Assembly: GCA_002314775.1 (NCBI GenBank)
Contig: DCHE01000013.1
Span: 5,500-69,499 of the forward strand
Length of the DNA: 64,000 bases
Direction: 5' to 3'
Source of the DNA: Lachnospiraceae bacterium UBA1760
Lineage (GTDB): Bacteria > Bacillota > Clostridia > Lachnospirales > Lachnospiraceae
Part shown: positions 1-64,000 of the stretch, in pieces
How positions within the stretch are numbered: position 1 is the first letter of the stretch
Layout of the letters: the number at the start of each line of letters is the position of its first letter
The notes under the pieces: model-generated
What the model saw: only the letters and a program-made list of their open reading frames with translations
What the model was told of the DNA's origin: nothing
Databases searched by the model: none
Made by a program: the position numbers and the translations under genes

Positions 1-1
1 A

Positions 2-1207
2 AATGAGGATTATTTAAAGCTTCCAGGAAGCTATCTTTTCTCAACAATAGCTAAGAAGGTTAATGCTTATTCACAGGCTAACCCAGATAAAAAGATTATT
101 AGACTTGGTATTGGAGATGTTACTCAGCCACTCTGCCCTGCAGTTATCGACGCTCTTCACAAGGCAGTTGATGAGATGGCTGTTAAGGAGACATTTATGG
201 GTTATGCTCCAGACCTTGGTTATGAGTTTTTAAGAAGCACAATTGCTAAGAATGATTATACACAAAGAGGCTGCGAGATTTATGCAGATGAAGTATTTGT
301 ATCAGACGGTGCAAAGAGTGATTCTGGTAATATCCAGGAGATTTTTGCAAAGGATGTTAAGATTGCAGTTTGCGATCCAGTTTATCCAGTTTACGTTGAT
401 ACTAATGTTATGGCAGGAAGAACTGGTACATATGATGCAGCAACTGGACTTTGGAGCAATGTAATCTATATGCCATGTACAGCTGCAAATGGATTCTCGC
501 CAGAGCTTCCAAAGGAAGTGCCAGATTTAATCTATCTCTGCTTCCCTAACAATCCAACTGGTGCAACTATTACAAAGACAGAGCTTCAGAAGTGGGTTGA
601 TTATGCTAACCAGAACAAGGCAGTTATTATCTATGATGCTGCTTACGAGGCATATATCAGTGAGGACGATGTTCCACATTCTATCTATGAGTGCGAGGGC
701 GCAAGAAATTGTGCAATCGAAATCAGAAGCTTTTCAAAGAATGCAGGATTTACAGGAACAAGACTTGGATTTACTGTAATTCCTAAGGATATAAAGGATG
801 AAAACGGAGTTATGCTTCACTCACTCTGGGCAAGACGTCACGGAACAAAGTTCAACGGCGCACCATACATAATCCAGAGAGCAGGAGAGGCTGTTTACTC
901 TGAGGCTGGTAAAGCCCAGACTATGGAGCAGATTGCTTACTATATGAATAATGCCAAGTATATCTACGAGGGACTTAAGTCAGCAGGCTACACTGTTTCG
1001 GGCGGTGTAAATGCACCATATATCTGGCTTAAGACACCAGACAATATGACCTCATGGGAGTTCTTCGACAAGCTTCTTGAGACAGTAAATGTAGTTGGTA
1101 CTCCAGGCTCAGGCTTTGGACCAAGCGGAGAGGGCTATTTCAGACTTACTGCATTTGGTACTTATGAGAATACTGTTGAGGCTATTGACAGAATTAAGAA
1201 GATGTAA
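2..1207 (+). CDS. dapL: LL-diaminopimelate aminotransferase, 5' end cut by the window edge
   Basis: The frame of ORF 176..1207 stays open back to nt 2 ([23 protein letters not shown]...[12 protein letters not shown]). The layout is DapL-like: [25 protein letters not shown], and [14 protein letters not shown] carrying the PLP lysine. Confidence 0.85.
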
Positions 1208-1263
1208 ATAAAAAATAACAATCAAATCGCGAAGCATTTTGCGAGTTTTAAGCTTGACCTTTA

Positions 1264-1302
1264 GGGCATATAACCATCTGGTTGTATGCCCGTTTCTTTT
1301 TT
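1264..1302 (+). terminator. Intrinsic terminator after dapL
   Basis: Hairpin gggcatataacca/tggttgtatgccc (13 bp, one G-U pair) followed by a T-rich run tttcttttttg. Confidence 0.8.
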
Positions 1303-1390
1303 GTTTTTTTACTTTATACTTTTATGCAGTTCAACGAAAAATGAACAAAAACATTAAATAAATTTTAAGGTATTGCCGAGTTGTATAAGG

Positions 1391-1419
1391 TTGAATATGT
1401 GGTCCATTCATGATAGAAT
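1391..1419 (+). promoter_or_regulatory. Candidate sigma-A promoter of the glycan operon
   Basis: TTGAAT, 17-nt spacer, TAGAAT, with a TGn extended -10 (tga tagaat). Lies about 90 nt upstream of rfbC. Confidence 0.5.
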
Positions 1420-1506
1420 ATATTATTAAAAATGATAATAGGTGTACTATGTTCATTTGTAAAAAAAATATTATTATTAAATTCATATATGAAAGGAAAG
1501 AATGTA

Positions 1507-2094
1507 ATGGAAACAAAATTTGGTAAGATTACAGTGGAGACATGCGAGAAGAATGGAGTAGAAATCGAGGGACTCAGAGTTATCACACCTTCTGTATTTG
1601 GAGATGAGAGAGGCTACTTCATGGAGACATATAACTTCAACGATTTCAAGGCAGCAGGAATTGACTGTGAGTTTGTTCAGGACAATCAGTCAAGCTCAAA
1701 GAAGGGAGTTCTTAGAGGCCTTCATTTTCAGATTAACTATCCACAGGATAAGTTAGTAAGAGTTGTAAGTGGTGAGGTTTTTGATGTTGCTGTTGACTTA
1801 AGAGAGGGCTCTAAGACCTATGGACAGTGGTATGGTGTACTTCTTTCAGCAGAGAACAAGAAGCAGTTCTTCATCCCTAAGAACTTTGCACATGGCTTCA
1901 TCGTATTATCAGAGAGCGCAGAGTTCTGCTACAAGTGTACAGATTTCTACCATCCAAATGATGAGGGCGGACTTCTTTGGAAGGATCCAGCAATCGGTGT
2001 AGAATGGCCACTTCCAGAGGGAATGAAGTTCGAGGATCTTACTATTTCAGACAAGGATCAGAAGTGGGGCGGAATAGATACACTTAAGAAGTAG
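1507..2094 (+). CDS. rfbC: dTDP-4-dehydrorhamnose 3,5-epimerase
   Basis: Cupin-type RfbC signature: VFGDERGYFMETYN, QDNQSSSKKGVLRGLHFQ, KLVRVVSGEVFDVAVDLR, FIPKNFAHGF. I chose the internal ATG at 1507 (METKFGK) over the ORF-track start at 1432, because the 25 extra residues are AT-rich spacer translation. Confidence 0.9.
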   Translation: METKFGKITVETCEKNGVEIEGLRVITPSVFGDERGYFMETYNFNDFKAAGIDCEFVQDNQSSSKKGVLRGLHFQINYPQDKLVRVVSGEVFDVAVDLREGSKTYGQWYGVLLSAENKKQFFIPKNFAHGFIVLSESAEFCYKCTDFYHPNDEGGLLWKDPAIGVEWPLPEGMKFEDLTISDKDQKWGGIDTLKK

Positions 2095-2108
2095 GAGAGA
2101 TTATTCCA

Positions 2109-3503
2109 ATGAATACTCATATGAATAAAAAGAAATTAGTTGTTATTTTATTTCTTATAGTAGCAGCGGCATTTCTGAATGTTTTTATCTTTATGAAGAT
2201 GTTCAAGGTAAATCCGGACGAAGAAAAGCTGTATATAAGAATGACAGTGGCATCGGATGCTCTGGATGCATATCAGTCAAACTATGCGGTTCAGGGAATC
2301 TACACTGCGGAGGGAATGTCCGAGTGCCAGATGAATGAGGTGGGAAAGAAGCTCACTATGGACTTTGAGACTGCCTATACAGACACATATTCGTTCTACT
2401 TAGGACACTGGCCTGCTCATATTAAGATATATGATATCAGTTTATTCTCGGCTGGAGTGAAGGTTAATATTCCTTTTGATGTAGTTATGGCAGGGACCAT
2501 GAATGAAGCGGTTTTAAATGCAGAGGTAAGAGATGGAGCACTTAACCTTGATGTAAATGAATTCTATCCTACAATCGAGTTTAATTACGATTCAAGTGTT
2601 GCGAAGACGGCAGTTAGTGATGCTTTAAACAGCAGACATATCAGATACTCAGTTTTACTCTGTATTCTTATTGATCTTGTTGTACTGTATATCATAAGGA
2701 ATCTGAAGGTTATAAAGGAGCTTTACAGAAATCTCAGATATGACAGAAAGCTTATTCTTAGCCTTGCAAAGAATGATTTCAAGACAAAGTTTGCCGGTTC
2801 ATATTTCGGTATTGTGTGGGCTATTGTTCAGCCACTCATAACCATCGTTGTGTACTGGTTTGTGTTCCAGGTTGGACTTAGAACACAGAATATGAACAAC
2901 TTCCCATTTGTACTCTGGCTTATGTGTGGTCTTGTTCCATGGTTTTATTTTTCGGATGCACTCGGTTCAGGAACCAATGCACTTACCGATTACAGCTACC
3001 TGGTTAAGAAGGTAGTATTCAAGATAGAGGTTCTTCCGATTGTGAAGATTTTATCGGCACTTATTGTCAATACCTTCTTTATTGTGTTTATTATCTTCGT
3101 TCTTGCGTGCTATGGTTATACACCTGATATTTATACAATTCAGATTGTTTATTATGTAGTTTGTAATATTGCACTTGTTATGTCACTGACATATATTACC
3201 AGTGCTGTCATCATTTTCTTTAAGGATTTGGGACAGATTATCGGTATTATCCTTCAGATTGGTATATGGATTACACCAATTCTCTGGGATGCAAGTATTA
3301 TCTCACAGAAGCTCGATACCATATTAAAGATTAATCCGGTTTACTACATTGTAAATGGATTTAGAGATGCTCTTCTTACAAAGCACTGGGTTCATGAGAA
3401 CCTTGCGTGGACCTTTGTATTCTGGAGCATGGTTGTGCTTCTTTATATTTCAGGAAAGAAACTATTTACCAGGTTGCAGGTTCATTTTGCTGATGTACTT
3501 TAA
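2109..3503 (+). CDS. ABC-2 type polysaccharide export permease (Wzm/TagG/RgpC-like) with a ~200-aa N-terminal extension
   Basis: The C-terminal ~260 aa looks like a full Wzm: YRNLRYDRKLILSLAKNDFKTKFAGSYFGIVWAIVQP followed by six hydrophobic segments. Residues 1-~205 add a TM helix, a ~145-aa soluble segment and a second TM helix, all in one uninterrupted frame. Confidence 0.85.
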   Translation: MNTHMNKKKLVVILFLIVAAAFLNVFIFMKMFKVNPDEEKLYIRMTVASDALDAYQSNYAVQGIYTAEGMSECQMNEVGKKLTMDFETAYTDTYSFYLGHWPAHIKIYDISLFSAGVKVNIPFDVVMAGTMNEAVLNAEVRDGALNLDVNEFYPTIEFNYDSSVAKTAVSDALNSRHIRYSVLLCILIDLVVLYIIRNLKVIKELYRNLRYDRKLILSLAKNDFKTKFAGSYFGIVWAIVQPLITIVVYWFVFQVGLRTQNMNNFPFVLWLMCGLVPWFYFSDALGSGTNALTDYSYLVKKVVFKIEVLPIVKILSALIVNTFFIVFIIFVLACYGYTPDIYTIQIVYYVVCNIALVMSLTYITSAVIIFFKDLGQIIGIILQIGIWITPILWDASIISQKLDTILKINPVYYIVNGFRDALLTKHWVHENLAWTFVFWSMVVLLYISGKKLFTRLQVHFADVL

Positions 3504-3539
3504 TCAATGCAATTAATAATTAAAAATAGGAGGACAGAT

Positions 3540-4373
3540 ATGAAGGTTCTTGTTACAGGTGCTGCGGGATATATTGGCAGACATGTAGTTGATAAGCTTA
3601 TTGAAAGAGGCGTAGAGGTAATTGCCGCAGATATACGTTATGACGGAGTAAATGAAAAGGCAAAGAGAGCAGACATTAATATATTTGAGGATGATAAGGA
3701 CATCTTTAAGAAGGCTGGAGAGCCAGATGTTCTTGTTCATATGGCATGGAGAAATGGCTTCGTTCACAATGATATGAGCCATCTTGTTGACTTCCCTAAG
3801 CATTTTACATTCATTAAGAATATGGTTGAGGGTGGTCTTAAGCAGGTTGTAGTTATGGGTACAATGCATGAGGTTGGATATTACGAGGGCGCAATTGATG
3901 CAGATACTCCTTGTAATCCAAGGTCATATTACGGTGTGTCAAAGAATGCACTTAGACAGCTTACACTTATGCTTTGCCAGGATAAGGGAGTTACCTGCCA
4001 GTGGCTTAGAGCATATTATATCTTAGGAGATGATTTAAAGAGCAATTCTATCTTCTCTAAGATTACTCAGGCTGCAAATGATGGAAAGAAGGAGTTCCCA
4101 TTTACAACAGGAGAGTGCAAATATGACTTTATCTCAGTTGATGATCTTGCTTACCAGATTGCCGCAACAGCTACTCAGACTGAGGTTAGCGGAATAATTA
4201 ACTGTTGTTCTGGAAAGCCTGTTGCTCTTGGAGAGAGAGTTGAGCAGTTTATAAAGGATAACAACTTTGATATCAAGCTTCAGTATGGAGTTTTCCCAAG
4301 CAGAGCATATGATTCACCTGCAGTATGGGGCGACAGTAGTAAGATTGAAGAGATAATTAAGATAAATCCTTAA
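3540..4373 (+). CDS. NAD(P)-dependent extended-SDR epimerase/reductase (sugar-nucleotide modifying)
   Basis: GAAGYIGRH Rossmann motif at the N-terminus and a YxxxK catalytic pair (YYGVSKNA). Start chosen at the ATG preceded by aggagg. Confidence 0.8.
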   Translation: MKVLVTGAAGYIGRHVVDKLIERGVEVIAADIRYDGVNEKAKRADINIFEDDKDIFKKAGEPDVLVHMAWRNGFVHNDMSHLVDFPKHFTFIKNMVEGGLKQVVVMGTMHEVGYYEGAIDADTPCNPRSYYGVSKNALRQLTLMLCQDKGVTCQWLRAYYILGDDLKSNSIFSKITQAANDGKKEFPFTTGECKYDFISVDDLAYQIAATATQTEVSGIINCCSGKPVALGERVEQFIKDNNFDIKLQYGVFPSRAYDSPAVWGDSSKIEEIIKINP

Positions 4374-4399
4374 TTTATTATTATGTTGGAGAATAAAAC

Positions 4400-5677
4400 A
4401 TGAGCGATATAGCTATAAGTGTAAATGATATAGTAAAGCTTTATAAATTATATGATAAGCCTAGCGACAGATTCAAGGAGGCGCTAGGTCTTACCAAACA
4501 AAAGAAATACAGGGAGCATTATGCTCTTAAGCATGTAAGCTTCCAGGTAAATAAGGGCGAGTGTGTCGGAATTATCGGAACAAACGGTGCCGGTAAATCT
4601 ACAATACTTAAGATTATCACAGGAGTACTTAACCCAACAGAGGGTAATATCCAGGTAAATGGAAAGATTTCCGCATTGCTTGAGCTTGGAGCAGGCTTCA
4701 ACCAGGAATATACTGGAATTGAGAATATCTATCTCAATGGTACAATGATGGGCTATTCCAATGAGGAGATTGAGAAGAGAATTCCAACAATTCTTGATTT
4801 TGCAGACATCGGTGACTTCGTTCACCAGCCGGTAAAGACTTATTCAAGTGGTATGTTCATAAGACTTGCATTTGCGGTTGCAATTAACATTGACCCTGAG
4901 ATTCTCATTGTTGATGAGGCTCTTTCGGTAGGTGATGTTTTCTTCCAGGCAAAGTGTTACCACAAGTTCGAGGAGTTCAAAAATGCCGGCAAGACAATTC
5001 TTTTTGTAAGTCATGATCTTGGTAGTATTCAGAAGTACTGTGACAGGGCAGTTCTTTTAAATAAGGGTGAGAAGTTTGCAGAAGGAACTCCTAAGGATAT
5101 AATCGATGTATATAAGCAGCTTCTTGTAAGCCACGCAGAAAACAGAGATATAAATGATGAGCAGCCAAAGGCTGAGGAGGAATCAATTGCTGAGGATTCA
5201 GTGGTTTGGAAGAACACTCTTATGCTCAATCCGAATGTACTTGATTACGGTGAGAAGGACGCAGAGATTATTGATTTTGCCATAATCGATGCAGAAAACA
5301 GAATCACCAATAATATTCAGAAGAATACTATGTTCAAGATTAGAATGAAGGCCAAGTTCCACAAGGATATAAACGAGCCGATTTTTGCATTTACGATTAA
5401 GGATTTGCAGGGTACAGACGTTACCGGAACTAATACCATGTACGAAAAGATTAATTTTGGAACAGTAGGTGCCGGTGAAATTAAGGTTGTTGAGTTTGAG
5501 CAGAATATGAATCTTCAGGGTAAGAATTATCTTTTATCCTTCGGATTAGTAGGATATCGTGACAGTGATTTCACTGTTTACCACAGATTATATGATGCCT
5601 GCAATATTAACGTAATATCAGATAAAAATACTGTTGGATTCTATGATATGAATTCAGAGATTAAGGTGCTTCAGTAA
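4400..5677 (+). CDS. Polysaccharide/teichoic-acid export ABC ATPase (Wzt/TagH/RgpD-like) with a C-terminal ~170-aa extension
   Basis: Walker A GTNGAGKST, signature YSSGM, Walker B ILIVDEALSVGD, H-loop VSHD. The ~170 residues after the NBD (DYGEKDAEIIDFAIID...FGLVGY...) resemble the Wzt C-terminal beta-sandwich domain. Confidence 0.9.
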   Translation: MSDIAISVNDIVKLYKLYDKPSDRFKEALGLTKQKKYREHYALKHVSFQVNKGECVGIIGTNGAGKSTILKIITGVLNPTEGNIQVNGKISALLELGAGFNQEYTGIENIYLNGTMMGYSNEEIEKRIPTILDFADIGDFVHQPVKTYSSGMFIRLAFAVAINIDPEILIVDEALSVGDVFFQAKCYHKFEEFKNAGKTILFVSHDLGSIQKYCDRAVLLNKGEKFAEGTPKDIIDVYKQLLVSHAENRDINDEQPKAEEESIAEDSVVWKNTLMLNPNVLDYGEKDAEIIDFAIIDAENRITNNIQKNTMFKIRMKAKFHKDINEPIFAFTIKDLQGTDVTGTNTMYEKINFGTVGAGEIKVVEFEQNMNLQGKNYLLSFGLVGYRDSDFTVYHRLYDACNINVISDKNTVGFYDMNSEIKVLQ

Positions 5678-5700
5678 GGAGGCATCCTGGAGGAAAGACA

Positions 5701-6663
5701 ATGAATGGTGAAAACAAGGAAAGCCGGGGAAACATAGATAATATGGATAATATAGATAATATAGATAGTATGGTAAAGATAAATTATGAATACTACAGTG
5801 GTTCAGACCTTTACTTAGACGGTTCAGAGGATACCCTGCTTGACATTGTTACAAATTATACTAAAGAAGAGTATAGTAGTGTTATAGAGGAGAAGAAGGA
5901 CTGGGCAATTCTCTATCATCTCTCTGAGGTGAGAGGGAATATTGTGAGTTTTCTCCCGATAACAAAGGAGGATGACGTGCTTGAGATTGGAGCCGGATGC
6001 GGCGCAATCACAGGCACACTTGCTGATATGGCAAGGAGTGTTGACTGCATTGAGCTCTCTAAAAAGAGAAGTCTTGTCAATGCAGTTAGAAACAAAGAAT
6101 ATGACAATATCACTATAAATGTAGGCAATTTTCAGGATATAGAGCCTAACATTGAAAAAAAGTATGATTATATCACACTTATCGGCGTACTTGAGTATGC
6201 TGCAAGCTACATAGCTGCAAAGGAGCCATATGTAGAATTTTTAAAGATAATTAAGAAGCATTTAAAGGAAGACGGAAAGCTGATTATCGCTATAGAGAAT
6301 AAATATGGTCTCAAATACTTCGCAGGTTGCAGAGAGGATCATCTTGCAACCTTCTTTTCGGGTATAGAGGGTTATATGAATTGTGATTCGGTAAGAACCT
6401 TCTCTAAAAATGGCCTTGAAAAGCTATCGAAGGACGCTGGCTATAAGGACATTGAATTCTATTATCCGTACCCTGATTATAAGCTGCCACTTGCGATTTA
6501 CTCGGATGATTTTCTTCCGGAGGCGGGAGAGCTTAATGTAAATCTCAGAAATTTCGACAGTGACAGAATGCTCCTTTTTGATGAGAGCAATGCGTTTGAC
6601 AATATTATTTCAGATGGAATGTTTGACTTTTTCTCCAATTCATTCCTTGTTTTGATTGGGTAA
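5701..6663 (+). CDS. Class I SAM-dependent methyltransferase
   Basis: Motif I VLEIGAGCGAITGTLA with downstream acidic residues (IELS, and ITLIGVLEY as motif IV-like). Good RBS ggagg. Confidence 0.8.
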   Translation: MNGENKESRGNIDNMDNIDNIDSMVKINYEYYSGSDLYLDGSEDTLLDIVTNYTKEEYSSVIEEKKDWAILYHLSEVRGNIVSFLPITKEDDVLEIGAGCGAITGTLADMARSVDCIELSKKRSLVNAVRNKEYDNITINVGNFQDIEPNIEKKYDYITLIGVLEYAASYIAAKEPYVEFLKIIKKHLKEDGKLIIAIENKYGLKYFAGCREDHLATFFSGIEGYMNCDSVRTFSKNGLEKLSKDAGYKDIEFYYPYPDYKLPLAIYSDDFLPEAGELNVNLRNFDSDRMLLFDESNAFDNIISDGMFDFFSNSFLVLIG

Positions 6664-6675
6664 GAGGTAGTAGCT

Positions 6676-8400
6676 ATGGAAAAAGTAATCTTTGCAAAGT
6701 ATGTAAATGACAGAGGCGAAAAGTACAGACTTAGAACAGAAATTGTAAAGCATGAAGACGGTTCTAGAAGTGTAAGAAAGCTTCCATGCGGAAAATACGG
6801 CATGGACCGATTAAGATATATAGAGAAAACCTGCAGAGTACTCACAGAGGAGTTTTCTGGAAGCTTTTTAAAGATTAATAAGGTTGAGCTTTCTTACGAC
6901 AGACTAAATATTGATTATGTTGAAGGCAATTCCCTTGCATATGAGGTTGAAAAATGTGAGGAGCAAAATGATGTTAAGGCTTATGTGAACCTTGTCACAG
7001 GCTTTGCAGATGAGCTTAGGAGAATTGCAAGGGAGGATTTTACTGTTACTGATTCCTTCACTGAGGTATTTGGCGAGGTGCCAGCGGGCATTTCTGACAA
7101 AAGCTTTAAGGTGAGTGACATTGATCTTATCTTCAGCAATGTAATTGTAAAAGATGGAAAATATACAATAATAGATTACGAGTGGACATATCATTTTTCA
7201 GTGCCACTTGGATATATTATGTACAGAATATATAAGTACTCTAAGAAGCCTAAGGAGGTATTCCTGGCTGATGAAGAATATAAGAGAATACTTGGAATAG
7301 ATGATACACTTATACCGGTGTATGAGAGGATGGAGGAGTCTTTTCAGGCGAGCACAGTCAAGGGACACGCTCCTTTGTGGAGACTTTATGACACGATAGG
7401 AAAAGGTCTCTATAATCCTCAGGAGGAGATGCTTAAGTCGGCGGAGGAGCTTGAACTTAGGCGTATCCAGATAAAGAAGGGCTACGGCACAGAGAGGGAA
7501 GAGGAGAACGACTATATCTTCCCAATGCCAGATATAAATGGAGATATTACAATAGATATAAAGGTTGACTCTGAGATTAAATTCCTCCAGATAGCCCCGG
7601 CTTCTAGAAGGTGTAGTGTATACCTTAAGGAGTTTACCGGTTTTAACGGAGAGAGATATCAGGTAGACTGGGATTCAAATGGAGTTAGTGCTGACAAAGA
7701 GCTGATAACCTTTGACACCACTAGTCCTCAGCTTTGGACCTATGATTTTAGAGAGGGAATAACCTCATTAAGAGTTGTTCTGAATATAGATTATCTTGGA
7801 AATACTAATACTGCTAAGTATGCAGAGCTTCAGAATATCGCTAAAATGAGCGAGAATAAGGACACGGAGATAAGTAGTCTTAAGGAGATGATGGACTCGT
7901 TATCTTTAGTTCTTTCTGAGACAAAGGATAAGCTTGCAAGTCTGGAAGAGGAAAGGGATGGTCTGGCTGAGCAGGCAAAGAATCTCTCAGAAATTTGTGA
8001 GGGACGACAAAATGAGATAAATCTGCTCAAGGCGTGCGTTTCCGATAAGGATAAAATGCTTGAAGATAAGGATAAAAAGCTTGAGGAAAAGATGCAATGG
8101 ATATATCAGAGGGATGATGTAATAAGAGCGAAGATGAACGAGATTTCTCTTCATAAAAAGGAGAAAAAACGCACTGACAAGATAAGCGAAGAAAATGCCA
8201 GAACGATAAATGAACTTGGAGAGAAAATTGATGGTATGAGCATAGAGCTTGACAGCTTGAAGGGAGAAATTGAGAGCTTATGTCAGAAGCTTGGAGAGAC
8301 TGAACAGAAATACCAGGAACTTGCCAAGGAGCATGGCAGGGTTGTAAACTCAACCTGCTGGAAGATAACCAAACCACTTAGAAAGATTAAGAGACACTAA
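6676..8400 (+). CDS. Kinase-fold-like N-terminal domain + long C-terminal coiled coil + basic tail (WbdD-like terminator/ruler candidate)
   Basis: Residues 150-169 read DLIFSN(x10)IDYE, matching the D-x4-N catalytic loop plus metal-binding IDxE of APH/choline-kinase-type folds. Residues ~385-560 are heptad-like and charged (SLKEMMDSLSLVLSETKDKLASLEEERDGLAEQAKNL...IDGMSIELDSLKGEIESLCQKLGETEQKYQELAKE). The protein ends in WKITKPLRKIKRH. The function is inferred. Confidence 0.55.
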   Translation: MEKVIFAKYVNDRGEKYRLRTEIVKHEDGSRSVRKLPCGKYGMDRLRYIEKTCRVLTEEFSGSFLKINKVELSYDRLNIDYVEGNSLAYEVEKCEEQNDVKAYVNLVTGFADELRRIAREDFTVTDSFTEVFGEVPAGISDKSFKVSDIDLIFSNVIVKDGKYTIIDYEWTYHFSVPLGYIMYRIYKYSKKPKEVFLADEEYKRILGIDDTLIPVYERMEESFQASTVKGHAPLWRLYDTIGKGLYNPQEEMLKSAEELELRRIQIKKGYGTEREEENDYIFPMPDINGDITIDIKVDSEIKFLQIAPASRRCSVYLKEFTGFNGERYQVDWDSNGVSADKELITFDTTSPQLWTYDFREGITSLRVVLNIDYLGNTNTAKYAELQNIAKMSENKDTEISSLKEMMDSLSLVLSETKDKLASLEEERDGLAEQAKNLSEICEGRQNEINLLKACVSDKDKMLEDKDKKLEEKMQWIYQRDDVIRAKMNEISLHKKEKKRTDKISEENARTINELGEKIDGMSIELDSLKGEIESLCQKLGETEQKYQELAKEHGRVVNSTCWKITKPLRKIKRH

Positions 8401-8420
8401 GCAAAATTTAGGAGGACCAG

Positions 8421-10661
8421 ATGAAGCTTGACACAAATGCTAAGCGATTACTAATATATTATTTCTATGACAAGGCTGGAAAGCTTGATAAATATGTATC
8501 TTACTATCTCAGAAGAATGAAGGAATATGTTTCTGATATTGTATTTGTCTTAAATGGCGAGCTTAATCAGGACGGAATAGATGAGATCGAGGATATTGGT
8601 GCAAGACTTATCGAAAAGCAATGCTTTGGATTTAACATGCTCGGCTATAAGGCAGCAGTTGATGATATTACAATAGATGGACTTAAGGAATACGATGAGG
8701 TCATTTTTTCGGACTACTCTATTATGGGGCCAGTGTATCCACTTTCGGAAACCTTCGATAAGATGAATGATACAGATGTAGATTTCTGGGCTATGACAAA
8801 ATATTTTTCGGCAAATGATGCTGATACTTCCTATGATTATATTCAGTCACATTTTATCGTCTACAGAAAATCAGTGACTGAGTCGGAGGCATTTTCAAAC
8901 TATTGGGCTTCGATTGCTGAGGCTATAGATATGAGCTATGAATTGCGACTTACAAGAGATTTTGTAGCCGCTGGCTTTAAGTATGAGATGGCTGTATATC
9001 AGGATGACTTGAGGACTATTAGCTATCAGCCGGTAGTTGGATCGGCAACAAAGATGGTGAATGAGAGAAGATGTCCTTTAGTAAAAAGGCACGCATTTAC
9101 TCAGGATTACTCAGTGGTTCTTGATGAGGGAATGGGAAATGAAGCCTATGAGCTTTATCAGTATATTGATAAGAAAACAGACTATGATGCAGATATGATT
9201 CTTGAGAATCTGCTGAGACTTGAGAATCAGGCAGATTTGAAGAAGAATCTTCAGTGGAATTACATTCTTCCGTCGGACATTGCAAAGTCTGAGCTGAAGA
9301 TAAAAAAAGAGAGAATCGCGCTTGCTATGCACATTTACTTTGGTGATCTGATTGAAGAATGTGCAGGCTATGCCAAGAATATGCCGGATGGAACCGATAT
9401 GTATATTACAGTCAATTCCGAGGCAAACAAAAAGAAGGCTGAGGAGGTATTCTCAAAGCTTAACTGTGGAAAGCTTGTTGTTAGAGTAGTTCCAAATATC
9501 GGAAGAGATGTTGCTCCTTATCTTGTTGAGTTTCGTGAGTTTTTGGATAATTATGACATTGTTTGTCATGCTCATGACAAGAAGTCGGGTCAGACAAGAC
9601 CGGGCTCAATTGGTACTGCATTTGCATACAAATGCTTTGAAAATATTCTCGGAACAAAGGAATATGTTCAAAATATTATTAACCTTTTTGCAGAGAATAA
9701 AAGGCTTGGATTTATCACACCACCTCCACCAAATCATGCAGAGTACTATATAATATTTGGTCTGGAGTGGGGACTTAATTTTGCTAATACCAAGGAATTT
9801 GCAGAGAGTCTTGGAATCGATGTTCCTATGGACGAGAAGAAGGAGCCTATAGCAGGACTTGGTTCATTTTACTGGGCAAGAACAGATGCTATAAAGGCTG
9901 TATTCAAGAAGAAATGGACCTACGATGATTTTCCAAAGGAGCCACTTCCAATCGATGGAACTCTTCTTCATGCGATTGAGAGAATATATTCATTTGCAGC
10001 ACAGGCAAAGGGCTACTATCCAGGCTGGATAATGTCTGACAAGCTTGCTGATATGGAGGTAACAAACCTCAACCATATGATTAGATCTGTGAATGATATT
10101 ATTTTCTTTACGGGAAATGATGCAGGATCCTTCCACGAAACCAAAAAGAATCTTAGAGCGTCTTATAACAGACTGAAAAAATATGAGGGGCATTTTGATG
10201 GCGCGGGTCAGTCAAAGCTCTTCTTTGAAAATGGCCCTTGGGAGATATCTCGTAATTTCTTCCTCGATATTCCTATTATTAGCGCAGGAACTAGCATTGA
10301 GGAGGATGGCACGGAAAAGGTAATTGCAAGCTACAATATTGATTTGCCATACGGGTTTTCGATGCTTAAGTTTGATTATGAGATGAGACCTGAAGGAAAA
10401 TTCAAGCTGTACAGCATGGCTATAAGAATAGTGGATGAAGATGGCAAGGCGACAGTGCTTGAGCTTTTTGATAAAGTATCAACAAATGGAATCGTGATGG
10501 ATGACGGAATACAGTTTCTAATCGATAATCCTAGAGTCAGCTTTGAACTTAAGGATTACATTAGTGTTAAGAATATGACGGTTATGGCTTGTTTCTCAGA
10601 GGGAATAAATAACAAGGCACTGGAGTTTATTACAAGAAAGCTTACGGATGAAGAAGAATAA
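8421..10661 (+). CDS. Rhamnan synthesis protein F (RgpF)-family glycosyltransferase with an extra C-terminal domain
   Basis: RgpF-like blocks: LLIYYFYDKAGKLDKYVSYYL, DEVIFSDYSIMGP, DFWAMT, then ALAMHIYFGDL...GRDVAPYLVEF...CHAHDKKS. About 180 additional C-terminal residues have no motif I recognise. Confidence 0.75.
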   Translation: MKLDTNAKRLLIYYFYDKAGKLDKYVSYYLRRMKEYVSDIVFVLNGELNQDGIDEIEDIGARLIEKQCFGFNMLGYKAAVDDITIDGLKEYDEVIFSDYSIMGPVYPLSETFDKMNDTDVDFWAMTKYFSANDADTSYDYIQSHFIVYRKSVTESEAFSNYWASIAEAIDMSYELRLTRDFVAAGFKYEMAVYQDDLRTISYQPVVGSATKMVNERRCPLVKRHAFTQDYSVVLDEGMGNEAYELYQYIDKKTDYDADMILENLLRLENQADLKKNLQWNYILPSDIAKSELKIKKERIALAMHIYFGDLIEECAGYAKNMPDGTDMYITVNSEANKKKAEEVFSKLNCGKLVVRVVPNIGRDVAPYLVEFREFLDNYDIVCHAHDKKSGQTRPGSIGTAFAYKCFENILGTKEYVQNIINLFAENKRLGFITPPPPNHAEYYIIFGLEWGLNFANTKEFAESLGIDVPMDEKKEPIAGLGSFYWARTDAIKAVFKKKWTYDDFPKEPLPIDGTLLHAIERIYSFAAQAKGYYPGWIMSDKLADMEVTNLNHMIRSVNDIIFFTGNDAGSFHETKKNLRASYNRLKKYEGHFDGAGQSKLFFENGPWEISRNFFLDIPIISAGTSIEEDGTEKVIASYNIDLPYGFSMLKFDYEMRPEGKFKLYSMAIRIVDEDGKATVLELFDKVSTNGIVMDDGIQFLIDNPRVSFELKDYISVKNMTVMACFSEGINNKALEFITRKLTDEEE

Positions 10662-12165
10662 AAAACTAATTGCGTTAATTATAATGCTCCTTATGACATT
10701 TTCAGCTGTGTATCAGGGCGTGGCAGCACCCTATGTAAGGGAGAGCTATGCTGCTTACGATAGCGAAAATGACCCTGACATTACAGATAAAAAGAACAGT
10801 CTAAGTGAGAGCGTTGAATATATTGATGATGAGTCTTTAACTGAAGGAGCCAAAGAAAACTCTTTATTTGGAAAGACTCAGATTAAGTATGCTGATTCGG
10901 TGGAAAACACAGTTTATTTTACTGATGTTGACTGGGATGAGTATGCCTGCGACTATTGCTATAATAAGCTTTCTGATTATCAGAAGGTTTATTATGACAG
11001 AATTGACAGTCTTGTCAGAGCATATATGAATCAGGATATTGATGCACTTGATACCTACAAGGAGTCAAAGGGAATATATGTGCTTCCTAAGGTGGTTTAC
11101 TCAGATATTGAGATAAAGGATGATAAGGGAAATTCTACGGGAAGCTTTATGCCAAAGGAAGAGGCTACAAATGTATACAAGCTGTATATGACTCAGCATC
11201 CAATATATTATTTTGTTAACTCAAAATTCCTTGTTTCTACTACTGGTATTTATGTTCACTGCTATGATGAATTTGCGGACGGTGAGGCAAGATACCTGGC
11301 TACACTGAAGCTGTTAAGTCAGATTGATAAATGGGTAGAGCAGGCCAAGGCTGAACCTACGGAATATCTTCTTGAAAAGAAGGTCCATGATTTGATATGT
11401 GAGAACACCTGCTACGACCGAGTTGATACTGATGCATACATCAACCAGTCTGCATACAGTATGATTATTAATAAGAGTACAGTTTGTGCAGGGTATGCAA
11501 AGACCTTTGCAATTTTAATGAACAAGCTTGGTTATAGTACAATTGCTATTACTGGTACAAATCATGCCTGGAACAAGGTACTGTTTAAGGACAAATGGTA
11601 CAATGTCGATGTAACCTGGGATGATCTCGATTCGGAAACCTTGTGCAAATACACCTATTTCAATCTTTCGGACAGTGAGTTCGGCAGCGGACATACACCT
11701 TTTAGCTATTATGATGGATTGCTTCCGGAAAGTAAGGAAACCTATGTTCCAACCAAGGAAGACCTGAATGAAAAGAGCGGCACACCGACGGACGCAACAC
11801 CGACGGACGCAACACCTACTGACGCAACTCCAACAGATGCGCCATCTGAGGATGAGCCAAATGGCGAGATTGTCGGAATCTGTCAGATGCCAAATCCTGG
11901 GCAGGGCGGAGGCTTTTTGATTGGAGTTGAGGCAACTCCGCTTGAAAAAGGAAATTATAAGTATGAGATACTCATACTTGACTGCACTCTTCTTGCAAGA
12001 GGAGAGGATGCATGGATATATACAACAGGTAAGTTTGAAACAGGCACCAACTCAGCATGGATTGTTTGGCAGCCTGAGTATGGTTACTATTGGACACTTT
12101 TCAGAATTTATGACGAAAAAGACAATTTACTCGATGAAAAGTGTTACGGATTTCAAAATATTTAA
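10648..12165 (+). CDS. Secreted transglutaminase-like (Cys-His-Asp) protein with a TPTDA-repeat linker
   Basis: Signal peptide MKKNKKLIALIIMLLMTFSAVYQGVAA. Transglutaminase-core pattern: TVCAGYAKTFAILMNKLG, NHAWNKV, NVDVTWDD. The start overlaps the RgpF-like stop by 14 nt. Confidence 0.7.
   Translation: MKKNKKLIALIIMLLMTFSAVYQGVAAPYVRESYAAYDSENDPDITDKKNSLSESVEYIDDESLTEGAKENSLFGKTQIKYADSVENTVYFTDVDWDEYACDYCYNKLSDYQKVYYDRIDSLVRAYMNQDIDALDTYKESKGIYVLPKVVYSDIEIKDDKGNSTGSFMPKEEATNVYKLYMTQHPIYYFVNSKFLVSTTGIYVHCYDEFADGEARYLATLKLLSQIDKWVEQAKAEPTEYLLEKKVHDLICENTCYDRVDTDAYINQSAYSMIINKSTVCAGYAKTFAILMNKLGYSTIAITGTNHAWNKVLFKDKWYNVDVTWDDLDSETLCKYTYFNLSDSEFGSGHTPFSYYDGLLPESKETYVPTKEDLNEKSGTPTDATPTDATPTDATPTDAPSEDEPNGEIVGICQMPNPGQGGGFLIGVEATPLEKGNYKYEILILDCTLLARGEDAWIYTTGKFETGTNSAWIVWQPEYGYYWTLFRIYDEKDNLLDEKCYGFQNI
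11783..11842 (+). repeat. 4 x 15-bp in-frame tandem repeat (TPTDA)4
   Basis: acaccgacggacgca occurs twice exactly, followed by two diverged copies. This encodes TPTDATPTDATPTDATPTDA. Confidence 0.9.
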
Positions 12166-12182
12166 AATGAGTGGTATTTCAG

Positions 12183-14015
12183 ATGTTTAGAGTGATTAAG
12201 AAAGCATTTAACCCTGTCAGCTACTACAGACTTTTCTCGTATATCAAGAGAAAAGGCTTTAAGGGCATTATGGGAAAGTTTAAAAGTGGTATGAGAGAGG
12301 GCAATTCGCCGGACGAGATGTATGAGCTGTGGTTTTTGAAGCACAGAGTGAAGGACGCAGAGCTGCTTGAGGAGGCAAAGCATAACTTTTCGTACAGTCC
12401 AAAGATCAGCATTCTTGTGCCAACCTACAATACTCCTAAGAGATTCCTTAAGGAGATGATTGACTCGGTAATCGGTCAGTCATATTCAAACTGGGAGCTT
12501 TGCATTGCTGACGGAAGCACAGATGAAAAGACAAAGAAATGTTTAAGGGAGTATGCTGAGAAGGACAAGAGAATAGTAATTACCTGGCTTGATAAGAACT
12601 ACGGAATTTCAGGGAATACAAACAAGGCACTTGAGATTGCAACTGGTGACTTTATCAGTATGCTTGACCATGATGATGTCTTTGAGAAGGACCTTCTTTT
12701 TGAGGTTGTCTCAGCACTTCAGGATAAGAGTGCAGATATGGTTTACACTGATGAGGATAAGATTGTTGGAAAAAGAAGAAGCTGGAGCTATAAGGATCCT
12801 AACTTCAAGCCGGATTTCAGTATTGATTTACTGAGGTCTCACAATTACATTACTCATTTTGTGGCAATAAAGAAGGATATTATTGACGAGATAGGCGGCT
12901 TTAGAAGCGAGTTTGACGGATCGCAGGATTTTGACCTTCTGCTTCGTTCGGTAGAGAAGGTCCTTGCGAGAAAAGGAAAAATCCTGCATGTGCCTAAGGT
13001 GCTTTACCACTGGAGAATTCACAGCCAGTCTACTGCAGGTAATCCTGAAAGTAAGCTTTACTGCTACGAGGCTGGAAGAAAAGCTCTTGTTGAGCATTAT
13101 GAGAGACTTGGCATTAAGGCAAATGTTGAGATGACTGATATGTGGGGACTGTACCATACCAGATATGAGACAGTTGGCAATCCACTTCTTTCTATTATTA
13201 TTCCTAACAAGGATCATATTGATGACCTTGAAAAGTGTATAGTTTCACTTGTTGAAAATAGCACCTACAAAAATGTTGAGTTTGTAGTTGTTGAGAATAA
13301 CAGTGAGGATGAAAAAACCTTCAAGTACTACGAGGAGCTTGAAAAGAGATTCGACAATGTGAGAGTTGTTTACTGGAAAGGCATTTTCAACTATGCAGCT
13401 ATTAATAATTTTGGAGTAAAGGAAGCAAAGGGAGATTACCTTTTACTTCTTAACAATGATACAGAGCTTATTCTTCCTGACTCAGTGGGAGATATGCTTG
13501 GAATCTGCATGAGAGAAGAGGTTGGTGTAGTTGGACCGAAGCTTCTTTTTGCAGATGACACTATTCAGCATGCTGGTATTGTTCTTGGCTTTGGAGGCTT
13601 TGCAGGACACGTATTTACCCAGCTTACTGATGATAACCTTGGCTTTATGATGAGACCAAGAATAAACTGCAATTACAGTGCAGTGACAGGAGCCTGCCTT
13701 ATGACAAAGCGTTCTGTCTATGAGGAGGTCGGAGGTCTTACAGAGGATTTCGTTGTAGGACTTAATGATGTTGATTTCTGTATGAAGGTGAGAAAGAAGA
13801 ATTATTTTATCACCTATGATGCCTTTGCAAAATGGCATCACTATGAATCTAAGTCAAGAGGCTATGAGGACACTCCAGAGAAGAAGAAGAGATTTCAGGG
13901 TGAGATAGATTTATTCCAGTCACTTTGGGGCGAGGAGTTAAAGAAGGGAGATCCTTTCTACAATCCTAATTTCCTTGTCACAAGAGCACCATTTACATTA
14001 CATCCAGAGGACTAA
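12183..14015 (+). CDS. Two-domain family-2 glycosyltransferase (paralog 1 of 3)
   Basis: Domain A: ISILVPTYNTP...DHDD...YTDEDK. Domain B: LSIIIPNKD...LLLLNNDTE...NDVDFC...HHYESKSRG. Start at 12183 chosen by alignment with the paralog 2 N-terminus (MFRVIKKAFNP vs MISKVKKIFNP). Confidence 0.85.
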   Translation: MFRVIKKAFNPVSYYRLFSYIKRKGFKGIMGKFKSGMREGNSPDEMYELWFLKHRVKDAELLEEAKHNFSYSPKISILVPTYNTPKRFLKEMIDSVIGQSYSNWELCIADGSTDEKTKKCLREYAEKDKRIVITWLDKNYGISGNTNKALEIATGDFISMLDHDDVFEKDLLFEVVSALQDKSADMVYTDEDKIVGKRRSWSYKDPNFKPDFSIDLLRSHNYITHFVAIKKDIIDEIGGFRSEFDGSQDFDLLLRSVEKVLARKGKILHVPKVLYHWRIHSQSTAGNPESKLYCYEAGRKALVEHYERLGIKANVEMTDMWGLYHTRYETVGNPLLSIIIPNKDHIDDLEKCIVSLVENSTYKNVEFVVVENNSEDEKTFKYYEELEKRFDNVRVVYWKGIFNYAAINNFGVKEAKGDYLLLLNNDTELILPDSVGDMLGICMREEVGVVGPKLLFADDTIQHAGIVLGFGGFAGHVFTQLTDDNLGFMMRPRINCNYSAVTGACLMTKRSVYEEVGGLTEDFVVGLNDVDFCMKVRKKNYFITYDAFAKWHHYESKSRGYEDTPEKKKRFQGEIDLFQSLWGEELKKGDPFYNPNFLVTRAPFTLHPED

Positions 14016-14043
14016 AAAAGCTAAAAAGGATTGCGAGAAAACT

Positions 14044-15867
14044 ATGATTTCCAAGGTGAAAAAGATATTTAATCCAAACAGTGTCAGAAGACTTGTAAAT
14101 TATGTCTCTGAAAATGGATTAAAGGGTGTCGGAGAGAAAATTAAAAAAGGCATGGGCGAGGGAACCGTTCTTTCGGATATATATCCTGAATGGTTTTTGA
14201 GTACCCGTGTGTCAAATGACGAATTGGAAAAGCAGAGAGAGGCTCATTTTGATTATGAGCCTCTTATCAGTATTCTTGTGCCTACGTATAATACTCCTGA
14301 GAAATTTTTAGAAGAGATGATAGAGTCCTGCATCAGTCAGTCCTACAAAAACTGGGAGCTTTGCATTGCAGATGCAAGTACAGATTATGGGACAAGAAAC
14401 GTGCTGAAGGCATATATGGCAAAGGATGCAAGGATAAAAATTACCTGGCTCAGAGATAATCTTGGAATTTCAGATAATACCAACGAGGCACTGAAGCTTG
14501 CGAAGGGTGAATACATTGGTCTTCTTGATCATGATGATGTGATTGAGCCAGATTTATTTTATCAGCTTGTACTTATGCTTCAGGATACCGACTATGAATT
14601 TATATATACCGACGAGGATAAGATTATCGGAAAGGGCGACAAATGGAGGTATGCAGAACCACATTTCAAGCCTGATATCAGCATAGATTTGCTCAGATCC
14701 CACAATTATATAACTCATTTTGTTCTGGTTAAATCGGACGTCATGAGTGAGATTGGCGGACTTCACAAGGAGTTTGATGGTTCACAGGATTATGATTTGA
14801 TCCTAAGAGCCTATGATATTGTTACAAAAAAGGGTAAGAAGATTGGACATGTTCCAAGGGTGCTATACCACTGGAGGGTTCATGAGGGCTCCACAGCAAA
14901 GAATCCGGAAAACAAGATGTACTGCTACGAGTCCGGTAGAAACGCAATTATGGCCGAGCTTGAGAGAAATGATATCAGGGCTTACGTTGACACAAGCGAG
15001 CTTTGGGGTATTTACAACGTAAAGTACAGGTCGAAGTGTAATCCCCTTTTATCTATTGTAATTCCTGTGAGAAAGGAAGAATCCCAGGTTGATACCTGCA
15101 TTCAGACAATAATTGATAAGAGTGATTATAAAAATACAGAGTTTATTATTGTTCTTCCAAAGATTGCTTCTGAAAAGCTTGTGAAAAAGCTGGTAAGTCT
15201 TAAATCAAAGTACAAGAATGTTTACATTGCCAGAAGCATCAGGAATAATTATTCGGCAATGGTCAATCTGGCGGTTGCATCAGCTAAGGGAGAGTATGCG
15301 TTACTTTTAAATGAGAATGTTTCAATGATAAAGCCAGATACTATATCCAATATGGCTTCTATGCTTGAGAGAGAAGAGGTTTGCGCAGTTGGTGCAAAGC
15401 TACTTACTCACGAGGACAGGATATACCATGCAGGAATAATCCTTGGAGCAAGGGAGCGAATTGTTGAGGTTCACGAGGGACTTAAGGATGATGAGTATGG
15501 ATATATGGAGAGGGCAATTTTAAATGGCAATTATTCCGCCTATTCCTCAGAATGTCTGATGCTAAAGAAGAAGGATTATCAAAGGGTGCTTGGCTTTGAT
15601 GAGTCGCTCAGCGAGGGCGCAGGTATGGTTGATTTTGGACTTAAGCTTACAAAGGAAGGCCGGCTTATTACATATGCAGCTGGACTTAAATGGTATATAG
15701 CCAGAGATAAGAGTGAGAGGATTATTTCAGAGGAAGAAAAGGAGCTTCTCATAAGTCGCTGGAGCGAGGTGTTTGAGAAGGGCGATCCGTACTATAATCA
15801 GTCATTCTCAAGGAACCAAAAGCCATTTATGGTTGAAATTGATACAAATAACGAAGTGAAAGAATAA
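14044..15867 (+). CDS. Two-domain family-2 glycosyltransferase (paralog 2 of 3), C-terminal domain degenerate
   Basis: Domain A is intact (ISILVPTYNTP, LLDHDD, YTDEDK). Domain B reads LLLNENVS, AGMVDFG and WYIARDKSE where paralog 1 has NNDTE, NDVDFC and HHYESKSRG. The ORF-track start at 13975 overlaps paralog 1 and was rejected. Confidence 0.85.
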   Translation: MISKVKKIFNPNSVRRLVNYVSENGLKGVGEKIKKGMGEGTVLSDIYPEWFLSTRVSNDELEKQREAHFDYEPLISILVPTYNTPEKFLEEMIESCISQSYKNWELCIADASTDYGTRNVLKAYMAKDARIKITWLRDNLGISDNTNEALKLAKGEYIGLLDHDDVIEPDLFYQLVLMLQDTDYEFIYTDEDKIIGKGDKWRYAEPHFKPDISIDLLRSHNYITHFVLVKSDVMSEIGGLHKEFDGSQDYDLILRAYDIVTKKGKKIGHVPRVLYHWRVHEGSTAKNPENKMYCYESGRNAIMAELERNDIRAYVDTSELWGIYNVKYRSKCNPLLSIVIPVRKEESQVDTCIQTIIDKSDYKNTEFIIVLPKIASEKLVKKLVSLKSKYKNVYIARSIRNNYSAMVNLAVASAKGEYALLLNENVSMIKPDTISNMASMLEREEVCAVGAKLLTHEDRIYHAGIILGARERIVEVHEGLKDDEYGYMERAILNGNYSAYSSECLMLKKKDYQRVLGFDESLSEGAGMVDFGLKLTKEGRLITYAAGLKWYIARDKSERIISEEEKELLISRWSEVFEKGDPYYNQSFSRNQKPFMVEIDTNNEVKE

Positions 15868-15868
15868 T

Positions 15869-17659
15869 ATGAATAAAGACACATTTTACGGAGTAAAAAA
15901 TAATATTAAAAAGACTGGAGCCTACATTAAAAAGGTAGGAATAAGGAGCACAGCCAGCAGAGTTAAGTCATATATAACAACTCACAACAGATATATGAAG
16001 TGGCACGAGCAAGGTGTACTGTCTGAGAGTGAGAGAAAAGAGCACAGAGAGCTTTCGGATAAGCTTAATTTTAAGCCGAGGATAAGTATTATCGTGCCGG
16101 TATTTAGGACAAAGGATGTTTTTCTTAAGCAGCTGATTGATTCAGTTATTGCCCAGACCTATCCTAATTTTGAACTTGTGCTTGCTGACGGTAGTGCAAA
16201 TAAGGATGAATCCAGCCGGATTTCAAGGCTGATAAGACATAATTATCCGGAGGAGGAGAGAATTGTCTATAAGCTTCTTTCTGATAATTTTGGTATAGCT
16301 GGCAATACAAATGAAGCAATTAAGGCTGCTACAGGGGAGTGGCTTGCATTTCTTGATCATGACGATTATATAGATGAGGATGCACTTTTCCAGATGGCAA
16401 AGCTTCTTAATGAGAAGCCAGGCCTAAAGCTTATCTACACTGATGAGGACAAATGCAACTTTGATGGTACAAGGTATTTCTATCCCCATTTCAAGCCGGA
16501 CTTTAATCTTGATTTGCTTAGAGCAAGCAATTATATATGTCATTTTCTATTTGTGAGAAAGGATGTTGCAAAAAAGGTCGGAAATATTAGAAGTGATTTT
16601 GACGGAGCTCAGGATTATGATTTTGTGCTAAGGTGCGTTGAGGAGATTGACGACGAGAGAAAGATTGGACATGTTGCAAAGCCGCTTTATCACTGGAGAG
16701 TTCATGAGGAATCTACAGCAGGAAGTCTTGACTCAAAGGGCTATGCCAGAAATGCGGGCAAAAAGGCGCTTGTTGAGCATCTTTTGAGACAGGATATCAA
16801 GGGTGAGGTGCTTCTTTCGGAGGAGGGTGAGTTCTTTAGAGTGAGATACTGTCCGGAGGAAAAACCACTTGTTTCTATAATAATATATTCTGAGAAAAGT
16901 CTGGATGCAAAAAATCTGATTATGTCCATTGGCGAGCAGGAGTATAGGAATTATGAGATACTTCTCTATTCTGGAGATTCTGAGATACGTAAAGAATTTA
17001 AGGATATAAGCATTCTTGCGAAGAAGCTTTCGGTTTACGAGTGGAAGAATGAGCCGATTATTTGTGATGTGTATAACCACGCAGTAAAAAAATGCAAGGA
17101 TGAGCTGATACTGTTTGCTGACAATAATATAGTTCTCAGAGATACCTCTACACTTGGTGAGCTCGTCTCATTTATGTCGAGAGAAGAGGTGGGCGCCTGC
17201 TCGGGAAGAATATATAATCCTTACGGAGGACTTTTCCATGCTGGAATGTTCCTGGGTGGGGATATGGCATTAAACAGAAGCTTCTATAATAAGAAGGAAG
17301 CGGACGGAGTGTATTTCGATAGAAGCAAGATGTCTCAGGACTTCACCTGCCTTGGTATTGAGTTTCTTATGATTAAGAAATCTATGTTTAAGCTTGCCAA
17401 GGGCTTTGACAGGACACTGGGAGAGAAATTTGCCGCAGCAGATTTTTGTCTGAAGCTCAGGGTTGACGGATACCTGAATGTCTATGCGCCAAATGCGAAG
17501 GCAACCTATACTGGAAAGCCTGGTCACACAGAAGCTGATGAGACAAGAATAAGACTGTTTAAGGAAAAATGGTCCGAGCTTCTTGAAAATGGTGATCCTA
17601 ATTACAATCCGAATTTGTCCTTGAACAGGACGGATTACTCAATTGATGTTAAAAAATAG
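15869..17659 (+). CDS. Two-domain family-2 glycosyltransferase (paralog 3 of 3), C-terminal domain degenerate
   Basis: Domain A is intact (ISIIVPVFRT, FLDHDD, YTDEDK, LYHWRVHEEST). Domain B reads LFADNNI, FAAADFC and ATYTGKPGH. Confidence 0.85.
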   Translation: MNKDTFYGVKNNIKKTGAYIKKVGIRSTASRVKSYITTHNRYMKWHEQGVLSESERKEHRELSDKLNFKPRISIIVPVFRTKDVFLKQLIDSVIAQTYPNFELVLADGSANKDESSRISRLIRHNYPEEERIVYKLLSDNFGIAGNTNEAIKAATGEWLAFLDHDDYIDEDALFQMAKLLNEKPGLKLIYTDEDKCNFDGTRYFYPHFKPDFNLDLLRASNYICHFLFVRKDVAKKVGNIRSDFDGAQDYDFVLRCVEEIDDERKIGHVAKPLYHWRVHEESTAGSLDSKGYARNAGKKALVEHLLRQDIKGEVLLSEEGEFFRVRYCPEEKPLVSIIIYSEKSLDAKNLIMSIGEQEYRNYEILLYSGDSEIRKEFKDISILAKKLSVYEWKNEPIICDVYNHAVKKCKDELILFADNNIVLRDTSTLGELVSFMSREEVGACSGRIYNPYGGLFHAGMFLGGDMALNRSFYNKKEADGVYFDRSKMSQDFTCLGIEFLMIKKSMFKLAKGFDRTLGEKFAAADFCLKLRVDGYLNVYAPNAKATYTGKPGHTEADETRIRLFKEKWSELLENGDPNYNPNLSLNRTDYSIDVKK

Positions 17660-17698
17660 ATAATAACAAATAAACCTTAATAATCTGGCAAATATATC

Positions 17699-17727
17699 TT
17701 TACAAATTCGGTAAAGTAGAATATAAT
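17699..17727 (+). promoter_or_regulatory. Candidate sigma-A promoter for the aspS T-box leader
   Basis: TTTACA, 17-nt spacer, TATAAT. Confidence 0.55.
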
Positions 17728-17734
17728 GCCACTT

Positions 17735-18014
17735 AATTAGGTAAATAAATACTAAAGGCTATGAAGGAGACAGCCTTAACAAGGACTGTACAGGGATAAG
17801 AGGTCAGGGACTGAGAGCCTCTTTGTGACACCGTTAAAAAGCTGAACACTCTGGAGCTTGCCATTCGAGGTGATATTACACATTAGGGTGGCACGTTAAT
17901 CTGCGTCAATGATAAAGAGTGGATTTGCATATTATGTGCATTTCAAATCGGGTGGTACCGCGAGATATATTTTGTATATTACGTCCCGAAGCATTTAAGC
18001 TTCGGGATTTTTTA
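17735..18014 (+). promoter_or_regulatory. T-box riboswitch leader (aspS-gatCAB)
   Basis: Stem I elements are present (AUGAAGG K-turn strand, AAGAGG bulge, CUGAGAG distal loop, 3' strand CUGGAGC). An F-box-like ACGUUAAUCUGCGUCA follows. The T-box core GGGTGGTACCGCG sits at 17950-17962. The terminator is cccgaagc/gcttcggg plus a T-run at 17985-18013. Confidence 0.85.
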
Positions 18015-18060
18015 TTTTCTTGAAGAAAGTGCAGAAAATTTATTATTAAGGAGTAAAGAG

Positions 18061-19812
18061 ATGAACGTTAAGAACATTTACAGAGACATGACAATTGAGA
18101 ATGTAAATGAATCCCTTGTTGGCAGCGAGATAAGACTTGCTGGATGGGTTGAGAACATTAGAGATCACGGCGGAGTATCATTTATCGACCTTCGTGATAT
18201 GTATGGAGTAATGCAGGTAGTGCTTAGAGATACAAGCTTACTTGATGGTATTACTCGTGAGATGAGTATTTCAGTTAAGGGTCTCGTTGAGCATAGAGAC
18301 GAGGAGACCTACAACTCAAAGATTCCTACAGGAACTATCGAGCTTGAGGCTCACACAATTGATATTCTTGGTAAGGTATATACACAGGTTCCATTTGAGA
18401 TTATGACCTCAAAGGAAGTTAGAGAGGATGTAAGACTTAAGTATCGTTACCTTGATCTTCGTAACCAGAAGGTAAAGGATAATATGATTTTCAGATCTAA
18501 GGTAATTAGCTTCCTCAGACAGAAGATGAGCGATATGGGATTTTTAGAGATTCAGACTCCAATCCTTTGCGCTTCATCACCAGAGGGAGCAAGAGATTAC
18601 ATTGTTCCTTCAAGAAGATTTAAGGGAAAGTTCTATGCACTTCCACAGGCACCACAGCAGTACAAGCAGCTTCTTATGGTTTCTGGCTTTGATAAGTATT
18701 TCCAGATTGCACCATGCTTCAGAGATGAGGATGCAAGAGCTGACCGTTCACCAGGAGAATTCTATCAGCTTGATTTCGAGATGAGCTTCGCTACTCAGGA
18801 GGATGTATTTGCAGTTGGTGAGGAGGTATTAACAGAGACATTTGCAAAGTTTGCACCAGCAGGCTATGAGGTGACAGAGGCACCTTATCCAATCATCAGC
18901 TACAAGCAGGCTATGCTTGAGTTTGGTTCAGATAAGCCAGACCTTAGAAACCCACTTAGAATAATTGATCTTTCAGAGTTCTTTGAGAGATGTACCTTTA
19001 AGCCTTTCCACGGAAAGACAGTTAGAGCTATCAACGCTCCAAAGAAGCTTTCAAAGGGTCAGCACGAGAAGATGCTCAAGTTTGCTCAGTCAATTGGTAT
19101 GGGCGGACTTGGTTACTTAGAGGTTCTTGAGGATGGTTCTTACAAGGGACCTATCGATAAGTTTATTCCAGATGATATGAAGGAAGAGCTTAAGACACTT
19201 GCTAATCTTAATGTTGGAGACACAATCTTCTTCATCGCAGACAGAGAGCAGCAGGCAGCAGTATTTGCTGGACAGATTAGAACTGAGCTTGGTAATAGAC
19301 TTGATTTAATTGAGAAAAATGCATACAGATTCTGCTATGTAAATGACTTCCCAATGTTCGAGCTTGATCCAGAGACCAAGAAGATTGGATTTACACACAA
19401 TCCATTCTCTATGCCACAGGGCGGTCTTAAGGCTCTTAATGAGAAGGACCCACTTGATATTCTTGCTTACCAGTATGATATCGTTTGTAACGGTGTTGAA
19501 CTTTCATCAGGTGCTGTTCGTAATCATGATATGGAGATTATGGAGAAGGCATTTGAGATTGCTGGATATTCTAAGGATATTCTTGAGGCTAAGTTTGGAG
19601 CACTTTACAGTGCATTCCAGTTCGGCGCACCACCACACGCTGGTATGGCACCTGGTGTAGACCGTATGATTATGCTTCTTAGAAATGAAGAAAATATTCG
19701 TGAGGTTATTCCATTCCCAATGAGCGGTTCTGGAGCAGACCTTATGTGTGGAGCACCAAATGAGGTTACAGAGATGCAGCTTCGTGAGGTTCATATAAAG
19801 GTTAGAGATTAA
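18061..19812 (+). CDS. aspS: Aspartyl-tRNA synthetase, bacterial type
   Basis: 583 aa. OB-fold N-terminus (IRLAGWVENIRDHGGVSFIDLRD) and class II motifs (FYALPQAPQQYKQLLM, FRDEDARADR, GAPPHAGMAPGVDR). Strong RBS aaggag. Confidence 0.95.
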   Translation: MNVKNIYRDMTIENVNESLVGSEIRLAGWVENIRDHGGVSFIDLRDMYGVMQVVLRDTSLLDGITREMSISVKGLVEHRDEETYNSKIPTGTIELEAHTIDILGKVYTQVPFEIMTSKEVREDVRLKYRYLDLRNQKVKDNMIFRSKVISFLRQKMSDMGFLEIQTPILCASSPEGARDYIVPSRRFKGKFYALPQAPQQYKQLLMVSGFDKYFQIAPCFRDEDARADRSPGEFYQLDFEMSFATQEDVFAVGEEVLTETFAKFAPAGYEVTEAPYPIISYKQAMLEFGSDKPDLRNPLRIIDLSEFFERCTFKPFHGKTVRAINAPKKLSKGQHEKMLKFAQSIGMGGLGYLEVLEDGSYKGPIDKFIPDDMKEELKTLANLNVGDTIFFIADREQQAAVFAGQIRTELGNRLDLIEKNAYRFCYVNDFPMFELDPETKKIGFTHNPFSMPQGGLKALNEKDPLDILAYQYDIVCNGVELSSGAVRNHDMEIMEKAFEIAGYSKDILEAKFGALYSAFQFGAPPHAGMAPGVDRMIMLLRNEENIREVIPFPMSGSGADLMCGAPNEVTEMQLREVHIKVRD

Positions 19813-19896
19813 TTTGGATAGTTAATACAAATACCTTATAAAAGCGAAAATTATTAATGGTTTGGTTGCTCGAACCAGAACAAGGAGGTATTAATA

Positions 19897-20184
19897 GTGG
19901 TTATTACAGATGAAACAATAGACTACGTAGGAATCCTTGCAAAGCTTGAGCTCTCTGATGAGGAGAAGGAGCAGGCGAAAAAGGATATGTCAAGCATGCT
20001 TGATTATGTCGGAAAGCTTAATGAGTTAGACACAAAGGATGTTGAGGCTATGAGCCATACATTTCCAGTTTCCAATGTGTTCAGAGAGGATGTTGTTACA
20101 AACTCTGATGATAGAGATAACATGGTTAAAAATGCTCCTGAAGAGAAGGACGGCTGCTATGTTGTACCGAAGACATTTGACTAA
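19897..20184 (+). CDS. gatC: Asp/Glu-tRNA amidotransferase subunit C
   Basis: 95 aa with a GTG start 8 nt after aaggagg. Typical GatC sequence: IDYVGILAKLELSDEEKEQ...MLDYVGKLNELDT. Confidence 0.9.
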   Translation: MVITDETIDYVGILAKLELSDEEKEQAKKDMSSMLDYVGKLNELDTKDVEAMSHTFPVSNVFREDVVTNSDDRDNMVKNAPEEKDGCYVVPKTFD

Positions 20185-20196
20185 GGAGGCAGAATA

Positions 20197-21660
20197 ATGG
20201 ATATAATGAAGTTGACTGCCACAGAGCTTGGCAAGAAGATTAAGGCAGGGGAAATCTCGGTGGTTGAGGCCACAGAGGCAACCTTTGCAGCTATAGAGAA
20301 GAACGAGAAAAGCATAAATGCTTTCGTAACAGTTCTTGACAAGGAGAAGGTTTTAGAGAAGGCAAAGCTTATCCAGGAGAAGATTGATAAGGGTGAGCTT
20401 ACAGGTCCTCTCGCAGGTGTTCCTGTCGCAATTAAGGATAATATGTGTACAGAGGGAATACTCACAACCTGTTCATCAAAGATTCTCTCAAACTTTGTTC
20501 CTACATTTACTGCTACAGCAGTTGAGAGACTTGAGGCAGCTGGAGCTGTCATTGTTGGAAAGACTAATATGGATGAGTTCGCTATGGGAAGTACTACTGA
20601 GACCTCCTACTACGGCGCAACAAAGAATCCATGGGATTTAAACAGAGTACCAGGTGGTTCATCAGGTGGTTCAGCAGCGGCTGTTGCAGCCTGCGAGGTT
20701 CCATATGCACTTGGTTCTGATACAGGTGGTTCAATCAGACAGCCAGCGGGCTTCTGTGGAATCACAGGAATTAAGCCAACCTACGGAAGAGTTTCACGTT
20801 ACGGACTCATTGCCTATGGTTCATCTCTTGATCAGATTGGACCTCTCGCGAAGGATGTTTCAGACTGTGCAGCAGTTCTCGAGGCAATCTGTGCAAATGA
20901 TAAGAAGGATTCAACCTCAGCAGACAGAGATGATATAGATTTCACAAGCGCACTTGTGGATGATGTTAAGGGAATGAAGGTTGGTGTTCCAAGAGATTAT
21001 TTCCTTGAGGGAATTGACCCTGAGGTTAAGGCAGCAGTTCTTGCGGCTGCAGAGACCTTAAAGAATAAGGGGGCAATCGTTGAGGAGTTTGACCTTGGAA
21101 TGGTTGAGTATGCAATCCCTGCATACTATGTAATTGCTTCAGCAGAGGCATCTTCAAATCTTGAGAGATTCGATGGAGTTAAGTACGGCTACAGAACAGC
21201 TGATTATACTGATCTCCACAATATGTATAAGAAGACACGTTCAGAGGGCTTTGGACCTGAGGTTAAGCGTAGAATTATGCTTGGTTCATTTGTTCTTTCA
21301 TCAGGTTACTATGATGCTTACTATGTAAAGGCCCTTAGAGTAAAGGCCCTTATCAAGAAGGCATTTGACAAGGCTTTTGAGAAGTACGATGTAATCCTTG
21401 GACCTGTTGCTCCGACAACAGCTCTTAAGTGCGGTGAGTCATTGTCAGACCCAATCAAGATGTATCTTGGTGATATTTATACTGTATCTGTAAATCTTGC
21501 TGGACTTCCAGGTATAACACTTCCATGTGGCTTTGACAAGGATGGCATGCCAATTGGACTTCAGATACTTGGACAGACCTTTGATGAGAAGAAGATTATA
21601 CAGGCTGCATATTCATTTGAGTGTACAAGGGATATGAAGCTTGCAGAACTTGGTGAATAA
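20197..21660 (+). CDS. gatA: Asp/Glu-tRNA amidotransferase subunit A
   Basis: Amidase signature GGSSGGSAAAVAA...GSDTGGSIRQPA. Preceded by GVPVAIKDN. Confidence 0.95.
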   Translation: MDIMKLTATELGKKIKAGEISVVEATEATFAAIEKNEKSINAFVTVLDKEKVLEKAKLIQEKIDKGELTGPLAGVPVAIKDNMCTEGILTTCSSKILSNFVPTFTATAVERLEAAGAVIVGKTNMDEFAMGSTTETSYYGATKNPWDLNRVPGGSSGGSAAAVAACEVPYALGSDTGGSIRQPAGFCGITGIKPTYGRVSRYGLIAYGSSLDQIGPLAKDVSDCAAVLEAICANDKKDSTSADRDDIDFTSALVDDVKGMKVGVPRDYFLEGIDPEVKAAVLAAAETLKNKGAIVEEFDLGMVEYAIPAYYVIASAEASSNLERFDGVKYGYRTADYTDLHNMYKKTRSEGFGPEVKRRIMLGSFVLSSGYYDAYYVKALRVKALIKKAFDKAFEKYDVILGPVAPTTALKCGESLSDPIKMYLGDIYTVSVNLAGLPGITLPCGFDKDGMPIGLQILGQTFDEKKIIQAAYSFECTRDMKLAELGE

Positions 21661-21674
21661 GGAGGACCGAAGCT

Positions 21675-23117
21675 ATGAGTAAGAATTATGAAGTTGTAAT
21701 CGGTCTTGAGGTTCATGTAGAGCTTAATACAAAGACAAAGATATTCTGCGGATGTTCAACTGAGTTTGGTGGAGCACCAAACACACATACCTGTCCAGTT
21801 TGTACAGGTATGCCGGGTTCACTCCCAGTTTTAAATAAGGGTGTTGTTGAGAAGGCTATTTCAGTAGGACTTGCAACAAACTGTAACATTACAAAGAATT
21901 GTAAATTTGACCGTAAGAATTATTTCTATCCAGATAACCCACAGAATTACCAGATTTCACAGCTTTATTACCCAATATGCCGTGATGGTAAGGTTGAGAT
22001 AGAGGTAAATGGCAACAAAAAGTTTGTAAGAATTCATGAGATTCATATGGAGGAGGATGCAGGAAAGCTTGTTCATGATACATGGACAGACAGCTCGCTT
22101 GTTGACTTCAATCGTTCAGGAGTTCCACTTATTGAGATTGTATCAGAGCCTGATATGAGATCAGCAGACGAGGTAATTGCTTATCTTGAGAAGCTTAGAG
22201 AGACAATTCAGTATTTAGGTGCATCTGACTGTAAGCTTAACGAGGGTTCGATGAGAGCTGATGTTAACCTTTCACTCAGAGAGGCAGGAACAGAGGAGTT
22301 CGGTACAAGAACTGAGACAAAGAACTTGAATTCCTTCAGAGCAATTGCAAGAGCAATTGAAAATGAAACCGCAAGACAGATTGATCTTCTTGAGGCTGGT
22401 GAGAAGGTTGTTCAGGAGACAAGAAGATGGGATGATACTAAGGAGTATTCTTATCCAATGCGTTCTAAGGAGGATGCACAGGATTACAGATATTTCCCAG
22501 ACCCAGACTTAGTTCCAATCATCATCTCTGATGAGTGGATTGAGGATATAAAGGCCAGACAGCCGGAGTTTAGAGCTGAGAAGAAGATTAGATATAAGGA
22601 AGAGTATGATATTCCTGATTATGATATCGACATCATCACAGCTTCTAAGAAGCTTGCTGATATTTTTGAGGAGACAATCAGCCTTGGTGCTGCTCCAAAG
22701 AAGGTATCTAACTGGCTTATGGTTGAAACCATGAGACTTATGAAGGAGACTGGAATAGACGCAGAGAAGCTTAAGTTCAGTGCGTCGAACCTTGCAAAGC
22801 TTATTAAGCTTGTTGAGGAAAAGACAATCAATGGATCTGTCGCAAAGGAAGTATTTGAGAAGATATTTGCTTCAGACATTGATCCTGAGATATATGTTGA
22901 GGAGAACGGCCTTAAGACTGTAAATGATTCAGGAGCACTCACAAAGGTTATTCTTGATCTGATTGCTCAGAATCCAAAGTCAGTAAGTGACTACCTCGGC
23001 GGAAAAGAAAAGGCTATGGGAGCTATTGTTGGACAGACTATGAAGGCGATGAAGGGAAAGGCTGACCCAGGCGAGGTTAATCGTATTGTTAAGGAGGAGC
23101 TTGAGAAGCTCAGATAG
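21675..23117 (+). CDS. gatB: Asp/Glu-tRNA amidotransferase subunit B
   Basis: YEVVIGLEVHVEL, CPVCTGMPGSLPVLN, NRSGVPLIEIVSEPD, plus a GatB/YqeY tail. Confidence 0.95.
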   Translation: MSKNYEVVIGLEVHVELNTKTKIFCGCSTEFGGAPNTHTCPVCTGMPGSLPVLNKGVVEKAISVGLATNCNITKNCKFDRKNYFYPDNPQNYQISQLYYPICRDGKVEIEVNGNKKFVRIHEIHMEEDAGKLVHDTWTDSSLVDFNRSGVPLIEIVSEPDMRSADEVIAYLEKLRETIQYLGASDCKLNEGSMRADVNLSLREAGTEEFGTRTETKNLNSFRAIARAIENETARQIDLLEAGEKVVQETRRWDDTKEYSYPMRSKEDAQDYRYFPDPDLVPIIISDEWIEDIKARQPEFRAEKKIRYKEEYDIPDYDIDIITASKKLADIFEETISLGAAPKKVSNWLMVETMRLMKETGIDAEKLKFSASNLAKLIKLVEEKTINGSVAKEVFEKIFASDIDPEIYVEENGLKTVNDSGALTKVILDLIAQNPKSVSDYLGGKEKAMGAIVGQTMKAMKGKADPGEVNRIVKEELEKLR

Positions 23118-23151
23118 TATTTATCATTTGTTTTGAAATAAGGAGGTAAAG

Positions 23152-24237
23152 ATGAGAACTTATTTAGTAACAGGCGGAGCCGGATTTATCGGTTCAAACT
23201 ACATTCATTACATGTTTAACAAGTATGACAATGAAATCAGAATTATCAATGTTGACAAGCTTACATACGCTGGTAACTTAGAGAATCTTACAGATATTGA
23301 GAATAGAGAAAATTATACATTTGTTAAAGCTGATATCTGTGACAAGGAAGCAATCGAGAAGATTTTTGCTGAAAATGATATCGACAGAGTAGTTCATTTT
23401 GCTGCTGAGTCACATGTAGACAGAAGTATCAAGAATCCAGAGGTATTTATTGAGACTAACGTACTTGGTACAGGCGTTATGCTTAATGCTGCTAAGGCAG
23501 CATGGGAACTTCCAGATGGAAGCTTCAAGGAGGGCAAGAAGTTCCTTCACGTTTCAACTGATGAGGTTTATGGATCACTTCCTGATGACGACAATGCATT
23601 CTTCTATGAGACATCACCAATTGACCCACACAGCCCATATTCAGCTTCAAAGGCATCATCTGACATGCTTGTAAAGGCTTATATTGACACATATCATTTC
23701 CCTGCAAATATTACAAACTGCAGCAATAACTATGGTCCTTATCAGTTCCCAGAGAAGCTTATTCCACTTATCATCAACAATGCTCTTCAGGGAAAGAAGC
23801 TTCCAGTTTATGGCGATGGAAAGAATGTTCGTGACTGGTTATACGTTATGGACCATGCTAAGGCAATTGATATGGTTCAGGAGATGGGCGTTCTCGGTGA
23901 GAGATATAACATTGGTGGACATAACGAGAAGCAGAACATCGAGATTATCACAATTATTCTTGAGACTCTTCAGGAGATGCTTCCAGAGGGAGACCCAAGA
24001 AAGGCACTTGTGTCTAAGGAGCTCATCACATATGTTGAGGATAGAAAGGGCCATGACAGAAGATATGCCATTGCTCCAGATAAGATTAAGGCTGATTTAG
24101 GCTGGTACCCAGAGACTATGTTCAAGGAAGGAATCAAGCTCACAATTGCATGGTTCTTTGAGCACGAAGAGTGGATGAAGCGTGTTACAAGCGGTGATTA
24201 TCAGAAGTATTATGAGGATATGTACAAGGGAAAATAA
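23152..24237 (+). CDS. rfbB: dTDP-glucose 4,6-dehydratase
   Basis: TGGAGFIGSN, HFAAESHVDRS, STDEVYG, YSASKASSD, VRDWLYV. Confidence 0.92.
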   Translation: MRTYLVTGGAGFIGSNYIHYMFNKYDNEIRIINVDKLTYAGNLENLTDIENRENYTFVKADICDKEAIEKIFAENDIDRVVHFAAESHVDRSIKNPEVFIETNVLGTGVMLNAAKAAWELPDGSFKEGKKFLHVSTDEVYGSLPDDDNAFFYETSPIDPHSPYSASKASSDMLVKAYIDTYHFPANITNCSNNYGPYQFPEKLIPLIINNALQGKKLPVYGDGKNVRDWLYVMDHAKAIDMVQEMGVLGERYNIGGHNEKQNIEIITIILETLQEMLPEGDPRKALVSKELITYVEDRKGHDRRYAIAPDKIKADLGWYPETMFKEGIKLTIAWFFEHEEWMKRVTSGDYQKYYEDMYKGK

Positions 24238-24264
24238 TCCTGGCATATCAAAGAGAAGTTAGTC

Positions 24265-25020
24265 ATGAAAAATGGTAAAGAGTATGTCAACTATCTTACA
24301 GTTGTTATGCCTGCCTACAACGAGGAAAGCATGATTAAGGATAATCTTTTGAAGGCGGCTTCGGAAATCAGTGAGTTCGCTGAGGATTATTACATCATCG
24401 CTGTGGACGATGGAAGCAGGGATAATACAAAGGCTGAGATGGAGAAGGCAGCAGATATTAACAATAGAATAAAGGTTATCTCATACTCAGAAAACAGAGG
24501 AAAGGGATACGCAGTTAGAAGAGGAATGGCAGCTTCAAGGGCTGAGTTTACTGCCTTTGTTGATTCGGATCTTGAACTTCCGCCGTCTCTTCTGAAAGGG
24601 TATTTAGAGGCAATTGAGGCTGAAAATGCTGATGTTTGCATTGGCTCCAAGCTCCATAAGGATTCGCATATTGAATATTCAATACTAAGAAAAATTATGA
24701 GCTATGGATACTATTTTATGTTAAAGCTACTCTTCAGGCTTAAGCTCAAGGATACCCAGACAGGTATTAAGCTATTTAGAACTGATTGTATTAAGACGGT
24801 TTTGACTAAGCTTAGGTCTGACAGATTCTCGTTTGATATTGAGATGCTGGCTGTTTTGGCTGAGTATGGATTTAAGATAATCGAACGTCCTGTTACTATG
24901 GTAAAGACCAGAGGTGAAGAAGGGGCAAAATCAAAGATATCCATTAAACAGGTCTTCAGAATGTTTGGAGACACTCTTGTAATAAAGAAAAGGATAAAGC
25001 AATTAAGAAAAACTAATTAA
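24265..25020 (+). CDS. Small soluble GT2 glycosyltransferase (polyprenol-phosphate sugar synthase-like, GacI/CsbB/DPM-like)
   Basis: LTVVMPAYNEE, IIAVDDGSRDNT, ENRGKGYAVRRG, FVDSDLE. No C-terminal TM segments. Confidence 0.75.
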   Translation: MKNGKEYVNYLTVVMPAYNEESMIKDNLLKAASEISEFAEDYYIIAVDDGSRDNTKAEMEKAADINNRIKVISYSENRGKGYAVRRGMAASRAEFTAFVDSDLELPPSLLKGYLEAIEAENADVCIGSKLHKDSHIEYSILRKIMSYGYYFMLKLLFRLKLKDTQTGIKLFRTDCIKTVLTKLRSDRFSFDIEMLAVLAEYGFKIIERPVTMVKTRGEEGAKSKISIKQVFRMFGDTLVIKKRIKQLRKTN

Positions 25021-25184
25021 TAAGACGTATTAATAAGACTTATTAATGAAAAATTAATAAATCTAACCATAAAATTGCTTGTACTAAAGGTATAATATGT
25101 TATAGTAATGTTTGAGACTTACTAATTAACGTATTTTATATGATTTTATTCCGCAGAATTCGGAAGAAAACAAAGGATGGGTAT

Positions 25185-26279
25185 ATGAAAGATAATAGAA
25201 GAAAGAAAAAAGGTATGCCAACAGATGCAAAGTTTGGTATAGCATTTGTTATTGAGTTAATACTTATCGGAGTACTTGTCATTTTCCTTGGAAAACAGTA
25301 TGTTCACGAGAAGTATGAAAAGGTTATTGTTAATGACCTTGAACCAGAAGAGCTTGAGATTAACGAAGGTGTCGATGAGGAAGAAATCAAAGGGTACACA
25401 ACAATTGCCCTCTTTGGTGTTGATACGAGAGGCGGCGATTTAGGTGCTGGAAGCCGTTCTGACTCGATAATCGTTGCAAGTATTAATAATGATACAAAGA
25501 AGGTTAAGCTTGTTTCAGTATACAGAGACACAATGCTTGAGGTTCAGAATGCAAAGAAAAGCACTGTAAAGTGTAATGCAGCATATGCATATGGTGGCCC
25601 AGAGATGGCTATTCAGACTCTTAATGCTAATCTTGATCTTAGTATTACAGAGTATATCACAGTTAACTGGGAAGGACTAACCAGAGCAATCGATGCAATG
25701 GGCGGTGTAACAGTTCATATTGAGGAGGAAGAGATTCCTAAGCTTAATCAGGCACTTGCTGAGCAGATAGCTACCAATGGTATTTCTTCTGATGGTGTAT
25801 ATCAGACAGGAGATGTAACTCTGAACGGAGCACAGGCTACAGCCTATGCCAGAATCAGAAAGCTTAGTGGTGGTGATATTGCGAGAACAGAGAGACAAAG
25901 AGAGATTCTTTCAGGACTTATTGCAAAGGCCAAGACGATGAATATGTCTCAGATTAATAGTGTTATAGATGAGATATTCCCATATGTGTCAACTAGTATC
26001 ACAGAGGACGAGATGATAAGTCTGGCTACTCATATTCTTTCTTATGAACTTGAAGGAACAATGGGATTTCCTGTGAAGTATGCATTCTATAGCTCAAATC
26101 CATCAAAGGGTGCTTGTATTGCAGCTCAGAATCTTGAGGACAACGTTATAGCACTTCATAAGTTTTTCTATAATAATGAGGAGTATACAGCTACTGACAA
26201 TGTTCAGAGAATCAGCCATATTCTTGAAAATGAAACAGGCGTAAAGAGCAAGGGCGAGGTTGAGGTGCCTTCTGAATAG
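25185..26279 (+). CDS. LytR-CpsA-Psr (LCP) family cell-wall glycopolymer ligase
   Basis: N-terminal basic tail plus a TM helix, then LCP blocks TIALFGVDTRG...RSDSIIVASIN...LVSVYRDT and RIRK...GDIARTERQREIL. Start at the internal ATG 25185. Confidence 0.85.
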   Translation: MKDNRRKKKGMPTDAKFGIAFVIELILIGVLVIFLGKQYVHEKYEKVIVNDLEPEELEINEGVDEEEIKGYTTIALFGVDTRGGDLGAGSRSDSIIVASINNDTKKVKLVSVYRDTMLEVQNAKKSTVKCNAAYAYGGPEMAIQTLNANLDLSITEYITVNWEGLTRAIDAMGGVTVHIEEEEIPKLNQALAEQIATNGISSDGVYQTGDVTLNGAQATAYARIRKLSGGDIARTERQREILSGLIAKAKTMNMSQINSVIDEIFPYVSTSITEDEMISLATHILSYELEGTMGFPVKYAFYSSNPSKGACIAAQNLEDNVIALHKFFYNNEEYTATDNVQRISHILENETGVKSKGEVEVPSE

Positions 26280-26345
26280 CAATATTTAGTACGGTAATGT
26301 ATATTTTAATAAAATTAAGTAAAAAAATAACAATTTAAAGTTTGA

Positions 26346-26380
26346 CAGGGCTTCATTAAGGTATGAAGCCCTGTTTTTGG
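26346..26380 (+). terminator. Intrinsic terminator after the LCP gene
   Basis: cagggcttcat/atgaagccctg 11-bp stem followed by tttttgg. Confidence 0.85.
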
Positions 26381-26546
26381 TTTAAAATGTAAAGATGATT
26401 GAATATGAATGCAAAAAGAACTATAAATACATAAAAATATGGTGCAATTAATGTATGGAATAGCAAAACAATCGCATTAAAAGACTGACAATAGTCTCAA
26501 AAATATCAAAAAGACAAATAGTCTGACATTTTGAAAAAGGGCAAGG

Positions 26547-26575
26547 TTTACAAAATAAATATTAAGGTGTATTAT
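26547..26575 (+). promoter_or_regulatory. Candidate sigma-A promoter of gltBD
   Basis: TTTACA, 17-nt spacer, TATTAT. Confidence 0.45.
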
Positions 26576-26611
26576 GCAAAAAAGAAAAAATCTAAAAGGA
26601 AGGAATTAAGC

Positions 26612-29600
26612 ATGATGGAGAATGAAAAAATGATTAGAGCTGAGCATGGACTTTACAATCATAAGTTTGAACATGATAACTGTGGTATTGGTGCAGTTGT
26701 TAACATCAAAGGTGTGAAGACTCATGAGACAGTAAGCAACGCACTTAAGATTGTAGAAAACCTTGAGCATAGAGCTGGAAAGGATGCCGAGGGTAAAACT
26801 GGTGATGGTGTTGGAATTCTTCTTCAGATTTCACATAAGTTTTTTAAGAAGGCAACTAAGGAGCTTGGATTTAATATTGGCGGAGAGAGAGAGTATGGTA
26901 TAGGCGTATTCTTCTTCCCTACAGAGGAGCTTGCAAGAAAGCAGGCTATGAAGATGTTCGAGATTATTGTTGAGAAGGAAGGACTTAGTTTTCTTGGATG
27001 GAGACAGGTACCAACCAACCCTGACATTTTAGGACATAAAGCAATTGCGGTAATGCCATGTATTATGCAGGCATTTATAAAGAAGCCTGAAAACGTTAAG
27101 AAGGGACTTGATTTCGACAGAAAGCTTTTCGTTGTAAGAAGAGTATTTGAGCAGAGTAATGAGGATACCTACGTTCCTTCGCTTTCAAGCAGAACAATAG
27201 TATATAAGGGAATGTTTCTTGTAGATCAGCTTAGAAACTTCTATTTAGATTTACTTGATGAGGATTATGTGTCAGCAATTGCGCTTGTTCACTCAAGATT
27301 CTCAACTAACACAACACCAAGCTGGCTTAGAGCTCATCCATACAGATTCCTTGTACATAACGGTGAGATTAACACAATCCGTGGTAATGAGGATAAGATG
27401 ATAGCAAGAGAAGAGACTATGGACTCAAAGTATTTCAAGGGTGAGTTTCACAAGATTACACCTGTACTTGATCCAGATGGTTCAGATTCAGCAAGACTTG
27501 ACAATGCACTCGAGTTCCTTGTAATGAACGGAATGCCACTTCCACTTGCAGTAATGATTATGATCCCTGAACCATGGGAGTCAAATAAGTCAATCTCACA
27601 GACAAAGAGAGACTTTTACCAGTATTACGCAACAATGATGGAGCCATGGGATGGTCCTGCTTCAATTCTCTTTACAGATGGAGATTACATGGGAGCAGTT
27701 CTTGACAGAAATGGACTCAGACCATCACGTTACTACATTACAAATGATGATCATTTAGTACTTTCATCAGAGGTTGGTGTTCTTGATGTTGATCCTTCAA
27801 CAATTGTACTTAAGGACAGACTTAGACCAGGTAAGATGCTTCTCGTTGATACAGTAAAGGGAAGACTTATCGATGATGAGGAGTTAAAGAATAAATATGC
27901 AGGTGCTGAGCCATATGGTGAGTGGATTGATCAGCATCTCACAAGCCTTAAGGATTTAAAGATTCCAAATGAGAGAGTTCCAGAGCTTTCAGATGAGGAC
28001 AGAGCAAAGCTTCAGAAATCATTTGGATACACATACGAGGAGTACAAGAATGCATTAAGACCAATGGCAATGAATGGCTCAGAGGCCATTGCAGCTATGG
28101 GTGTTGACAGCCCTCTCTCAGTGCTTTCAACAAAGATTAAGCCACTCTTCAATTACTTCCACCAGATGTTTGCTCAGGTTACAAATCCACCTATCGATGC
28201 AATTCGTGAGGAGGTTGTAACATCAACATCAGTATATCTTGGACGTGAGGGTAATATCCTTGAGGAGAAGCCTGAAAACTGCAGTATGCTCAGAATTCAT
28301 AATCCAATTCTTACAAACACAGATATGCTTAAGCTTAAGAACCTTAACACAAAGTATCTTAAGTCAGCAGTTATTCCAATTACATATTATAAGAATACTT
28401 CACTTGAGAAGGCAATTGACAGACTCTTTGTAGAGGCAGACAAGCTTTACAGAGATGGTGTAAATATTATCATTCTTTCAGACAGAGGAGTAGATGAGAA
28501 TCATGTTGCTATTCCATCACTTCTTGCAGTATCTGCAATGTCACATCACCTTGTAAATACCAAGAAGAAAACAGCAGTTGCTCTGGTACTTGAGTCAGCC
28601 GAGCCAAGAGATGTTCATCATTTTGCAACTCTTCTTGGATACGGTGCATGCGCAATCAATCCATACCTTGCAATTGATACAATCAAGGAGATGGTTGACA
28701 ATCACATGATTAACAAGGACTTCTATGCTGCAGTCGAGGATTACACTCACGCAATTATGCATGGTATTGTTAAGATTGCATCTAAGATGGGTATCTCAAC
28801 AATTCAGTCATACCAGGGTTCACAGATTTTCGAGGCTGTTGGACTTTCAGAGAAGCTTGTAAATAAATACTTTACAAATACAGTATCAAGAGTGGGCGGA
28901 GTAGATATTAAGGATATTGAGAAGCATGTTGAGGCTCTTCATTCATCAGCCTTTGATCCACTTGGACTTGACACAGACCTTACTATCACTTCAATGGGTG
29001 ACCATAAGATGAGAAGTGGAGCTGAGGAGCATTTGTACAATCCTAACACAATCCATCTTCTTCAGCAGGCTGCATGGACAGGAAGCTATGAAATCTTCAA
29101 GAAGTATACAGCTGCAGTTGATGATGAAGATAAGCTCTTCCATTTAAGGGGACTTATCAACCTTAAGTATCCTGAAAATGGTGGAATTCCTATCGAGGAG
29201 GTTGAGCCAGCTTCATCTATCGTTAAGAGATTTAAGACAGGAGCTATGTCATATGGTTCTATCTCACAGGAAGCACATGAGACAATGGCTATCGCTATGA
29301 ACATGATTGGCGGTAAGTCAAACTCAGGTGAAGGAGGAGAAAGCTTAGAGAGACTTACAGTAGGTAAGGATGGTCTCAACAGATGCTCAGCAATCAAGCA
29401 GGTTGCATCAGGAAGATTTGGCGTTACCTCAAGATACCTTACTTCAGCAAAAGAGATTCAGATTAAGATGGCACAGGGTGCTAAGCCTGGTGAGGGTGGA
29501 CATTTACCAGGAGGAAAGGTATATCCTTGGGTTGCTAAGACAAGGCATTCAACACCAGGTGTAGGACTTATATCACCACCACCTCATCATGATATTTACT

Positions 29601-31162
29601 CAATTGAGGATTTGGCACAGTTAATATATGACTGTAAGAACTCTAATAAGGACGCAAGAATTTCAGTTAAGCTTGTTTCTGAGGCAGGAGTAGGTACTAT
29701 TGCAGCCGGTGTTGCAAAGGCTGGTGCACAGGTAATTCTTATCTCAGGCTTTGAGGGCGGTACTGGAGCTGCTCCAAGAAGTTCAATTCATAATGCAGGA
29801 CTTCCTTGGGAGCTTGGACTTGCAGAGACACATCAGACACTTATCATGAATGACCTCAGAAACAAGGTTATCCTTGAGACAGACGGAAAGCTTATGAGCG
29901 GTCGTGATGTTGCAATTGCAGCAATTCTCGGAGCTGAGGAGTTCGGATTTGCTACAGCACCACTTGTAACAATGGGCTGTGTAATGATGAGAGTATGTAA
30001 TCTTGATACCTGTCCAGTTGGTGTTGCAACACAGAATCCAGAGCTTAGAAAGAAGTTCAAGGGTAAGCCAGAGTACGTTGTAAACTTTATGATGTTTATC
30101 GCAGAAGAGCTTCGTGAGTACATGGCTAAGCTTGGCGTCAGAACAGTTGATGAGCTTGTTGGAAGAAATGATTTCATCGAGGCTTCAGAAGAGGCTGCAA
30201 AGATGAATATCGATCTTTCAAGAATTGTAAATAATCCATTTGCAGATTCTGAGCAGAACAAGATTAGCTATGCTGACAAGAATCTCTATGATTTCGAGCT
30301 TGAGAAGACAATTGATGAGACAATTCTTATGAAGAAGCTCGGACCAGCTCTTGCAAAGGGAACTAAGAAGAGTATCGAAATTGACATAAAGAATACAGAC
30401 AGATCACTCGGAACAATATTTGGTTCTGAGATTACCAAGAAGTATGATGATAAGCTTGAGGATGACACCTACATTGTTAAGTGCTATGGAAGTGGTGGAC
30501 AGAGCTACGGTGCATTTATTCCTAAGGGACTCACACTCGAGCTCGTTGGAGACAGCAATGATTACCTTGGTAAGGGACTTTCAGGCGGTAAGATTATCGT
30601 TTATCCACCAAGTGGAATCAAGTATAAGGCTGAGGATAATATTATTATCGGAAATGTTGCTCTTTACGGAGCTACAAGCGGAAAGGCCTTTATAAATGGT
30701 GTTGCTGGTGAGAGATTTGCAGTTAGAAACTCTGGAGCCTACGCCGTTGTTGAAGGCGTTGGAGAGCATGGCTGTGAGTACATGACAGGTGGTAGAGTAG
30801 TTATTCTTGGACCAACAGGAAAGAACTTTGCAGCTGGTATGAGCGGTGGTATTGCATACGTTCTCGACAAGAACAGTGATCTTTATACAAAGCTCAATAA
30901 GGAAATGATAAGCATCGAGGCTGTCGAGGATAAGTACGATGTTATGGAATTAAAGGATATGATCGTAGAGCACGTTTCATATACAAATTCTGAATTAGGT
31001 AAGGAAATCTTAAAGAACTTCGAGGAATATCTTCCAAAGTTCAAGAAGATAATTCCAAACGATTACAAGAAGATGATGTCTAAGGTTGCTCAGATGGAGG
31101 TCAAGGGACTTTCTTCAGAGCAGGCACTTATTGAAGCATTTTATGCTATCAAGAATAAATAG
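26612..31162 (+). CDS. gltB: Glutamate synthase large subunit
   Basis: Ntn Cys in HDNCGIGAVVN, an FMN/3Fe-4S central domain, and the GXGXG-repeat C-terminal domain. Start moved to ATG 26612 behind aaaggaagg. The TTG-started 27-aa lysine-rich extension in the ORF track is unlikely. Confidence 0.93.
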   Translation: MMENEKMIRAEHGLYNHKFEHDNCGIGAVVNIKGVKTHETVSNALKIVENLEHRAGKDAEGKTGDGVGILLQISHKFFKKATKELGFNIGGEREYGIGVFFFPTEELARKQAMKMFEIIVEKEGLSFLGWRQVPTNPDILGHKAIAVMPCIMQAFIKKPENVKKGLDFDRKLFVVRRVFEQSNEDTYVPSLSSRTIVYKGMFLVDQLRNFYLDLLDEDYVSAIALVHSRFSTNTTPSWLRAHPYRFLVHNGEINTIRGNEDKMIAREETMDSKYFKGEFHKITPVLDPDGSDSARLDNALEFLVMNGMPLPLAVMIMIPEPWESNKSISQTKRDFYQYYATMMEPWDGPASILFTDGDYMGAVLDRNGLRPSRYYITNDDHLVLSSEVGVLDVDPSTIVLKDRLRPGKMLLVDTVKGRLIDDEELKNKYAGAEPYGEWIDQHLTSLKDLKIPNERVPELSDEDRAKLQKSFGYTYEEYKNALRPMAMNGSEAIAAMGVDSPLSVLSTKIKPLFNYFHQMFAQVTNPPIDAIREEVVTSTSVYLGREGNILEEKPENCSMLRIHNPILTNTDMLKLKNLNTKYLKSAVIPITYYKNTSLEKAIDRLFVEADKLYRDGVNIIILSDRGVDENHVAIPSLLAVSAMSHHLVNTKKKTAVALVLESAEPRDVHHFATLLGYGACAINPYLAIDTIKEMVDNHMINKDFYAAVEDYTHAIMHGIVKIASKMGISTIQSYQGSQIFEAVGLSEKLVNKYFTNTVSRVGGVDIKDIEKHVEALHSSAFDPLGLDTDLTITSMGDHKMRSGAEEHLYNPNTIHLLQQAAWTGSYEIFKKYTAAVDDEDKLFHLRGLINLKYPENGGIPIEEVEPASSIVKRFKTGAMSYGSISQEAHETMAIAMNMIGGKSNSGEGGESLERLTVGKDGLNRCSAIKQVASGRFGVTSRYLTSAKEIQIKMAQGAKPGEGGHLPGGKVYPWVAKTRHSTPGVGLISPPPHHDIYSIEDLAQLIYDCKNSNKDARISVKLVSEAGVGTIAAGVAKAGAQVILISGFEGGTGAAPRSSIHNAGLPWELGLAETHQTLIMNDLRNKVILETDGKLMSGRDVAIAAILGAEEFGFATAPLVTMGCVMMRVCNLDTCPVGVATQNPELRKKFKGKPEYVVNFMMFIAEELREYMAKLGVRTVDELVGRNDFIEASEEAAKMNIDLSRIVNNPFADSEQNKISYADKNLYDFELEKTIDETILMKKLGPALAKGTKKSIEIDIKNTDRSLGTIFGSEITKKYDDKLEDDTYIVKCYGSGGQSYGAFIPKGLTLELVGDSNDYLGKGLSGGKIIVYPPSGIKYKAEDNIIIGNVALYGATSGKAFINGVAGERFAVRNSGAYAVVEGVGEHGCEYMTGGRVVILGPTGKNFAAGMSGGIAYVLDKNSDLYTKLNKEMISIEAVEDKYDVMELKDMIVEHVSYTNSELGKEILKNFEEYLPKFKKIIPNDYKKMMSKVAQMEVKGLSSEQALIEAFYAIKNK

Positions 31163-31178
31163 AGAGGAGAGGAAAGTT

Positions 31179-32741
31179 ATGGGAAAACCAACAGGATTTA
31201 TGGATTATGATAGAAAGACAAGCACATGCTTGAGTCCTAAAACAAGAATCAAAAACTTTGATGAGTTTCACGTTCCTCTTCCTTTAGAGGAGCAGAAAAA
31301 GCAGGCAGCAAGATGTATGGACTGTGGTGTTCCATTTTGCCAGTATGGACAGATGATATCTGGAATGGCATCTGGATGTCCACTCCACAATCTTTGCCCT
31401 GAGTGGAATGATCTCGTATATATGGGAAACCTCAAGGAGGCATATCAGAGACTTTCAAAGACAAACAACTTCCCAGAATTTACAAGTAGAGTCTGCCCTG
31501 CACTTTGCGAGGCTGCATGTACCTGTAACATCAATGGTGAAGCAGTATGTACAAAGGAAGATGAGAGATGTATCATCGAGAACGCATACGAGAAGGGCTA
31601 TGTTAATTCAGAGCCACCAAAGGTAAGAACAGACAAGAGAGTTGCAATTATTGGCTCAGGCCCATCAGGACTTGCAGCTGCAGATCAGCTCAACAAGAGA
31701 GGCCATCATGTAACCGTGTTCGAGAGAGCTGACCGCGTGGGTGGACTCCTTATGTACGGAATTCCAAATATGAAGCTTGACAAGAGTGTAATTGACAGAA
31801 AGATTGATTACCTCAAGAAGACAGGAATTGAATTTGTAACCTCAACAGAGGTTGGAGGCTCAAAGGAGGCAGCACCTAAAAAGGTTGCCGTAGCCGATGA
31901 GATGGAAGCATACATAAATGCATCAAAGGTTAAGTATGTAAAGGCAGAAAAGGTCATAAATGATTTTGATGCAGTAATTCTTGCCTGCGGAGCAGCTAAG
32001 CCAAGAGACATCAGAGCAGAGGGAAGAGATGCAAAGGGAATCTATTTCGCAGTGGATTATTTAAAGCAGACTACTAAGAGTTTACTTGACTCAAATCTTG
32101 AGGATGGCAAATATGTATCAGCAAGGGACAAGAAGGTACTCATCATCGGCGGTGGTGATACAGGAAATGACTGTGTTGGTACATCAATCAGACAGGGCGC
32201 AATTGCAGTTACCCAGCTTGAGATGATGCCAAAGCCACCAGTAGAGAGAGCCGCAAACAATCCTTGGCCAGAGTGGCCAAAGGTCTTAAAGACAGACTAC
32301 GGCCAGGAGGAGGCAATTGCACTCTTCGGTGACGACCCAAGAATCTACGAGACAACCGTTAAGGAGTTCATTAAGGATGAGAATGGACATGTAAAGGCTG
32401 CAAAGTGTGTAATGCTCAACTGGGAGAAGGACCCTGAAACAGGTCGTATGAGTATGAAGGAGGACCCAGAGTCAGAGTACATCATCGAGTGCGATATTGT
32501 ACTTATTGCTGCAGGCTTCTTAGGAGCTGAAAACCATATCATGGAAAGCTTCGGTGTTGAACTTAACGCACGCGGAAGTGTAAATACAACCTGCAGGTCA
32601 TATGCCACAAACGTAGACAAGGTTTATGCCTGTGGTGATGTAAGACGTGGTCAGTCCCTCGTTGTATGGGCAATCCACGAAGGCCGTGAGGTAGCAAGCG
32701 AGGTTGATGCCAAGCTTCTAGGTTACGCCAACTTAAAATAA
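31179..32741 (+). CDS. gltD: Glutamate synthase small subunit (NADPH-dependent)
   Basis: MGKPTGFMDYDRK, Cys clusters (CMDCGVPFC, CPLHNLCPEW), VAIIGSGPSGLAAA, LIIGGGDTGNDC. Start at 31179 after agaggagagg. Confidence 0.93.
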   Translation: MGKPTGFMDYDRKTSTCLSPKTRIKNFDEFHVPLPLEEQKKQAARCMDCGVPFCQYGQMISGMASGCPLHNLCPEWNDLVYMGNLKEAYQRLSKTNNFPEFTSRVCPALCEAACTCNINGEAVCTKEDERCIIENAYEKGYVNSEPPKVRTDKRVAIIGSGPSGLAAADQLNKRGHHVTVFERADRVGGLLMYGIPNMKLDKSVIDRKIDYLKKTGIEFVTSTEVGGSKEAAPKKVAVADEMEAYINASKVKYVKAEKVINDFDAVILACGAAKPRDIRAEGRDAKGIYFAVDYLKQTTKSLLDSNLEDGKYVSARDKKVLIIGGGDTGNDCVGTSIRQGAIAVTQLEMMPKPPVERAANNPWPEWPKVLKTDYGQEEAIALFGDDPRIYETTVKEFIKDENGHVKAAKCVMLNWEKDPETGRMSMKEDPESEYIIECDIVLIAAGFLGAENHIMESFGVELNARGSVNTTCRSYATNVDKVYACGDVRRGQSLVVWAIHEGREVASEVDAKLLGYANLK

Positions 32742-32748
32742 ATTAATT

Positions 32749-32788
32749 AAAAAGTGCCAAGTCTCAAATGTGGGCTTGGCACTTTTTT
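32749..32788. terminator. Bidirectional intrinsic terminator between gltD and pfp
   Basis: agtgccaag/cttggcact stem flanked by an A-run upstream and a T-run downstream. Confidence 0.8.
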
Positions 32789-32856
32789 AGTTCATTCCGG
32801 TCAGATGTGGAATGTCGATATTCTAATTCATTCCGGTCAGATGTGGAATGTCAATG
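32788..32856 (-). repeat. Tandem 36-bp duplication of the pfp 3' end
   Basis: tagttcattccggtcagatgtggaatgtcgat (32788-32819) and taattcattccggtcagatgtggaatgtcaat (32824-32855) differ at 2 of 32 positions. Confidence 0.9.
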
Positions 32857-34061
32857 TATACTGGGAGTCCGTCTCGGTAGGTGATTGATACCTCACCCTG
32901 GATGAGAGGCTTTATGTAGGAGATTACGTCGCGGGTTACGTCGTTATGCTCAGGGGTTATCCATTCAACAGGAACTGACTTGGCCTTGTTTGCAATCTGG
33001 GATACGTCAGCCATCTCAATGTCATAAAGGTATGGGACAGTTGACTTTCTTTTTATACTGGTCATAAAGCCAGAAAAGCCCTTTGCGGTAAACTGAACTG
33101 CGAATTCACCAAGCTTTGTAGCCTCGTCCAAATCCGTTCTTGAGGAGATGTGTCCAGCGCATCTCTGGAGAATGTTTAGTTCGATTGATCTGACCTTGAC
33201 ACCGATTTTTTCTTTTACAAGATATTCAAGGGCCTTGCCTGCTCCGCTTAGCTGGGCATGTCCAAAGGTATCGTTTGTAGCGGTACCGGCACATATATAA
33301 TTTCCGTCCTTGTCTCTGATTCCCTCTGAGACAGCGACAACAACATTCTTTGAAACCTCGATTTCGGTTTTTACATCGTTGATGAAATTGTCAACGTCAA
33401 ATGGAACCTCTGGAAGATAAATAAGCTGAGGCGCTCTGTTGTATTTATTTCTGGCAAGAACTGAAGCAGCAGTGAGCCAGCCGGCATCACGTCCCATGAT
33501 TTCAACTATTGTGACACTTGGAAGGTCGTAGATATATGTATCATGAGCAATCTCTATGAGTGATGAGGCAATATATTTTGCTGCAGAACCAAATCCTGGA
33601 GTGTGGTCTGTAAGTACGAGATCGTTGTCTATAGTTTTTGGGACACCAGCTATCTTTATATCGCTTCCAATCATTTTGGCATAGGCTGAAAGCTTTGCTG
33701 TGGTATCCATTGAGTCATTACCACCTATGTAGAAAAATGCACCTACATTCATCTCCTCAAAAATATTGAATATCTGCTTGTAGGCCTCGATATTTTCCTC
33801 GATTGAAGGCATCTTGTAACGGCAGGAGCCAAGATACATAGCAGGAGTTGTCTGAAGAAATTCTACAGAGCTGTAGGATTCCTCTGTCAGCTGAGTAAGG
33901 TTTATAAATTGTCTCTTGAAAACACCCTGAATACCGTGAACTGCTCCGAAAACCTTGTCGTAGGCTTCGCTATCTACAACACCGTTGATTACTCCGGCAA
34001 GAGAAGCATTAATAGCAGCGGTTGGTCCGCCAGACTGAGCTACAATAACGTTCTTTTTCAT
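32823..34061 (-). CDS. pfp: 6-phosphofructokinase, PPi-dependent type by signature residues
   Basis: PFK family: AQSGGPTAAINASLAG, YIGGNDSMDT, GVPKTIDNDL. Asp in the GGxD position and Lys in PKTIDND are the residues that distinguish PPi-PFKs from ATP-PFKs (Gly/Gly in E. coli PfkA). Confidence 0.75.
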   Translation of the reverse strand: MKKNVIVAQSGGPTAAINASLAGVINGVVDSEAYDKVFGAVHGIQGVFKRQFINLTQLTEESYSSVEFLQTTPAMYLGSCRYKMPSIEENIEAYKQIFNIFEEMNVGAFFYIGGNDSMDTTAKLSAYAKMIGSDIKIAGVPKTIDNDLVLTDHTPGFGSAAKYIASSLIEIAHDTYIYDLPSVTIVEIMGRDAGWLTAASVLARNKYNRAPQLIYLPEVPFDVDNFINDVKTEIEVSKNVVVAVSEGIRDKDGNYICAGTATNDTFGHAQLSGAGKALEYLVKEKIGVKVRSIELNILQRCAGHISSRTDLDEATKLGEFAVQFTAKGFSGFMTSIKRKSTVPYLYDIEMADVSQIANKAKSVPVEWITPEHNDVTRDVISYIKPLIQGEVSITYRDGLPVYIDIPHLTGMN

Positions 34062-34208
34062 GTTAATTTACCATATCCTTTACTGCCTATTTGAAGCTTC
34101 CTGAGGCAAATCCTTAATAGGCAAAAGGACCAGCCCAAATAATCGTCCATAGCATATCATAAGAGGTTGAAAAATGCAAATTTTTTGTTAAAAAGTAATA
34201 ATATATTG

Positions 34209-34237
34209 TTGAAATTACACATTGAAAGTTGTATAAT
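34209..34237 (+). promoter_or_regulatory. Candidate sigma-A promoter of the putative sRNA
   Basis: TTGAAA, 17-nt spacer, TATAAT. Confidence 0.5.
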
Positions 34238-34244
34238 CTAATTA

Positions 34245-34467
34245 ATTTAATAAAGAAATTAACGAATCGTGAATGTAATGTCTGGGATGTTCGATACCTC
34301 CTATAATTTTGAACCTACATTTTCTTTTACGGGAACTCTATATGATCAGTTGGATGACCAGCCTCCTTTGAGTGGACTTCAGAAGACTGACTGCGAATAC
34401 CCACCTAGCTTTGCTAGGACTCAAAACGTAGGGGCCGGCATTTCGGATTTTTACGATTCGTTTTTTT
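34245..34467 (+). ncRNA. Candidate structured small RNA (6S-like rod is one hypothesis)
   Basis: It has its own promoter. A 10-bp perfect long-range closing stem (aacgaatcgt 34261-34270 with acgattcgtt 34453-34462) runs straight into a U-run. A second long-range helix pairs cctacatttt (34313-34322) with aaaacgtagg (34424-34433), and there is an internal hairpin cctagc-ttt-gctagg. The overlapping 73-aa ORF has a GTG start and no RBS. The downstream gene has a separate consensus promoter. Confidence 0.4.
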
Positions 34468-34486
34468 ATGCTTTAAAAAGTTTTTC

Positions 34487-34515
34487 TTGACGATAGCTAT
34501 ATTGAACAATATAAT
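34487..34515 (+). promoter_or_regulatory. Candidate sigma-A promoter of the yihY-like gene
   Basis: TTGACG, 17-nt spacer, TATAAT. Confidence 0.55.
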
Positions 34516-34569
34516 TACGTCGACACTTTTTGGAAAATAACGCTATTTTGGACAATAACAGGTATTTTT

Positions 34570-35535
34570 ATGATAAAAAAGGTAAAAAGGAACAGAAAAA
34601 GAATAATTGCAAGCATACTTGATTACAACAAGGGTATGAGAGGAGCACATATTGCGGCATTTGCTTCACAGACTGCGTTTTTCATTTTGCTCGCATTCTT
34701 CCCTATTGTGAATATTCTGCTTTATTCAACTACATATCTTCCGTTTTCCAGAGGTGAGATAGTAGATTTTGTCACAAATCTGGTCCCACAGGAGTTTAAT
34801 GCATTCTTCAAGAGTATGATTAACAGTCTCTATGTAAATAAGATGTCATCATTTACTATAGTCTCGGTTATAATTGCGATTTGGTCAGCCTCTAAGGCGA
34901 TTATGGCGATAAGAAATGCTCTTAACGAAATCAATAACTCAAGAGAGGATAGGAATTATTTTATTATCAGAGGAATCAGTGCGATATATACGGCTGTTTT
35001 TATAGTCATTTTAGTGCTTCTTCTCGTGCTTAAGGTTTTTGGAAATAAGCTTGCAGTCTTTATTGCGGATAAATTTCCGGAATCTACTAATATGCTTACC
35101 TTGATTATTAATGTGAGATATGCCGTAATGTACGGTTTACTGTTTTTATTTTTGTGGGCACTTATGACTAAGCTTCCTGCGAGAAGGCTTAGCTTTAAAA
35201 GTCAGATACCTGGAGCTATATTTTCAACAATTGCCTGGGCATGTATAACCGAGCTTTTTTCTTTATATTATGAAAGTCCATTTGCGGATTCACTTATGTA
35301 CGGAAGCCTTACCACGATGGTTTTTGTGATGTTCTGGTTATATTTTGGCGTTTTGTTTATCTTTATTGGAGAGCAGATTAATCGGTATCTTATAGTAACT
35401 CATAATTTCAAGGATGTTATGAGTGATGAGACTGAGGAAGATAATATTGATAAAATAGATAAAATAGAAGTAAATGAAATAATTGATGAGAATGTAACTG
35501 ATGAGGCTATAGCTGAAGGCAGTTTGTCAGAATGA
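34570..35535 (+). CDS. YihY/BrkB (ribonuclease BN-like) family membrane protein with an acidic C-terminal tail
   Basis: Six hydrophobic segments and family-like blocks (HIAAFASQTAFFILLAFFP, GSLTTMVFVMFWLYF). The exact start is uncertain because the RBS is weak. Confidence 0.7.
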   Translation: MIKKVKRNRKRIIASILDYNKGMRGAHIAAFASQTAFFILLAFFPIVNILLYSTTYLPFSRGEIVDFVTNLVPQEFNAFFKSMINSLYVNKMSSFTIVSVIIAIWSASKAIMAIRNALNEINNSREDRNYFIIRGISAIYTAVFIVILVLLLVLKVFGNKLAVFIADKFPESTNMLTLIINVRYAVMYGLLFLFLWALMTKLPARRLSFKSQIPGAIFSTIAWACITELFSLYYESPFADSLMYGSLTTMVFVMFWLYFGVLFIFIGEQINRYLIVTHNFKDVMSDETEEDNIDKIDKIEVNEIIDENVTDEAIAEGSLSE

Positions 35536-35558
35536 TTTTGAAGATGTATAGATACACA

Positions 35559-35590
35559 TAAAAAATACCGCCAAATGGCGGTATTTTTTA
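35559..35590. terminator. Bidirectional terminator between the yihY-like gene and gltX
   Basis: aaaaa-ataccgcc-aaat-ggcggtat-tttttt. Confidence 0.85.
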
Positions 35591-35600
35591 TGTTAAATAC

Positions 35601-37049
35601 TTAGCTTAGCTTTTCGATAGCTGCTTTGATTCTTGAAATTGTCTCGTCCTTACCGATGATAGACATAAGCTCTGTAGCTCCACCAGGAGTAGCCTGCTTG
35701 CCAGATACAGCGGTACGAAGTGGCCACATTACAAAGCCGGTCTTATATTCTTTTGCTTTCGCAAAATCAGAAAGAAGAGCAAACAGGGAGTCGTTATCAA
35801 AGGCTTCTGCAGACTCGAGTACTGGAAGAACTTCAGTTAAAAGTGCGAGAGAGTTCTCTGCGTTTGTCTTCATCTTCTTGTGAGTATACATTGAAACGTC
35901 GTATTCAGGCACTGCCTCGAAGAAATCAATCTGATCCTTGATATCAAGGAAGGTCTCGATACGTGTCTTTATCATAGAAGCAATCTTTTTCTTATCGATA
36001 TCCTTTGTAATAACCTCATCGATATAAGGCATTGCTTTTTCGATAAATGCTTCATCGTCCATAGCCTTTATGTACTCACTGTTCATCCATCTAAGCTTGG
36101 TCATATCGAGAACAGCAGGTGACTTTGACATATTGTGATAATTGAATTCCTTAACGAGCTCGCTGAGAGAGAAAATCTCCCTGTTGTCACTTGGACACCA
36201 TCCGAGAAGAGCAACAAAGTTTACAACTGCTTCTGTCAAAAATCCCTGGTCAATCAAATCTTCAAATGAAGAATGGCCGCTTCTCTTACTGAGCTTCTTG
36301 TGAGTTTCGTCTGTGATAAGTGGACAGTGAATGTAGGTTGGAACCTCCCATCCAAAGGCCTGGTATAATCTATTGTACTTTGGTGCTGATGAAAGGTATT
36401 CATTTCCACGAACAACATGAGTAATGCCCATGAGGTGATCATCAACAACATTTGCAAAGTTATAGGTTGGGAATCCGTCAGACTTGATAAGAATCATATC
36501 GTCTAATTCCTCGTTTGGCACAGTGATATCTCCGTAAAGCTCGTCGCTGAAGGTAGTGGTTCCTTCATCTGGAGTGTTCTGTCTCACAACGAAAGGCTTT
36601 CCGGCTGCAAGATTTGCCTCGATTTCCTCCTTTGAAAGATGGAGGCAGTGCTTATCGTACTTTACAAGCTTCTTTCCCTCGATATCAGTCTCAAGGCTTC
36701 CTAGTCTTTCCTTGTCGCAGAAGCAGTAGTAGGCCTCGCCTTTTTCGATAAGCTTCTTAGCGTATTCCATGTATAATCCGGACTTTGTTCTCTCTGACTG
36801 GATATAAGGACCAAAACCCTTATCCTTATCAGGACCTTCATCGTGAATAAGACCAGTTTTTTCAAGGGTTCTGTAGATGATATCTACTGCGCCCTCAACC
36901 TCTCTCTCCTGATCAGTGTCCTCAATTCTCAAGATAAAATCTCCATCCTCGTGCTTAGCTATTAAGTAAGCGTAGAGGGCTGTACGAAGATTACCAACAT
37001 GCATTCTTCCTGTTGGACTTGGTGCAAAACGTGTTCTGACTTTTGCCAT
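35601..37049 (-). CDS. gltX: Glutamyl-tRNA synthetase
   Basis: [20 protein letters not shown] (HIGH-type) and KLSKRSGH (KMSKS). Start set at MAKVRTRF behind aggag. The 23-aa upstream extension in the ORF track was rejected. Confidence 0.93.
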
Positions 37050-37269
37050 ATCTAAATCTCCTTTATTGATATAATGATAATTGTATTTAATAACTTTAAG
37101 TAGGGAAAAGTATAGCACAACAGATTATTTTAGTAAAGCAAACCTTTATCATTAATAATAGAACTTAGAATCAGACAATATATTAGAACTAAAAATAAAT
37201 TGAATTTAAAGACACGGTGTAGTATACTACTATTGATTTCGATTTTTTTACGGAAAGGATGGATACTTT

Positions 37270-39285
37270 ATGTTTGAAAACATTAGTAAAGTAAGTTTGA
37301 TATATGCGGCAATACTCGCTGTGTTTCTCATATTCCTTGTTGTAATATCGGTAGTAATCCTTAAGAAGAGTGATGAGGATGAAGATGATTACGACGATTA
37401 TGATGAAGAAGAGTATTACGAGGAGGATAAGAAGAAAAAGAAGAAAAAATACGAGGATGATGACTTCGAGGAAGAAGAGGAGGAGTATCAGAATCGAAAG
37501 GGCAGAAGGAACGATGATTATGCGGAGGACGAAGCATATTCTGAGTATCCAGAGGACGATCAGTATAGCGATGAATACTCTGACAATTATAGCGAAGACT
37601 ATGATGACGGTTATGATGATGGCTATGATGACGGCTATGACGAGAATTATAATGAGAATAATGACAGCTTTGAGAATGAATCTGAGAATGACAGCGCATT
37701 CCCAGATAGCGTAGTCAATAAGCATGATATCGTGCAGAGTGTTCAGAATATGGATAAGTCAAACGGTTTTTCTGACTCAGCATTTTCTGATTCGGCATTC
37801 GCTGATTCGGCATTTTCTGATTCAGCCTTTGATGATAAGGAAGTTAATGAGGCTAAGGTTGAGGAGGCTCATGGAATAGAGCTTACTTCAAGCGATATAG
37901 ATATGAGCACTGTTGCTGAGGATGAAAAAGAAATATCAGCAAGAGAGATAGCTGATAAGGTTGCTGCTGGCAATACAGTACCACTTCCAACAGACGAGAT
38001 TAAGAGCGCAATTAAGGAGCAGGCTAATAATAATGAAAAGCCAGCTGAGCCTGTGGCAAAGACTGATAATGTATTTGACAAGAACTATATCGATACTGCT
38101 CAGTTTGATCTTATTAAGGAAAAGGTTTCTGAGAGTGTATTCGGTAAGGTTAAGAAAAACCAGCCTGTAAAGGAGGCTGCTCCAGTTAAAGCTGAGGAGC
38201 CTAATGATAAGATTGAAGAAGCTGCAACAAAAGAAATTGCAACAGAGGATACTGCAAATAATTTTGCAGCAGAAGCAATTGAGGCTTCTAAGTCTGCGTT
38301 AGCTGAGGCACCTGAGTCGCCAGTTGAAGAAGCAGCGTCAGCTGAGACTTCTGCAGAAGCAGTTGGTGAGGATTCTGCTTTCGGTGAGGATACAGCCTTT
38401 GGTGAGGATTCGGCATTTGGCGAAGATACAGCCTTTGGCGAGGATTCAGCATTTTCTGATTCAGCCTTCGAGGATTCAGATTTTACTGAAGAAACAGCTG
38501 AGGATGATATTGATTTTGATGCAAGCTTTGATGAGTTGTTTGGCGAAGACGAATTTGATGAGGGACAAAAAGAGAATGCGCCAGTATTTACTGAGCACAC
38601 AAAGCTTAACCCTTCAAATGATACAAAGCTTACAATTAACCCTGTAAATGCAGTTGGAATTAACACAGTTAACTCAGAGGAGAAGATTAATGTCACCAAT
38701 GAGGAGGCTGGAATCACAGATATGGATGAGCTTGAGGATTACTTGAGTGAGAATCCGGTTCCAACCAGAAAGGGCAAGAAAAAGAAGAAGAAGCAGAGAG
38801 CAAATGGCGACGAGTTCGTCGAGAAGTTTGGAAGCTTCGAGCTTAAGTTTAATGTTGGAGATTCCTTCTGGTATAACAGCCAGGATATTGCTGAGTGTAG
38901 AAGAAAGGATGACATTTATTATTACTGTCATTACTTCGATGCTCCAGAGGAGGCGATTATACCACTTATTACCGAGATGTACGATTGTGCATTTGTAAAG
39001 ACTGAGGAGATTCAGTTTATTGCATATGGTATTGAGTATAAGACTATGGGCTTTAAGGAGATTATTGAAGCGGACATCAATACAGGCTTCGATAAGAATA
39101 AAGCAAGCAAAACTCCAACCAGAGAGGATAGAATTCTTATCTACAAGAAGTGGATAAGCTACGTTGATAAATTCCTTGAGACAATAGTAATCATTTCGAA
39201 TGAATACAATAAGGAGTATATCAAGAAGAGACTTTACGAGTATGGAAAGAATGATGTAGACGTTCTTCTTTACAGTCCAGAGTAA
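37270..39285 (+). CDS. Membrane-anchored hyper-acidic repeat protein of unknown function
   Basis: A good RBS and a long frame. One N-terminal TM helix (LIYAAILAVFLIFLVVISVVIL followed by KK). About 430 aa are D/E/Y/S-rich and low-complexity, with two arrays of [DE]-[ST]-A-F motifs. The ~170-aa C-terminal domain has normal composition (FELKFNVGDSFWYNSQD...LLYSPE). Confidence 0.7.
   Translation: MFENISKVSLIYAAILAVFLIFLVVISVVILKKSDEDEDDYDDYDEEEYYEEDKKKKKKKYEDDDFEEEEEEYQNRKGRRNDDYAEDEAYSEYPEDDQYSDEYSDNYSEDYDDGYDDGYDDGYDENYNENNDSFENESENDSAFPDSVVNKHDIVQSVQNMDKSNGFSDSAFSDSAFADSAFSDSAFDDKEVNEAKVEEAHGIELTSSDIDMSTVAEDEKEISAREIADKVAAGNTVPLPTDEIKSAIKEQANNNEKPAEPVAKTDNVFDKNYIDTAQFDLIKEKVSESVFGKVKKNQPVKEAAPVKAEEPNDKIEEAATKEIATEDTANNFAAEAIEASKSALAEAPESPVEEAASAETSAEAVGEDSAFGEDTAFGEDSAFGEDTAFGEDSAFSDSAFEDSDFTEETAEDDIDFDASFDELFGEDEFDEGQKENAPVFTEHTKLNPSNDTKLTINPVNAVGINTVNSEEKINVTNEEAGITDMDELEDYLSENPVPTRKGKKKKKKQRANGDEFVEKFGSFELKFNVGDSFWYNSQDIAECRRKDDIYYYCHYFDAPEEAIIPLITEMYDCAFVKTEEIQFIAYGIEYKTMGFKEIIEADINTGFDKNKASKTPTREDRILIYKKWISYVDKFLETIVIISNEYNKEYIKKRLYEYGKNDVDVLLYSPE
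37771..37830 (+). repeat. 4 x 15-bp in-frame repeat encoding (S/A)DSAF
   Basis: tctgactcagcattt / tctgattcggcattc / gctgattcggcattt / tctgattcagccttt. Confidence 0.9.
38365..38484 (+). repeat. 5 x 18-bp (GED[ST]AF) plus 2 x 15-bp in-frame repeats
   Basis: ggtgaggattctgctttc, ggtgaggatacagccttt, ggtgaggattcggcattt, ggcgaagatacagccttt, ggcgaggattcagcattt, then tctgattcagccttc and gaggattcagatttt. Confidence 0.9.
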
Positions 39286-39303
39286 AACTAAGAAAATTTG
39301 GTA

Positions 39304-39332
39304 TTGACTTAGAATTATTCATTGATTACAAT
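39304..39332 (+). promoter_or_regulatory. Candidate sigma-A promoter for the pheST T-box leader
   Basis: TTGACT, 17-nt spacer, TACAAT. Confidence 0.55.
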
Positions 39333-39339
39333 ATATTTT

Positions 39340-39587
39340 GCTATGAAGGTGCAAAAGATGGTATTGTTCCTTACAGAGAGGCGGAATTATTAGCTGAGAG
39401 TTCTGCTACGAAGAAGATACTGTTTAATTTCACACTGGAGCATTTCTCTTAAAGAGTATTCGAGTAGGGGAAACGGTTAACACGCGTCATAGTGTTTTAA
39501 AGAGTCAGATATTTTGATATCTGGAATTAGGGTGGTACCGCGGTTTTTATCGTCCCTGTATAGGAAGCTATACAGGGACTTTTTTTA
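39340..39587 (+). promoter_or_regulatory. T-box riboswitch leader, Phe specifier (UUC)
   Basis: AUGAAGG K-turn strand, AGAGAGG bulge and CUGAGAG distal loop. UUC-A at 39429-39432 lies immediately 5' of CACUGGAGC. T-box AATTAGGGTGGTACCGCG is at 39526-39542. The terminator is tccctgtata/tatacaggga plus T7. Confidence 0.9.
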
Positions 39588-39620
39588 TGAGTTACATACA
39601 ATATGAGGAGGAAACAATAA

Positions 39621-40643
39621 ATGAAAGAGATGCTTCAGAGAATTAAGGATGAAACACTTTCAAAGATTAGTGATTCAGACAATCTTGACAAATTAAATGA
39701 GATCAAGGTTTCAATTCTTGGAAAGAAGGGTGAGCTTACTCAGGTTCTTAAGGGAATGAAGGATGTTGCACCAGAGGACAGACCAAAGGTTGGACAGCTT
39801 GTAAATGAGGCAAGAGCAGCAATCGAGGAGAAACTCGAGTTAAAGATTAAGGAGGTTAATCGTAAGATTCTTTCAGAGAAGATGAAGAGAGAATCAATCG
39901 ATGTTACACTTCCAGGCGTGAGAAAGATGACTGGACACAGACATCCTAATCAGACAGCTCTTGAGGATTTAGAGCGAGTATTCATCGGTATGGGCTACGA
40001 GATCGTCGAAGGACCAGAAATCGAGTATGATAAGTATAACTTTGAGTTATTAAATATTCCAGCAAATCATCCAGCAAAGGACGAGCAGGATACATTTTAT
40101 ATTAATAAGGAGATACTTCTTAGAACACAGACTTCACCGGTTCAGGCTAGAATTATGGAGCAGGGCAAGCTTCCAATCAAGATTCTTTCACCTGGTAGAG
40201 TATTCCGTTCTGATGAGGTTGATGCAACACATTCACCATCCTTCCATCAGGTTGAGGGACTTGTTGTAGATAAGGGAATTACAATGGCTGACCTTAAGGG
40301 TACACTTGATCAGTTTGCAAAGAGCTTCTTTGGTGAGAATACAAAGACAAAGCTTCGTCCACACCATTTCCCATTCACTGAGCCATCAGCAGAGGTTGAT
40401 ATCACATGCTTTAAGTGTGGTGGTAAGGGCTGTAGAGTATGTAAGGGTTCTGGATGGATAGAAATTCTTGGTTGTGGTATGGTTCATCCTCACGTTCTTG
40501 AGATGTGTGGTATTGATCCAAATGAGTATTCAGGATTTGCATTTGGTATTGGACTTGAGAGAGTAACACTTCTCAAGTACGAGATTGATGATATGAGACT
40601 TCTCTACGAGAACGATAAGAGATTCTTAGATCAGTTCCAGTAG
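39621..40643 (+). CDS. pheS: Phenylalanyl-tRNA synthetase alpha subunit
   Basis: HPAKDEQDTFYI, LRTQTSPVQAR, FRSDEVDATHSPSFHQVEG, FGIGLERV. Confidence 0.95.
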   Translation: MKEMLQRIKDETLSKISDSDNLDKLNEIKVSILGKKGELTQVLKGMKDVAPEDRPKVGQLVNEARAAIEEKLELKIKEVNRKILSEKMKRESIDVTLPGVRKMTGHRHPNQTALEDLERVFIGMGYEIVEGPEIEYDKYNFELLNIPANHPAKDEQDTFYINKEILLRTQTSPVQARIMEQGKLPIKILSPGRVFRSDEVDATHSPSFHQVEGLVVDKGITMADLKGTLDQFAKSFFGENTKTKLRPHHFPFTEPSAEVDITCFKCGGKGCRVCKGSGWIEILGCGMVHPHVLEMCGIDPNEYSGFAFGIGLERVTLLKYEIDDMRLLYENDKRFLDQFQ

Positions 40644-40683
40644 GATTGTTATTTGTGATTATATTATACGAGGAGAATAAACT

Positions 40684-43116
40684 ATGAATACACCAATTTC
40701 TTGGATTAAGGCATATGTTCCTGATTTGGATGTAACACCACAGGAATATGTAGATAAGATTACACTCTCAGGTTCTCATGTAGAAAACTATGTTCGTATG
40801 GATAAGAATCTTGAGAAGATTGTAGTAGGAAAGATTGTAAAGATTGACAGACATCCAGATGCTGATAAGCTTATTATCTGTCAGGTTGATATCGGAGCAG
40901 AGGATTTACTTCAGATTGTTACAGGTGCTCCAAATGTTAAGGAGGGCGACTTAGTACCAACAGTTCTTGATGGTGGTAAGGTTGCAGGTGGCCATGACGG
41001 TGGCCCGCTTCCAGAGGAAGGAATTAAGATTAAGAAGGGTAAGCTTCGTGGCGTTGAGTCATTTGGTATGATGTGTGCAATCGAGGAGATGGGATCATCA
41101 CGTGATTTCTATCCAGAAGCACCTGAAAATGGAGTTTACGTATTCCCAGAGACTGCAAATGTTAAGCCTGGCGATGATGCTGTAAAGGCACTCGGTCTTG
41201 ATGATGTTGTAGTAGAGTACGAAATCACATCTAACAGAGTAGACTGTTTCTCAATCATTGGTATGGCAAGAGAGGCTGCAGTAACATTTGATAAGCCATT
41301 CTATCCACCAGTAGTTGAGGTGGCAAAGACTACAGAGGAGAAGACCTCAGATTATATCTCAGTTGAGGTTAAGGATCCAGATTTGTGTAAGAGATACTGC
41401 GCAAGAGTAGTAAAGAATATCAAGATTGGACCTTCACCTATCTGGATGCAGAGAAGACTTGCTGCACAGGGAATTCGTTCAATCAATAACCTTGTTGATA
41501 TAACAAACTATGTTATGGAAGAGTTTGGTCAGCCAATGCACGCATTTGACCTTGGAACAATCGCTGGCAATAAGATTGTAGTTAAGAGAGCAGCTAATGA
41601 TTCTACCTTCACAACACTTGATGGTCAGGAGAGAAAGCTCGATGAGAACGTTCTTATGATTTGTGACGGTGAGAAGGAGGTTGCTATCGCTGGTATCATG
41701 GGTGGAGAAAACTCAATGGTAACAGATGATATTAAGGATCTTTTATTTGAGGCTGCCTGCTTCGATGGAACAAATATCAGACTTTCATCAAAGAGAGTTG
41801 GACTTAGAACAGATGCTTCTTCAAAGTTTGAGAAGGGACTTGATCCAAATCTTGCTATGGAGGCTCTTGACAGAGCTTGTCAGCTTATTCAGGAGATGGG
41901 CTGTGGAGAGGTACTTGATGGTACAGTTGATGTATATCCAAATCCAGTAATGCCTAAGGTACTTCCATTTGAGCCAGATAAGATGAACAAGCTTCTTGGT
42001 ACAGATGTTGCTGAGGAGAAGATGCTTTATATATTCAAGGCACTTGGCCTCACATATAACGAGAGTGACAATACACTTACAATTCCTACATACAGACAGG
42101 ATTTACTCTGCATGGCTGATTTAGCAGAGGAGGTTGCAAGATTCTACGGATATGACAATATCCCAACAACACTTCCTAAGACCTCATCGGTAATCGGTGG
42201 ACTTCCATACGACCAGAGAATTAGTGCAATTGCAAGAGATATCGTTGAGGAGAACGGCTTTTCAGGTGGTATGTGCTATTCATTTGAGAGTCCAAAGGTA
42301 TTTGATAAGCTCAACCTTCCAAGTGATTCACCATACAGAAATGCAATTCAGATTATGAATCCACTCGGCGAGGATTTCAGTATTATGAGAACAATTCCAC
42401 TCAATGGAATGCTCACATCACTCGCTACAAACTACAACAGAAGAAATAAGAATGTAAGACTCTATGAGCTTGCAAATGTTTATATTCCAAAGGCACTTCC
42501 TCTTACAGAGCTTCCAGATGAGAAGATGAAGCTCACACTTGGTATGTACGGTGATGGTGACTTCTTCACAATGAAGGGTGTTGTAGAGGAGCTTTGCTAT
42601 AAGCTTGGTTTTGGCAGTGCAGTAAACTATGTACCAGTTCAGTGCCATGAGTTCCTTCATCCAGGAAGACAGGCAAATATTGTAAAGGGAAATATTGAGA
42701 TTGGTTACATTGGACAGGTTCACCCAGAGGTAGTTGCAAACTATGATATGAAGGGTGAAGTATATATAGCAGTTCTTAATATGGATGTTGTTACAATGCT
42801 TTCAAACTTCGATATTAAGTATAAGGGTATTGCTAAGTTCCCTGGAAGTACAAGAGATCTTTCACTTGTTTGCGACAAGACTATCTTCGTTGGACAGATT
42901 GAGGAGGTAATCAGAAAGTGTGGCGGAAAGCTTCTTGAGTCATACAGCCTTTTCGATGTATACGAAGGAGAGCAGGTTGAGGCTGGCAAGAAGTCAGTAG
43001 CATATACAATGACCTTCAGAGCATTAGACAGAACCTTAGAGGACGCAGAGGTTAATAAGATTATCGATAAGATTCTTAAGGAACTCGGTAAGCTTAACAT
43101 TACAATCAGAGCATAG
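40684..43116 (+). CDS. pheT: Phenylalanyl-tRNA synthetase beta subunit
   Basis: 810 aa. N-terminal tRNA-binding OB domain ([15 protein letters not shown]), B3/4 and B5 domains, and a C-terminal FDX-ACB domain. Confidence 0.95.
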
Positions 43117-43124
43117 AGGCGAAT

Positions 43125-44150
43125 ATGGATTTACATGATTTTTATTATGATCTTCCACAGGAGCTTATAGCTCAGGACCCTTTGCTTAAGAGAAGTGATT
43201 CAAAGCTTATGGTAATTAACCGTGAGGACGATTCGATAAGTCATAAGCATTTCAGTGACATTCTTGATTATCTGAGCCCTGGAGACTGCCTTGTCATTAA
43301 TGACACTAAGGTAATTCCAGCGAGACTCATGGGCGAGAAGGAAGAGACTGGAGCAGGAATCGAGGTTTTGCTTCTTAAGAACAAGGGCAATAACATCTGG
43401 GAGACATTGGTAAAGCCAGGAAAAAAAGCAAGGCCTGGTGCAAAAATTAGCTTTGGAAATGGGCTTCTTAAGGCAGAGGTAATAGACGTGGTTGAGGATG
43501 GCAACAGACTCATACAGTTTACCTATGACGGTATCTGGGAGGAAATCCTTGATAAGCTTGGAAAGATGCCACTTCCACCATATATCACACATGAATTAAA
43601 GGATAGAGACAGATATCAGACTGTGTATGCAACACATTCTGGTTCTGCCGCTGCCCCTACCGCAGGTCTTCATTTTACAAATGAACTCCTTAAGGCGGTT
43701 GAGGATAAGGGAGTTAAAATTGCAAGAGTAACTCTTCATGTTGGTCTCGGAACCTTCAGACCGGTTAAGGTTGAAAATATTGAAGAGCATCATATGCACA
43801 GTGAGTTCTATATGATAGACGAAGCTGCAGCAGATATTATCAATGAAACAAAGAAAAATGGTGGCAAGGTAATATCTGTTGGTACTACAAGTACAAGAAC
43901 TCTTGAGTCAGCTGCAGATGAAAGTGGCAATTTAAAGCCATGCAGCGGATGGACTAACATATTTATCTATCCTGGATATAAATTTAAATGCGTAGACAGA
44001 CTTATAACTAATTTCCACCTGCCTGAATCAACATTATTAATGCTGGTTTCTGCACTGTATGACAGAGAGAAGGTTCTAAGTGCATACAAGGTGGCAGTTG
44101 ATGAAAAATACAGATTTTTCTCCTTTGGTGATGCAATGCTAATCTATTAA
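43125..44150 (+). CDS. queA: S-adenosylmethionine:tRNA ribosyltransferase-isomerase
   Basis: [54 protein letters not shown]. Confidence 0.93.
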
Positions 44151-44227
44151 TAGTACAATAAGGTAAAAGATTTCCCGGAGCCTAAGCTTAGGGGAGGCTT
44201 TTGCGAACTTAAATTAAGGAGAGGCGT

Positions 44228-46045
44228 ATGAAACGTTTGCGTAAGAGTATAGAATTGATGAGATTTAACCTTGGCCCCGTTTTACTTTACGAGGTTTTAA
44301 CAAAGGTACTATTCTATGCACTTATGGTACCTGTTTTATACGCCTCTCTTAATACGTCTATAAGAGTAGCGGGCATAGATTATCTGTCAAAGGGAACAGT
44401 TAAGAAGTATTTTATGTCTCCCTACACCTATTTGTTTGCATTTTTTGTACTCATAATATTATCTATGTGTATTCTCATAAACATTTCAGGCGTTCTCTAT
44501 GCCATGAAAAAATCCTACAGAAGAGAGAAGTCTTCTCCGTTGAAGATGCTTCTGTTTGGAATGAAGAGCTCATTTAGGATTATTAAGGTAAAAAATCTTC
44601 CGATTGTCATATATATACTATTTGTTCTTCCAATCAGCTGTCTTACTCTGATTTCGACAAGTATATTAAAGATGGATGTTCCTGACTATATTCTTATTTT
44701 TTTGACGGGAGAGAAGAATAAGATTATCATATTAGTTGCGATACTACTAATCATTTCCATGATTGCGGTATCCTTCATCTATACGATCAATTATTTTGTG
44801 CTTAAGAAAAAAAGCTTCAGTGATTCGGTTAGAAGCAGTAGAAACTGCCTTAAGATTACGGGAAATGTTACAATAGTAATTGTGCTTTTCCTTAATATAC
44901 TCTTTTTTGTTCTTGAAATATTATTTGGAGAGGTTGCTTCAAGGCTTCTTATCAAGGCGATTTCCGGATTTTTGAAGCAGGGCATTGGCTATTCATTAGC
45001 AGAGACAGTAATAAAAACTGTAAGTACAGTCATTTATTTAATGTTCTCAATTGTGGCTATGCCATTTACCTATGCATATATTTCAGAGGGATATTTTGAG
45101 GTTGAGGATATTGGAAGAAGTAATACTGCATCGAGAAAAGACGATGATGTAGAGGCCAGGAAGGCTATTATGAAGGAGAGGGCAATAATACTGCTCATTC
45201 TTCTTATTGCGGTTGTTCTTGATATTTCGTACTTCGCATTAAGTCAAAGTAAGGTTATTGGGATAAATGCTGAATATATGAGTAAAGCAACAATCACTGC
45301 CCATAGAGGAGCTTCGAAGGATGCACCGGAGAATACACTGCCAGCCTTTGAGGAGGCGATAAATCAGGGGGCGGATGTTGTTGAGCTGGATGTTCGTGAG
45401 ACCCTTGACGGGTATATAGTTGTTATGCATGACTCGAGCTTGAAGAGAACCATAGGTGTAAAGAAAAACGTGGAGGATATTACCTACGAGGAGCTTATGA
45501 CCTACGATGCCGGTGTTTTGTTTGGCGAGAAGTTTAGAGGGACTAAGGTTCCAACTTTAGAGGAGGTCATAGAGCTTGTTGACGGGCGCTGCAAGCTTAA
45601 TATTGAGCTTAAGCCTGCTGAATCAAACACCGATTTTGTGGAAAAGGTAGTAGACATAATAGAAAAATATAATCTTAATGATCAGTGTGTGCTTACCTCG
45701 CCTGATTACAAGGTTATCTCAAAGGTTAAGGCGATTGATAATGATATTACAACAATATATGTTATGTCTGTTGCGGTGGGAGAGTTTTATACACTTGAAT
45801 ATGCTGATGGTTTTAGTATAAAGTACAAGTATATAACAAATGATGTAGTTAAAAATGTCCATAAAAGAGGCAAGGAAATCTATGCATGGACAATCGACGA
45901 TGAAAATATTGTTGAGGAGGTGCTGCTTAAGGGAGTTGACTCTGTCATAACCAATAAGCCAGCCGAGATGAAGGAGTATGTGGGAAGCTTCACAGACAGT
46001 ATTTTCGAGAAGCTTGTGAAGAGGTATTTTGAGATTGGCCTCTGA
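44228..46045 (+). CDS. Membrane-bound glycerophosphodiester phosphodiesterase (N-terminal multi-TM domain + C-terminal GDPD domain)
   Basis: About 340 aa of TM-rich region, then ITAHRGASKDAPENTLPAFEEAINQGADVVELDVRETLDGYIVVMHD. Confidence 0.85.
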   Translation: MKRLRKSIELMRFNLGPVLLYEVLTKVLFYALMVPVLYASLNTSIRVAGIDYLSKGTVKKYFMSPYTYLFAFFVLIILSMCILINISGVLYAMKKSYRREKSSPLKMLLFGMKSSFRIIKVKNLPIVIYILFVLPISCLTLISTSILKMDVPDYILIFLTGEKNKIIILVAILLIISMIAVSFIYTINYFVLKKKSFSDSVRSSRNCLKITGNVTIVIVLFLNILFFVLEILFGEVASRLLIKAISGFLKQGIGYSLAETVIKTVSTVIYLMFSIVAMPFTYAYISEGYFEVEDIGRSNTASRKDDDVEARKAIMKERAIILLILLIAVVLDISYFALSQSKVIGINAEYMSKATITAHRGASKDAPENTLPAFEEAINQGADVVELDVRETLDGYIVVMHDSSLKRTIGVKKNVEDITYEELMTYDAGVLFGEKFRGTKVPTLEEVIELVDGRCKLNIELKPAESNTDFVEKVVDIIEKYNLNDQCVLTSPDYKVISKVKAIDNDITTIYVMSVAVGEFYTLEYADGFSIKYKYITNDVVKNVHKRGKEIYAWTIDDENIVEEVLLKGVDSVITNKPAEMKEYVGSFTDSIFEKLVKRYFEIGL

Positions 46046-46062
46046 TTGGGAAAGGAGAGAAT

Positions 46063-47304
46063 ATGAGTAGCGAATTATTATTTAGGTATTTAGAAGAAGG
46101 AATTACCCAGTACCACCTTACATTGCTTGTTGCAAATGAGCTTGAAAAAAATGGTTATAAGAAGCTGGATTTTTCCGATAATATTAGAAAACTTGCTCCG
46201 GGAAGGTATTATATAAAGCCATATTTATCATGCCTGTTTGCATTTGATATTGGAAAAAAAGCAAAAGGCATAAGAATAGCTGCATGTCATACAGATTTTC
46301 CGATGCTCAAGCTTAAGACCAATCCGGAAATGGATAAAAAGGGTTATCTTACTGTTAATCAGGAGCCATATGGCGGACTGATTTCATCAACCTGGTTCGA
46401 CAGACCACTTGGCCTTGCGGGAAAGGTTGTAAGGCAGGGCGATTCGGCATTTAATCCTGTGGTTGAGCTTTATGACTCGAAAAGACCACTGTTTATGATA
46501 CCGAGCCTTGCTCCACATCTTAGAAGTGATAATGGAGAAAAGAAAATAGATGTGTTCAAGGAGCTTGTGCCTGTAGGAGGATTTTACGAAAAGGATGAGA
46601 ACCTCGTGGAGGAACTTCTAGGTAAGGATGTGCTCGCTTATGACATATACCTTTACAATATGGATAAACCAGTAAAATATGGAGTGAGGGAGGAGCTTTT
46701 CTCATCACCTAGAATAGACAACATTTCATCTGCTGCGGCTATAACAGAAGCTATGATATCCGATGAAGCAAATGATGAAATTATCAAGGTTGGAGCATAC
46801 TTTGATAACGAAGAGATTGGAAGTGCAACAAAGCAGGGAGCAGACAGCACACTGTTTAGAGATGTTCTTTCTAAGGTTCTTGATATGGCCTGCGCCGAAA
46901 CAAGGGATGAATTACTTGGAAATATATTTATTGCTTCACTTGATGTTGCCCACGGTCTTCATCCAAACTATCCTGAAAAGAGCGATACTACAAATGAAGT
47001 AAGGCTTGGCAAGGGAGTTGTTCTTAAGCAGAGTGCATCGCAAAGATATGTATCAGACAGCGAGGCCTCAGCAGTTATTTCATTTATTGCCAATAAGAAT
47101 AACATAGAAATACAAAAACAGGCCAACAGAACTGGAATGCCAGGTGGTAAAACACTTGGACCGATAATATCGGGATACATTCCGTCAATGGCCTGCGATA
47201 TGGGAATTCCTGTTCTTGCAATGCATTCAGCAAATGAAACTGCCTGCATCAAGGATTATGAGTCGCTTGTAAAGCTTGTGGAGAAAATATTTACGGAGGA
47301 GTAG
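46063..47304 (+). CDS. M18-family aminopeptidase
   Basis: Pattern ...YYIKPY..LFAF..G...GIRIAACHTDFPMLKLK...YGGL...WFDRPLGLAGKV, and later FDNEEIGS and SLDVAHGLHPNY. Confidence 0.8.
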   Translation: MSSELLFRYLEEGITQYHLTLLVANELEKNGYKKLDFSDNIRKLAPGRYYIKPYLSCLFAFDIGKKAKGIRIAACHTDFPMLKLKTNPEMDKKGYLTVNQEPYGGLISSTWFDRPLGLAGKVVRQGDSAFNPVVELYDSKRPLFMIPSLAPHLRSDNGEKKIDVFKELVPVGGFYEKDENLVEELLGKDVLAYDIYLYNMDKPVKYGVREELFSSPRIDNISSAAAITEAMISDEANDEIIKVGAYFDNEEIGSATKQGADSTLFRDVLSKVLDMACAETRDELLGNIFIASLDVAHGLHPNYPEKSDTTNEVRLGKGVVLKQSASQRYVSDSEASAVISFIANKNNIEIQKQANRTGMPGGKTLGPIISGYIPSMACDMGIPVLAMHSANETACIKDYESLVKLVEKIFTEE

Positions 47305-47306
47305 TA

Positions 47307-48224
47307 TTACTCCTCCGCTTTAATTTCCTCCTGTTTTTCTGACATTTCTCCAAGCTTATATGTGACAAAGGCACATACAAAAAGGAGGATTATTCCAAGA
47401 ATAATTGCTAAAACACCTGAACCCGCCATGCTTGATTCCTGCTGCACCTTGTAAAAAATAGCAAATGGCGAAGATACTATCAAGCCAATAATAGCAGAGT
47501 AGGTTGCTGTGAAATACCTCTTAAACAAGAAATCAATAAGCTTTGAAATAAAGAAAACTCCAAGGACACAGCCAATTCCAAATGGCATAAGAATTGCAGT
47601 GTAGTGAAGAAGTGTACTTATATCAAAGGCAGTGAGAGCCGAGATAAATCCGTTGATTGAGCTTATAATTCCAAAATAATAGCCTAAAATCATAAGGATG
47701 AGCGAGCCACTTACGCCGGGAATAATCATAGTTGCACTTGCAATTACGCCAATGAAGAAAAGCTTTACTATCTCAATGAAAGAGACAGAAAGCACATCAT
47801 TTGCATCTCCACTTGCAGATAGAAGTGGAAGGATGATGGAAATTGCAAGGAATATGATGAAAATTACCACATTAACTGCAGTGTTTTTATGGGTATCTGT
47901 CTTTGAACCTTCCTTAATTCTTTTGAAAAGAATCGGAAGACCACCCAAAATAAGTCCAGTAAATGCCATTGCGGTAATAAAAGGCTGATTGGCCAGCAGA
48001 TAATCAACAGCCTTCGCAAATAATACAATTCCAATTCCACAGCCTATAAATATAGGTAGTAAGGTTTTTACACTTTTCTTAAAGCTTTTTAAAAGATTTG
48101 ATACTGCATCCAATAGCTTGTCGTAGATTCCCATTGAAACGGCCATAGTTCCGCCGCTCACGCCCGGGATAACATTTGCAACGCCGACAAACATTCCTTT
48201 TATAATGTCAATGATAAACTTCAT
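47307..48224 (-). CDS. DUF368-family membrane protein
   Basis: Duplicated IPGVSGGTMA / IPGVSGSLIL motifs in a polytopic membrane protein. Start at MKFIIDIIKG behind aaggag, shorter than the ORF track. Confidence 0.8.
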   Translation of the reverse strand: MKFIIDIIKGMFVGVANVIPGVSGGTMAVSMGIYDKLLDAVSNLLKSFKKSVKTLLPIFIGCGIGIVLFAKAVDYLLANQPFITAMAFTGLILGGLPILFKRIKEGSKTDTHKNTAVNVVIFIIFLAISIILPLLSASGDANDVLSVSFIEIVKLFFIGVIASATMIIPGVSGSLILMILGYYFGIISSINGFISALTAFDISTLLHYTAILMPFGIGCVLGVFFISKLIDFLFKRYFTATYSAIIGLIVSSPFAIFYKVQQESSMAGSGVLAIILGIILLFVCAFVTYKLGEMSEKQEEIKAEE

Positions 48225-48503
48225 TTTACGGTCTCCTTCTTTCTTCCGATAAATAGCAACATTAAGAATAACACAATTAATAAAAATGAACAACAGCATA
48301 CTGGAATAAAAGAACAAAATGTTTATACATTATTTATACATTATTTATACGTTAAATTAAACATGCAAATATTTGAAAAATATATCTGTACATAACAAAT
48401 CTGATGTGATATACTCGACATAGTTTTTAATACTACATCATGTAGTGTGGTAGTGTAGTAATGTGATGAAATGGAAGAATTGGTATTAAACAGAGGTGAC
48501 GAT

Positions 48504-49337
48504 ATGAAGTTTAAGATTATAGGTGATAGCTGTACTGAGTTTCAGAAAAATGACTTGAAAAAAGAATACGTTAAGATGGCTCCACTTACAATTACAGTGG
48601 ATGATGTGGATGTTGTTGATGATGAGAACTTATCACACACAGTATTTCTTGCAATGCTTGACAATATGAAGAGTCCAGTAAAAACTGCATGTCCATCGCC
48701 AGATTCATACATTAAGTACTTTGATGATGCTGAGGATATTTATGTTATTACGCTTTCTTCCAAGCTCAGTGGCTCGTATGTGAGCGCAAGCATTGCTGCG
48801 GAGATTTACAAGGAAGACCACGATGTTAACATACATGTATTTGACTCGAAATCAGCTGCATCAGGACAGTACGCTGTATATAAATATATTGAAGCATTGT
48901 GCTTAGAAGGCGTGGAGTTCGAAGAAATTGTTACTAGAACAGAGGAATTTATTAAAAACCTTGAGGCGATATTTGTATTTGAGAGTCTTGAGACCCTTAT
49001 TAAGAACGGAAGAGTTTCAAAGCTAAAGGGAAAGGTTGCTGAGGCACTCAACATAAAGCCTGTTTTACATGGAGTGGACGGAGAGATTCATGAGCTTGAC
49101 AGAGGACGTGGAATGAACAGAGCCCTCAATGCTATCGTAAGGCAGATTGACAAGCAGATTAATAGTGGAAGAGTTATAGAGGTTGCATACATCAGTGAAT
49201 GCGACGCACTCAACAGAGCCCTTAATATGAAAAAGCTTCTCCAGGAAAGACTTGGAGTAAAGGAAGTAGTAATATTAAGAAGCAGAGGTCTTGCTTCATC
49301 CTATGCAGGAAGAGGCGGAATTATCGTGGCCTGCTAG
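48504..49337 (+). CDS. DegV-family (fatty-acid-binding) protein
   Basis: IIGDSCTEF N-terminus, SSKLSGSY, and GRVSKLKGKVAEALNIKPVL. Start at 48504 after gaggtg. Confidence 0.75.
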   Translation: MKFKIIGDSCTEFQKNDLKKEYVKMAPLTITVDDVDVVDDENLSHTVFLAMLDNMKSPVKTACPSPDSYIKYFDDAEDIYVITLSSKLSGSYVSASIAAEIYKEDHDVNIHVFDSKSAASGQYAVYKYIEALCLEGVEFEEIVTRTEEFIKNLEAIFVFESLETLIKNGRVSKLKGKVAEALNIKPVLHGVDGEIHELDRGRGMNRALNAIVRQIDKQINSGRVIEVAYISECDALNRALNMKKLLQERLGVKEVVILRSRGLASSYAGRGGIIVAC

Positions 49338-49405
49338 GTTTATCCCTGAACCAGGAGTTTGACAAAGAGATATAATAAGAAACATTATATTATATGGAAA
49401 GAAAG

Positions 49406-49450
49406 AGCAAAGCATATTGCAGAAAACTGCAGATTGCTTTGCTATTTTTC
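49406..49450 (+). terminator. Intrinsic terminator after DegV-1
   Basis: agcaaagca...tgctttgct, with an inner ctgcag pairing, followed by attttt. Confidence 0.7.
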
Positions 49451-49480
49451 GTGGAATAAAGGCATTTTTTGAGTATTTTG

Positions 49481-49509
49481 TTGTGATTTTTTATTTCTGA
49501 TGTTATAAT
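49481..49509 (+). promoter_or_regulatory. Candidate sigma-A promoter
   Basis: TTGTGA, 17-nt spacer, TATAAT. Confidence 0.5.
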
Positions 49510-49584
49510 ACTTTTCGCATAAATTTATCGAGATTTAAAAATAACTGATATTGATATGTCATTTTAGGCCAGGAGAACATAAAA

Positions 49585-50625
49585 ATGCTTAGCAGGATAA
49601 AAAAATACTTACCTATTATATTGATATTTGCGATGGTGCTTACGGGATGTGGAAGTGCCTCCTCATCAAAGACTGAAACAACTAAGGAAAAAACTGAAGA
49701 GGAAATAACCGAAGCCGAAACCACAGAGAGCCCTATCGATGAAAATGGATTTACAAGAACCGATGACTATATTATGACGACGGTCGGAAAGGTAAATCTG
49801 AGGCTTGAACCGAGTACTGATAGTAAGATCCAGATGGAGCTTTCAAAGAATGTTTATCTTAACAGAACGGGCTACAATGATTCCTGGTCAAGAGTAAGGC
49901 TCAATGGCAAGGATTATTATGTGTATTCCAAGTATGTTCAGGTAGCCACAATAGAGTGGGCATCGGATAACGATGCGATAAGGCAGAATCATAGGATTTT
50001 CCTGGATCCGGCAAAGCAGGAGACTGCGGATGATACTCTTGAGCCGATTGGACCAGGGGCTGAAACAGAAAAAGCAAGGTCAGGGACCGGTGCAGTTGGA
50101 GTAAATACCGGAATAAGTGAGTGTGATGTAACACTTATTGCCTGTACATATATTAAAACTGAGCTTGAGAACCGTGGATATACAGTAGTGATGTCCAGAG
50201 AGACAAGTGACGTATCAATCAGTAATTCTGAGAGAGCCAAGGCGGCAACTGTAAATGAATGTGATATCTACGTCAGAGTTCAGGCTGGTCAAAGCGAAAA
50301 CCCTAAGAATAAAGGACTTATCGGATTTGTTGTTACCAGCTCCAATCCATACGTCAAGCGTAATTATAAGAAGAGCTACAGCTTGTGTAAGGACATAGTT
50401 GTTTCGGTTTACACAGAGACAGGCTGCACGATGCAGGGAATCAAGGAAACCGATGATTTTGCATCCCTAAACTGGTGTGATGTGCCAGCAACATCCATAA
50501 ACATTGGATTTTTATCAAATGCTTCTGACGAGACTAATCTTTCAGATAAAACATATCTGAAGAATCTAGCAAAGGCATTTGCAATTGGTATAGATAATTA
50601 TTTTGAGATAGGAGTAGAAGAATAA
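49585..50625 (+). CDS. Lipoprotein with an SH3b domain and an amidase_3-like (N-acetylmuramoyl-L-alanine amidase) domain lacking the usual His ligands
   Basis: Lipobox LTGC. SH3b-like VGKVNLRLEPSTDSKI...WSRVRLNGKDYYVYSKYV. Amidase_3-like core: LDPAKQ...EPIGPGAETEKARSGTGAVG...ECDVTLIACTYIKTELENRGYTVVMSRE...CDIYVRVQAGQ. Confidence 0.7.
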   Translation: MLSRIKKYLPIILIFAMVLTGCGSASSSKTETTKEKTEEEITEAETTESPIDENGFTRTDDYIMTTVGKVNLRLEPSTDSKIQMELSKNVYLNRTGYNDSWSRVRLNGKDYYVYSKYVQVATIEWASDNDAIRQNHRIFLDPAKQETADDTLEPIGPGAETEKARSGTGAVGVNTGISECDVTLIACTYIKTELENRGYTVVMSRETSDVSISNSERAKAATVNECDIYVRVQAGQSENPKNKGLIGFVVTSSNPYVKRNYKKSYSLCKDIVVSVYTETGCTMQGIKETDDFASLNWCDVPATSINIGFLSNASDETNLSDKTYLKNLAKAFAIGIDNYFEIGVEE

Positions 50626-51497
50626 TGAGAAACTACATATTAATAAGTGATTCAACTATGGATCTGCCAGCCGACGTTGTAAATGAGCTCGGTATTGAGG
50701 TAATCCCATTTAACTTTTCAATAAATGATACTACATATCTTCACTATCCAGATGAGCGTGAGATGTCAAGTAAGGAATTCTATACAAAGTTGAGAAATGG
50801 AGCAATGCCTGTCACCTCTCAGGTTAATCCTAAAACCTATCAGGATTATTTTAAGAAGTATGTAGCTGATGGAAAGGATATAGTTTATATTTGCTTCACC
50901 ACAGGACTCAGCGGCTCCTGCCAGTCTGCAAATATTGCAGCAAATGAGCTTATGGATAAGTATCCGGACAGAAAGATTACTGTAATTGATTCGAGATGCG
51001 CATCTGTTGGCGAGGGCGTATTTGTTTATAATGCTGCTAAGCTTTATAACAGTGGAGCTTCTATGGAGGAGCTTGAAGAGTGGATACTTAATAATAGAAG
51101 CAACGCAAGACACTGGTTTATGGTCGAGGACTTATTTCACCTTAAGAGAGGCGGCCGAGTTTCGACTGTAGAGGCAGTAGTTGGTTCAGCACTAAAGATT
51201 AAGCCAATACTTTCTGTTGATGATGAGGGTAAGCTTGTGGTTAAATCAAAAGCCAGAGGTAATAACAAGGCTATGGAATATCTTATTGGTAAGGTTAAAG
51301 AGGAGGGGGTTGACCTTGACAATCAGACACTTATCATAGGACATGCAGACTGTGTGGAAAAGGCAGAAAAATTGAAAGAGGCACTTATTGAACAGGGTCT
51401 GGGAAAGGATTTCATTATTTCAGGTATAGGTCCAATTATTGGTACTCATGTAGGCCCGGGAATGCTCGCAGTTACTTTTATGGGAAAAAAATGTTGA
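50625..51497 (+). CDS. DegV-family (fatty-acid-binding) protein
   Basis: ILISDSTMDLP, TSQVNP, LSGSCQSA, GGRVSTVEAVVGSALKIKPIL, IGPIIGTHVGPG. The ATG overlaps the upstream TAA by 1 nt (TAATG). Confidence 0.88.
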   Translation: MRNYILISDSTMDLPADVVNELGIEVIPFNFSINDTTYLHYPDEREMSSKEFYTKLRNGAMPVTSQVNPKTYQDYFKKYVADGKDIVYICFTTGLSGSCQSANIAANELMDKYPDRKITVIDSRCASVGEGVFVYNAAKLYNSGASMEELEEWILNNRSNARHWFMVEDLFHLKRGGRVSTVEAVVGSALKIKPILSVDDEGKLVVKSKARGNNKAMEYLIGKVKEEGVDLDNQTLIIGHADCVEKAEKLKEALIEQGLGKDFIISGIGPIIGTHVGPGMLAVTFMGKKC

Positions 51498-51522
51498 CAC
51501 ATAATTGTAACAGTGCTAATAT
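51494..51522 (+). promoter_or_regulatory. Candidate sigma-A promoter of the SleB-like gene
   Basis: TTGACA, 17-nt spacer, TAATAT. The -35 overlaps the DegV-2 stop codon. Confidence 0.5.
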
Positions 51523-51646
51523 GTGCTTGTAACAAAGTTGTAACAAACTTAAGAAATGCGCAATATTCTGTGGTTTTTGTGAAACATTTACAAAATCTAG
51601 TGTGAATTTGTGCGATTTCAACAGTACAGAAGGAAAGGTTTTATCT

Positions 51647-53137
51647 ATGAGCAAAAGTACAGAGTTAAAACTAAAGAAAACTGGCAAACTACTTAAGAAA
51701 GAACTATTTAGCAAAAAGTACATCGTAAGAAACATTCTTGCATTACTTGTGATAGTATCAATTTCTATTATTATTGGTACATCAGTTGCAGGCAATGGAA
51801 TCAAGAGTGCAGATGTTGTAACAGATGACGCATCAGGAACTAATCTTGATACAGCAGAGATATCAATTACAGAGAATATTTACGAGATCACACCAACTGA
51901 GGCATCATGCATATTGGACAGCTCGATTGAGACATTAAAAGCAGATATGGTTGAGCCTGAGGTTGATAAGGTTGCAGTTGATGTTAACCAGGTTTCGCAG
52001 ATTAATGCAATTGATTTATCAGGTAAAGTTGTATCTAATATTGATAATCTCAATGTTAGAAAGGCTGGCGACGAATCTTCAGAGGTTATTGGCCGTATGA
52101 TGGAGTATTCCGTTGCAAAGCTTGTTGAGGAAGGTGATGAGTGGACACTCATTGAATCAAACGGACTCAAGGGCTATGTTAAGAATGATTATATTCTTAT
52201 CGGAGATGAGGCAGCAGCAATTAGTGATAAGTGCCTTAAGTCAATCGGTACTGTAACAGCAGACGAGCTCAGAATCAGAGAGAAGGCTAACACTACTAGT
52301 GATGTTGTGGCAATTGCCGAGAAGAATGACAAGTTTGTAGTAGTTAAGGAGTACTCAAGCAAGGATTGGTATTGTGTAAGACTCTACAACGGTAACTATG
52401 GTTTTATCGCTACAGATTACGTTTCACTTAATGACGGCTTTGAAAATGCAGTAACAATTGCTAAGGTTGATGCATTAAAGAATGAGGATAAGAAGGTTAA
52501 GGAGAAACCAAAGGTAACTCAGGTTGCTTCTTCATCAAGTACAGGAAAGACATCAGGTTCTTCTAGTTCAAGTTCTTCGACCTCTTCAACAACAAGCGGT
52601 TCAAAGACAAATACTTCAACATCAACAAGTACTTCGACATCAACAAGTACATCATCAAAGACAGAGACAAAAACAGAAACAAAGACAGAGACAACAACAA
52701 CTACTACTACCACTACATCTGATAATCCATACGGTGGTAACAGAGTATATCCAGCTACTGTAAACAGAGGTAGCTTCGGACTTAGTGATGAAGATATTTA
52801 CATGATAGCTTGTGTTGTATATGCTGAGGCAGGTAACCAGAGCTATGAAGGAAAGCTTGCTCTTGCTAACGTAATTCTTAACAGACTTGCTTCTGGTAAG
52901 TGGGGCAACACAGTTCATGGAGTTCTTTATGCAAAGAACCAGTTTACAGCTGTCAATGGAAAGTGGTATAAGCAGGCATTTGAAGGAGGTCCACCAGATT
53001 CTTGTATGAAGGCTGCTCAGGAAGCTGCAGGTGGAGTTAACAATTGTGGAACTTTCTTAAGCTACAGAACATTAAGAATTGCCAAGTTTACAACCTATTC
53101 ATCATACATGATAATAGGAAATCATTGTTTCTTCTAA
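51647..53137 (+). CDS. Membrane-anchored cell-wall hydrolase (two SH3b-like domains, Ser/Thr-rich linker, SleB/CwlJ-type Hydrolase_2 domain)
   Basis: TM helix ILALLVIVSISIIIGTSVAG. SH3b-like NLNVRKAGDESSEVIG...GYVKNDYI and ELRIREKANTTSDVV...GFIATDYV. C-terminal IACVVYAEAGNQSYEGKLALANVILNRL...NQFTAV. Start at ATG 51647. Confidence 0.8.
   Translation: MSKSTELKLKKTGKLLKKELFSKKYIVRNILALLVIVSISIIIGTSVAGNGIKSADVVTDDASGTNLDTAEISITENIYEITPTEASCILDSSIETLKADMVEPEVDKVAVDVNQVSQINAIDLSGKVVSNIDNLNVRKAGDESSEVIGRMMEYSVAKLVEEGDEWTLIESNGLKGYVKNDYILIGDEAAAISDKCLKSIGTVTADELRIREKANTTSDVVAIAEKNDKFVVVKEYSSKDWYCVRLYNGNYGFIATDYVSLNDGFENAVTIAKVDALKNEDKKVKEKPKVTQVASSSSTGKTSGSSSSSSSTSSTTSGSKTNTSTSTSTSTSTSTSSKTETKTETKTETTTTTTTTTSDNPYGGNRVYPATVNRGSFGLSDEDIYMIACVVYAEAGNQSYEGKLALANVILNRLASGKWGNTVHGVLYAKNQFTAVNGKWYKQAFEGGPPDSCMKAAQEAAGGVNNCGTFLSYRTLRIAKFTTYSSYMIIGNHCFF
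52528..52720 (+). repeat. Coding low-complexity Ser/Thr tract with (TS)n and (TETK)3 microrepeats
   Basis: Encodes SSSSTGKTSGSSSSSSSTSSTTSGSKTNTSTSTSTSTSTSTSSKTETKTETKTETTTTTTTTTS. Confidence 0.9.
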
Positions 53138-53148
53138 AGAACTTTAAA

Positions 53149-53177
53149 CCAGGTACAATTTCGTACCTGGTTTTTTT
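53149..53177 (+). terminator. Intrinsic terminator of the SleB-like gene (outer end of the palindrome's left arm)
   Basis: ccaggtac-aatttc-gtacctgg followed by T7. Confidence 0.85.
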
Positions 53178-53567
53178 ATGCCCAAATCCACACTTTAGTG
53201 AATTATGTGCTGCCTTAGTGATTTGACGACTGCTTCTATGCATAGGCCTCTCCAATGAACGGCTTCGCAAATTTTTGCTGGCAATCTTAGCCCCCTTGAA
53301 CCGTTCATGGCGCGTCGCGAAGTGTATTTGCCAGAGAGGTGGAGATGATAGAACAATAATGCCAATTATTGTTCTATCAGATACGCCTAACTGGCAAATG
53401 GTTCGCGGAGGCGGCGCGCCTTCGAGAGATGAACGAGTGAAAGGGGGCTAAGATTCCCGCAAAAATTTGTGTTAGTGATTGGAGAGGCCTATGCATAGAA
53501 GCAGATTTTAGTTTGCGAAGGCAGCACATAAAAGATATAAACGAATAAAGATGGGGGCTTTGGGCAT

Positions 53568-53602
53568 AAAAATACGGCCAGGTACGTAAGTGTACCTGGC
53601 CG
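53568..53602 (-). terminator. Intrinsic terminator of argG (outer end of the palindrome's right arm)
   Basis: On the minus strand, cggccaggtac-acttac-gtacctggccg followed by tattttt. Confidence 0.8.
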
Positions 53603-53616
53603 GGTTAGCTTTTGAA

Positions 53617-54840
53617 TTATTTGTTCTTTTCTTCACGCTGAAGCTTGTGCATTGCACGAACCTTCATTGGAAGTCCGAAGAGTGTGATGAAGCCTGTAGC
53701 ATCTGTGTGATCATAGAGGTCACCAGTTGTGAAGCTTGCAAGAGACTCTGAATAGAGAGAGTATGGAGAAGTTGTACCAGCCTTGATTATGTTACCCTTG
53801 TAAAGCTTGAACTTAACCTCACCTGTTACATATTCCTGTGTAACGTCTACAAATGCTGAGAGTGCTTCACGAAGTGGGCAGAACCACTTTCCTTCGTATA
53901 CAAGGTCAGCAAGCTTAGCACCAATCTGCTTTGAGTATGCAAGTGTATCTCTGTCAAGGATGAGCTCCTCAAGCTGCTTGTGTGCCTCAACTAAGATAGT
54001 TCCGCCTGGAGTCTCATAAACACCACGAGACTTCATACCAACTACACGGTTTTCAACGATATCAATGATACCAACACCATGCTTTCCGCCAAGTGTGTTG
54101 AGTTCTCTGATAATGTCAGAGGTCTTCATCTTCTTGCCATTTAATGCAACTGGAATACCCTTCTCGAAGTTAAGAGTGATATACTCTGGTTCGTCAGGAG
54201 CATTCTCAGGAGAATTACCAAGAACTAAAAGATCTGAATAGTTTGGCTCGTTTGCTGGGCTCTCAAGCTCAAGACCCTCGTGGCTGATATGCCAGATATT
54301 ACGGTCACGGCTATATGAGTGCTTTGCGTCGAATGGAAGATCGATTCCGTGAGCCTTACAGTAATCAAGCTCAGCCTCTCTTGAATCCATCTGCCACTTT
54401 GGATCACGCCATGGAGCGATAATCTTAATGTCAGGAGCAAGTGCCTTTATTGAAAGCTCGAAACGAAGCTGATCATTTCCCTTACCAGTAGCACCGTGAC
54501 AAATTGCAACAGCACCCTCTTTACGAGCAATTTCAACAAGTCTCTTTGCGATAACAGGTCTTGCAAATGAAGTACCAAGAAGGTACTTATTCTCGTAAAC
54601 TGCATTAGCCTTTACACATGGCATAATGAAGTCATCACAGAACTCATCAACAACATCCTCGATATAAAGCTTTTCAGCTCCTGAATACTTTGCTCTCTCA
54701 GAAAGACCATCAAGCTCATTGCCCTGTCCAACATCGATACATGCACAAACTACATCGTAATCATAAGTTTCCTTTAACCATGGAATAATGGCAGTTGTAT
54801 CAAGACCGCCTGAGTAGGCAAGAACAACTTTTTCCTTCAT
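53617..54840 (-). CDS. argG: Argininosuccinate synthase
   Basis: [58 protein letters not shown]. Confidence 0.95.
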
Positions 54841-54894
54841 AAATATATTCCTCCTAAAAGTCTTATTTCAACGGGAAATCCCGTAATTAAACTT

Positions 54895-54923
54895 AATATA
54901 TAATAATTAGAAGAGATATGCAA
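54895..54923 (-). promoter_or_regulatory. Candidate sigma-A promoter of argG
   Basis: Minus strand: TTGCAT, 17-nt spacer, TATATT. The -35 lies in a 15-bp block that is the exact inverted copy of the argC -35 block. Confidence 0.45.
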
Positions 54924-54930
54924 GTGTTTT

Positions 54931-55030
54931 ATATGCAAATATAATGATAATATTCATTAAATATGCATAAAATGTGAATAATATACATAATATATGAATA
55001 TTTTGAAAAAACACTTGCATATTATTCAAA
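54931..55030. promoter_or_regulatory. Cluster of ARG-box-like half-sites (putative ArgR/AhrC operator region)
   Basis: An AT-rich stretch with repeated TGAATA/TATTCA and TGCATA/TATGCA half-sites: tatgcaaatataatga, aatattcattaaatatgcata, tgtgaataatatacat, tatgaatattttgaaa, ttgcatattattcaaa. It sits between divergent arginine-biosynthesis genes. Confidence 0.5.
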
Positions 55031-55043
55031 GTAGGATTATAAT
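55015..55043 (+). promoter_or_regulatory. Candidate sigma-A promoter of argCJB
   Basis: TTGCAT, 17-nt spacer, TATAAT. Confidence 0.5.
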
Positions 55044-55076
55044 TCCAAAAAGATGAGTAATAAGGAGGAGTATAGG

Positions 55077-56117
55077 ATGATAAAGGTTGGAATAATTGGT
55101 GCAACAGGATATGCTGGACAGGAGCTTGTTAGAATCCTTCTTGGACATAAAGAAGCAGAGATAGTTTGGCTCGGATCAAAGAGCTACACAGGACAGAAAT
55201 ACAGCCAGGTATATGGCAATATGTTTGAAATAGTTGATGAGGAATGTCTTGATGACAATATGGATGAGCTTGCAAAGAAGGCTGATGTAATATTTACAGC
55301 TACACCACAGGGACTTGCAGCTAGCCTTGTTAATGATGAGATATTAAAGAATACAAAGCTTATAGATTTATCTGCTGATTTTAGATTAAAGGATGTTAAG
55401 GTATATGAGGACTGGTACAAGCTTGAGCATAAGAGTCCTCAGTATTTAGATGAGGCAGTGTATGGACTTTGTGAGATTAATAGAGAAAAGGTAAAGGATG
55501 CAAGAATTATTGCTAATCCAGGCTGTTACACAACCTGTTCTATCCTTTCGCTTTATCCACTTGTTAAGGAACATATGATAGATCCAAACACAATCATTGT
55601 AGATGCAAAGTCAGGAACCTCAGGTGCAGGAAGATCTGCTAAGCTTGCTAATCTTTACTGTGAGGTAAATGAGAGCATTAAGGCATATGGTGTTACAACT
55701 CACAGACATACTCCAGAGATAGAGGAACAGCTTGGCTATGCAAATGGCGAGCCGATTATGATTAACTTCACACCACACCTTGTTCCTATGAACAGAGGAA
55801 TCTTAGTGACTGCATATGCAACCCTTAAGGATAATTACTCATACGAGGATATCAAGAAGGTTTATGACAAGTACTACAAGGATGAGAAGTTTGTGAGAGT
55901 CCTTGAGAAGGGTATTTGTCCAGAGACAAGATGGGTTGAAGGAAGCAACTACGTTGATGTAAACTTTGTGATAGACGAGAGAACAAAGAGAGTTGTAGTT
56001 ATGGGAGCTCTTGACAATGTTGTTAAGGGAGCTGCAGGACAGGCAGTTCAGAATATGAACATTGCATTTGGACTTCCTGAGGATGAGGGTCTTAAATTAG
56101 CCCCAATGTTCCCATAG
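55077..56117 (+). CDS. argC: N-acetyl-gamma-glutamyl-phosphate reductase
   Basis: MIKVGIIGATGYAGQELVRIL and ANPGCYTTC with the catalytic Cys. Start at 55077, 8 nt after aaggagg. Confidence 0.93.
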   Translation: MIKVGIIGATGYAGQELVRILLGHKEAEIVWLGSKSYTGQKYSQVYGNMFEIVDEECLDDNMDELAKKADVIFTATPQGLAASLVNDEILKNTKLIDLSADFRLKDVKVYEDWYKLEHKSPQYLDEAVYGLCEINREKVKDARIIANPGCYTTCSILSLYPLVKEHMIDPNTIIVDAKSGTSGAGRSAKLANLYCEVNESIKAYGVTTHRHTPEIEEQLGYANGEPIMINFTPHLVPMNRGILVTAYATLKDNYSYEDIKKVYDKYYKDEKFVRVLEKGICPETRWVEGSNYVDVNFVIDERTKRVVVMGALDNVVKGAAGQAVQNMNIAFGLPEDEGLKLAPMFP

Positions 56118-56235
56118 TCAGATCAACCTGGTTTTATGATTTGTCCTGGAAGAACCCATTAATTGGGAACTGGATGAGAGAAGTACTAAGAGGAGATTTC
56201 TTGGTGCCGACACATTTTATAAAGGAGATAAGCAT

Positions 56236-57459
56236 ATGAAGATAATAGAAGGTGGAGTAACAGCTCCAAAGGGATATGAGGCAGCCTCAACAGCTGCAGA
56301 GATAAAGTATAAGAATCGTACAGATATGGCAATCGTCTATTCTGAGACACCATGTATTGCAGCCGGAGTTTACACAACAAATGTTGTTAAGGCAGCTCCT
56401 GTTTTATGGGATAAGGCAATTACAGATTCTGACGCAGAGGTTCACGCAGTTATTGTCAATTCGGGTATTGCAAATGCCTGTACAGGAAAGCAGGGCATGG
56501 ATATCTGTGAGGCAACAGGTAATGCGGTTGGTGAGATTATTGGAAAGCCTGCTAGCTGTACACTGGTTGGTTCGACAGGTGTAATCGGAATGCAGATTAA
56601 TACAGATAAGATTGTTGCAGGAACTAAGAAGCTTATGGAGCTTAAGCGTGCTGGTATCGAGGCCGGTACGGAGGCTTCAAAGGCCATTATGACAACAGAT
56701 ACAGTGAATAAGGAAATCGCAGTTACTGTTGAAATCGGTGGTAAGACAGTTACCATCGGTGCAATGAGTAAGGGTTCAGGAATGATTCATCCTAATATGT
56801 GCACAATGCTTGCCTACGTAACCACTGATGCATGCATTGAGAAGACACTTCTTCAGGATGTTCTTTCAGACGTTGTACAGGATACATTTAACATGATTAC
56901 AGTAGACGGAGATACTTCTACTAACGACACTCTGCTTCTTCTTGCAAATGGTCTTGCTGGCAATGAAAAGATTACAGAAAAAGACGATGACTACAAGACC
57001 TTCAGGGATGCAGTTTACTTCATCTGTGAGACCCTGGCGAAGAAGATGGCTGGTGACGGAGAAGGTGCAACTGCACTTTTCGAGGCAAAGGTTGTAAATG
57101 CAAAGTCAAAAGAGGATGCAAAGCTTATGGCCCGTTCTGTAGTTGGTTCAAATCTTTCAAAGGCTGCAATTTACGGACATGATGCAAACTTTGGACGTTT
57201 TCTTTGTGCTATGGGATATTCAGGAGCAAAGTTTGATCAAAATGATGTTCAGCTTTATTTTGAGAGCAAGGCTGGAAGAATGATAGTGTTCGATAAGGGT
57301 ACACCAGTGCCATTTGATGAGGATGAGGCAACAAAGATATTATCTGAAGAGGCAGTGACAGTATATATCGATATGCATGAGGGCACCGAGTCCGCAACAG
57401 CATGGGGCTGTGACCTTACCTATGATTACATTAAGATTAATGCAGACTATCGTTCATAG
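56236..57459 (+). CDS. argJ: Bifunctional ornithine acetyltransferase / N-acetylglutamate synthase
   Basis: GGVTAPKGY, NSGIANACTG, AIMTTDT, and the self-cleavage region PNMCTMLAYVTTD. Confidence 0.93.
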   Translation: MKIIEGGVTAPKGYEAASTAAEIKYKNRTDMAIVYSETPCIAAGVYTTNVVKAAPVLWDKAITDSDAEVHAVIVNSGIANACTGKQGMDICEATGNAVGEIIGKPASCTLVGSTGVIGMQINTDKIVAGTKKLMELKRAGIEAGTEASKAIMTTDTVNKEIAVTVEIGGKTVTIGAMSKGSGMIHPNMCTMLAYVTTDACIEKTLLQDVLSDVVQDTFNMITVDGDTSTNDTLLLLANGLAGNEKITEKDDDYKTFRDAVYFICETLAKKMAGDGEGATALFEAKVVNAKSKEDAKLMARSVVGSNLSKAAIYGHDANFGRFLCAMGYSGAKFDQNDVQLYFESKAGRMIVFDKGTPVPFDEDEATKILSEEAVTVYIDMHEGTESATAWGCDLTYDYIKINADYRS

Positions 57460-57537
57460 GAAGCGTTTGCTAATCAAAAGAACAGGTGAAAAGAGCAGTT
57501 TAGCGAACATTTAATAATAGATTAAAGGAGAATGGAA

Positions 57538-58425
57538 ATGACAAACAATGATTCAATGGAATTAATCCTTGCAAAGGCTCAGACACTTATCGAGGCTTTG
57601 CCATATATTCAGAAGTTCAATGGTAAAAAGGTAGTAGTAAAATACGGCGGTTCAGCAATGCTTGATGAGAATCTTAAGTACAATGTTATTAGGGATGTTG
57701 CCCTCTTAAAGCTTGTTGGAATGAAGCCAATCATTGTTCACGGAGGTGGCAAGGAGATTAATAAGTGGCTTGGAAAGATTGGAAAGAAGTCTGAGTTTGT
57801 CAATGGCTTGCGTGTGACTGACGAGGAGACACTTGAGGTTGCTGAGATGGTTTTATCAAAGGTTAATAAGAGCCTTGTTGCCATGATGAAGAAGCTTGGT
57901 CTTAATGCAGTAGGTATTAGTGGTAAGGATTCCGGACTTATGCAGGTTAAAAAGAAGCTCTCAGGTGGCAAGGATATCGGTTATGTTGGTGAGGTTATCA
58001 GCTCAGACAGCAAGCTTCTCGATACTCTGATTGACAATGATTTTATTCCTGTTATCGCACCAATCGGAATTGGTGAGGATAGTCATGGATATAATATTAA
58101 CGCAGATGATGCTGCGTGTGCCATCGCGACAGCAATTCAGGCAGAAAAGCTTGTATTCTTAACAGATATTGAGGGTGTATTCACTGATCCTACTGATAAG
58201 AAAACACTTATCTCAGAGATGGATATTAATGAAGCTCAGGCATTTATCGATAATGGAGTAGTAGGTGGTGGAATGCTTCCTAAGCTTCAGAACTGTATTG
58301 AGGCTATGAAGAATGGTGTTTCAAGAGTTCATATTCTTGATGGAAGACTCGAGCATTGTCTTTTACTTGAGTTCTTTACTGAGAAGGGTATTGGAACAGC
58401 TATTCTCAAGGAGTCACTTTTCTAA
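57538..58425 (+). CDS. argB: Acetylglutamate kinase
   Basis: [31 protein letters not shown]. The ATG at 57538 is 7 nt after aaggag, whereas the ORF-track ATG at 57532 is only 1 nt after it. Confidence 0.92.
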
Positions 58426-58447
58426 AGCAACTATATAATAAGCAATA

Positions 58448-58484
58448 ATCCGGACTGATAAAAAATATCGGTCTGGATTTTTAT
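58448..58484 (+). terminator. Intrinsic terminator after argB
   Basis: atccggactgata/tatcggtctggat 13-bp stem (two G-U pairs), A-rich loop, then tttt. Confidence 0.75.
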
Positions 58485-58556
58485 TTGTAGTTGATAATTA
58501 TGCTCAAATTAGATACAATAAGATAAGATATGTGCGTATATTAAGAAGGGAATACT

Positions 58557-59222
58557 ATGCGCATATTTAAGATATTTACAATTATAGTAATAATGATAAT
58601 TACCTCTGGATGTAGTAAAAAAGAGGTTTACATTGATGAGTTCAATGCAGAAGCTTCATCGGAAAATGAAGAAAAAGAGGATGAAGAGGCAGCTTGGCAA
58701 AGTACCGAGGATACTTCAGAAGTAATAACAGAATCCGGTAATTATAGTATTAGTACTGAGGATAGTCCAGAAGCTGAAAAGATATGTGTTTATGTCTGCG
58801 GTGCAGTAAGGTGTGAGGGGGTTTATTACCTGCCCTGTGATGCAATAGTTATGGATGCATTGAATGCTGCGGGAGGATATTCGGAGAAGGCACTAAGAGG
58901 TTATGTTAACCTCGCAAGTCATATGAGTGATTCGGAGAAGATATATTTTCCTTGTGTGGATGAGGCCTCGAATTATTCCTTGCTGGAATCGGAAGATACA
59001 AAAGGAAAAGAAGGAGTATCTTCTGATAATTCACTTGTAAACATTAATTCTGCAACTGTGGAGGAGCTTATGAAGCTTCCTGGAATAGGTGAAGTGAGGG
59101 CAAAAAAAATTATTAGCTACAGGGAAGCTAACGGCAGCTTCAAGAGTGTAACAGAAATAAAGAAAATTGATGGAATAAAGGATAAATTATACGATGACAT
59201 AAAAGGCTTAATCACTATCTGA
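58557..59222 (+). CDS. comEA: ComEA-family DNA-binding lipoprotein (SLBB-like domain + helix-hairpin-helix)
   Basis: Lipobox ITSGC. VYVCGAVRCEGVYYL and INSATVEELMKLPGIGEVRAKKIISYREANGSF. Confidence 0.85.
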   Translation: MRIFKIFTIIVIMIITSGCSKKEVYIDEFNAEASSENEEKEDEEAAWQSTEDTSEVITESGNYSISTEDSPEAEKICVYVCGAVRCEGVYYLPCDAIVMDALNAAGGYSEKALRGYVNLASHMSDSEKIYFPCVDEASNYSLLESEDTKGKEGVSSDNSLVNINSATVEELMKLPGIGEVRAKKIISYREANGSFKSVTEIKKIDGIKDKLYDDIKGLITI

Positions 59223-59289
59223 TTGGGCATTTGTTATAAGTAAAGTGTCATTAGGTTCATATATTCATATAGAAGATAGAGGTGGAAAG

Positions 59290-59964
59290 ATGAGAAAGGT
59301 TCTCGTTGTAGATGATGAAAAATTAATAGTAAAGGGACTTAAATTCAGCCTTGAACAAGATGATATGCTCGTTGATACTGCTTTTGATGGACAGGAGGCT
59401 GTTGAGAAGGCTAAGTCAGGGAATTATGATATAGTTCTTCTTGATATTATGCTTCCAATTTATACAGGCCTTGAGGTTTGCCAGATGATACGAGAGTTCT
59501 CTGATGTTCCGATTATCATGCTTACAGCAAAGGATGATGATATGGATAAGATATTGGGCCTTGAGTATGGTGCAGATGATTATATCACGAAGCCATTTAA
59601 TATCCTTGAGGTTAAGGCAAGAATCAAAGCAATTCTGAGAAGAAATGCAAAGAATGATAATTCAAACTCCAATGTGATAGAAGTTAAGGGCATGAGAATT
59701 GAGTGCGACAGCAGAAGAGTATTTATTGACAATAAGGAGGTCAATCTTACTCAGAAGGAGTTTGATCTTGTTTTACTTTTGGTGTCTAATCCTAACAAGG
59801 TATACTCAAGAGATGAGCTTCTTAAGACAATTTGGGGACCAGGTTATCCTGGAGATGTAAGAACAGTTGATGTTCACGTTAGAAGACTTAGAGAAAAGAT
59901 TGAGGAGTGTCCAGCGGACCCTAAGTATATTCATACCAGATGGGGAAAGGGATACTATTTCTAA
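59290..59964 (+). CDS. OmpR/PhoB-family response regulator (no cognate kinase gene adjacent)
   Basis: VLVVDDE, the DIVLLDIMLP phospho-acceptor Asp, ITKPF, and a winged-helix C-terminus (LTQKEFDLVLLL...VDVHVRRLREKI...RWGKGYYF). Start at ATG 59290. Confidence 0.9.
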   Translation: MRKVLVVDDEKLIVKGLKFSLEQDDMLVDTAFDGQEAVEKAKSGNYDIVLLDIMLPIYTGLEVCQMIREFSDVPIIMLTAKDDDMDKILGLEYGADDYITKPFNILEVKARIKAILRRNAKNDNSNSNVIEVKGMRIECDSRRVFIDNKEVNLTQKEFDLVLLLVSNPNKVYSRDELLKTIWGPGYPGDVRTVDVHVRRLREKIEECPADPKYIHTRWGKGYYF

Positions 59965-59994
59965 AACGTAGATAAAAGGATACTGTGTGGGTTT

Positions 59995-61698
59995 ATGGGT
60001 AGAATTTCAAATAAAAAAAGAATAAAGTATTCTGTCGATGAGTTATATAGCAAGATAACCGAAGCTCAGAAACAGGAAAAGGTGAATATCCCAGAATGCT
60101 TTTATGCGGACTTTAACACAACAATGATTAAGGTCAAGGATTCTATATGCTATTATATCACACCAAGAAAGGATTTTAGTGGGGATTTCATCTTTTATTT
60201 GTATGGAGGAAATCTGTGCTTCAATATAACAAAGGCTGAACTTGCTTTTCTCAGTGAGATGGCAAAGACCTGCAATATGGGAATTATGCTTCCTATGTAT
60301 CCACTTACTCCAGAGTATTGCTGCAAGGATGTATTTAATATGCTTTTACCGGCATACAAGGAGCTTTCAAGCACAAAGGATGTCAATGACATATACCTTA
60401 TGGGACGTGAAAGCGGTGGAGGACTTGCGATTTCACTTAGCATAGATATATGGAAAAACGGTAGTAAAAAGCCTAAAAAGCTTATTCTTATTGAGCCGAT
60501 GCTTGATACAGAGTTTTTCGATGAAAAGCTTGCGGCCTCCCTTACCAAAATTAATGATGATGAAGTATTTTTTAGTGAGAGCGTTAAAGAGTTCATCAAT
60601 AAATACTGGGTTAAGGATATGGCTGCACGCACCGAATTCACCAGTCCGATATATGAGGACATTACGGATGTGTGCGAGGATATTCTACTTATCTCGGGAG
60701 ATGAGAGCATTTTCAACCATTATGCAAGAGAATTCTATGACAAGAGTATAAATTCAGGTATTGATATAAAGTTCTTCGAATACAGAGAAAAGAAAACAGG
60801 ATTTATCTTAGATGAGAAGGACGCAGATTCGATTCATGCGAGAAAGGTTCTTATAGATACCTTGAATGGCAATGGAAAGGCTGTATTAGATAAATACATG
60901 TATGAGGTCAAGCAGAGAAGTGAGAGTGCCAAGATGTATCCTGAGATATTTAAGGACGATATTGCACATACATACCTTTGCAATCACAAGATTAATACAG
61001 ATACCTATAAAGGACTCACTCCATTTAGAAAGCTGATTCTGGCAGCAACCCTGCACAGCTTTGATAATGTTGTATCACAGTTTCTTTTGAGATTTCCAAA
61101 CGGTACAGTAGTATATATTGGCTGTAGCCTTGATACAATGTTTGAGAGAAATGACAACGGCAGAGTTCGCTGGTTCAACTGTGATCAGCCTGGAAAGATA
61201 GCTGTCAGAAGTATCTATGTAACAGATAGGGAAAGACAGAAGACCGTTGCTAAGGCCTTTACTGATATGAATTGGGCTGAGGATATTAAGTGCAAGACCA
61301 AGCAGGGAATCCTGTTTGTTATAAGAGATAATTTTGGATATCTTAAGCCGGAAAAGGCTAAGGAGTGTATAGAGTATCTATATACAAAGTTCCCAGGCTG
61401 TGAGGTGGTGTTTGACATCACTAAGCGTAAAGCACTTAATAGGGAAAACAGATACAACAAGAGAAACGAAACAGAGTATCATAAAAAGAAATTCTATATG
61501 AACGATACCGAAAGAAGCATTCTGGTTTGGAATACGGCATATAAGCTTATTGGGAATTATTCTATCTTTAGCGATATTGACGCAGATCCTTCCTGGAAGA
61601 AGGCATTAAGTATCAGGTTCAAACAGTTGAAGAAGAGCAAGGAATATAAGCTTGTTCATCTGAGGCTTGGCAATGAAAAATACAAGGTCAATATTTAA
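59995..61698 (+). CDS. Fusion protein: N-terminal alpha/beta-hydrolase (HSL/esterase-like) + C-terminal LCMT/TcmP-like SAM methyltransferase
   Basis: N-terminal half: FYLYGGN (HGGG-box position) and LMGRESGGGLAISL (nucleophile-elbow position). C-terminal half: VVYIGCSLDTMFER...VRWFNCDQPGKIAVR, matching the [VI]x[LI]G[AC]G[LF]DTRxxR...[FY][EN]xDxPxV pattern of leucine-carboxyl/TcmP-type methyltransferases. Domain calls are by motif only. Confidence 0.55.
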   Translation: MGRISNKKRIKYSVDELYSKITEAQKQEKVNIPECFYADFNTTMIKVKDSICYYITPRKDFSGDFIFYLYGGNLCFNITKAELAFLSEMAKTCNMGIMLPMYPLTPEYCCKDVFNMLLPAYKELSSTKDVNDIYLMGRESGGGLAISLSIDIWKNGSKKPKKLILIEPMLDTEFFDEKLAASLTKINDDEVFFSESVKEFINKYWVKDMAARTEFTSPIYEDITDVCEDILLISGDESIFNHYAREFYDKSINSGIDIKFFEYREKKTGFILDEKDADSIHARKVLIDTLNGNGKAVLDKYMYEVKQRSESAKMYPEIFKDDIAHTYLCNHKINTDTYKGLTPFRKLILAATLHSFDNVVSQFLLRFPNGTVVYIGCSLDTMFERNDNGRVRWFNCDQPGKIAVRSIYVTDRERQKTVAKAFTDMNWAEDIKCKTKQGILFVIRDNFGYLKPEKAKECIEYLYTKFPGCEVVFDITKRKALNRENRYNKRNETEYHKKKFYMNDTERSILVWNTAYKLIGNYSIFSDIDADPSWKKALSIRFKQLKKSKEYKLVHLRLGNEKYKVNI

Positions 61699-61701
61699 AA
61701 C

Positions 61702-61735
61702 AAGGCACATTGTGATTTATGCAATGTGCCTTTAA
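61702..61735 (+). terminator. Probable terminator hairpin
   Basis: aaggcacattg/caatgtgcctt 11-bp stem, but only a short T tract follows. Confidence 0.5.
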
Positions 61736-61819
61736 AAATGCTAAAGTGTTACAATTAATGTATTTTTGTGAAAAATGCCGATAGTTTATCATTTTAACGC
61801 GGTAAATCAGTAAAATTGC

Positions 61820-61848
61820 TTGAATGAGAAATACTTTAATGATATAAT
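61820..61848 (+). promoter_or_regulatory. Candidate sigma-A promoter of iorAB
   Basis: TTGAAT, 17-nt spacer, TATAAT, with a TGn extended -10. Confidence 0.55.
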
Positions 61849-61914
61849 TTTTTGGATAGACTTGAGATGAAAAAGGTCATAAGAAGGGAATAATTAATAA
61901 AGGAGAAACAGATT

Positions 61915-63657
61915 TTGAATAAGAAAATTATGCTTGGAAATGAAGCAATTGCCAGAGGCGCATGGGAAGCAGGCGTTAAGGTTTCTGCGGCATATCCAGG
62001 AACACCAAGTACAGAAGTTAGTGAGAATATCGCAAAGTATGCCGAGATTTATGCTGAGTGGTCACCAAACGAGAAGGTAGCTATGGAGGTGGCAACTGGT
62101 GCATCTATGTCAGGTGTCAGAGCTATGGCAGGAATGAAACATGTTGGAGTCAATGTGGCATCTGACCCACTTTACACAGCATCCTACATTGGAGCAAACG
62201 GCGGACTTATCTTAGTTGCAGCTGACGACCCGGGACTTTACAGCTCACAGAATGAGCAGGATACAAGAAGAGTTGCAAGAGCAGCCGGAGTGCCTGTAAT
62301 TGAGCCATCTGATTCAGATGAGGCAAGAAGATTTACTAAGCTTGCATTTGAGATATCTGAGAAGTATGACACACCAGTAATACTCAGAACCACTACAAGA
62401 CTTGCGCACTCACAGGGTGTAGTAACTCTTGAGGACAGAGTTGAGGTTGAGAATAAGACCTACGAGAGAAATCCAGGAAAGAACGTTATGATGCCTGGCA
62501 ATGCAAAGAAGAGACATCTTCACGTTGAGCAGCGTACAAAGGATTTATCAAATGACATGTCAGACTTCCCAGCTCTTAATACAGTAGAGCTTAATGATAC
62601 AAAGATTGGATTTATATCAAGTGGTATTCCATATATGTATGTTAAGGAGGCACTTCCAGAGGCATCAGTACTTAAGCTTGGAATGGTTAATCCACTTCCA
62701 GAGAAGCTTATTCGCGAATTTGCCAAGAAGGTTGACAGACTCATTATATTTGAGGAACTTGAGCCAGTAATTGAGGAGCAGGTTAAGGCCTGGGGAATTG
62801 CCTGCGAGGGTAAGGAATTATTTACAATCCAGGGTGAATACAGTGCAAATATGCTTAGAAAGGCAGTTCTTGGAGAGGAGCTTGATATTGCTGAACCTGC
62901 AGAGGTTCCTATGAGACCTCCAATTCTTTGTCCAGGATGTCCTCACAGAAGTGTATATTCAGTTATGAAGAAGCTTAAGCTTCATGCATCTGGAGATATC
63001 GGATGCTACACACTTGGTGCGGTTGCTCCACTCAATGTTGTTGATACAGCACTTTGTATGGGTGCAAGTATTTCAATGCTTCATGGTATGGAGAAGGCTA
63101 AGGGCAGAGAGTTTATCAATGACTGGGTAGCAGTTATCGGAGATTCAACCTTCCTTCACACAGGTGTTAACTCACTTATGAATATGGTTTACAACAAGGC
63201 AACAGGCACAGTTGTAATTCTTGATAATTCAACAACAGGTATGACAGGACATCAGGATCACCCAGCAACAGGTAAGACTCTTAAGGGTGAGACTACAAAT
63301 ATCATCAATATATATCACCTTTGTAAGGCAATGGGTATTGAGTATGTATATGAGATCGATGCATTTGACCTTGATACACTTGAGAAGACCTTAAAGGAGG
63401 AGATTGCTAGAGAGGCACTTTCAGTTATTATTACAAAGTCACCTTGCGCACTCCTTAAGTCATATGTTCCAAGAGGAAAATGTGCAGTTGACCCAGAGAA
63501 GTGTAAGAAGTGTGGTAAGTGTTTAGTTCCAGGCTGCCCAGCTCTTAAGAAGGGTGAGGATGGAAAGGCAATAATTGATGATACACTTTGCAATGGCTGT
63601 GGACTCTGTGAGAAGCTTTGTCCATTTGATGCAATCAGCCTCGTAGAGAAGAATTAA
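61915..63657 (+). CDS. iorA: Indolepyruvate:ferredoxin oxidoreductase alpha subunit
   Basis: GNEAIARGAWEAGV, a TPP-binding region (GDSTFLHTG), and two C-terminal 4Fe-4S motifs (CKKCGKCLVPGCP, CNGCGLCEKLCP). TTG start 9 nt after aggag. Confidence 0.88.
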   Translation: MNKKIMLGNEAIARGAWEAGVKVSAAYPGTPSTEVSENIAKYAEIYAEWSPNEKVAMEVATGASMSGVRAMAGMKHVGVNVASDPLYTASYIGANGGLILVAADDPGLYSSQNEQDTRRVARAAGVPVIEPSDSDEARRFTKLAFEISEKYDTPVILRTTTRLAHSQGVVTLEDRVEVENKTYERNPGKNVMMPGNAKKRHLHVEQRTKDLSNDMSDFPALNTVELNDTKIGFISSGIPYMYVKEALPEASVLKLGMVNPLPEKLIREFAKKVDRLIIFEELEPVIEEQVKAWGIACEGKELFTIQGEYSANMLRKAVLGEELDIAEPAEVPMRPPILCPGCPHRSVYSVMKKLKLHASGDIGCYTLGAVAPLNVVDTALCMGASISMLHGMEKAKGREFINDWVAVIGDSTFLHTGVNSLMNMVYNKATGTVVILDNSTTGMTGHQDHPATGKTLKGETTNIINIYHLCKAMGIEYVYEIDAFDLDTLEKTLKEEIAREALSVIITKSPCALLKSYVPRGKCAVDPEKCKKCGKCLVPGCPALKKGEDGKAIIDDTLCNGCGLCEKLCPFDAISLVEKN

Positions 63658-63677
63658 TCAGGAGGAGAGATAGAGAT

Positions 63678-64000
63678 ATGGCTACAAAGAATATTATGAT
63701 AGTTGGAGTAGGCGGACAGGGAACTCTTCTTACAAGTAGAATTCTTGGCGGACTTGCAGTTCAGGCTGGCTACGATGTAAAGCTTTCTGAGGTACATGGT
63801 ATGGCTCAGAGAGGTGGTTCAGTAGTAACCTATGTTAGATATGGAGAAAAGGTTGCAGAGCCTATTATTGAGGAAGGCTGTGCAGATGTACTCATTGCTT
63901 TTGAGAGACTCGAGGCAAAGAGATATGCTCATTTCCTTAAGAAGGATGGTGTAATAATTGTAAATGATCAGAGAATTGATCCAATGCCAGTTGTTACAGG
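63678..64000 (+). CDS. iorB: Indolepyruvate:ferredoxin oxidoreductase beta subunit, 3' end beyond the window
   Basis: Not in the ORF track because no stop lies within the window. My translation reads MATKNIMIVGVGGQGTLLTSRILGGLAVQAGYDVKLSEVHGMAQRGGSVVTYVRYGEKV..., typical of IorB. RBS ggaggag. Confidence 0.85.
   Translation, partial: MATKNIMIVGVGGQGTLLTSRILGGLAVQAGYDVKLSEVHGMAQRGGSVVTYVRYGEKVAEPIIEEGCADVLIAFERLEAKRYAHFLKKDGVIIVNDQRIDPMPVVT

Follow-up and report, generated by a model that had tools for sequence, protein, structure and literature searches.

The locus and its gene content

How are the chains of rhamnose-rich wall polysaccharides terminated in Gram-positive bacteria? According to a 2022 review, chain termination in these polymers is without experimental support, and this includes the glycosyltransferase RgpE, which was proposed as the terminator in the Rgp, Gac, and EPA pathways (PMC9574508). 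A locus within a 64,000-nucleotide window of Lachnospiraceae bacterium UBA1760 raises this question anew. Our data indicate that it most likely encodes a module that caps the rhamnose-rich wall polysaccharide of this gut-type Clostridia bacterium with methyl phosphate and exports capped chains only. We give the explanation as a whole (i.e., one operon, a methyl-phosphate cap, export gated by the C-terminal domain of Wzt, and ligation by a LytR-CpsA-Psr (LCP) enzyme) a probability of about three in four. The predicted cap-and-export logic, which combines a methyltransferase, a kinase terminator with a coiled coil, and a Wzt with a carbohydrate-binding C-terminal domain, is well supported by homology and synteny.

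The genes between 1432 and 17659 lie on one strand with gaps of at most 26 nt, which suggests an operon, and as a set they resemble an operon for a rhamnose-containing cell-wall polysaccharide of the ABC-transporter-dependent type. These genes and the LCP gene are on the + strand. The first gene is rmlC (1432..2094; dTDP-4-dehydrorhamnose 3,5-epimerase, Pfam dTDP_sugar_isom, E=3.8e-72), and it opens a conserved cassette, rmlC-wzm-wzt-methyltransferase-kinase-GT2. We found that this cassette recurs across the best 80 of 530 matching genomes, which constitute our synteny set and of which all but one are titled Clostridia. Homologues of rmlC, wzm, Wzt_C, and GT2 are present in 65, 73, 76, and 73 of these 80 loci, respectively, and rmlC is directly upstream of wzm in most of the loci that carry it. 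An NAD-dependent sugar epimerase/reductase gene (3507..4373; Pfam Epimerase, E=1e-27) is inserted between wzm and wzt, and has a homologue in only one of the 80 genomes, where it is encoded on the opposite strand. The three open reading frames that a prior sequence-only reading had placed in the following region, at 4400-5677 (425 aa), 5701-6663 (320 aa), and 6676-8400 (574 aa), are all present on the + strand, and each sequence feature listed in that reading was found where it had been placed.

These are followed by an RgpF-type rhamnan synthesis protein (8421..10661; Pfam RgpF, aa 40-532, E=6.6e-165) that is extended by approximately 200 aa at its C-terminus and is a candidate polymerase partner. 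Three tandem two-module GT2 glycosyltransferases (12171-14015, 13975-15867, and 15869-17659; Pfam Glycos_transf_2) are candidate polymerase modules. The first of them shares 33% identity (E=8e-28) with the rhamnosyltransferase that forms the first GT2 module of Klebsiella pneumoniae O7 ORF6. The LCP ligase (25140..26279; Pfam LytR_cpsA_psr, E=3.8e-38) is encoded approximately 17 kb downstream, in a second block past aspS-gatA-gatB, next to a dTDP-glucose 4,6-dehydratase-like gene (23152-24237) and a GT2 gene (24265-25020), and probably attaches the polymer to peptidoglycan. Both neighbours named in the sequence-only reading, RgpF and an LCP ligase, are therefore present. An RgpF-type enzyme, ABC-transporter export, LCP ligation, and rml genes are common to this locus and to the Rgp/Gac/EPA pathways of streptococci, lactococci, and enterococci. 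Unlike the Clostridia locus, no methyltransferase-kinase terminator is described for those pathways (PMC9574508). Orthologues given for O7 ORF6 come from proteobacteria and cyanobacteria only (PMC11231755), and both sources are consistent with the claim that such a module had not been characterised in Gram-positives.

The methyltransferase and the kinase-like domain

We found that the closest characterised family to the putative terminator is the N-terminal methyltransferase-kinase terminator of K. pneumoniae O7 ORF6. In vitro, O7 ORF6-N transfers phosphate, and then methyl, onto O3 of terminal alpha-1,3-rhamnose, and the D441A substitution abolishes the kinase reaction (JBC 2024, PMC11231755). 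The gene at 5701..6663 encodes a class I SAM methyltransferase of this type, as had been read from its motif I (LEIGAGCGAIT, L94-T104, nt 5980-6012); several class I SAM methyltransferase families match it. Compared with the methyltransferase domain of O7 ORF6, whose sequence we rebuilt from Fig S9 of PMC11231755, it shows 46% identity (E=2e-46), and G97/G99 correspond to G91/G93 of O7. It belongs to the same methyltransferase subfamily as O7 ORF6 and orthologous proteins such as that of Pseudomonas sp. M1 (P0073), with which it shares the motifs VLEIGAGCGAIT, LIGVLEYA, IAIENxxGLKYFAG, PDYKLP, and NSFL. Of the 72 columns that are invariant in the proteobacterial family, 51 are identical in the Clostridia protein. 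The open reading frame ends at a TAA stop codon (6661-6663), and a GAGG ribosome-binding site precedes the following ATG.

That ATG begins the 574-aa protein, whose first 240 residues (6676..7395) form a kinase-like domain. The signature DLIFSN (aa 150-155, nt 7123-7140) followed by IDYEW (aa 166-170, nt 7171-7185) exceeds chance: D150, N155, D167, E169, and W170 are invariant in an alignment of 64 sequences, in which K35 reaches a conservation of at least 90%. [quoted passage not shown] At the level of the predicted structure, the kinase fold suspected from the catalytic signature is thus confirmed.

Since the top structural matches include aminoglycoside and macrolide phosphotransferases, the protein could be an APH-type small-molecule or antibiotic kinase, unrelated to the polysaccharide and present in the locus by chance. 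However, these matches have TM-scores of approximately 0.5 and 10-17% identity, no Pfam model (including APH) matches the domain, and its profile is homologous to that of the O7 glycan kinase. Furthermore, the domain is a constant member of the wzm-wzt-methyltransferase-kinase-GT2 cassette among the best 80 of 530 genomes and is covalently fused to methyltransferase, GT2, GT4, or RgpF domains in many relatives (kinase-RgpF fusions in P0068, P0223, and P0226). The conserved fusions make a chance APH-type kinase very unlikely.

The relationship to the O7 kinase is visible at the profile level only. A single-sequence comparison with the O7 kinase segment, which was partial and machine-read (OCR), gave no significant match. 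Alignment of the Clostridia-type and O7-type families with hhalign gave a probability of 100% (E=2.8e-62, 451 columns), and the aligned region spans the methyltransferase together with the entire kinase domain (aa 1-231 of the 574-aa protein). Of the 82 columns that are invariant in the O7-type family, 58 are identical in the Clostridia pair, including those of P0073 residues G91, G93, Y28, E112, D446, N451, D464, and E466. The Clostridia and O7 kinases belong to one family, which has no Pfam model and carries D-x4-N followed by IDxEW; O7 D441 is within FIDAVPQN, the same D-x4-N pattern as in DIDLIFSN.

The sequence-only reading had called the module WbdD-like. WbdD of Escherichia coli O9a and K. 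pneumoniae O3 consists of a methyltransferase, a protein-kinase-like domain, a coiled-coil ruler, and a membrane-binding C-terminus. The domain order and the predicted logic, in which a phosphate-then-methyl cap is made by a kinase followed by a coil and the C-terminal domain of Wzt controls export, are common to both systems, and this part of the claim stands. The family assignment does not: hhalign gave a probability of 13% and aligned the Clostridia-type profile to E. coli WbdD over the SAM-binding motif only, so we rejected membership in the WbdD family. WbdD was found neither in the PDB-sequence profile search nor among the 50 Foldseek matches listed, and the O7 ORF6 kinase itself is unlike WbdD in sequence and structure according to its authors (PMC11231755). 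Moreover, WbdD is a single polypeptide that acts on a mannan, while the Clostridia system is split and is predicted to act on a rhamnan. Judged by these comparisons, the predicted terminator is a two-gene version of the Klebsiella O7 enzyme characterised in 2024, and not of E. coli WbdD.

The O7 and Clostridia systems have the part order methyltransferase, kinase, beta-sandwich, and coiled coil in common, along with the neighbours rmlC, wzm, wzt with Wzt_C, and GT2 or RgpF, and a rhamnose-based polymer, which is predicted for the Clostridia system. The gene order recurs in an O-antigen locus of Pseudomonas as rmlC-wzm-wzt-terminator-GT-RgpF. O7 ORF6 is one protein of 1414 aa, whereas the Clostridia methyltransferase, kinase-coil protein, and GT2 modules are at least three polypeptides, and the Clostridia polymer is presumably ligated by LCP to peptidoglycan while that of O7 is joined to lipid A-core. 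The Clostridia pair can thus be described as a Gram-positive, fully split form of the O7-type terminator. The split between two polypeptides had been read correctly, but it is not special to this locus: among the best 80 of 530 genomes, methyltransferase and kinase are split in 40 and fused in 39, and GT2 is fused to the kinase-coil protein in about 20. Since the locus contains RgpF, three double GT2 proteins, and the extra epimerase, its polymer and acceptor sugar may differ from those of O7.

A cap other than methyl phosphate is conceivable. The methyltransferase could methylate the terminal sugar directly, with the kinase as a non-catalytic scaffold or the source of a separate phosphate. 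O8 WbdD has methyltransferase activity alone and acts straight on sugar hydroxyls (PMC3482155), and a clostridial subgroup (e.g., P0002, P0013, and P0025) has a shortened methyltransferase region in which the GxGxG motif is absent, which suggests that the two activities can be uncoupled. We nevertheless consider direct methylation unlikely, given that K35, D150, N155, and D167 show little or no variation, that the methyltransferase is 46% identical to an enzyme whose methylation of a sugar phosphate has been demonstrated, and that roughly half of the relatives carry a methyltransferase-kinase fusion with this domain order.

Predicted export through Wzm and Wzt

The permease Wzm (2109..3503; Pfam ABC2_membrane, aa 216-422, E=7.5e-13) has approximately 205 additional N-terminal residues with two hydrophobic segments in a hydropathy scan, a region that sets it apart from the Wzm of O-antigen transporters. 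The ATPase Wzt (4400..5677) had been noted for extra C-terminal residues past a complete nucleotide-binding domain; Pfam places a complete ABC_tran at aa 43-175 (E=4.7e-24) and Wzt_C at aa 281-417 (nt 5240-5650, E=2e-42), both also found in O-antigen transporters (E. coli O9a; PDB 8dku/7k2t). Its entire length can be aligned with E. coli O9 Wzt (38% identity, E=1e-95) and with a Pseudomonas Wzt (38% identity), while its top match in a PDB sequence search, Wzt of 8dku/7k2t (E=1e-82), covers the ATPase domain only. Wzt_C is predicted to be the cap-recognising module. Its identity to the Wzt_C of O9 (28%) and of the Pseudomonas locus is in the range of 23-28%, too low to inform on which cap is bound.

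We propose that RgpF and the GT2 enzymes would assemble the lipid-carried polymer on the cytoplasmic side of the membrane. The kinase-like domain would then phosphorylate a hydroxyl group on the sugar at the non-reducing end, which is most likely rhamnose, and the separate methyltransferase would add a methyl group to that phosphate. The resulting methyl-phosphate cap would halt elongation and be recognised by Wzt_C, so that Wzm/Wzt would export capped chains only, and the LCP enzyme would join the chain to the wall.

The beta-sandwich, coiled coil, and basic tail

Past the kinase, AlphaFold2 models a nine-stranded beta-sandwich (aa 263-373, 7462..7794) with block-mean pLDDT values of 82-96, most of them above 90, in the model of the whole protein and a value of 89 when modelled alone. 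It has no significant PDB match (best E=0.016) and no recognisable relative, and is in the same position as an Ig-like fold, reported as a 'CBM', that follows the kinase in O7 ORF6 (PMC11231755).

The long, charged, heptad-like coiled coil described earlier is borne out at aa 379-552 (approximately 174 aa, 7810..8331). AlphaFold2 models two long helices (aa 379-473 and 483-552) in which proline is absent, and the hydrophobic periodicity of 3.5 residues, in phase over both helices, has a power of 160.8 compared to 10.2 +/- 10.3 for shuffled sequences (reached by none of 1000 shuffles). The near-repeat DKDKMLEDKDKKLEEK is located at aa 457-472, and the basic tail STCWKITKPLRKIKRH is the C-terminal end of the protein (8350..8400 with the stop codon). 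This tail contains CWKITKPLRK, four residues before the end; its 8-residue motif begins 16 residues from the end. The recurrence of SW(R/K)ITxPLR-like tails proposed in the sequence-only reading proved real: in both families, [ST]xxW[KR]h[TY][KRQS] occurs close to the C-terminus more often than expected (8/71 Clostridia-type and 16/120 O7-type proteins; expected approximately 0), marking a conserved end-of-coil motif.

We propose that the coil is a spacer or ruler. It probably oligomerises the protein, which is without a membrane segment, and keeps the catalytic head away from the CWKITKPLRK end, while the tail probably docks on the membrane or polymerases. Alternatively, the cap may form without a length ruler; the coil would only oligomerise the terminator and tether it via the basic tail to the membrane or polymerases, and the ratio of terminator to polymerase activity would set chain length. 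Most clostridial relatives are approximately 400-435 aa from kinase start to C-terminus, compared to 574 here, with a much shorter helical stretch and the tail motif kept, suggesting that a long ruler is not general in the family. In fused clostridial proteins, SFCWKITKP(I/V)R is at the junction of coil and GT2 module, which fits a linker or docking element. However, coil length varies widely in the family (approximately 400 to 574 aa from kinase start in proteins without GT modules), as a tunable spacer would show, and the size distribution of WbdD products does depend on coil length. We regard the absence of a ruler as quite possible, if somewhat short of even odds, and any length-measuring role of the coil as putative. 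An SxSW(R/K)xTK motif directly follows the coil in both WbdD (SRSWRMTK in E. coli) and the 574-aa protein; WbdD continues for approximately 100 aa, which serve membrane binding and WbdA recruitment, whereas the 574-aa protein ends there.

A putative terminator encoded beside the Wzt exporter

In the window, rmlC (1432) opens a run of eleven genes on one strand that ends with the last GT2 gene (17659); adjacent genes overlap or lie at most 26 nt apart. An ORF check bore out the positions that the sequence-only reading had assigned to three of them, all on the + strand: wzt, encoding a 425-aa ABC ATPase with a Wzt_C domain (4400-5677), a class I SAM methyltransferase of 320 aa (5701-6663), and a kinase/coiled-coil protein of 574 aa (6676-8400). 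The methyltransferase ORF closes with TAA (6661-6663), and a GAGG ribosome-binding site stands between it and the ATG of the kinase gene; the two are therefore truly separate genes rather than the product of a frameshift.

In the window Wzt, a complete ABC_tran domain (E=4.7e-24) precedes a Pfam Wzt_C domain that spans aa 281-417 and covers positions 3-143 of the 143-position profile (E=2e-42). The extra C-terminal residues noticed earlier after a complete NBD thus hold Wzt_C (PF14524), and the protein belongs to the Wzt ATPases with a carbohydrate-binding module. It is 38% identical to E. coli O9 Wzt over its whole length (E=1e-95), and among PDB sequences it matches best, over the ATPase domain, the Wzt of 8dku/7k2t. 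We also considered deducing the cap type from Wzt_C, which proved uninformative: the domain alone is equally distant from its O9 (28% identity) and Pseudomonas (23%) counterparts.

A kinase-like fold in the 574-aa protein

The 574-aa protein has no Pfam or NCBIfam family match apart from coiled-coil noise. When it was aligned with 63 relatives, D150, N155, I166, D167, Y168, E169, W170, and R184 were invariant and K35 was kept in at least 90% of the sequences; a kinase-only alignment agrees. In an AlphaFold2 model built on the 64-sequence alignment, block-mean pLDDT exceeds 90 almost throughout aa 1-240 and in most of aa 263-373. The top Foldseek matches in the PDB are aminoglycoside 3'-phosphotransferases (E=8.7e-7, probability 1.0, target TM-score approximately 0.5), followed by a macrolide phosphotransferase, ethanolamine kinase, and protein kinases. 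Based on this ranking, aa 1-240 are predicted to adopt a protein-kinase-like fold resembling that of small-molecule or sugar kinases. The motif D-x4-N followed by IDYE had earlier been taken for a kinase signature, and both the invariance of the catalytic residues across the 64 sequences and the fold found with the modelled 6676-8400 product indicate that it is real. A kinase-only profile gave sub-threshold matches to the JAK1 N-lobe, in which K35 falls at the beta-3 lysine position.

We asked whether the domain belongs to the APH/choline-kinase family. Neither the window kinase domain nor any of 20 relatives matched the Pfam model of that family (PF01636), and the resemblance is structural only; no Pfam model at all covers the domain in these 21 proteins. 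The kinase-only profile retrieves 3,106 representatives among 1.84 billion at E<=0.001, of which the named members are labelled "hypothetical protein" or, if fused, "class I SAM-dependent methyltransferase".

The window pair is homologous to the O7 ORF6 terminator

A comparable arrangement was described in 2024 in a study of the Klebsiella pneumoniae O4 and O7 antigens (PMC11231755). O7 ORF6 consists of an N-terminal methyltransferase, a 223-aa domain, an Ig-like fold, a coiled coil, and two GT2 modules, and the nearest structure to the formerly unannotated 223-aa domain is an aminoglycoside-type kinase (AmiN). In vitro, ORF6 transfers first a phosphate and then a methyl group to O3 of the terminal alpha-1,3-rhamnose, the D441A substitution abolishes the kinase reaction, and variants were also assayed in vivo for LPS export. 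The authors found the O7 kinase to be unlike WbdD in sequence and structure, and the orthologues they listed come only from alpha-/gammaproteobacteria and cyanobacteria (PMC11231755).

We rebuilt O7 ORF6 residues 1-443 from the primers and the machine-read (OCR) Fig S9 of that paper. The window methyltransferase is 46% identical to the rebuilt sequence over 197 aa (E=2e-46), and the two share an identical 12-residue stretch, VLEIGAGCGAIT. Its motif I, LEIGAGCGAIT, lies at aa 94-104, in agreement with its earlier assignment as a class I SAM methyltransferase. A single-sequence comparison of the window kinase with the partial OCR-read O7 kinase segment was not significant, and the kinase homology appeared only once an O7-type profile was built. 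The rebuilt sequence, itself a partial OCR sequence, retrieved more than 4,600 relatives, and the profile was built from such relatives, including P0073, the orthologue from Pseudomonas sp. M1. The hhalign comparison of the window-family profile with this 40-sequence O7-type profile gave a probability of 100% (E=2.8e-62, 451 columns), with an alignment that includes the methyltransferase and reaches across the entire kinase domain (window aa 1-231). The 574-aa protein is thus homologous, together with its methyltransferase partner, to a biochemically proven terminator.

The residues that define the O7-type family are also kept. The window pair is identical to the proteobacterial family in 58 of 82 invariant columns, including the motif I glycines and the SAM-binding Y28 and E112 of the methyltransferase and D446, N451, D464, and E466 of the kinase (P0073 numbering). 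Within the methyltransferase, 51 of 72 invariant columns are identical (G91, G93, Y28, and E112 among them), which places the window enzyme in the O7-type subfamily; the Y158 column is near-invariant in the family and lies outside this scoring. The catalytic D441 of O7 sits in FIDAVPQN, the same D-x4-N as in the window's DIDLIFSN, and (L/I)IDxEW follows in both families. The window domain therefore corresponds to the O7-type kinase of approximately 223 aa with its catalytic Asp in a D-x4-N loop, and the fold is APH-like in both. By position of the parts, a beta-sandwich and then a coiled coil follow the kinase in the window as in O7, and the first GT2 module of ORF6 has a 33% identical counterpart (E=8e-28) in the first of the window's double-GT2 proteins. 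Wzm and a Wzt with a carbohydrate-binding domain are encoded next to the terminator in the window, in 76 of 80 related loci, and in the Pseudomonas locus. On this evidence, the pieces of an ORF6-like protein are divided in the window among separate polypeptides, whereas ORF6 is one protein that includes its GT2 modules. These comparisons point to the window module being a Gram-positive, fully disaggregated O7-type methyltransferase-kinase terminator beside a Wzt with a carbohydrate-binding domain.

The sequence-only reading had instead called the module WbdD-like. The relatives of the 574-aa protein, mostly single polypeptides in which a methyltransferase of the window subfamily (GLKYFAGC, FYYPYPDY, FSNS(Y/F)L) precedes the kinase-like domain, do have the domain order of WbdD, and WbdD and the window protein share the motif SxSW(R/K)xTK. 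However, when the window-family profile was compared by hhalign with WbdD from the E. coli HS O9 locus (708 aa), only 94 columns around the SAM motif aligned, with a probability of 13%. A PDB-sequence profile search returned generic methyltransferases, with no WbdD among the 60 listed of 96 matches. On these results, membership in the WbdD family was rejected. The 50 listed Foldseek matches, headed by APH-type small-molecule kinases, include no WbdD entry; the kinase fold of WbdD itself is closest to Src-type kinases. After the shared motif, WbdD continues for approximately 100 residues, in a C-terminal region that serves membrane binding and polymerase recruitment, whereas the window protein stops 4 residues past CWKITKPLRK. 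The earlier assignment thus holds for the functional logic and not for the family, which is that of O7 ORF6.

Beta-sandwich, coiled coil, and tail

In the AlphaFold2 model, a beta-sandwich (aa 263-373) separates the kinase-like domain from the helices. Modelled separately, aa 255-380 reached a pLDDT of 89. We considered a CBM identity for this domain, which the PDB search did not support: the best match had an E of 0.016, all TM-scores were below 0.5 with no significant relative, and no Wzt_C chain was among the 50 listed matches.

Long helices were modelled at aa 379-473, 483-552, and 559-573. The stretch aa 379-552 lacks proline, is rich in Glu, Lys, and Leu, and has a hydrophobic periodicity of 3.5 residues (power 160.8 vs 10.2 +/- 10.3 in shuffled sequences, a value reached by 0 of 1000 shuffles) that is absent from the kinase and beta-sandwich parts in the same test. 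Helices 379-473 and 483-552 are mutually in phase. The coiled coil seen in the raw sequence is therefore borne out, and the protein has no membrane-spanning segment.

The C-terminal tail also recurs on other proteins. Of 71 window-type proteins, 8 carry the pattern [ST]xxW[KR]h[TY][KRQS] at a distance of 12-36 residues from the C-terminus, and so do 16 of 120 O7-type proteins; shuffling predicts approximately 0. E. coli WbdD has SRSWRMTK straight after its coiled coil. The earlier statement that SW(R/K)ITxPLR-like tails recur on coiled-coil glycan-assembly proteins was therefore right. Several fused proteins (from the loci L017, L027, L050, and L077) have SFCWKITKP(I/V)R where the coil meets GT2, a sequence that shares its core with the last 14 residues of the window protein, so the 574-aa protein ends exactly at a fission point. 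A docking role of the CWKITKPLRK tail would be consistent with this position.

In most relatives, only approximately 400-435 aa lie between the start of the kinase and the C-terminus, which leaves room for a short helical stretch, compared with a coil of approximately 174 aa in the window protein. Both a tunable spacer and a simple tether are compatible with such variation. The coiled coil could act as a length ruler, the weakest point of the proposed system.

The cassette recurs in related genomes

When one genome per species was scanned, 530 genomes proved to contain a relative. In the best 80 of these, all but one titled Clostridia or lacking a taxon name (Lachnospiraceae, Blautia, Ruminococcus, Coprococcus, Robinsoniella, and Clostridium), the order rmlC-wzm-wzt-methyltransferase-kinase-GT2 is kept, with Wzt_C present in 76 of 80 loci, wzm and GT2 in 73 each, and rmlC in 65. 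RgpF adjoins the cassette in only one of the 80. Cultured strains that carry it include Blautia wexlerae MSK.20.46 (L078), Coprococcus hominis CLA-AA-H212 (L008), Robinsoniella peoriensis CCUG 48729 (L063), and Clostridium puniceum DSM 2619 (L043). The locus of the Pseudomonas orthologue reads rmlBDAC-wzm-wzt(Wzt_C)-terminator-GT-RgpF, an order as in the window.

Of the best 80 loci, 39 have the methyltransferase fused to the kinase and 40 have the two split; the description of the module as split into two polypeptides is thus correct for the window's gene boundary and applies to half of these loci. In about 20 of the 80 loci the kinase-coil protein is fused to GT2 modules, and two (L033 and L047) encode full ORF6-like fusions of approximately 1,460 aa. 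Elsewhere the kinase is fused through a coiled coil to RgpF (relatives P0068, P0223, and P0226) or to GT4 (P0222, P0227, and P0229); the terminator module therefore pairs with several polymerase types.

In a subgroup of fused relatives of approximately 594-640 aa (P0002, P0007, P0013, and P0025), the methyltransferase region is shortened to approximately 210 aa and lacks the GxGxG SAM motif, with LLVVSDRLENLEGMWDYIVV in its place. Similar truncated regions are probably present in the loci L010, L029, L036, and L066. Relatives without GxGxG may leave a phosphate-only cap or keep the region purely as a scaffold.

Proposed mechanism and significance

A cap-and-export system is the best-supported reading of the locus. 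RgpF and the GT2 enzymes would assemble the polymer on a lipid carrier, the kinase would phosphorylate the terminal sugar, and the methyltransferase would methylate that phosphate, a cap chemistry that we infer from O7 ORF6. Elongation would halt on capping, Wzt_C would presumably recognize the cap, Wzm/Wzt would export the chain, and the LCP enzyme (25140-26279) would ligate it. In a bolder version, which we consider rather unlikely, the 574-aa protein would act on its own as terminator and spacer, its conserved CWKITKPLRK tail plugging into the separately encoded RgpF and double GT2 proteins, with coil length, from short in most relatives to approximately 175 aa here, setting species-specific chain lengths across hundreds of gut Clostridia. 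If true, methyl phosphate would mark a defined end of Gram-positive rhamnan-type polymers, and their length could be read from the genes.

The cassette draws its interest mainly from the question of how rhamnose-rich wall polysaccharides are terminated and sized in Gram-positive bacteria, for which only an untested glycosyltransferase hypothesis is on record (PMC9574508, a 2022 review). Our data suggest that many gut Clostridia share the cap-and-export control recently proven for Klebsiella O antigen, and they lead to a testable prediction across these bacteria, a terminal methyl phosphate on rhamnose. A kinase-like domain that lacks a Pfam model (about 3,100 cluster representatives) would gain a putative function. 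For ABC-transporter-dependent glycan assembly, the finding is expected in principle and useful in practice.

The glucorhamnan of Ruminococcus gnavus signals through TLR4. Since such polymers can be immunologically active, a defined end epitope or length control could matter for host interaction and phage receptors. [quoted passage not shown] The spacing of RUMGNA_03524-03528 would fit an rmlC-wzm-wzt-terminator-GT cassette, and with it an ABC-transporter route over flip-then-polymerise; no gnavus-named match was among the kinase-domain family matches.

Neighbouring genes in the window

Wzm has approximately 205 extra N-terminal residues (aa 1-205, 2109-2720) upstream of the usual ABC-2 domain, with hydrophobic segments at approximately aa 5-35 and 177-203 flanking a soluble stretch of approximately 140 aa. 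The wzm match begins approximately 600 nt earlier in about 9 of 80 related loci, suggesting a similarly long wzm there; the remaining wzm products look approximately 270-290 aa long. Between wzm and wzt lies an NAD-dependent epimerase/reductase gene (3507-4373). Only one of the 80 related loci yielded a homologue, which lies on the opposite strand, and the enzyme may therefore supply an extra sugar particular to the window polymer.

RgpF carries a C-terminal extension of approximately 200 aa (aa 541-746, 10041-10661), for which neither Pfam nor a tblastn comparison with the 80 related loci gave a match. The next gene of the polysaccharide operon (10648-12165) shares its first 14 nt with the end of rgpF. 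Its product has a hydrophobic N-terminus, probably a signal peptide, along with a core that resembles transglutaminases (Pfam E=1.6e-6) and a linker with four TPTDA repeats.

Further downstream, aspS, gatA, and gatB (18061-23117) lie between the polysaccharide operon and a second block comprising genes for a dTDP-glucose 4,6-dehydratase-like enzyme (23152-24237), a small GT2 (24265-25020), and the LCP enzyme. Because these housekeeping genes are interposed, the polysaccharide locus is in two parts. Two RNA features on the + strand are unrelated to the terminator finding: a 6S RNA (34276-34453, 78.9 bits) and a T-box leader (39334-39560, 102.7 bits).

Follow-up and report, generated by a model that had tools for sequence, protein, structure and literature searches.

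Both orientations of the centre of a 457-bp imperfect palindrome coexist between two convergent genes of an elephant-gut Lachnospiraceae bacterium

The spacer between two convergent genes of an elephant-gut Lachnospiraceae bacterium, one encoding a SleB-like cell-wall hydrolase and the other being argG, is a single imperfect palindrome of 457 bp (53146-53602), and the central 143 bp of this palindrome are found in both orientations within one faecal sample. The genomes carrying the two orientations differ by at most 4 per 10,000 bases. The reading that we favour, with a probability of about one half, is that a sequence duplicated locally in inverted orientation, or two repeats placed head to head, make up the palindrome, that it would act as a double terminator, and that recombination between the arms, or template switching from one to the other, would flip its centre. 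Long palindromes are generally considered unstable in bacteria. The one described here is a natural 457-bp example, placed in a core chromosomal spacer and seen rearranging within one gut community; its main value is that of a natural, dynamic long palindrome, and of a caution for assembly and for inverton calling.

Results

One palindrome takes up nearly the whole convergent spacer

The window, that is the whole 64-kb stretch of DNA that was analysed, is core chromosome: it contains rhamnan and cell-wall polysaccharide genes, tRNA synthetases, gatAB, glutamate synthase and argGCJB. Its 40 ORFs of at least 150 aa, scanned or labelled, include no recombinase, transposase or phage gene. The hydrolase belongs with the relatives of Hydrolase_2 (PF07486) and has SH3 domains and a Ser/Thr-rich linker, PF07486 and PF08239 being found in its homologs. 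From the stop codon of this gene, read on the + strand, to that of argG, read on the - strand, the gap is 479 bp, of which the palindrome takes 457. Ordinary convergent spacers here measure 3 to 82 bp and hold a single hairpin. The features of the locus are listed in Table 1.

Table 1. Coordinates of the palindrome, of its parts and of the two flanking genes, in positions of the window.
Feature	Position	Strand	Details
SleB-like cell-wall hydrolase gene	51647-53137	+	ORF; stop codon TAA at 53135-53137
Intrinsic terminator of the SleB-like gene	53146-53180	+	stem AAACCAGGTAC / GTACCTGGTTT, loop AATTTC, T-run
Left outer arm	53174-53282	.	holds TTTTTATGCCCAAA, the 14-mer, the 27-mer and CAAATTTTTGC
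Perfect 14-mer	53203-53216 / 53518-53531	.	exact match between arms
Perfect 27-mer CTGCTTCTATGCATAGGCCTCTCCAAT	53230-53256 / 53478-53504	.	contains ATGCAT and AGGCCT; local 10-bp palindrome CTATGCATAG
Perfect 15-bp inverted repeat, left copy AATCTTAGCCCCCTT	53283-53297	.	crossover site of the observed inversion
Invertible central segment, 143 bp	53298-53440	.	includes GC-rich blocks
Apical hairpin, perfect 15-bp stem TGATAGAACAATAAT / ATTATTGTTCTATCA	53346-53360 / 53365-53379		loop GCCA
Perfect 15-bp inverted repeat, right copy AAGGGGGCTAAGATT	53441-53455		
Right outer arm	53456-53574	.	partners of the 11-mer, 27-mer and 14-mer; also TTTGGGCATAAAAA
Intrinsic terminator of argG	53565-53602	-	stem CGGCCAGGTAC / GTACCTGGCCG, loop ACTTAC, tail TATTTTTATG
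argG (argininosuccinate synthase)	53617-54840	-	PF00764/PF20979; divergent from argC-argJ-argB

A global alignment of 53146-53362 with the reverse complement of 53363-53602 gave 175 matches, 35 mismatches and 37 gap columns, which amounts to 71% identity over all columns and 83% over ungapped columns. An earlier, sequence-only reading of this DNA had proposed a palindrome spanning the whole convergent spacer and folding back around 53361-53364. The alignment bears this out: more than the terminator stems pair, and the symmetry centre is a 4-nt loop, GCCA, at precisely that place. The blocks on which the proposal was built are also present in both arms, namely the 27-mer, the 14-mer and the smaller CAAATTTTTGC, AATCTTAGCCCCCTT (a perfect 15-mer), CGTTCAT, ATTTGCCAG and (TTTTT)ATGCCCAAA, together with the stem CCAGGTAC/GTACCTGG which the two outer hairpins have in common. 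For the apical stem, announced as 14 bp long, the location holds, while the length has to be corrected to 15 bp. The right outer arm has extra bases relative to the left one. When up to 2 mismatches were allowed, the 15-bp repeat had just 2 matches in the window.

In the orientation of the window, RNA folding of the palindrome yielded -267.2 kcal/mol for the + strand (z = -23.1) and -239.3 kcal/mol for the - strand (z = -22.5), and folding with DNA parameters yielded -158.6 (z = -22.4). None of the shuffled sequences folded as well. Over 796 kb, comprising the window and 87 Lachnospiraceae loci, this is the top-scoring quasi-palindrome. The inverted-repeat score 3′ of argG is 128.5 here, versus a median of 25 in 76 other loci, and the idea that long hairpins are a general feature after argG was rejected on the basis of that median.

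Each arm ends in the predicted terminator of the adjacent gene

Both outer hairpins passed a terminator scan. On the + strand, the hairpin 53146-53173, followed by T7, lies 9 nt past the stop codon of the hydrolase gene; on the - strand, the hairpin 53602-53575, followed by TATTTTTAT, lies 14 nt past that of argG. At both ends, a GC-rich stem-loop and a T-run are thus found close to the stop codon and on the coding strand, as is the rule for rho-independent terminators, in agreement with the earlier suggestion that the terminator of each gene forms the outermost segment of an arm. Since both units end in the terminator of the neighbouring gene, the element is predicted to work as a back-to-back double terminator. 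The GC-rich hairpins with T-runs 9-14 nt past each gene liken it to other back-to-back intrinsic terminators. Ordinary convergent terminators, on the other hand, consist of a single hairpin, whereas here ∼400 bp of self-complementary DNA lie between the two terminators.

The palindrome is not produced by assembly

The five short-read contigs from other assemblies all terminate within the palindrome, which is what one would also expect of a foldback chimera or of an error in joining sequences at the end of a contig. Three of the contigs examined, called L081, L082 and L083 below, each stop at most 3 nt after having crossed the apical hairpin. A foldback chimera is nevertheless impossible to reconcile with the 35 mismatches and 37 gap columns that separate the arms, and the flanks are different unique genes. 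In addition, L083 matches the window base for base from the hydrolase side to 53381, and L081 (Logan assembly, SRR5323877) matches it from the argG side to 53346, with three differences that are all inside argG. These two contigs, which come from different assemblies, therefore tile the palindrome from opposite sides, with a 36-nt overlap across the apex. Its flanking proteins are encoded exactly by contigs from other assemblies, the exact SleB-like protein being recovered on 3 contigs. Because the arms are imperfect, and because independent contigs tile the structure from both sides, we concluded that the palindrome is a real structure and that an assembly artefact is essentially excluded. 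The arrest of five contigs out of five inside it illustrates how palindromes break short-read assemblies.

The central 143 bp occur in both orientations

Two of these contigs, L082 on the argG side and L083 on the hydrolase side, belong to the same elephant-faeces metagenome, JGI 3300001598. The faeces came from an Asian elephant six years of age, and the 2×100-nt Illumina reads of the sample had been put together with Velvet (PMC4160196). The two contigs were compared with the window as it stands (orientation A) and with a model, B, in which 53298-53440 is reverse-complemented. L083 showed 0 differences from orientation A in 5735 bp, versus 34 from model B. The opposite was found for L082: compared with model B, its copy of the element showed 0 differences, and the ∼5.5 kb held just 2 synonymous SNPs, both in argG, versus 35 differences from the unflipped window. 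L082 runs along the right outer arm as far as the 15-bp repeat and from there enters the left inner arm, in + orientation. Orientation A is thus represented by the window, L081 and L083, and orientation B by L082. As L082 is in B and L083 in A within the same sample, both orientations coexist among near-identical genomes. One of the possibilities raised from the sequence alone, that of a DNA-level recombination site, is thereby directly supported, the crossover lying within the perfect 15-bp inverted repeat.

The ends of the two contigs are informative in this respect. L082 and L083 have their last 99 nt in common, beginning with the first base of the 15-bp repeat, and the bases preceding this tail are specific to the flank (GCTGGC or GCGGG). 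One flank base and the 99-nt tail make up one 100-nt read, so that single reads connect each of the flanks with the same end of the inner segment. Both joins cannot come from a single molecule, since the loop reads GCCA, with GA after it, in both contigs. The junction right flank-IR-X, one of the two new ones that an inversion predicts, was recovered, and the reciprocal junction, left flank-IR-rc(Y), was in no contig. An inversion is told apart from a conversion of one arm by only 2 nt past the apical stem. The end points of the Logan contigs (53283 and 53346) had been considered as evidence of heterogeneity as well, and were dropped, as a simple two-state graph fails to explain them. The contig data sets may not be independent of one another; data set SRR1221442, judging from its accession range, probably belongs to the same elephant study (SRP040073) as the JGI assembly.

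How the centre may flip

The favoured reading can be laid out as follows. Two diverged inverted units of ∼220 bp would have been placed head to head at a single non-coding locus, the GC-rich hairpin and T-run at the end of each unit providing the adjacent gene with its rho-independent terminator. The arms would pair and exchange because perfect blocks of 14-27 bp have been retained in them. Such an exchange would invert any sequence lying between the exchanging blocks, and, when taking place within the 15-bp repeat (53283-53297 / 53441-53455), would reverse-complement the central 143 bp. It could proceed either by intramolecular recombination between the arms or by template switching during replication at an extruded hairpin.

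PMC8604942 and PMC8794818 describe template switching between imperfect inverted-repeat arms as a route to spacer inversion. The present variant shares with that process its outcome, as the arms stay as they were and the sequence between them is exactly reverse-complemented. It departs from the described cases in scale: arms and spacers there are mostly of a few to tens of bases, whereas the 'spacer' of the palindrome is a nested inner hairpin of 143 bp. The 'flip-flop' inversions of hairpin loops in plastid spacers offer another comparison for the flip of the centre.

A programmed inversion could also generate the two orientations. An invertase encoded elsewhere would then flip the 143-bp segment through the 15-bp repeats, or through the imperfect repeats of ∼45 bp around them, and the locus would be a phase-variation switch, in which the flip could redirect an internal promoter or a small transcript toward argG or toward the hydrolase gene. 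The known invertons, such as fimS of E. coli, the capsule promoters of Bacteroides and cwpV/flgB of Clostridioides difficile, resemble the palindrome in that short perfect inverted repeats surround a segment of 100-500 bp present in both orientations, here among near-identical genomes of one sample. Moreover, 15 bp is short for RecA-type recombination, which is in favour of a dedicated enzyme. The identity of the neighbour as a cell-wall hydrolase also fits, surface-related genes being described as common beside invertons in PMC11892184.

Several observations make this programmed inversion rather unlikely all the same. Known invertons depend on an invertase, and upstream of the gene that they regulate they have a promoter or terminator whose effect changes with orientation. 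In contrast, no recombinase gene was present among the 40 window ORFs of at least 150 aa, the 15-bp repeat had no further copy in the window, and the segment sits between two gene 3′ ends, insulated by a terminator on each side. In contrast with those of described invertons, the repeats are embedded in a palindrome far longer than themselves, and the segment itself is nearly palindromic. A search of the segment for an orientation-dependent regulatory element returned only promoter-like sites of the form TTGCCA-18-AACAAT, at 53328-53357 (+) and 53397-53368 (-). These are weak (9/12) and mirrored on both arms, so that an inversion alters little and the two states are almost equivalent.

For these reasons, namely weak and mirrored promoter-like sites in a segment placed between two 3′ ends behind terminators, a regulatory switch seems improbable. 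Since the segment is nearly symmetric and no invertase is found nearby, the most likely view of the flip is that it comes as a side effect of the palindrome rather than serving as a regulated on/off switch. Read-based inverton detectors would label this palindrome a regulatory switch, though its flip may be functionally neutral. Taken as a whole, the palindrome combines known kinds of objects, a spacer inversion or inverton-like flipping on the one hand, and back-to-back terminators on the other.

GC content and strand asymmetry

The interior of the palindrome has a GC content of 44-53%, versus 28-32% at the left edge and 17-26% in the argG-argC spacer, and the early impression of an interior richer in GC than the flanking spacers was therefore correct. 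Ordinary spacers here are at 17-35% GC; the interior is coding-like in this respect. The strands also differ. In the minimum free energy structures for the window orientation, 10 G·U pairs were counted on the + strand versus 1 on the - strand, and, in the arm alignment, 9 mismatches were compatible with a G·U pair on the + strand versus 2 on the - strand. Neither the GC-rich interior nor the 10:1 G·U bias is expected of a purely neutral DNA relic, and both count against the reading that we favour.

They fit better with the idea that the object under selection is an RNA, a + strand hairpin of ∼400 nt. Its transcription would start at an internal promoter or run on from the hydrolase gene, and the hairpin would be cut by RNase III, act as a stabiliser or form an antisense barrier to argG. 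The lower folding energy of the + strand (-267.2 versus -239.3 kcal/mol), its ten G·U pairs for one, its nine G·U-compatible mismatches for two and the coding-like rather than spacer-like GC content all point in this direction. We consider this RNA-level explanation unlikely, on several grounds. The good intrinsic terminators predicted for both genes should keep read-through low, and the left one should block most + strand transcription upstream of the hairpin. GC skew is positive at the locus, and the mutation bias of a leading strand could account for part of the asymmetry. A scan of 52800-53900 against the Rfam 15 families gave none at the gathering score, the best being a generic hairpin at 28.4 bits versus the 48.4 required. 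Finally, in the flipped state the + strand folds at -249.9 kcal/mol and the - strand at -256.6, so that the advantage of the + strand is gone; as the flipped state exists, the population tolerates that loss. The G·U asymmetry is a weak hint of constraint at the RNA level.

The two preceding alternatives can be merged into one, where a programmed flip of the inner hairpin at the gene ends sets which strand encodes the fully paired RNA hairpin of ∼400 nt. We hold this combination to be very unlikely. If it were true, the flip would adjust how far the argG mRNA, relative to that of the hydrolase, is subject to read-through, antisense transcription or processing by RNase III, and phase variation would operate at gene ends instead of promoters. 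More generally, a flip that was driven by an enzyme, or that altered the fate of RNA at the 3′ ends of argG and of the hydrolase gene, would extend phase variation to the ends of genes.

Searches for copies, coding content and relatives

A coding relic was tried as an explanation and rejected: the four stop-free frames had no Pfam hit. The longest of them, of 116 codons, was also run with HMMER against 1.84 billion representatives and produced one repeat-protein hit and one marginal hit, neither over the arms. The repeat-protein hit is limited to residues 84-115, which correspond to the antisense of the 3′ end of the SleB-like gene and of its terminator.

A mobile repeat of the foldback or MITE-like type, or two dispersed repeats paired head to head, could have landed in the spacer, its terminal hairpins being co-opted as terminators. 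MITEs, foldback elements, REPIN-like repeats and the R1 repeat of Coprococcus (see below) are, like the palindrome, long non-coding hairpins placed in spacers that follow genes, and inverted pairs of REPIN-like or R1-type hairpin repeats make palindromes of similar size. Two further points speak for such an origin by analogy: in Coprococcus, the R1 repeat of ∼155 nt fills the convergent spacer downstream of argG, in three allelic sizes, and in Roseburia zhanii two palindromic elements of ∼250 bp adjoin argG. The hairpin ends CCAGGTAC…GTACCTGG do make terminal inverted repeats, as they trivially would in any palindrome.

Unlike these repeats, the palindrome has no detected multiple copies, target-site duplication or similarity to R1. 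The 64-kb window contains no second copy of any block of the element, and BLASTN gave no element match in the rest of the window and the 87 loci, nor among plasmids and phages. The 21-mer core, the apical hairpin and a gapped two-block pattern had 0 matches in genome, metagenome and viral collections. The core sequences were unmatched in 185,579 species-representative genomes, a set from which the species itself is absent and where the best ArgG identity is 85%. No target-site duplication was found: the flanks, …GAACTTTAAA on one side and CCGGGTTAGC… on the other, have no direct repeat in common. The terminator loops match at 4 positions out of 6 when aligned as inverted copies and at 0 out of 6 as direct copies, which means that the two hairpins are the ends of the arms and not a duplicated target. 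The covariance model of R1 scored at best 12.5 bits. These results lend no support to the MITE or foldback element that had been put forward from the sequence alone, and we hold a mobile repeat to be as unlikely as the RNA-level explanation. A local inverted duplication, or a head-to-head pair, stays our preferred reading.

The lineage is sparsely represented in the collections, and the same junction between the SleB-like gene and argG was seen in no relative examined. The best ArgG relatives among the 185,579 representative genomes, at 85% identity, were Coprococcus, Eubacterium and Lachnospiraceae MAGs. At 80 ArgG loci (79-85% identity), the surroundings were non-syntenic and the element was absent, and the loci of the two closest ArgG proteins in a set of 5.8 billion proteins were likewise non-syntenic and without the element. 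No close homolog of the SleB-like protein was found. Extra samples were sought by a protein search with a spurious ORF of the element and by exact look-ups of three internal ORFs, argC and DegV, and none came out of either.

Hairpins next to argG in other Lachnospiraceae

In Coprococcus ammoniilyticus and in the C. eutactus group, a nested hairpin of ∼250-450 nt (z = -13) directly follows argG in a convergent spacer. This spacer comes in three sizes, 278, ∼400 and 447 nt, with a core of ∼155-170 nt common to all. Pairing within the core is kept through two-sided changes, also in the inverted paralog which the longest allele contains. The hairpin copies of two of the loci (L020 and L021) are 95.5% identical, versus 81-85% at the third codon positions of the flanking genes.

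R1, the covariance model of this ∼155-nt core, was built from the core copies and the inverted paralog. Its best score against the window, with filters off, was the 12.5 bits mentioned above, and came from three short hairpins, whereas true members score 90-177 bits. Membership of the palindrome in the Coprococcus family of hairpins 3′ of argG was rejected by this model (12.5 bits at most) and by alignment (z ∼0). The Coprococcus analog nevertheless shows that hairpin repeats colonise such spacers in Lachnospiraceae, which leaves some likelihood to a mobile origin of the palindrome, and it suggests, by analogy, that hairpin elements may shape convergent spacers more widely in this family. R1 is a dispersed repeat, with several copies per genome, often arranged as tandem or inverted pairs, and weaker members were found in two other Lachnospiraceae loci.

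Contig ends within the palindrome

All five short-read contigs carrying the locus in other assemblies (L081, L082, L083, L084 and L085) were found to terminate inside the palindrome (Table). The two Logan contigs that enter from the left both break off exactly where the 15-bp repeat begins, on its first base (53283); the end of L081 falls on the final base of the apical stem. Attempts to reproduce these end points with a simple two-orientation de Bruijn graph did not succeed. They may reflect a hairpin-induced loss of coverage, or further heterogeneity, such as flipping of the loop.

Palindromic repeats near argG in other Lachnospiraceae

In Coprococcus, a non-coding, hairpin-forming repeat of ~155 nt was found to occupy the convergent spacer downstream of argG, where three size alleles exist (278, ~400 and 447 nt). 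Its conserved motifs are ATTATTCCGCAAG, CGGTAC·TAAG…CTAAG·ACCG and AAAAGGCTTGCTTCATAAT, and two-sided changes preserve the pairing. Several copies are dispersed in each genome, tandem or inverted pairs being frequent. The repeat, for which no match was found in Rfam, has the appearance of a MITE/REPIN-like element, or of a small RNA family, not described before. Its association with arg genes is only apparent: because every locus surveyed had been retrieved via argG, it is an ascertainment bias.

Directly upstream of argG in Roseburia zhanii (L006:3085-3832), two palindromic elements of ~250 bp each adjoin one another. They share additional similarity with each other, and possibly constitute another foldback repeat family.

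Coordinates of the features described (L numbers, contigs or loci of other assemblies; window, the present stretch)
Feature	Locus	Coordinates	Description
Contig end points	L081-L085	window 53283, 53346, 53381	
R. zhanii, first element	L006	3085-3124 / 3298-3337	inverted repeat, 40 nt, perfect
R. zhanii, second element	L006	3581-3621 / 3792-3832	repeat, 41 nt, 95%
Coprococcus repeat, argG-spacer copies	L090-L099, L020, L021	e.g. L090:3228-3675, L021:5205-5585	
Coprococcus repeat, further copies	L117	1508-1661, 6631-6786, 6818-6973	
	L121	3141-3295 (+), 3328-3483 (-)	
	L104	5460-5611	
	L116	5660-5815	
Coprococcus repeat, weaker matches	L049	961-1113 (-)	
	L051	1136-1278 (+)	
argG-argC divergent spacer	window	54841-55052	17-26% GC
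Repeat within this spacer	window	54916-55022	imperfect inverted repeat, ~107 nt, 72% identity
Tandem repeat	window	32785-32855	35 nt, two copies, 91% identical
Glycosyltransferase genes	window	12171-17659	period ~1.86 kb
SleB-like linker	window	52519-52713	
671-aa ORF	window	37270-39285 (+)	
Repeats of this ORF	window	37774-37865, 38358-38465	15-nt and 18-nt tandem repeats

Other repeats of the window

The very AT-rich spacer between argG and argC, with its inverted repeat, is plausibly a promoter/operator region common to these divergent genes. The 35-nt tandem repeats, each carrying a small hairpin (CATTCC…GGAATG), sit in the short convergent spacer between a glutamate synthase small-subunit-like gene and a phosphofructokinase gene, and are probably a duplicated terminator.

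The SleB-like gene encodes a long, low-complexity Ser/Thr-rich linker (SSSS, TSTSTS, TETKTETK, TTTTTTTT), which separates the SH3-like N-terminal part from the C-terminal hydrolase domain; for the full-length protein, no relative above ~50% identity was found among 5.8 billion proteins. In the 671-aa ORF, in which Pfam detected no domain, the tandem repeats code for a repetitive acidic protein rich in Ser/Phe/Asp/Glu. Finally, three consecutive paralogous family-2 glycosyltransferase genes (~600 aa each, 60-83% nucleotide identity in blocks) lie within a rhamnan/cell-wall polysaccharide cluster (RgpF, Wzt-type ABC transporter, dTDP-sugar enzymes).
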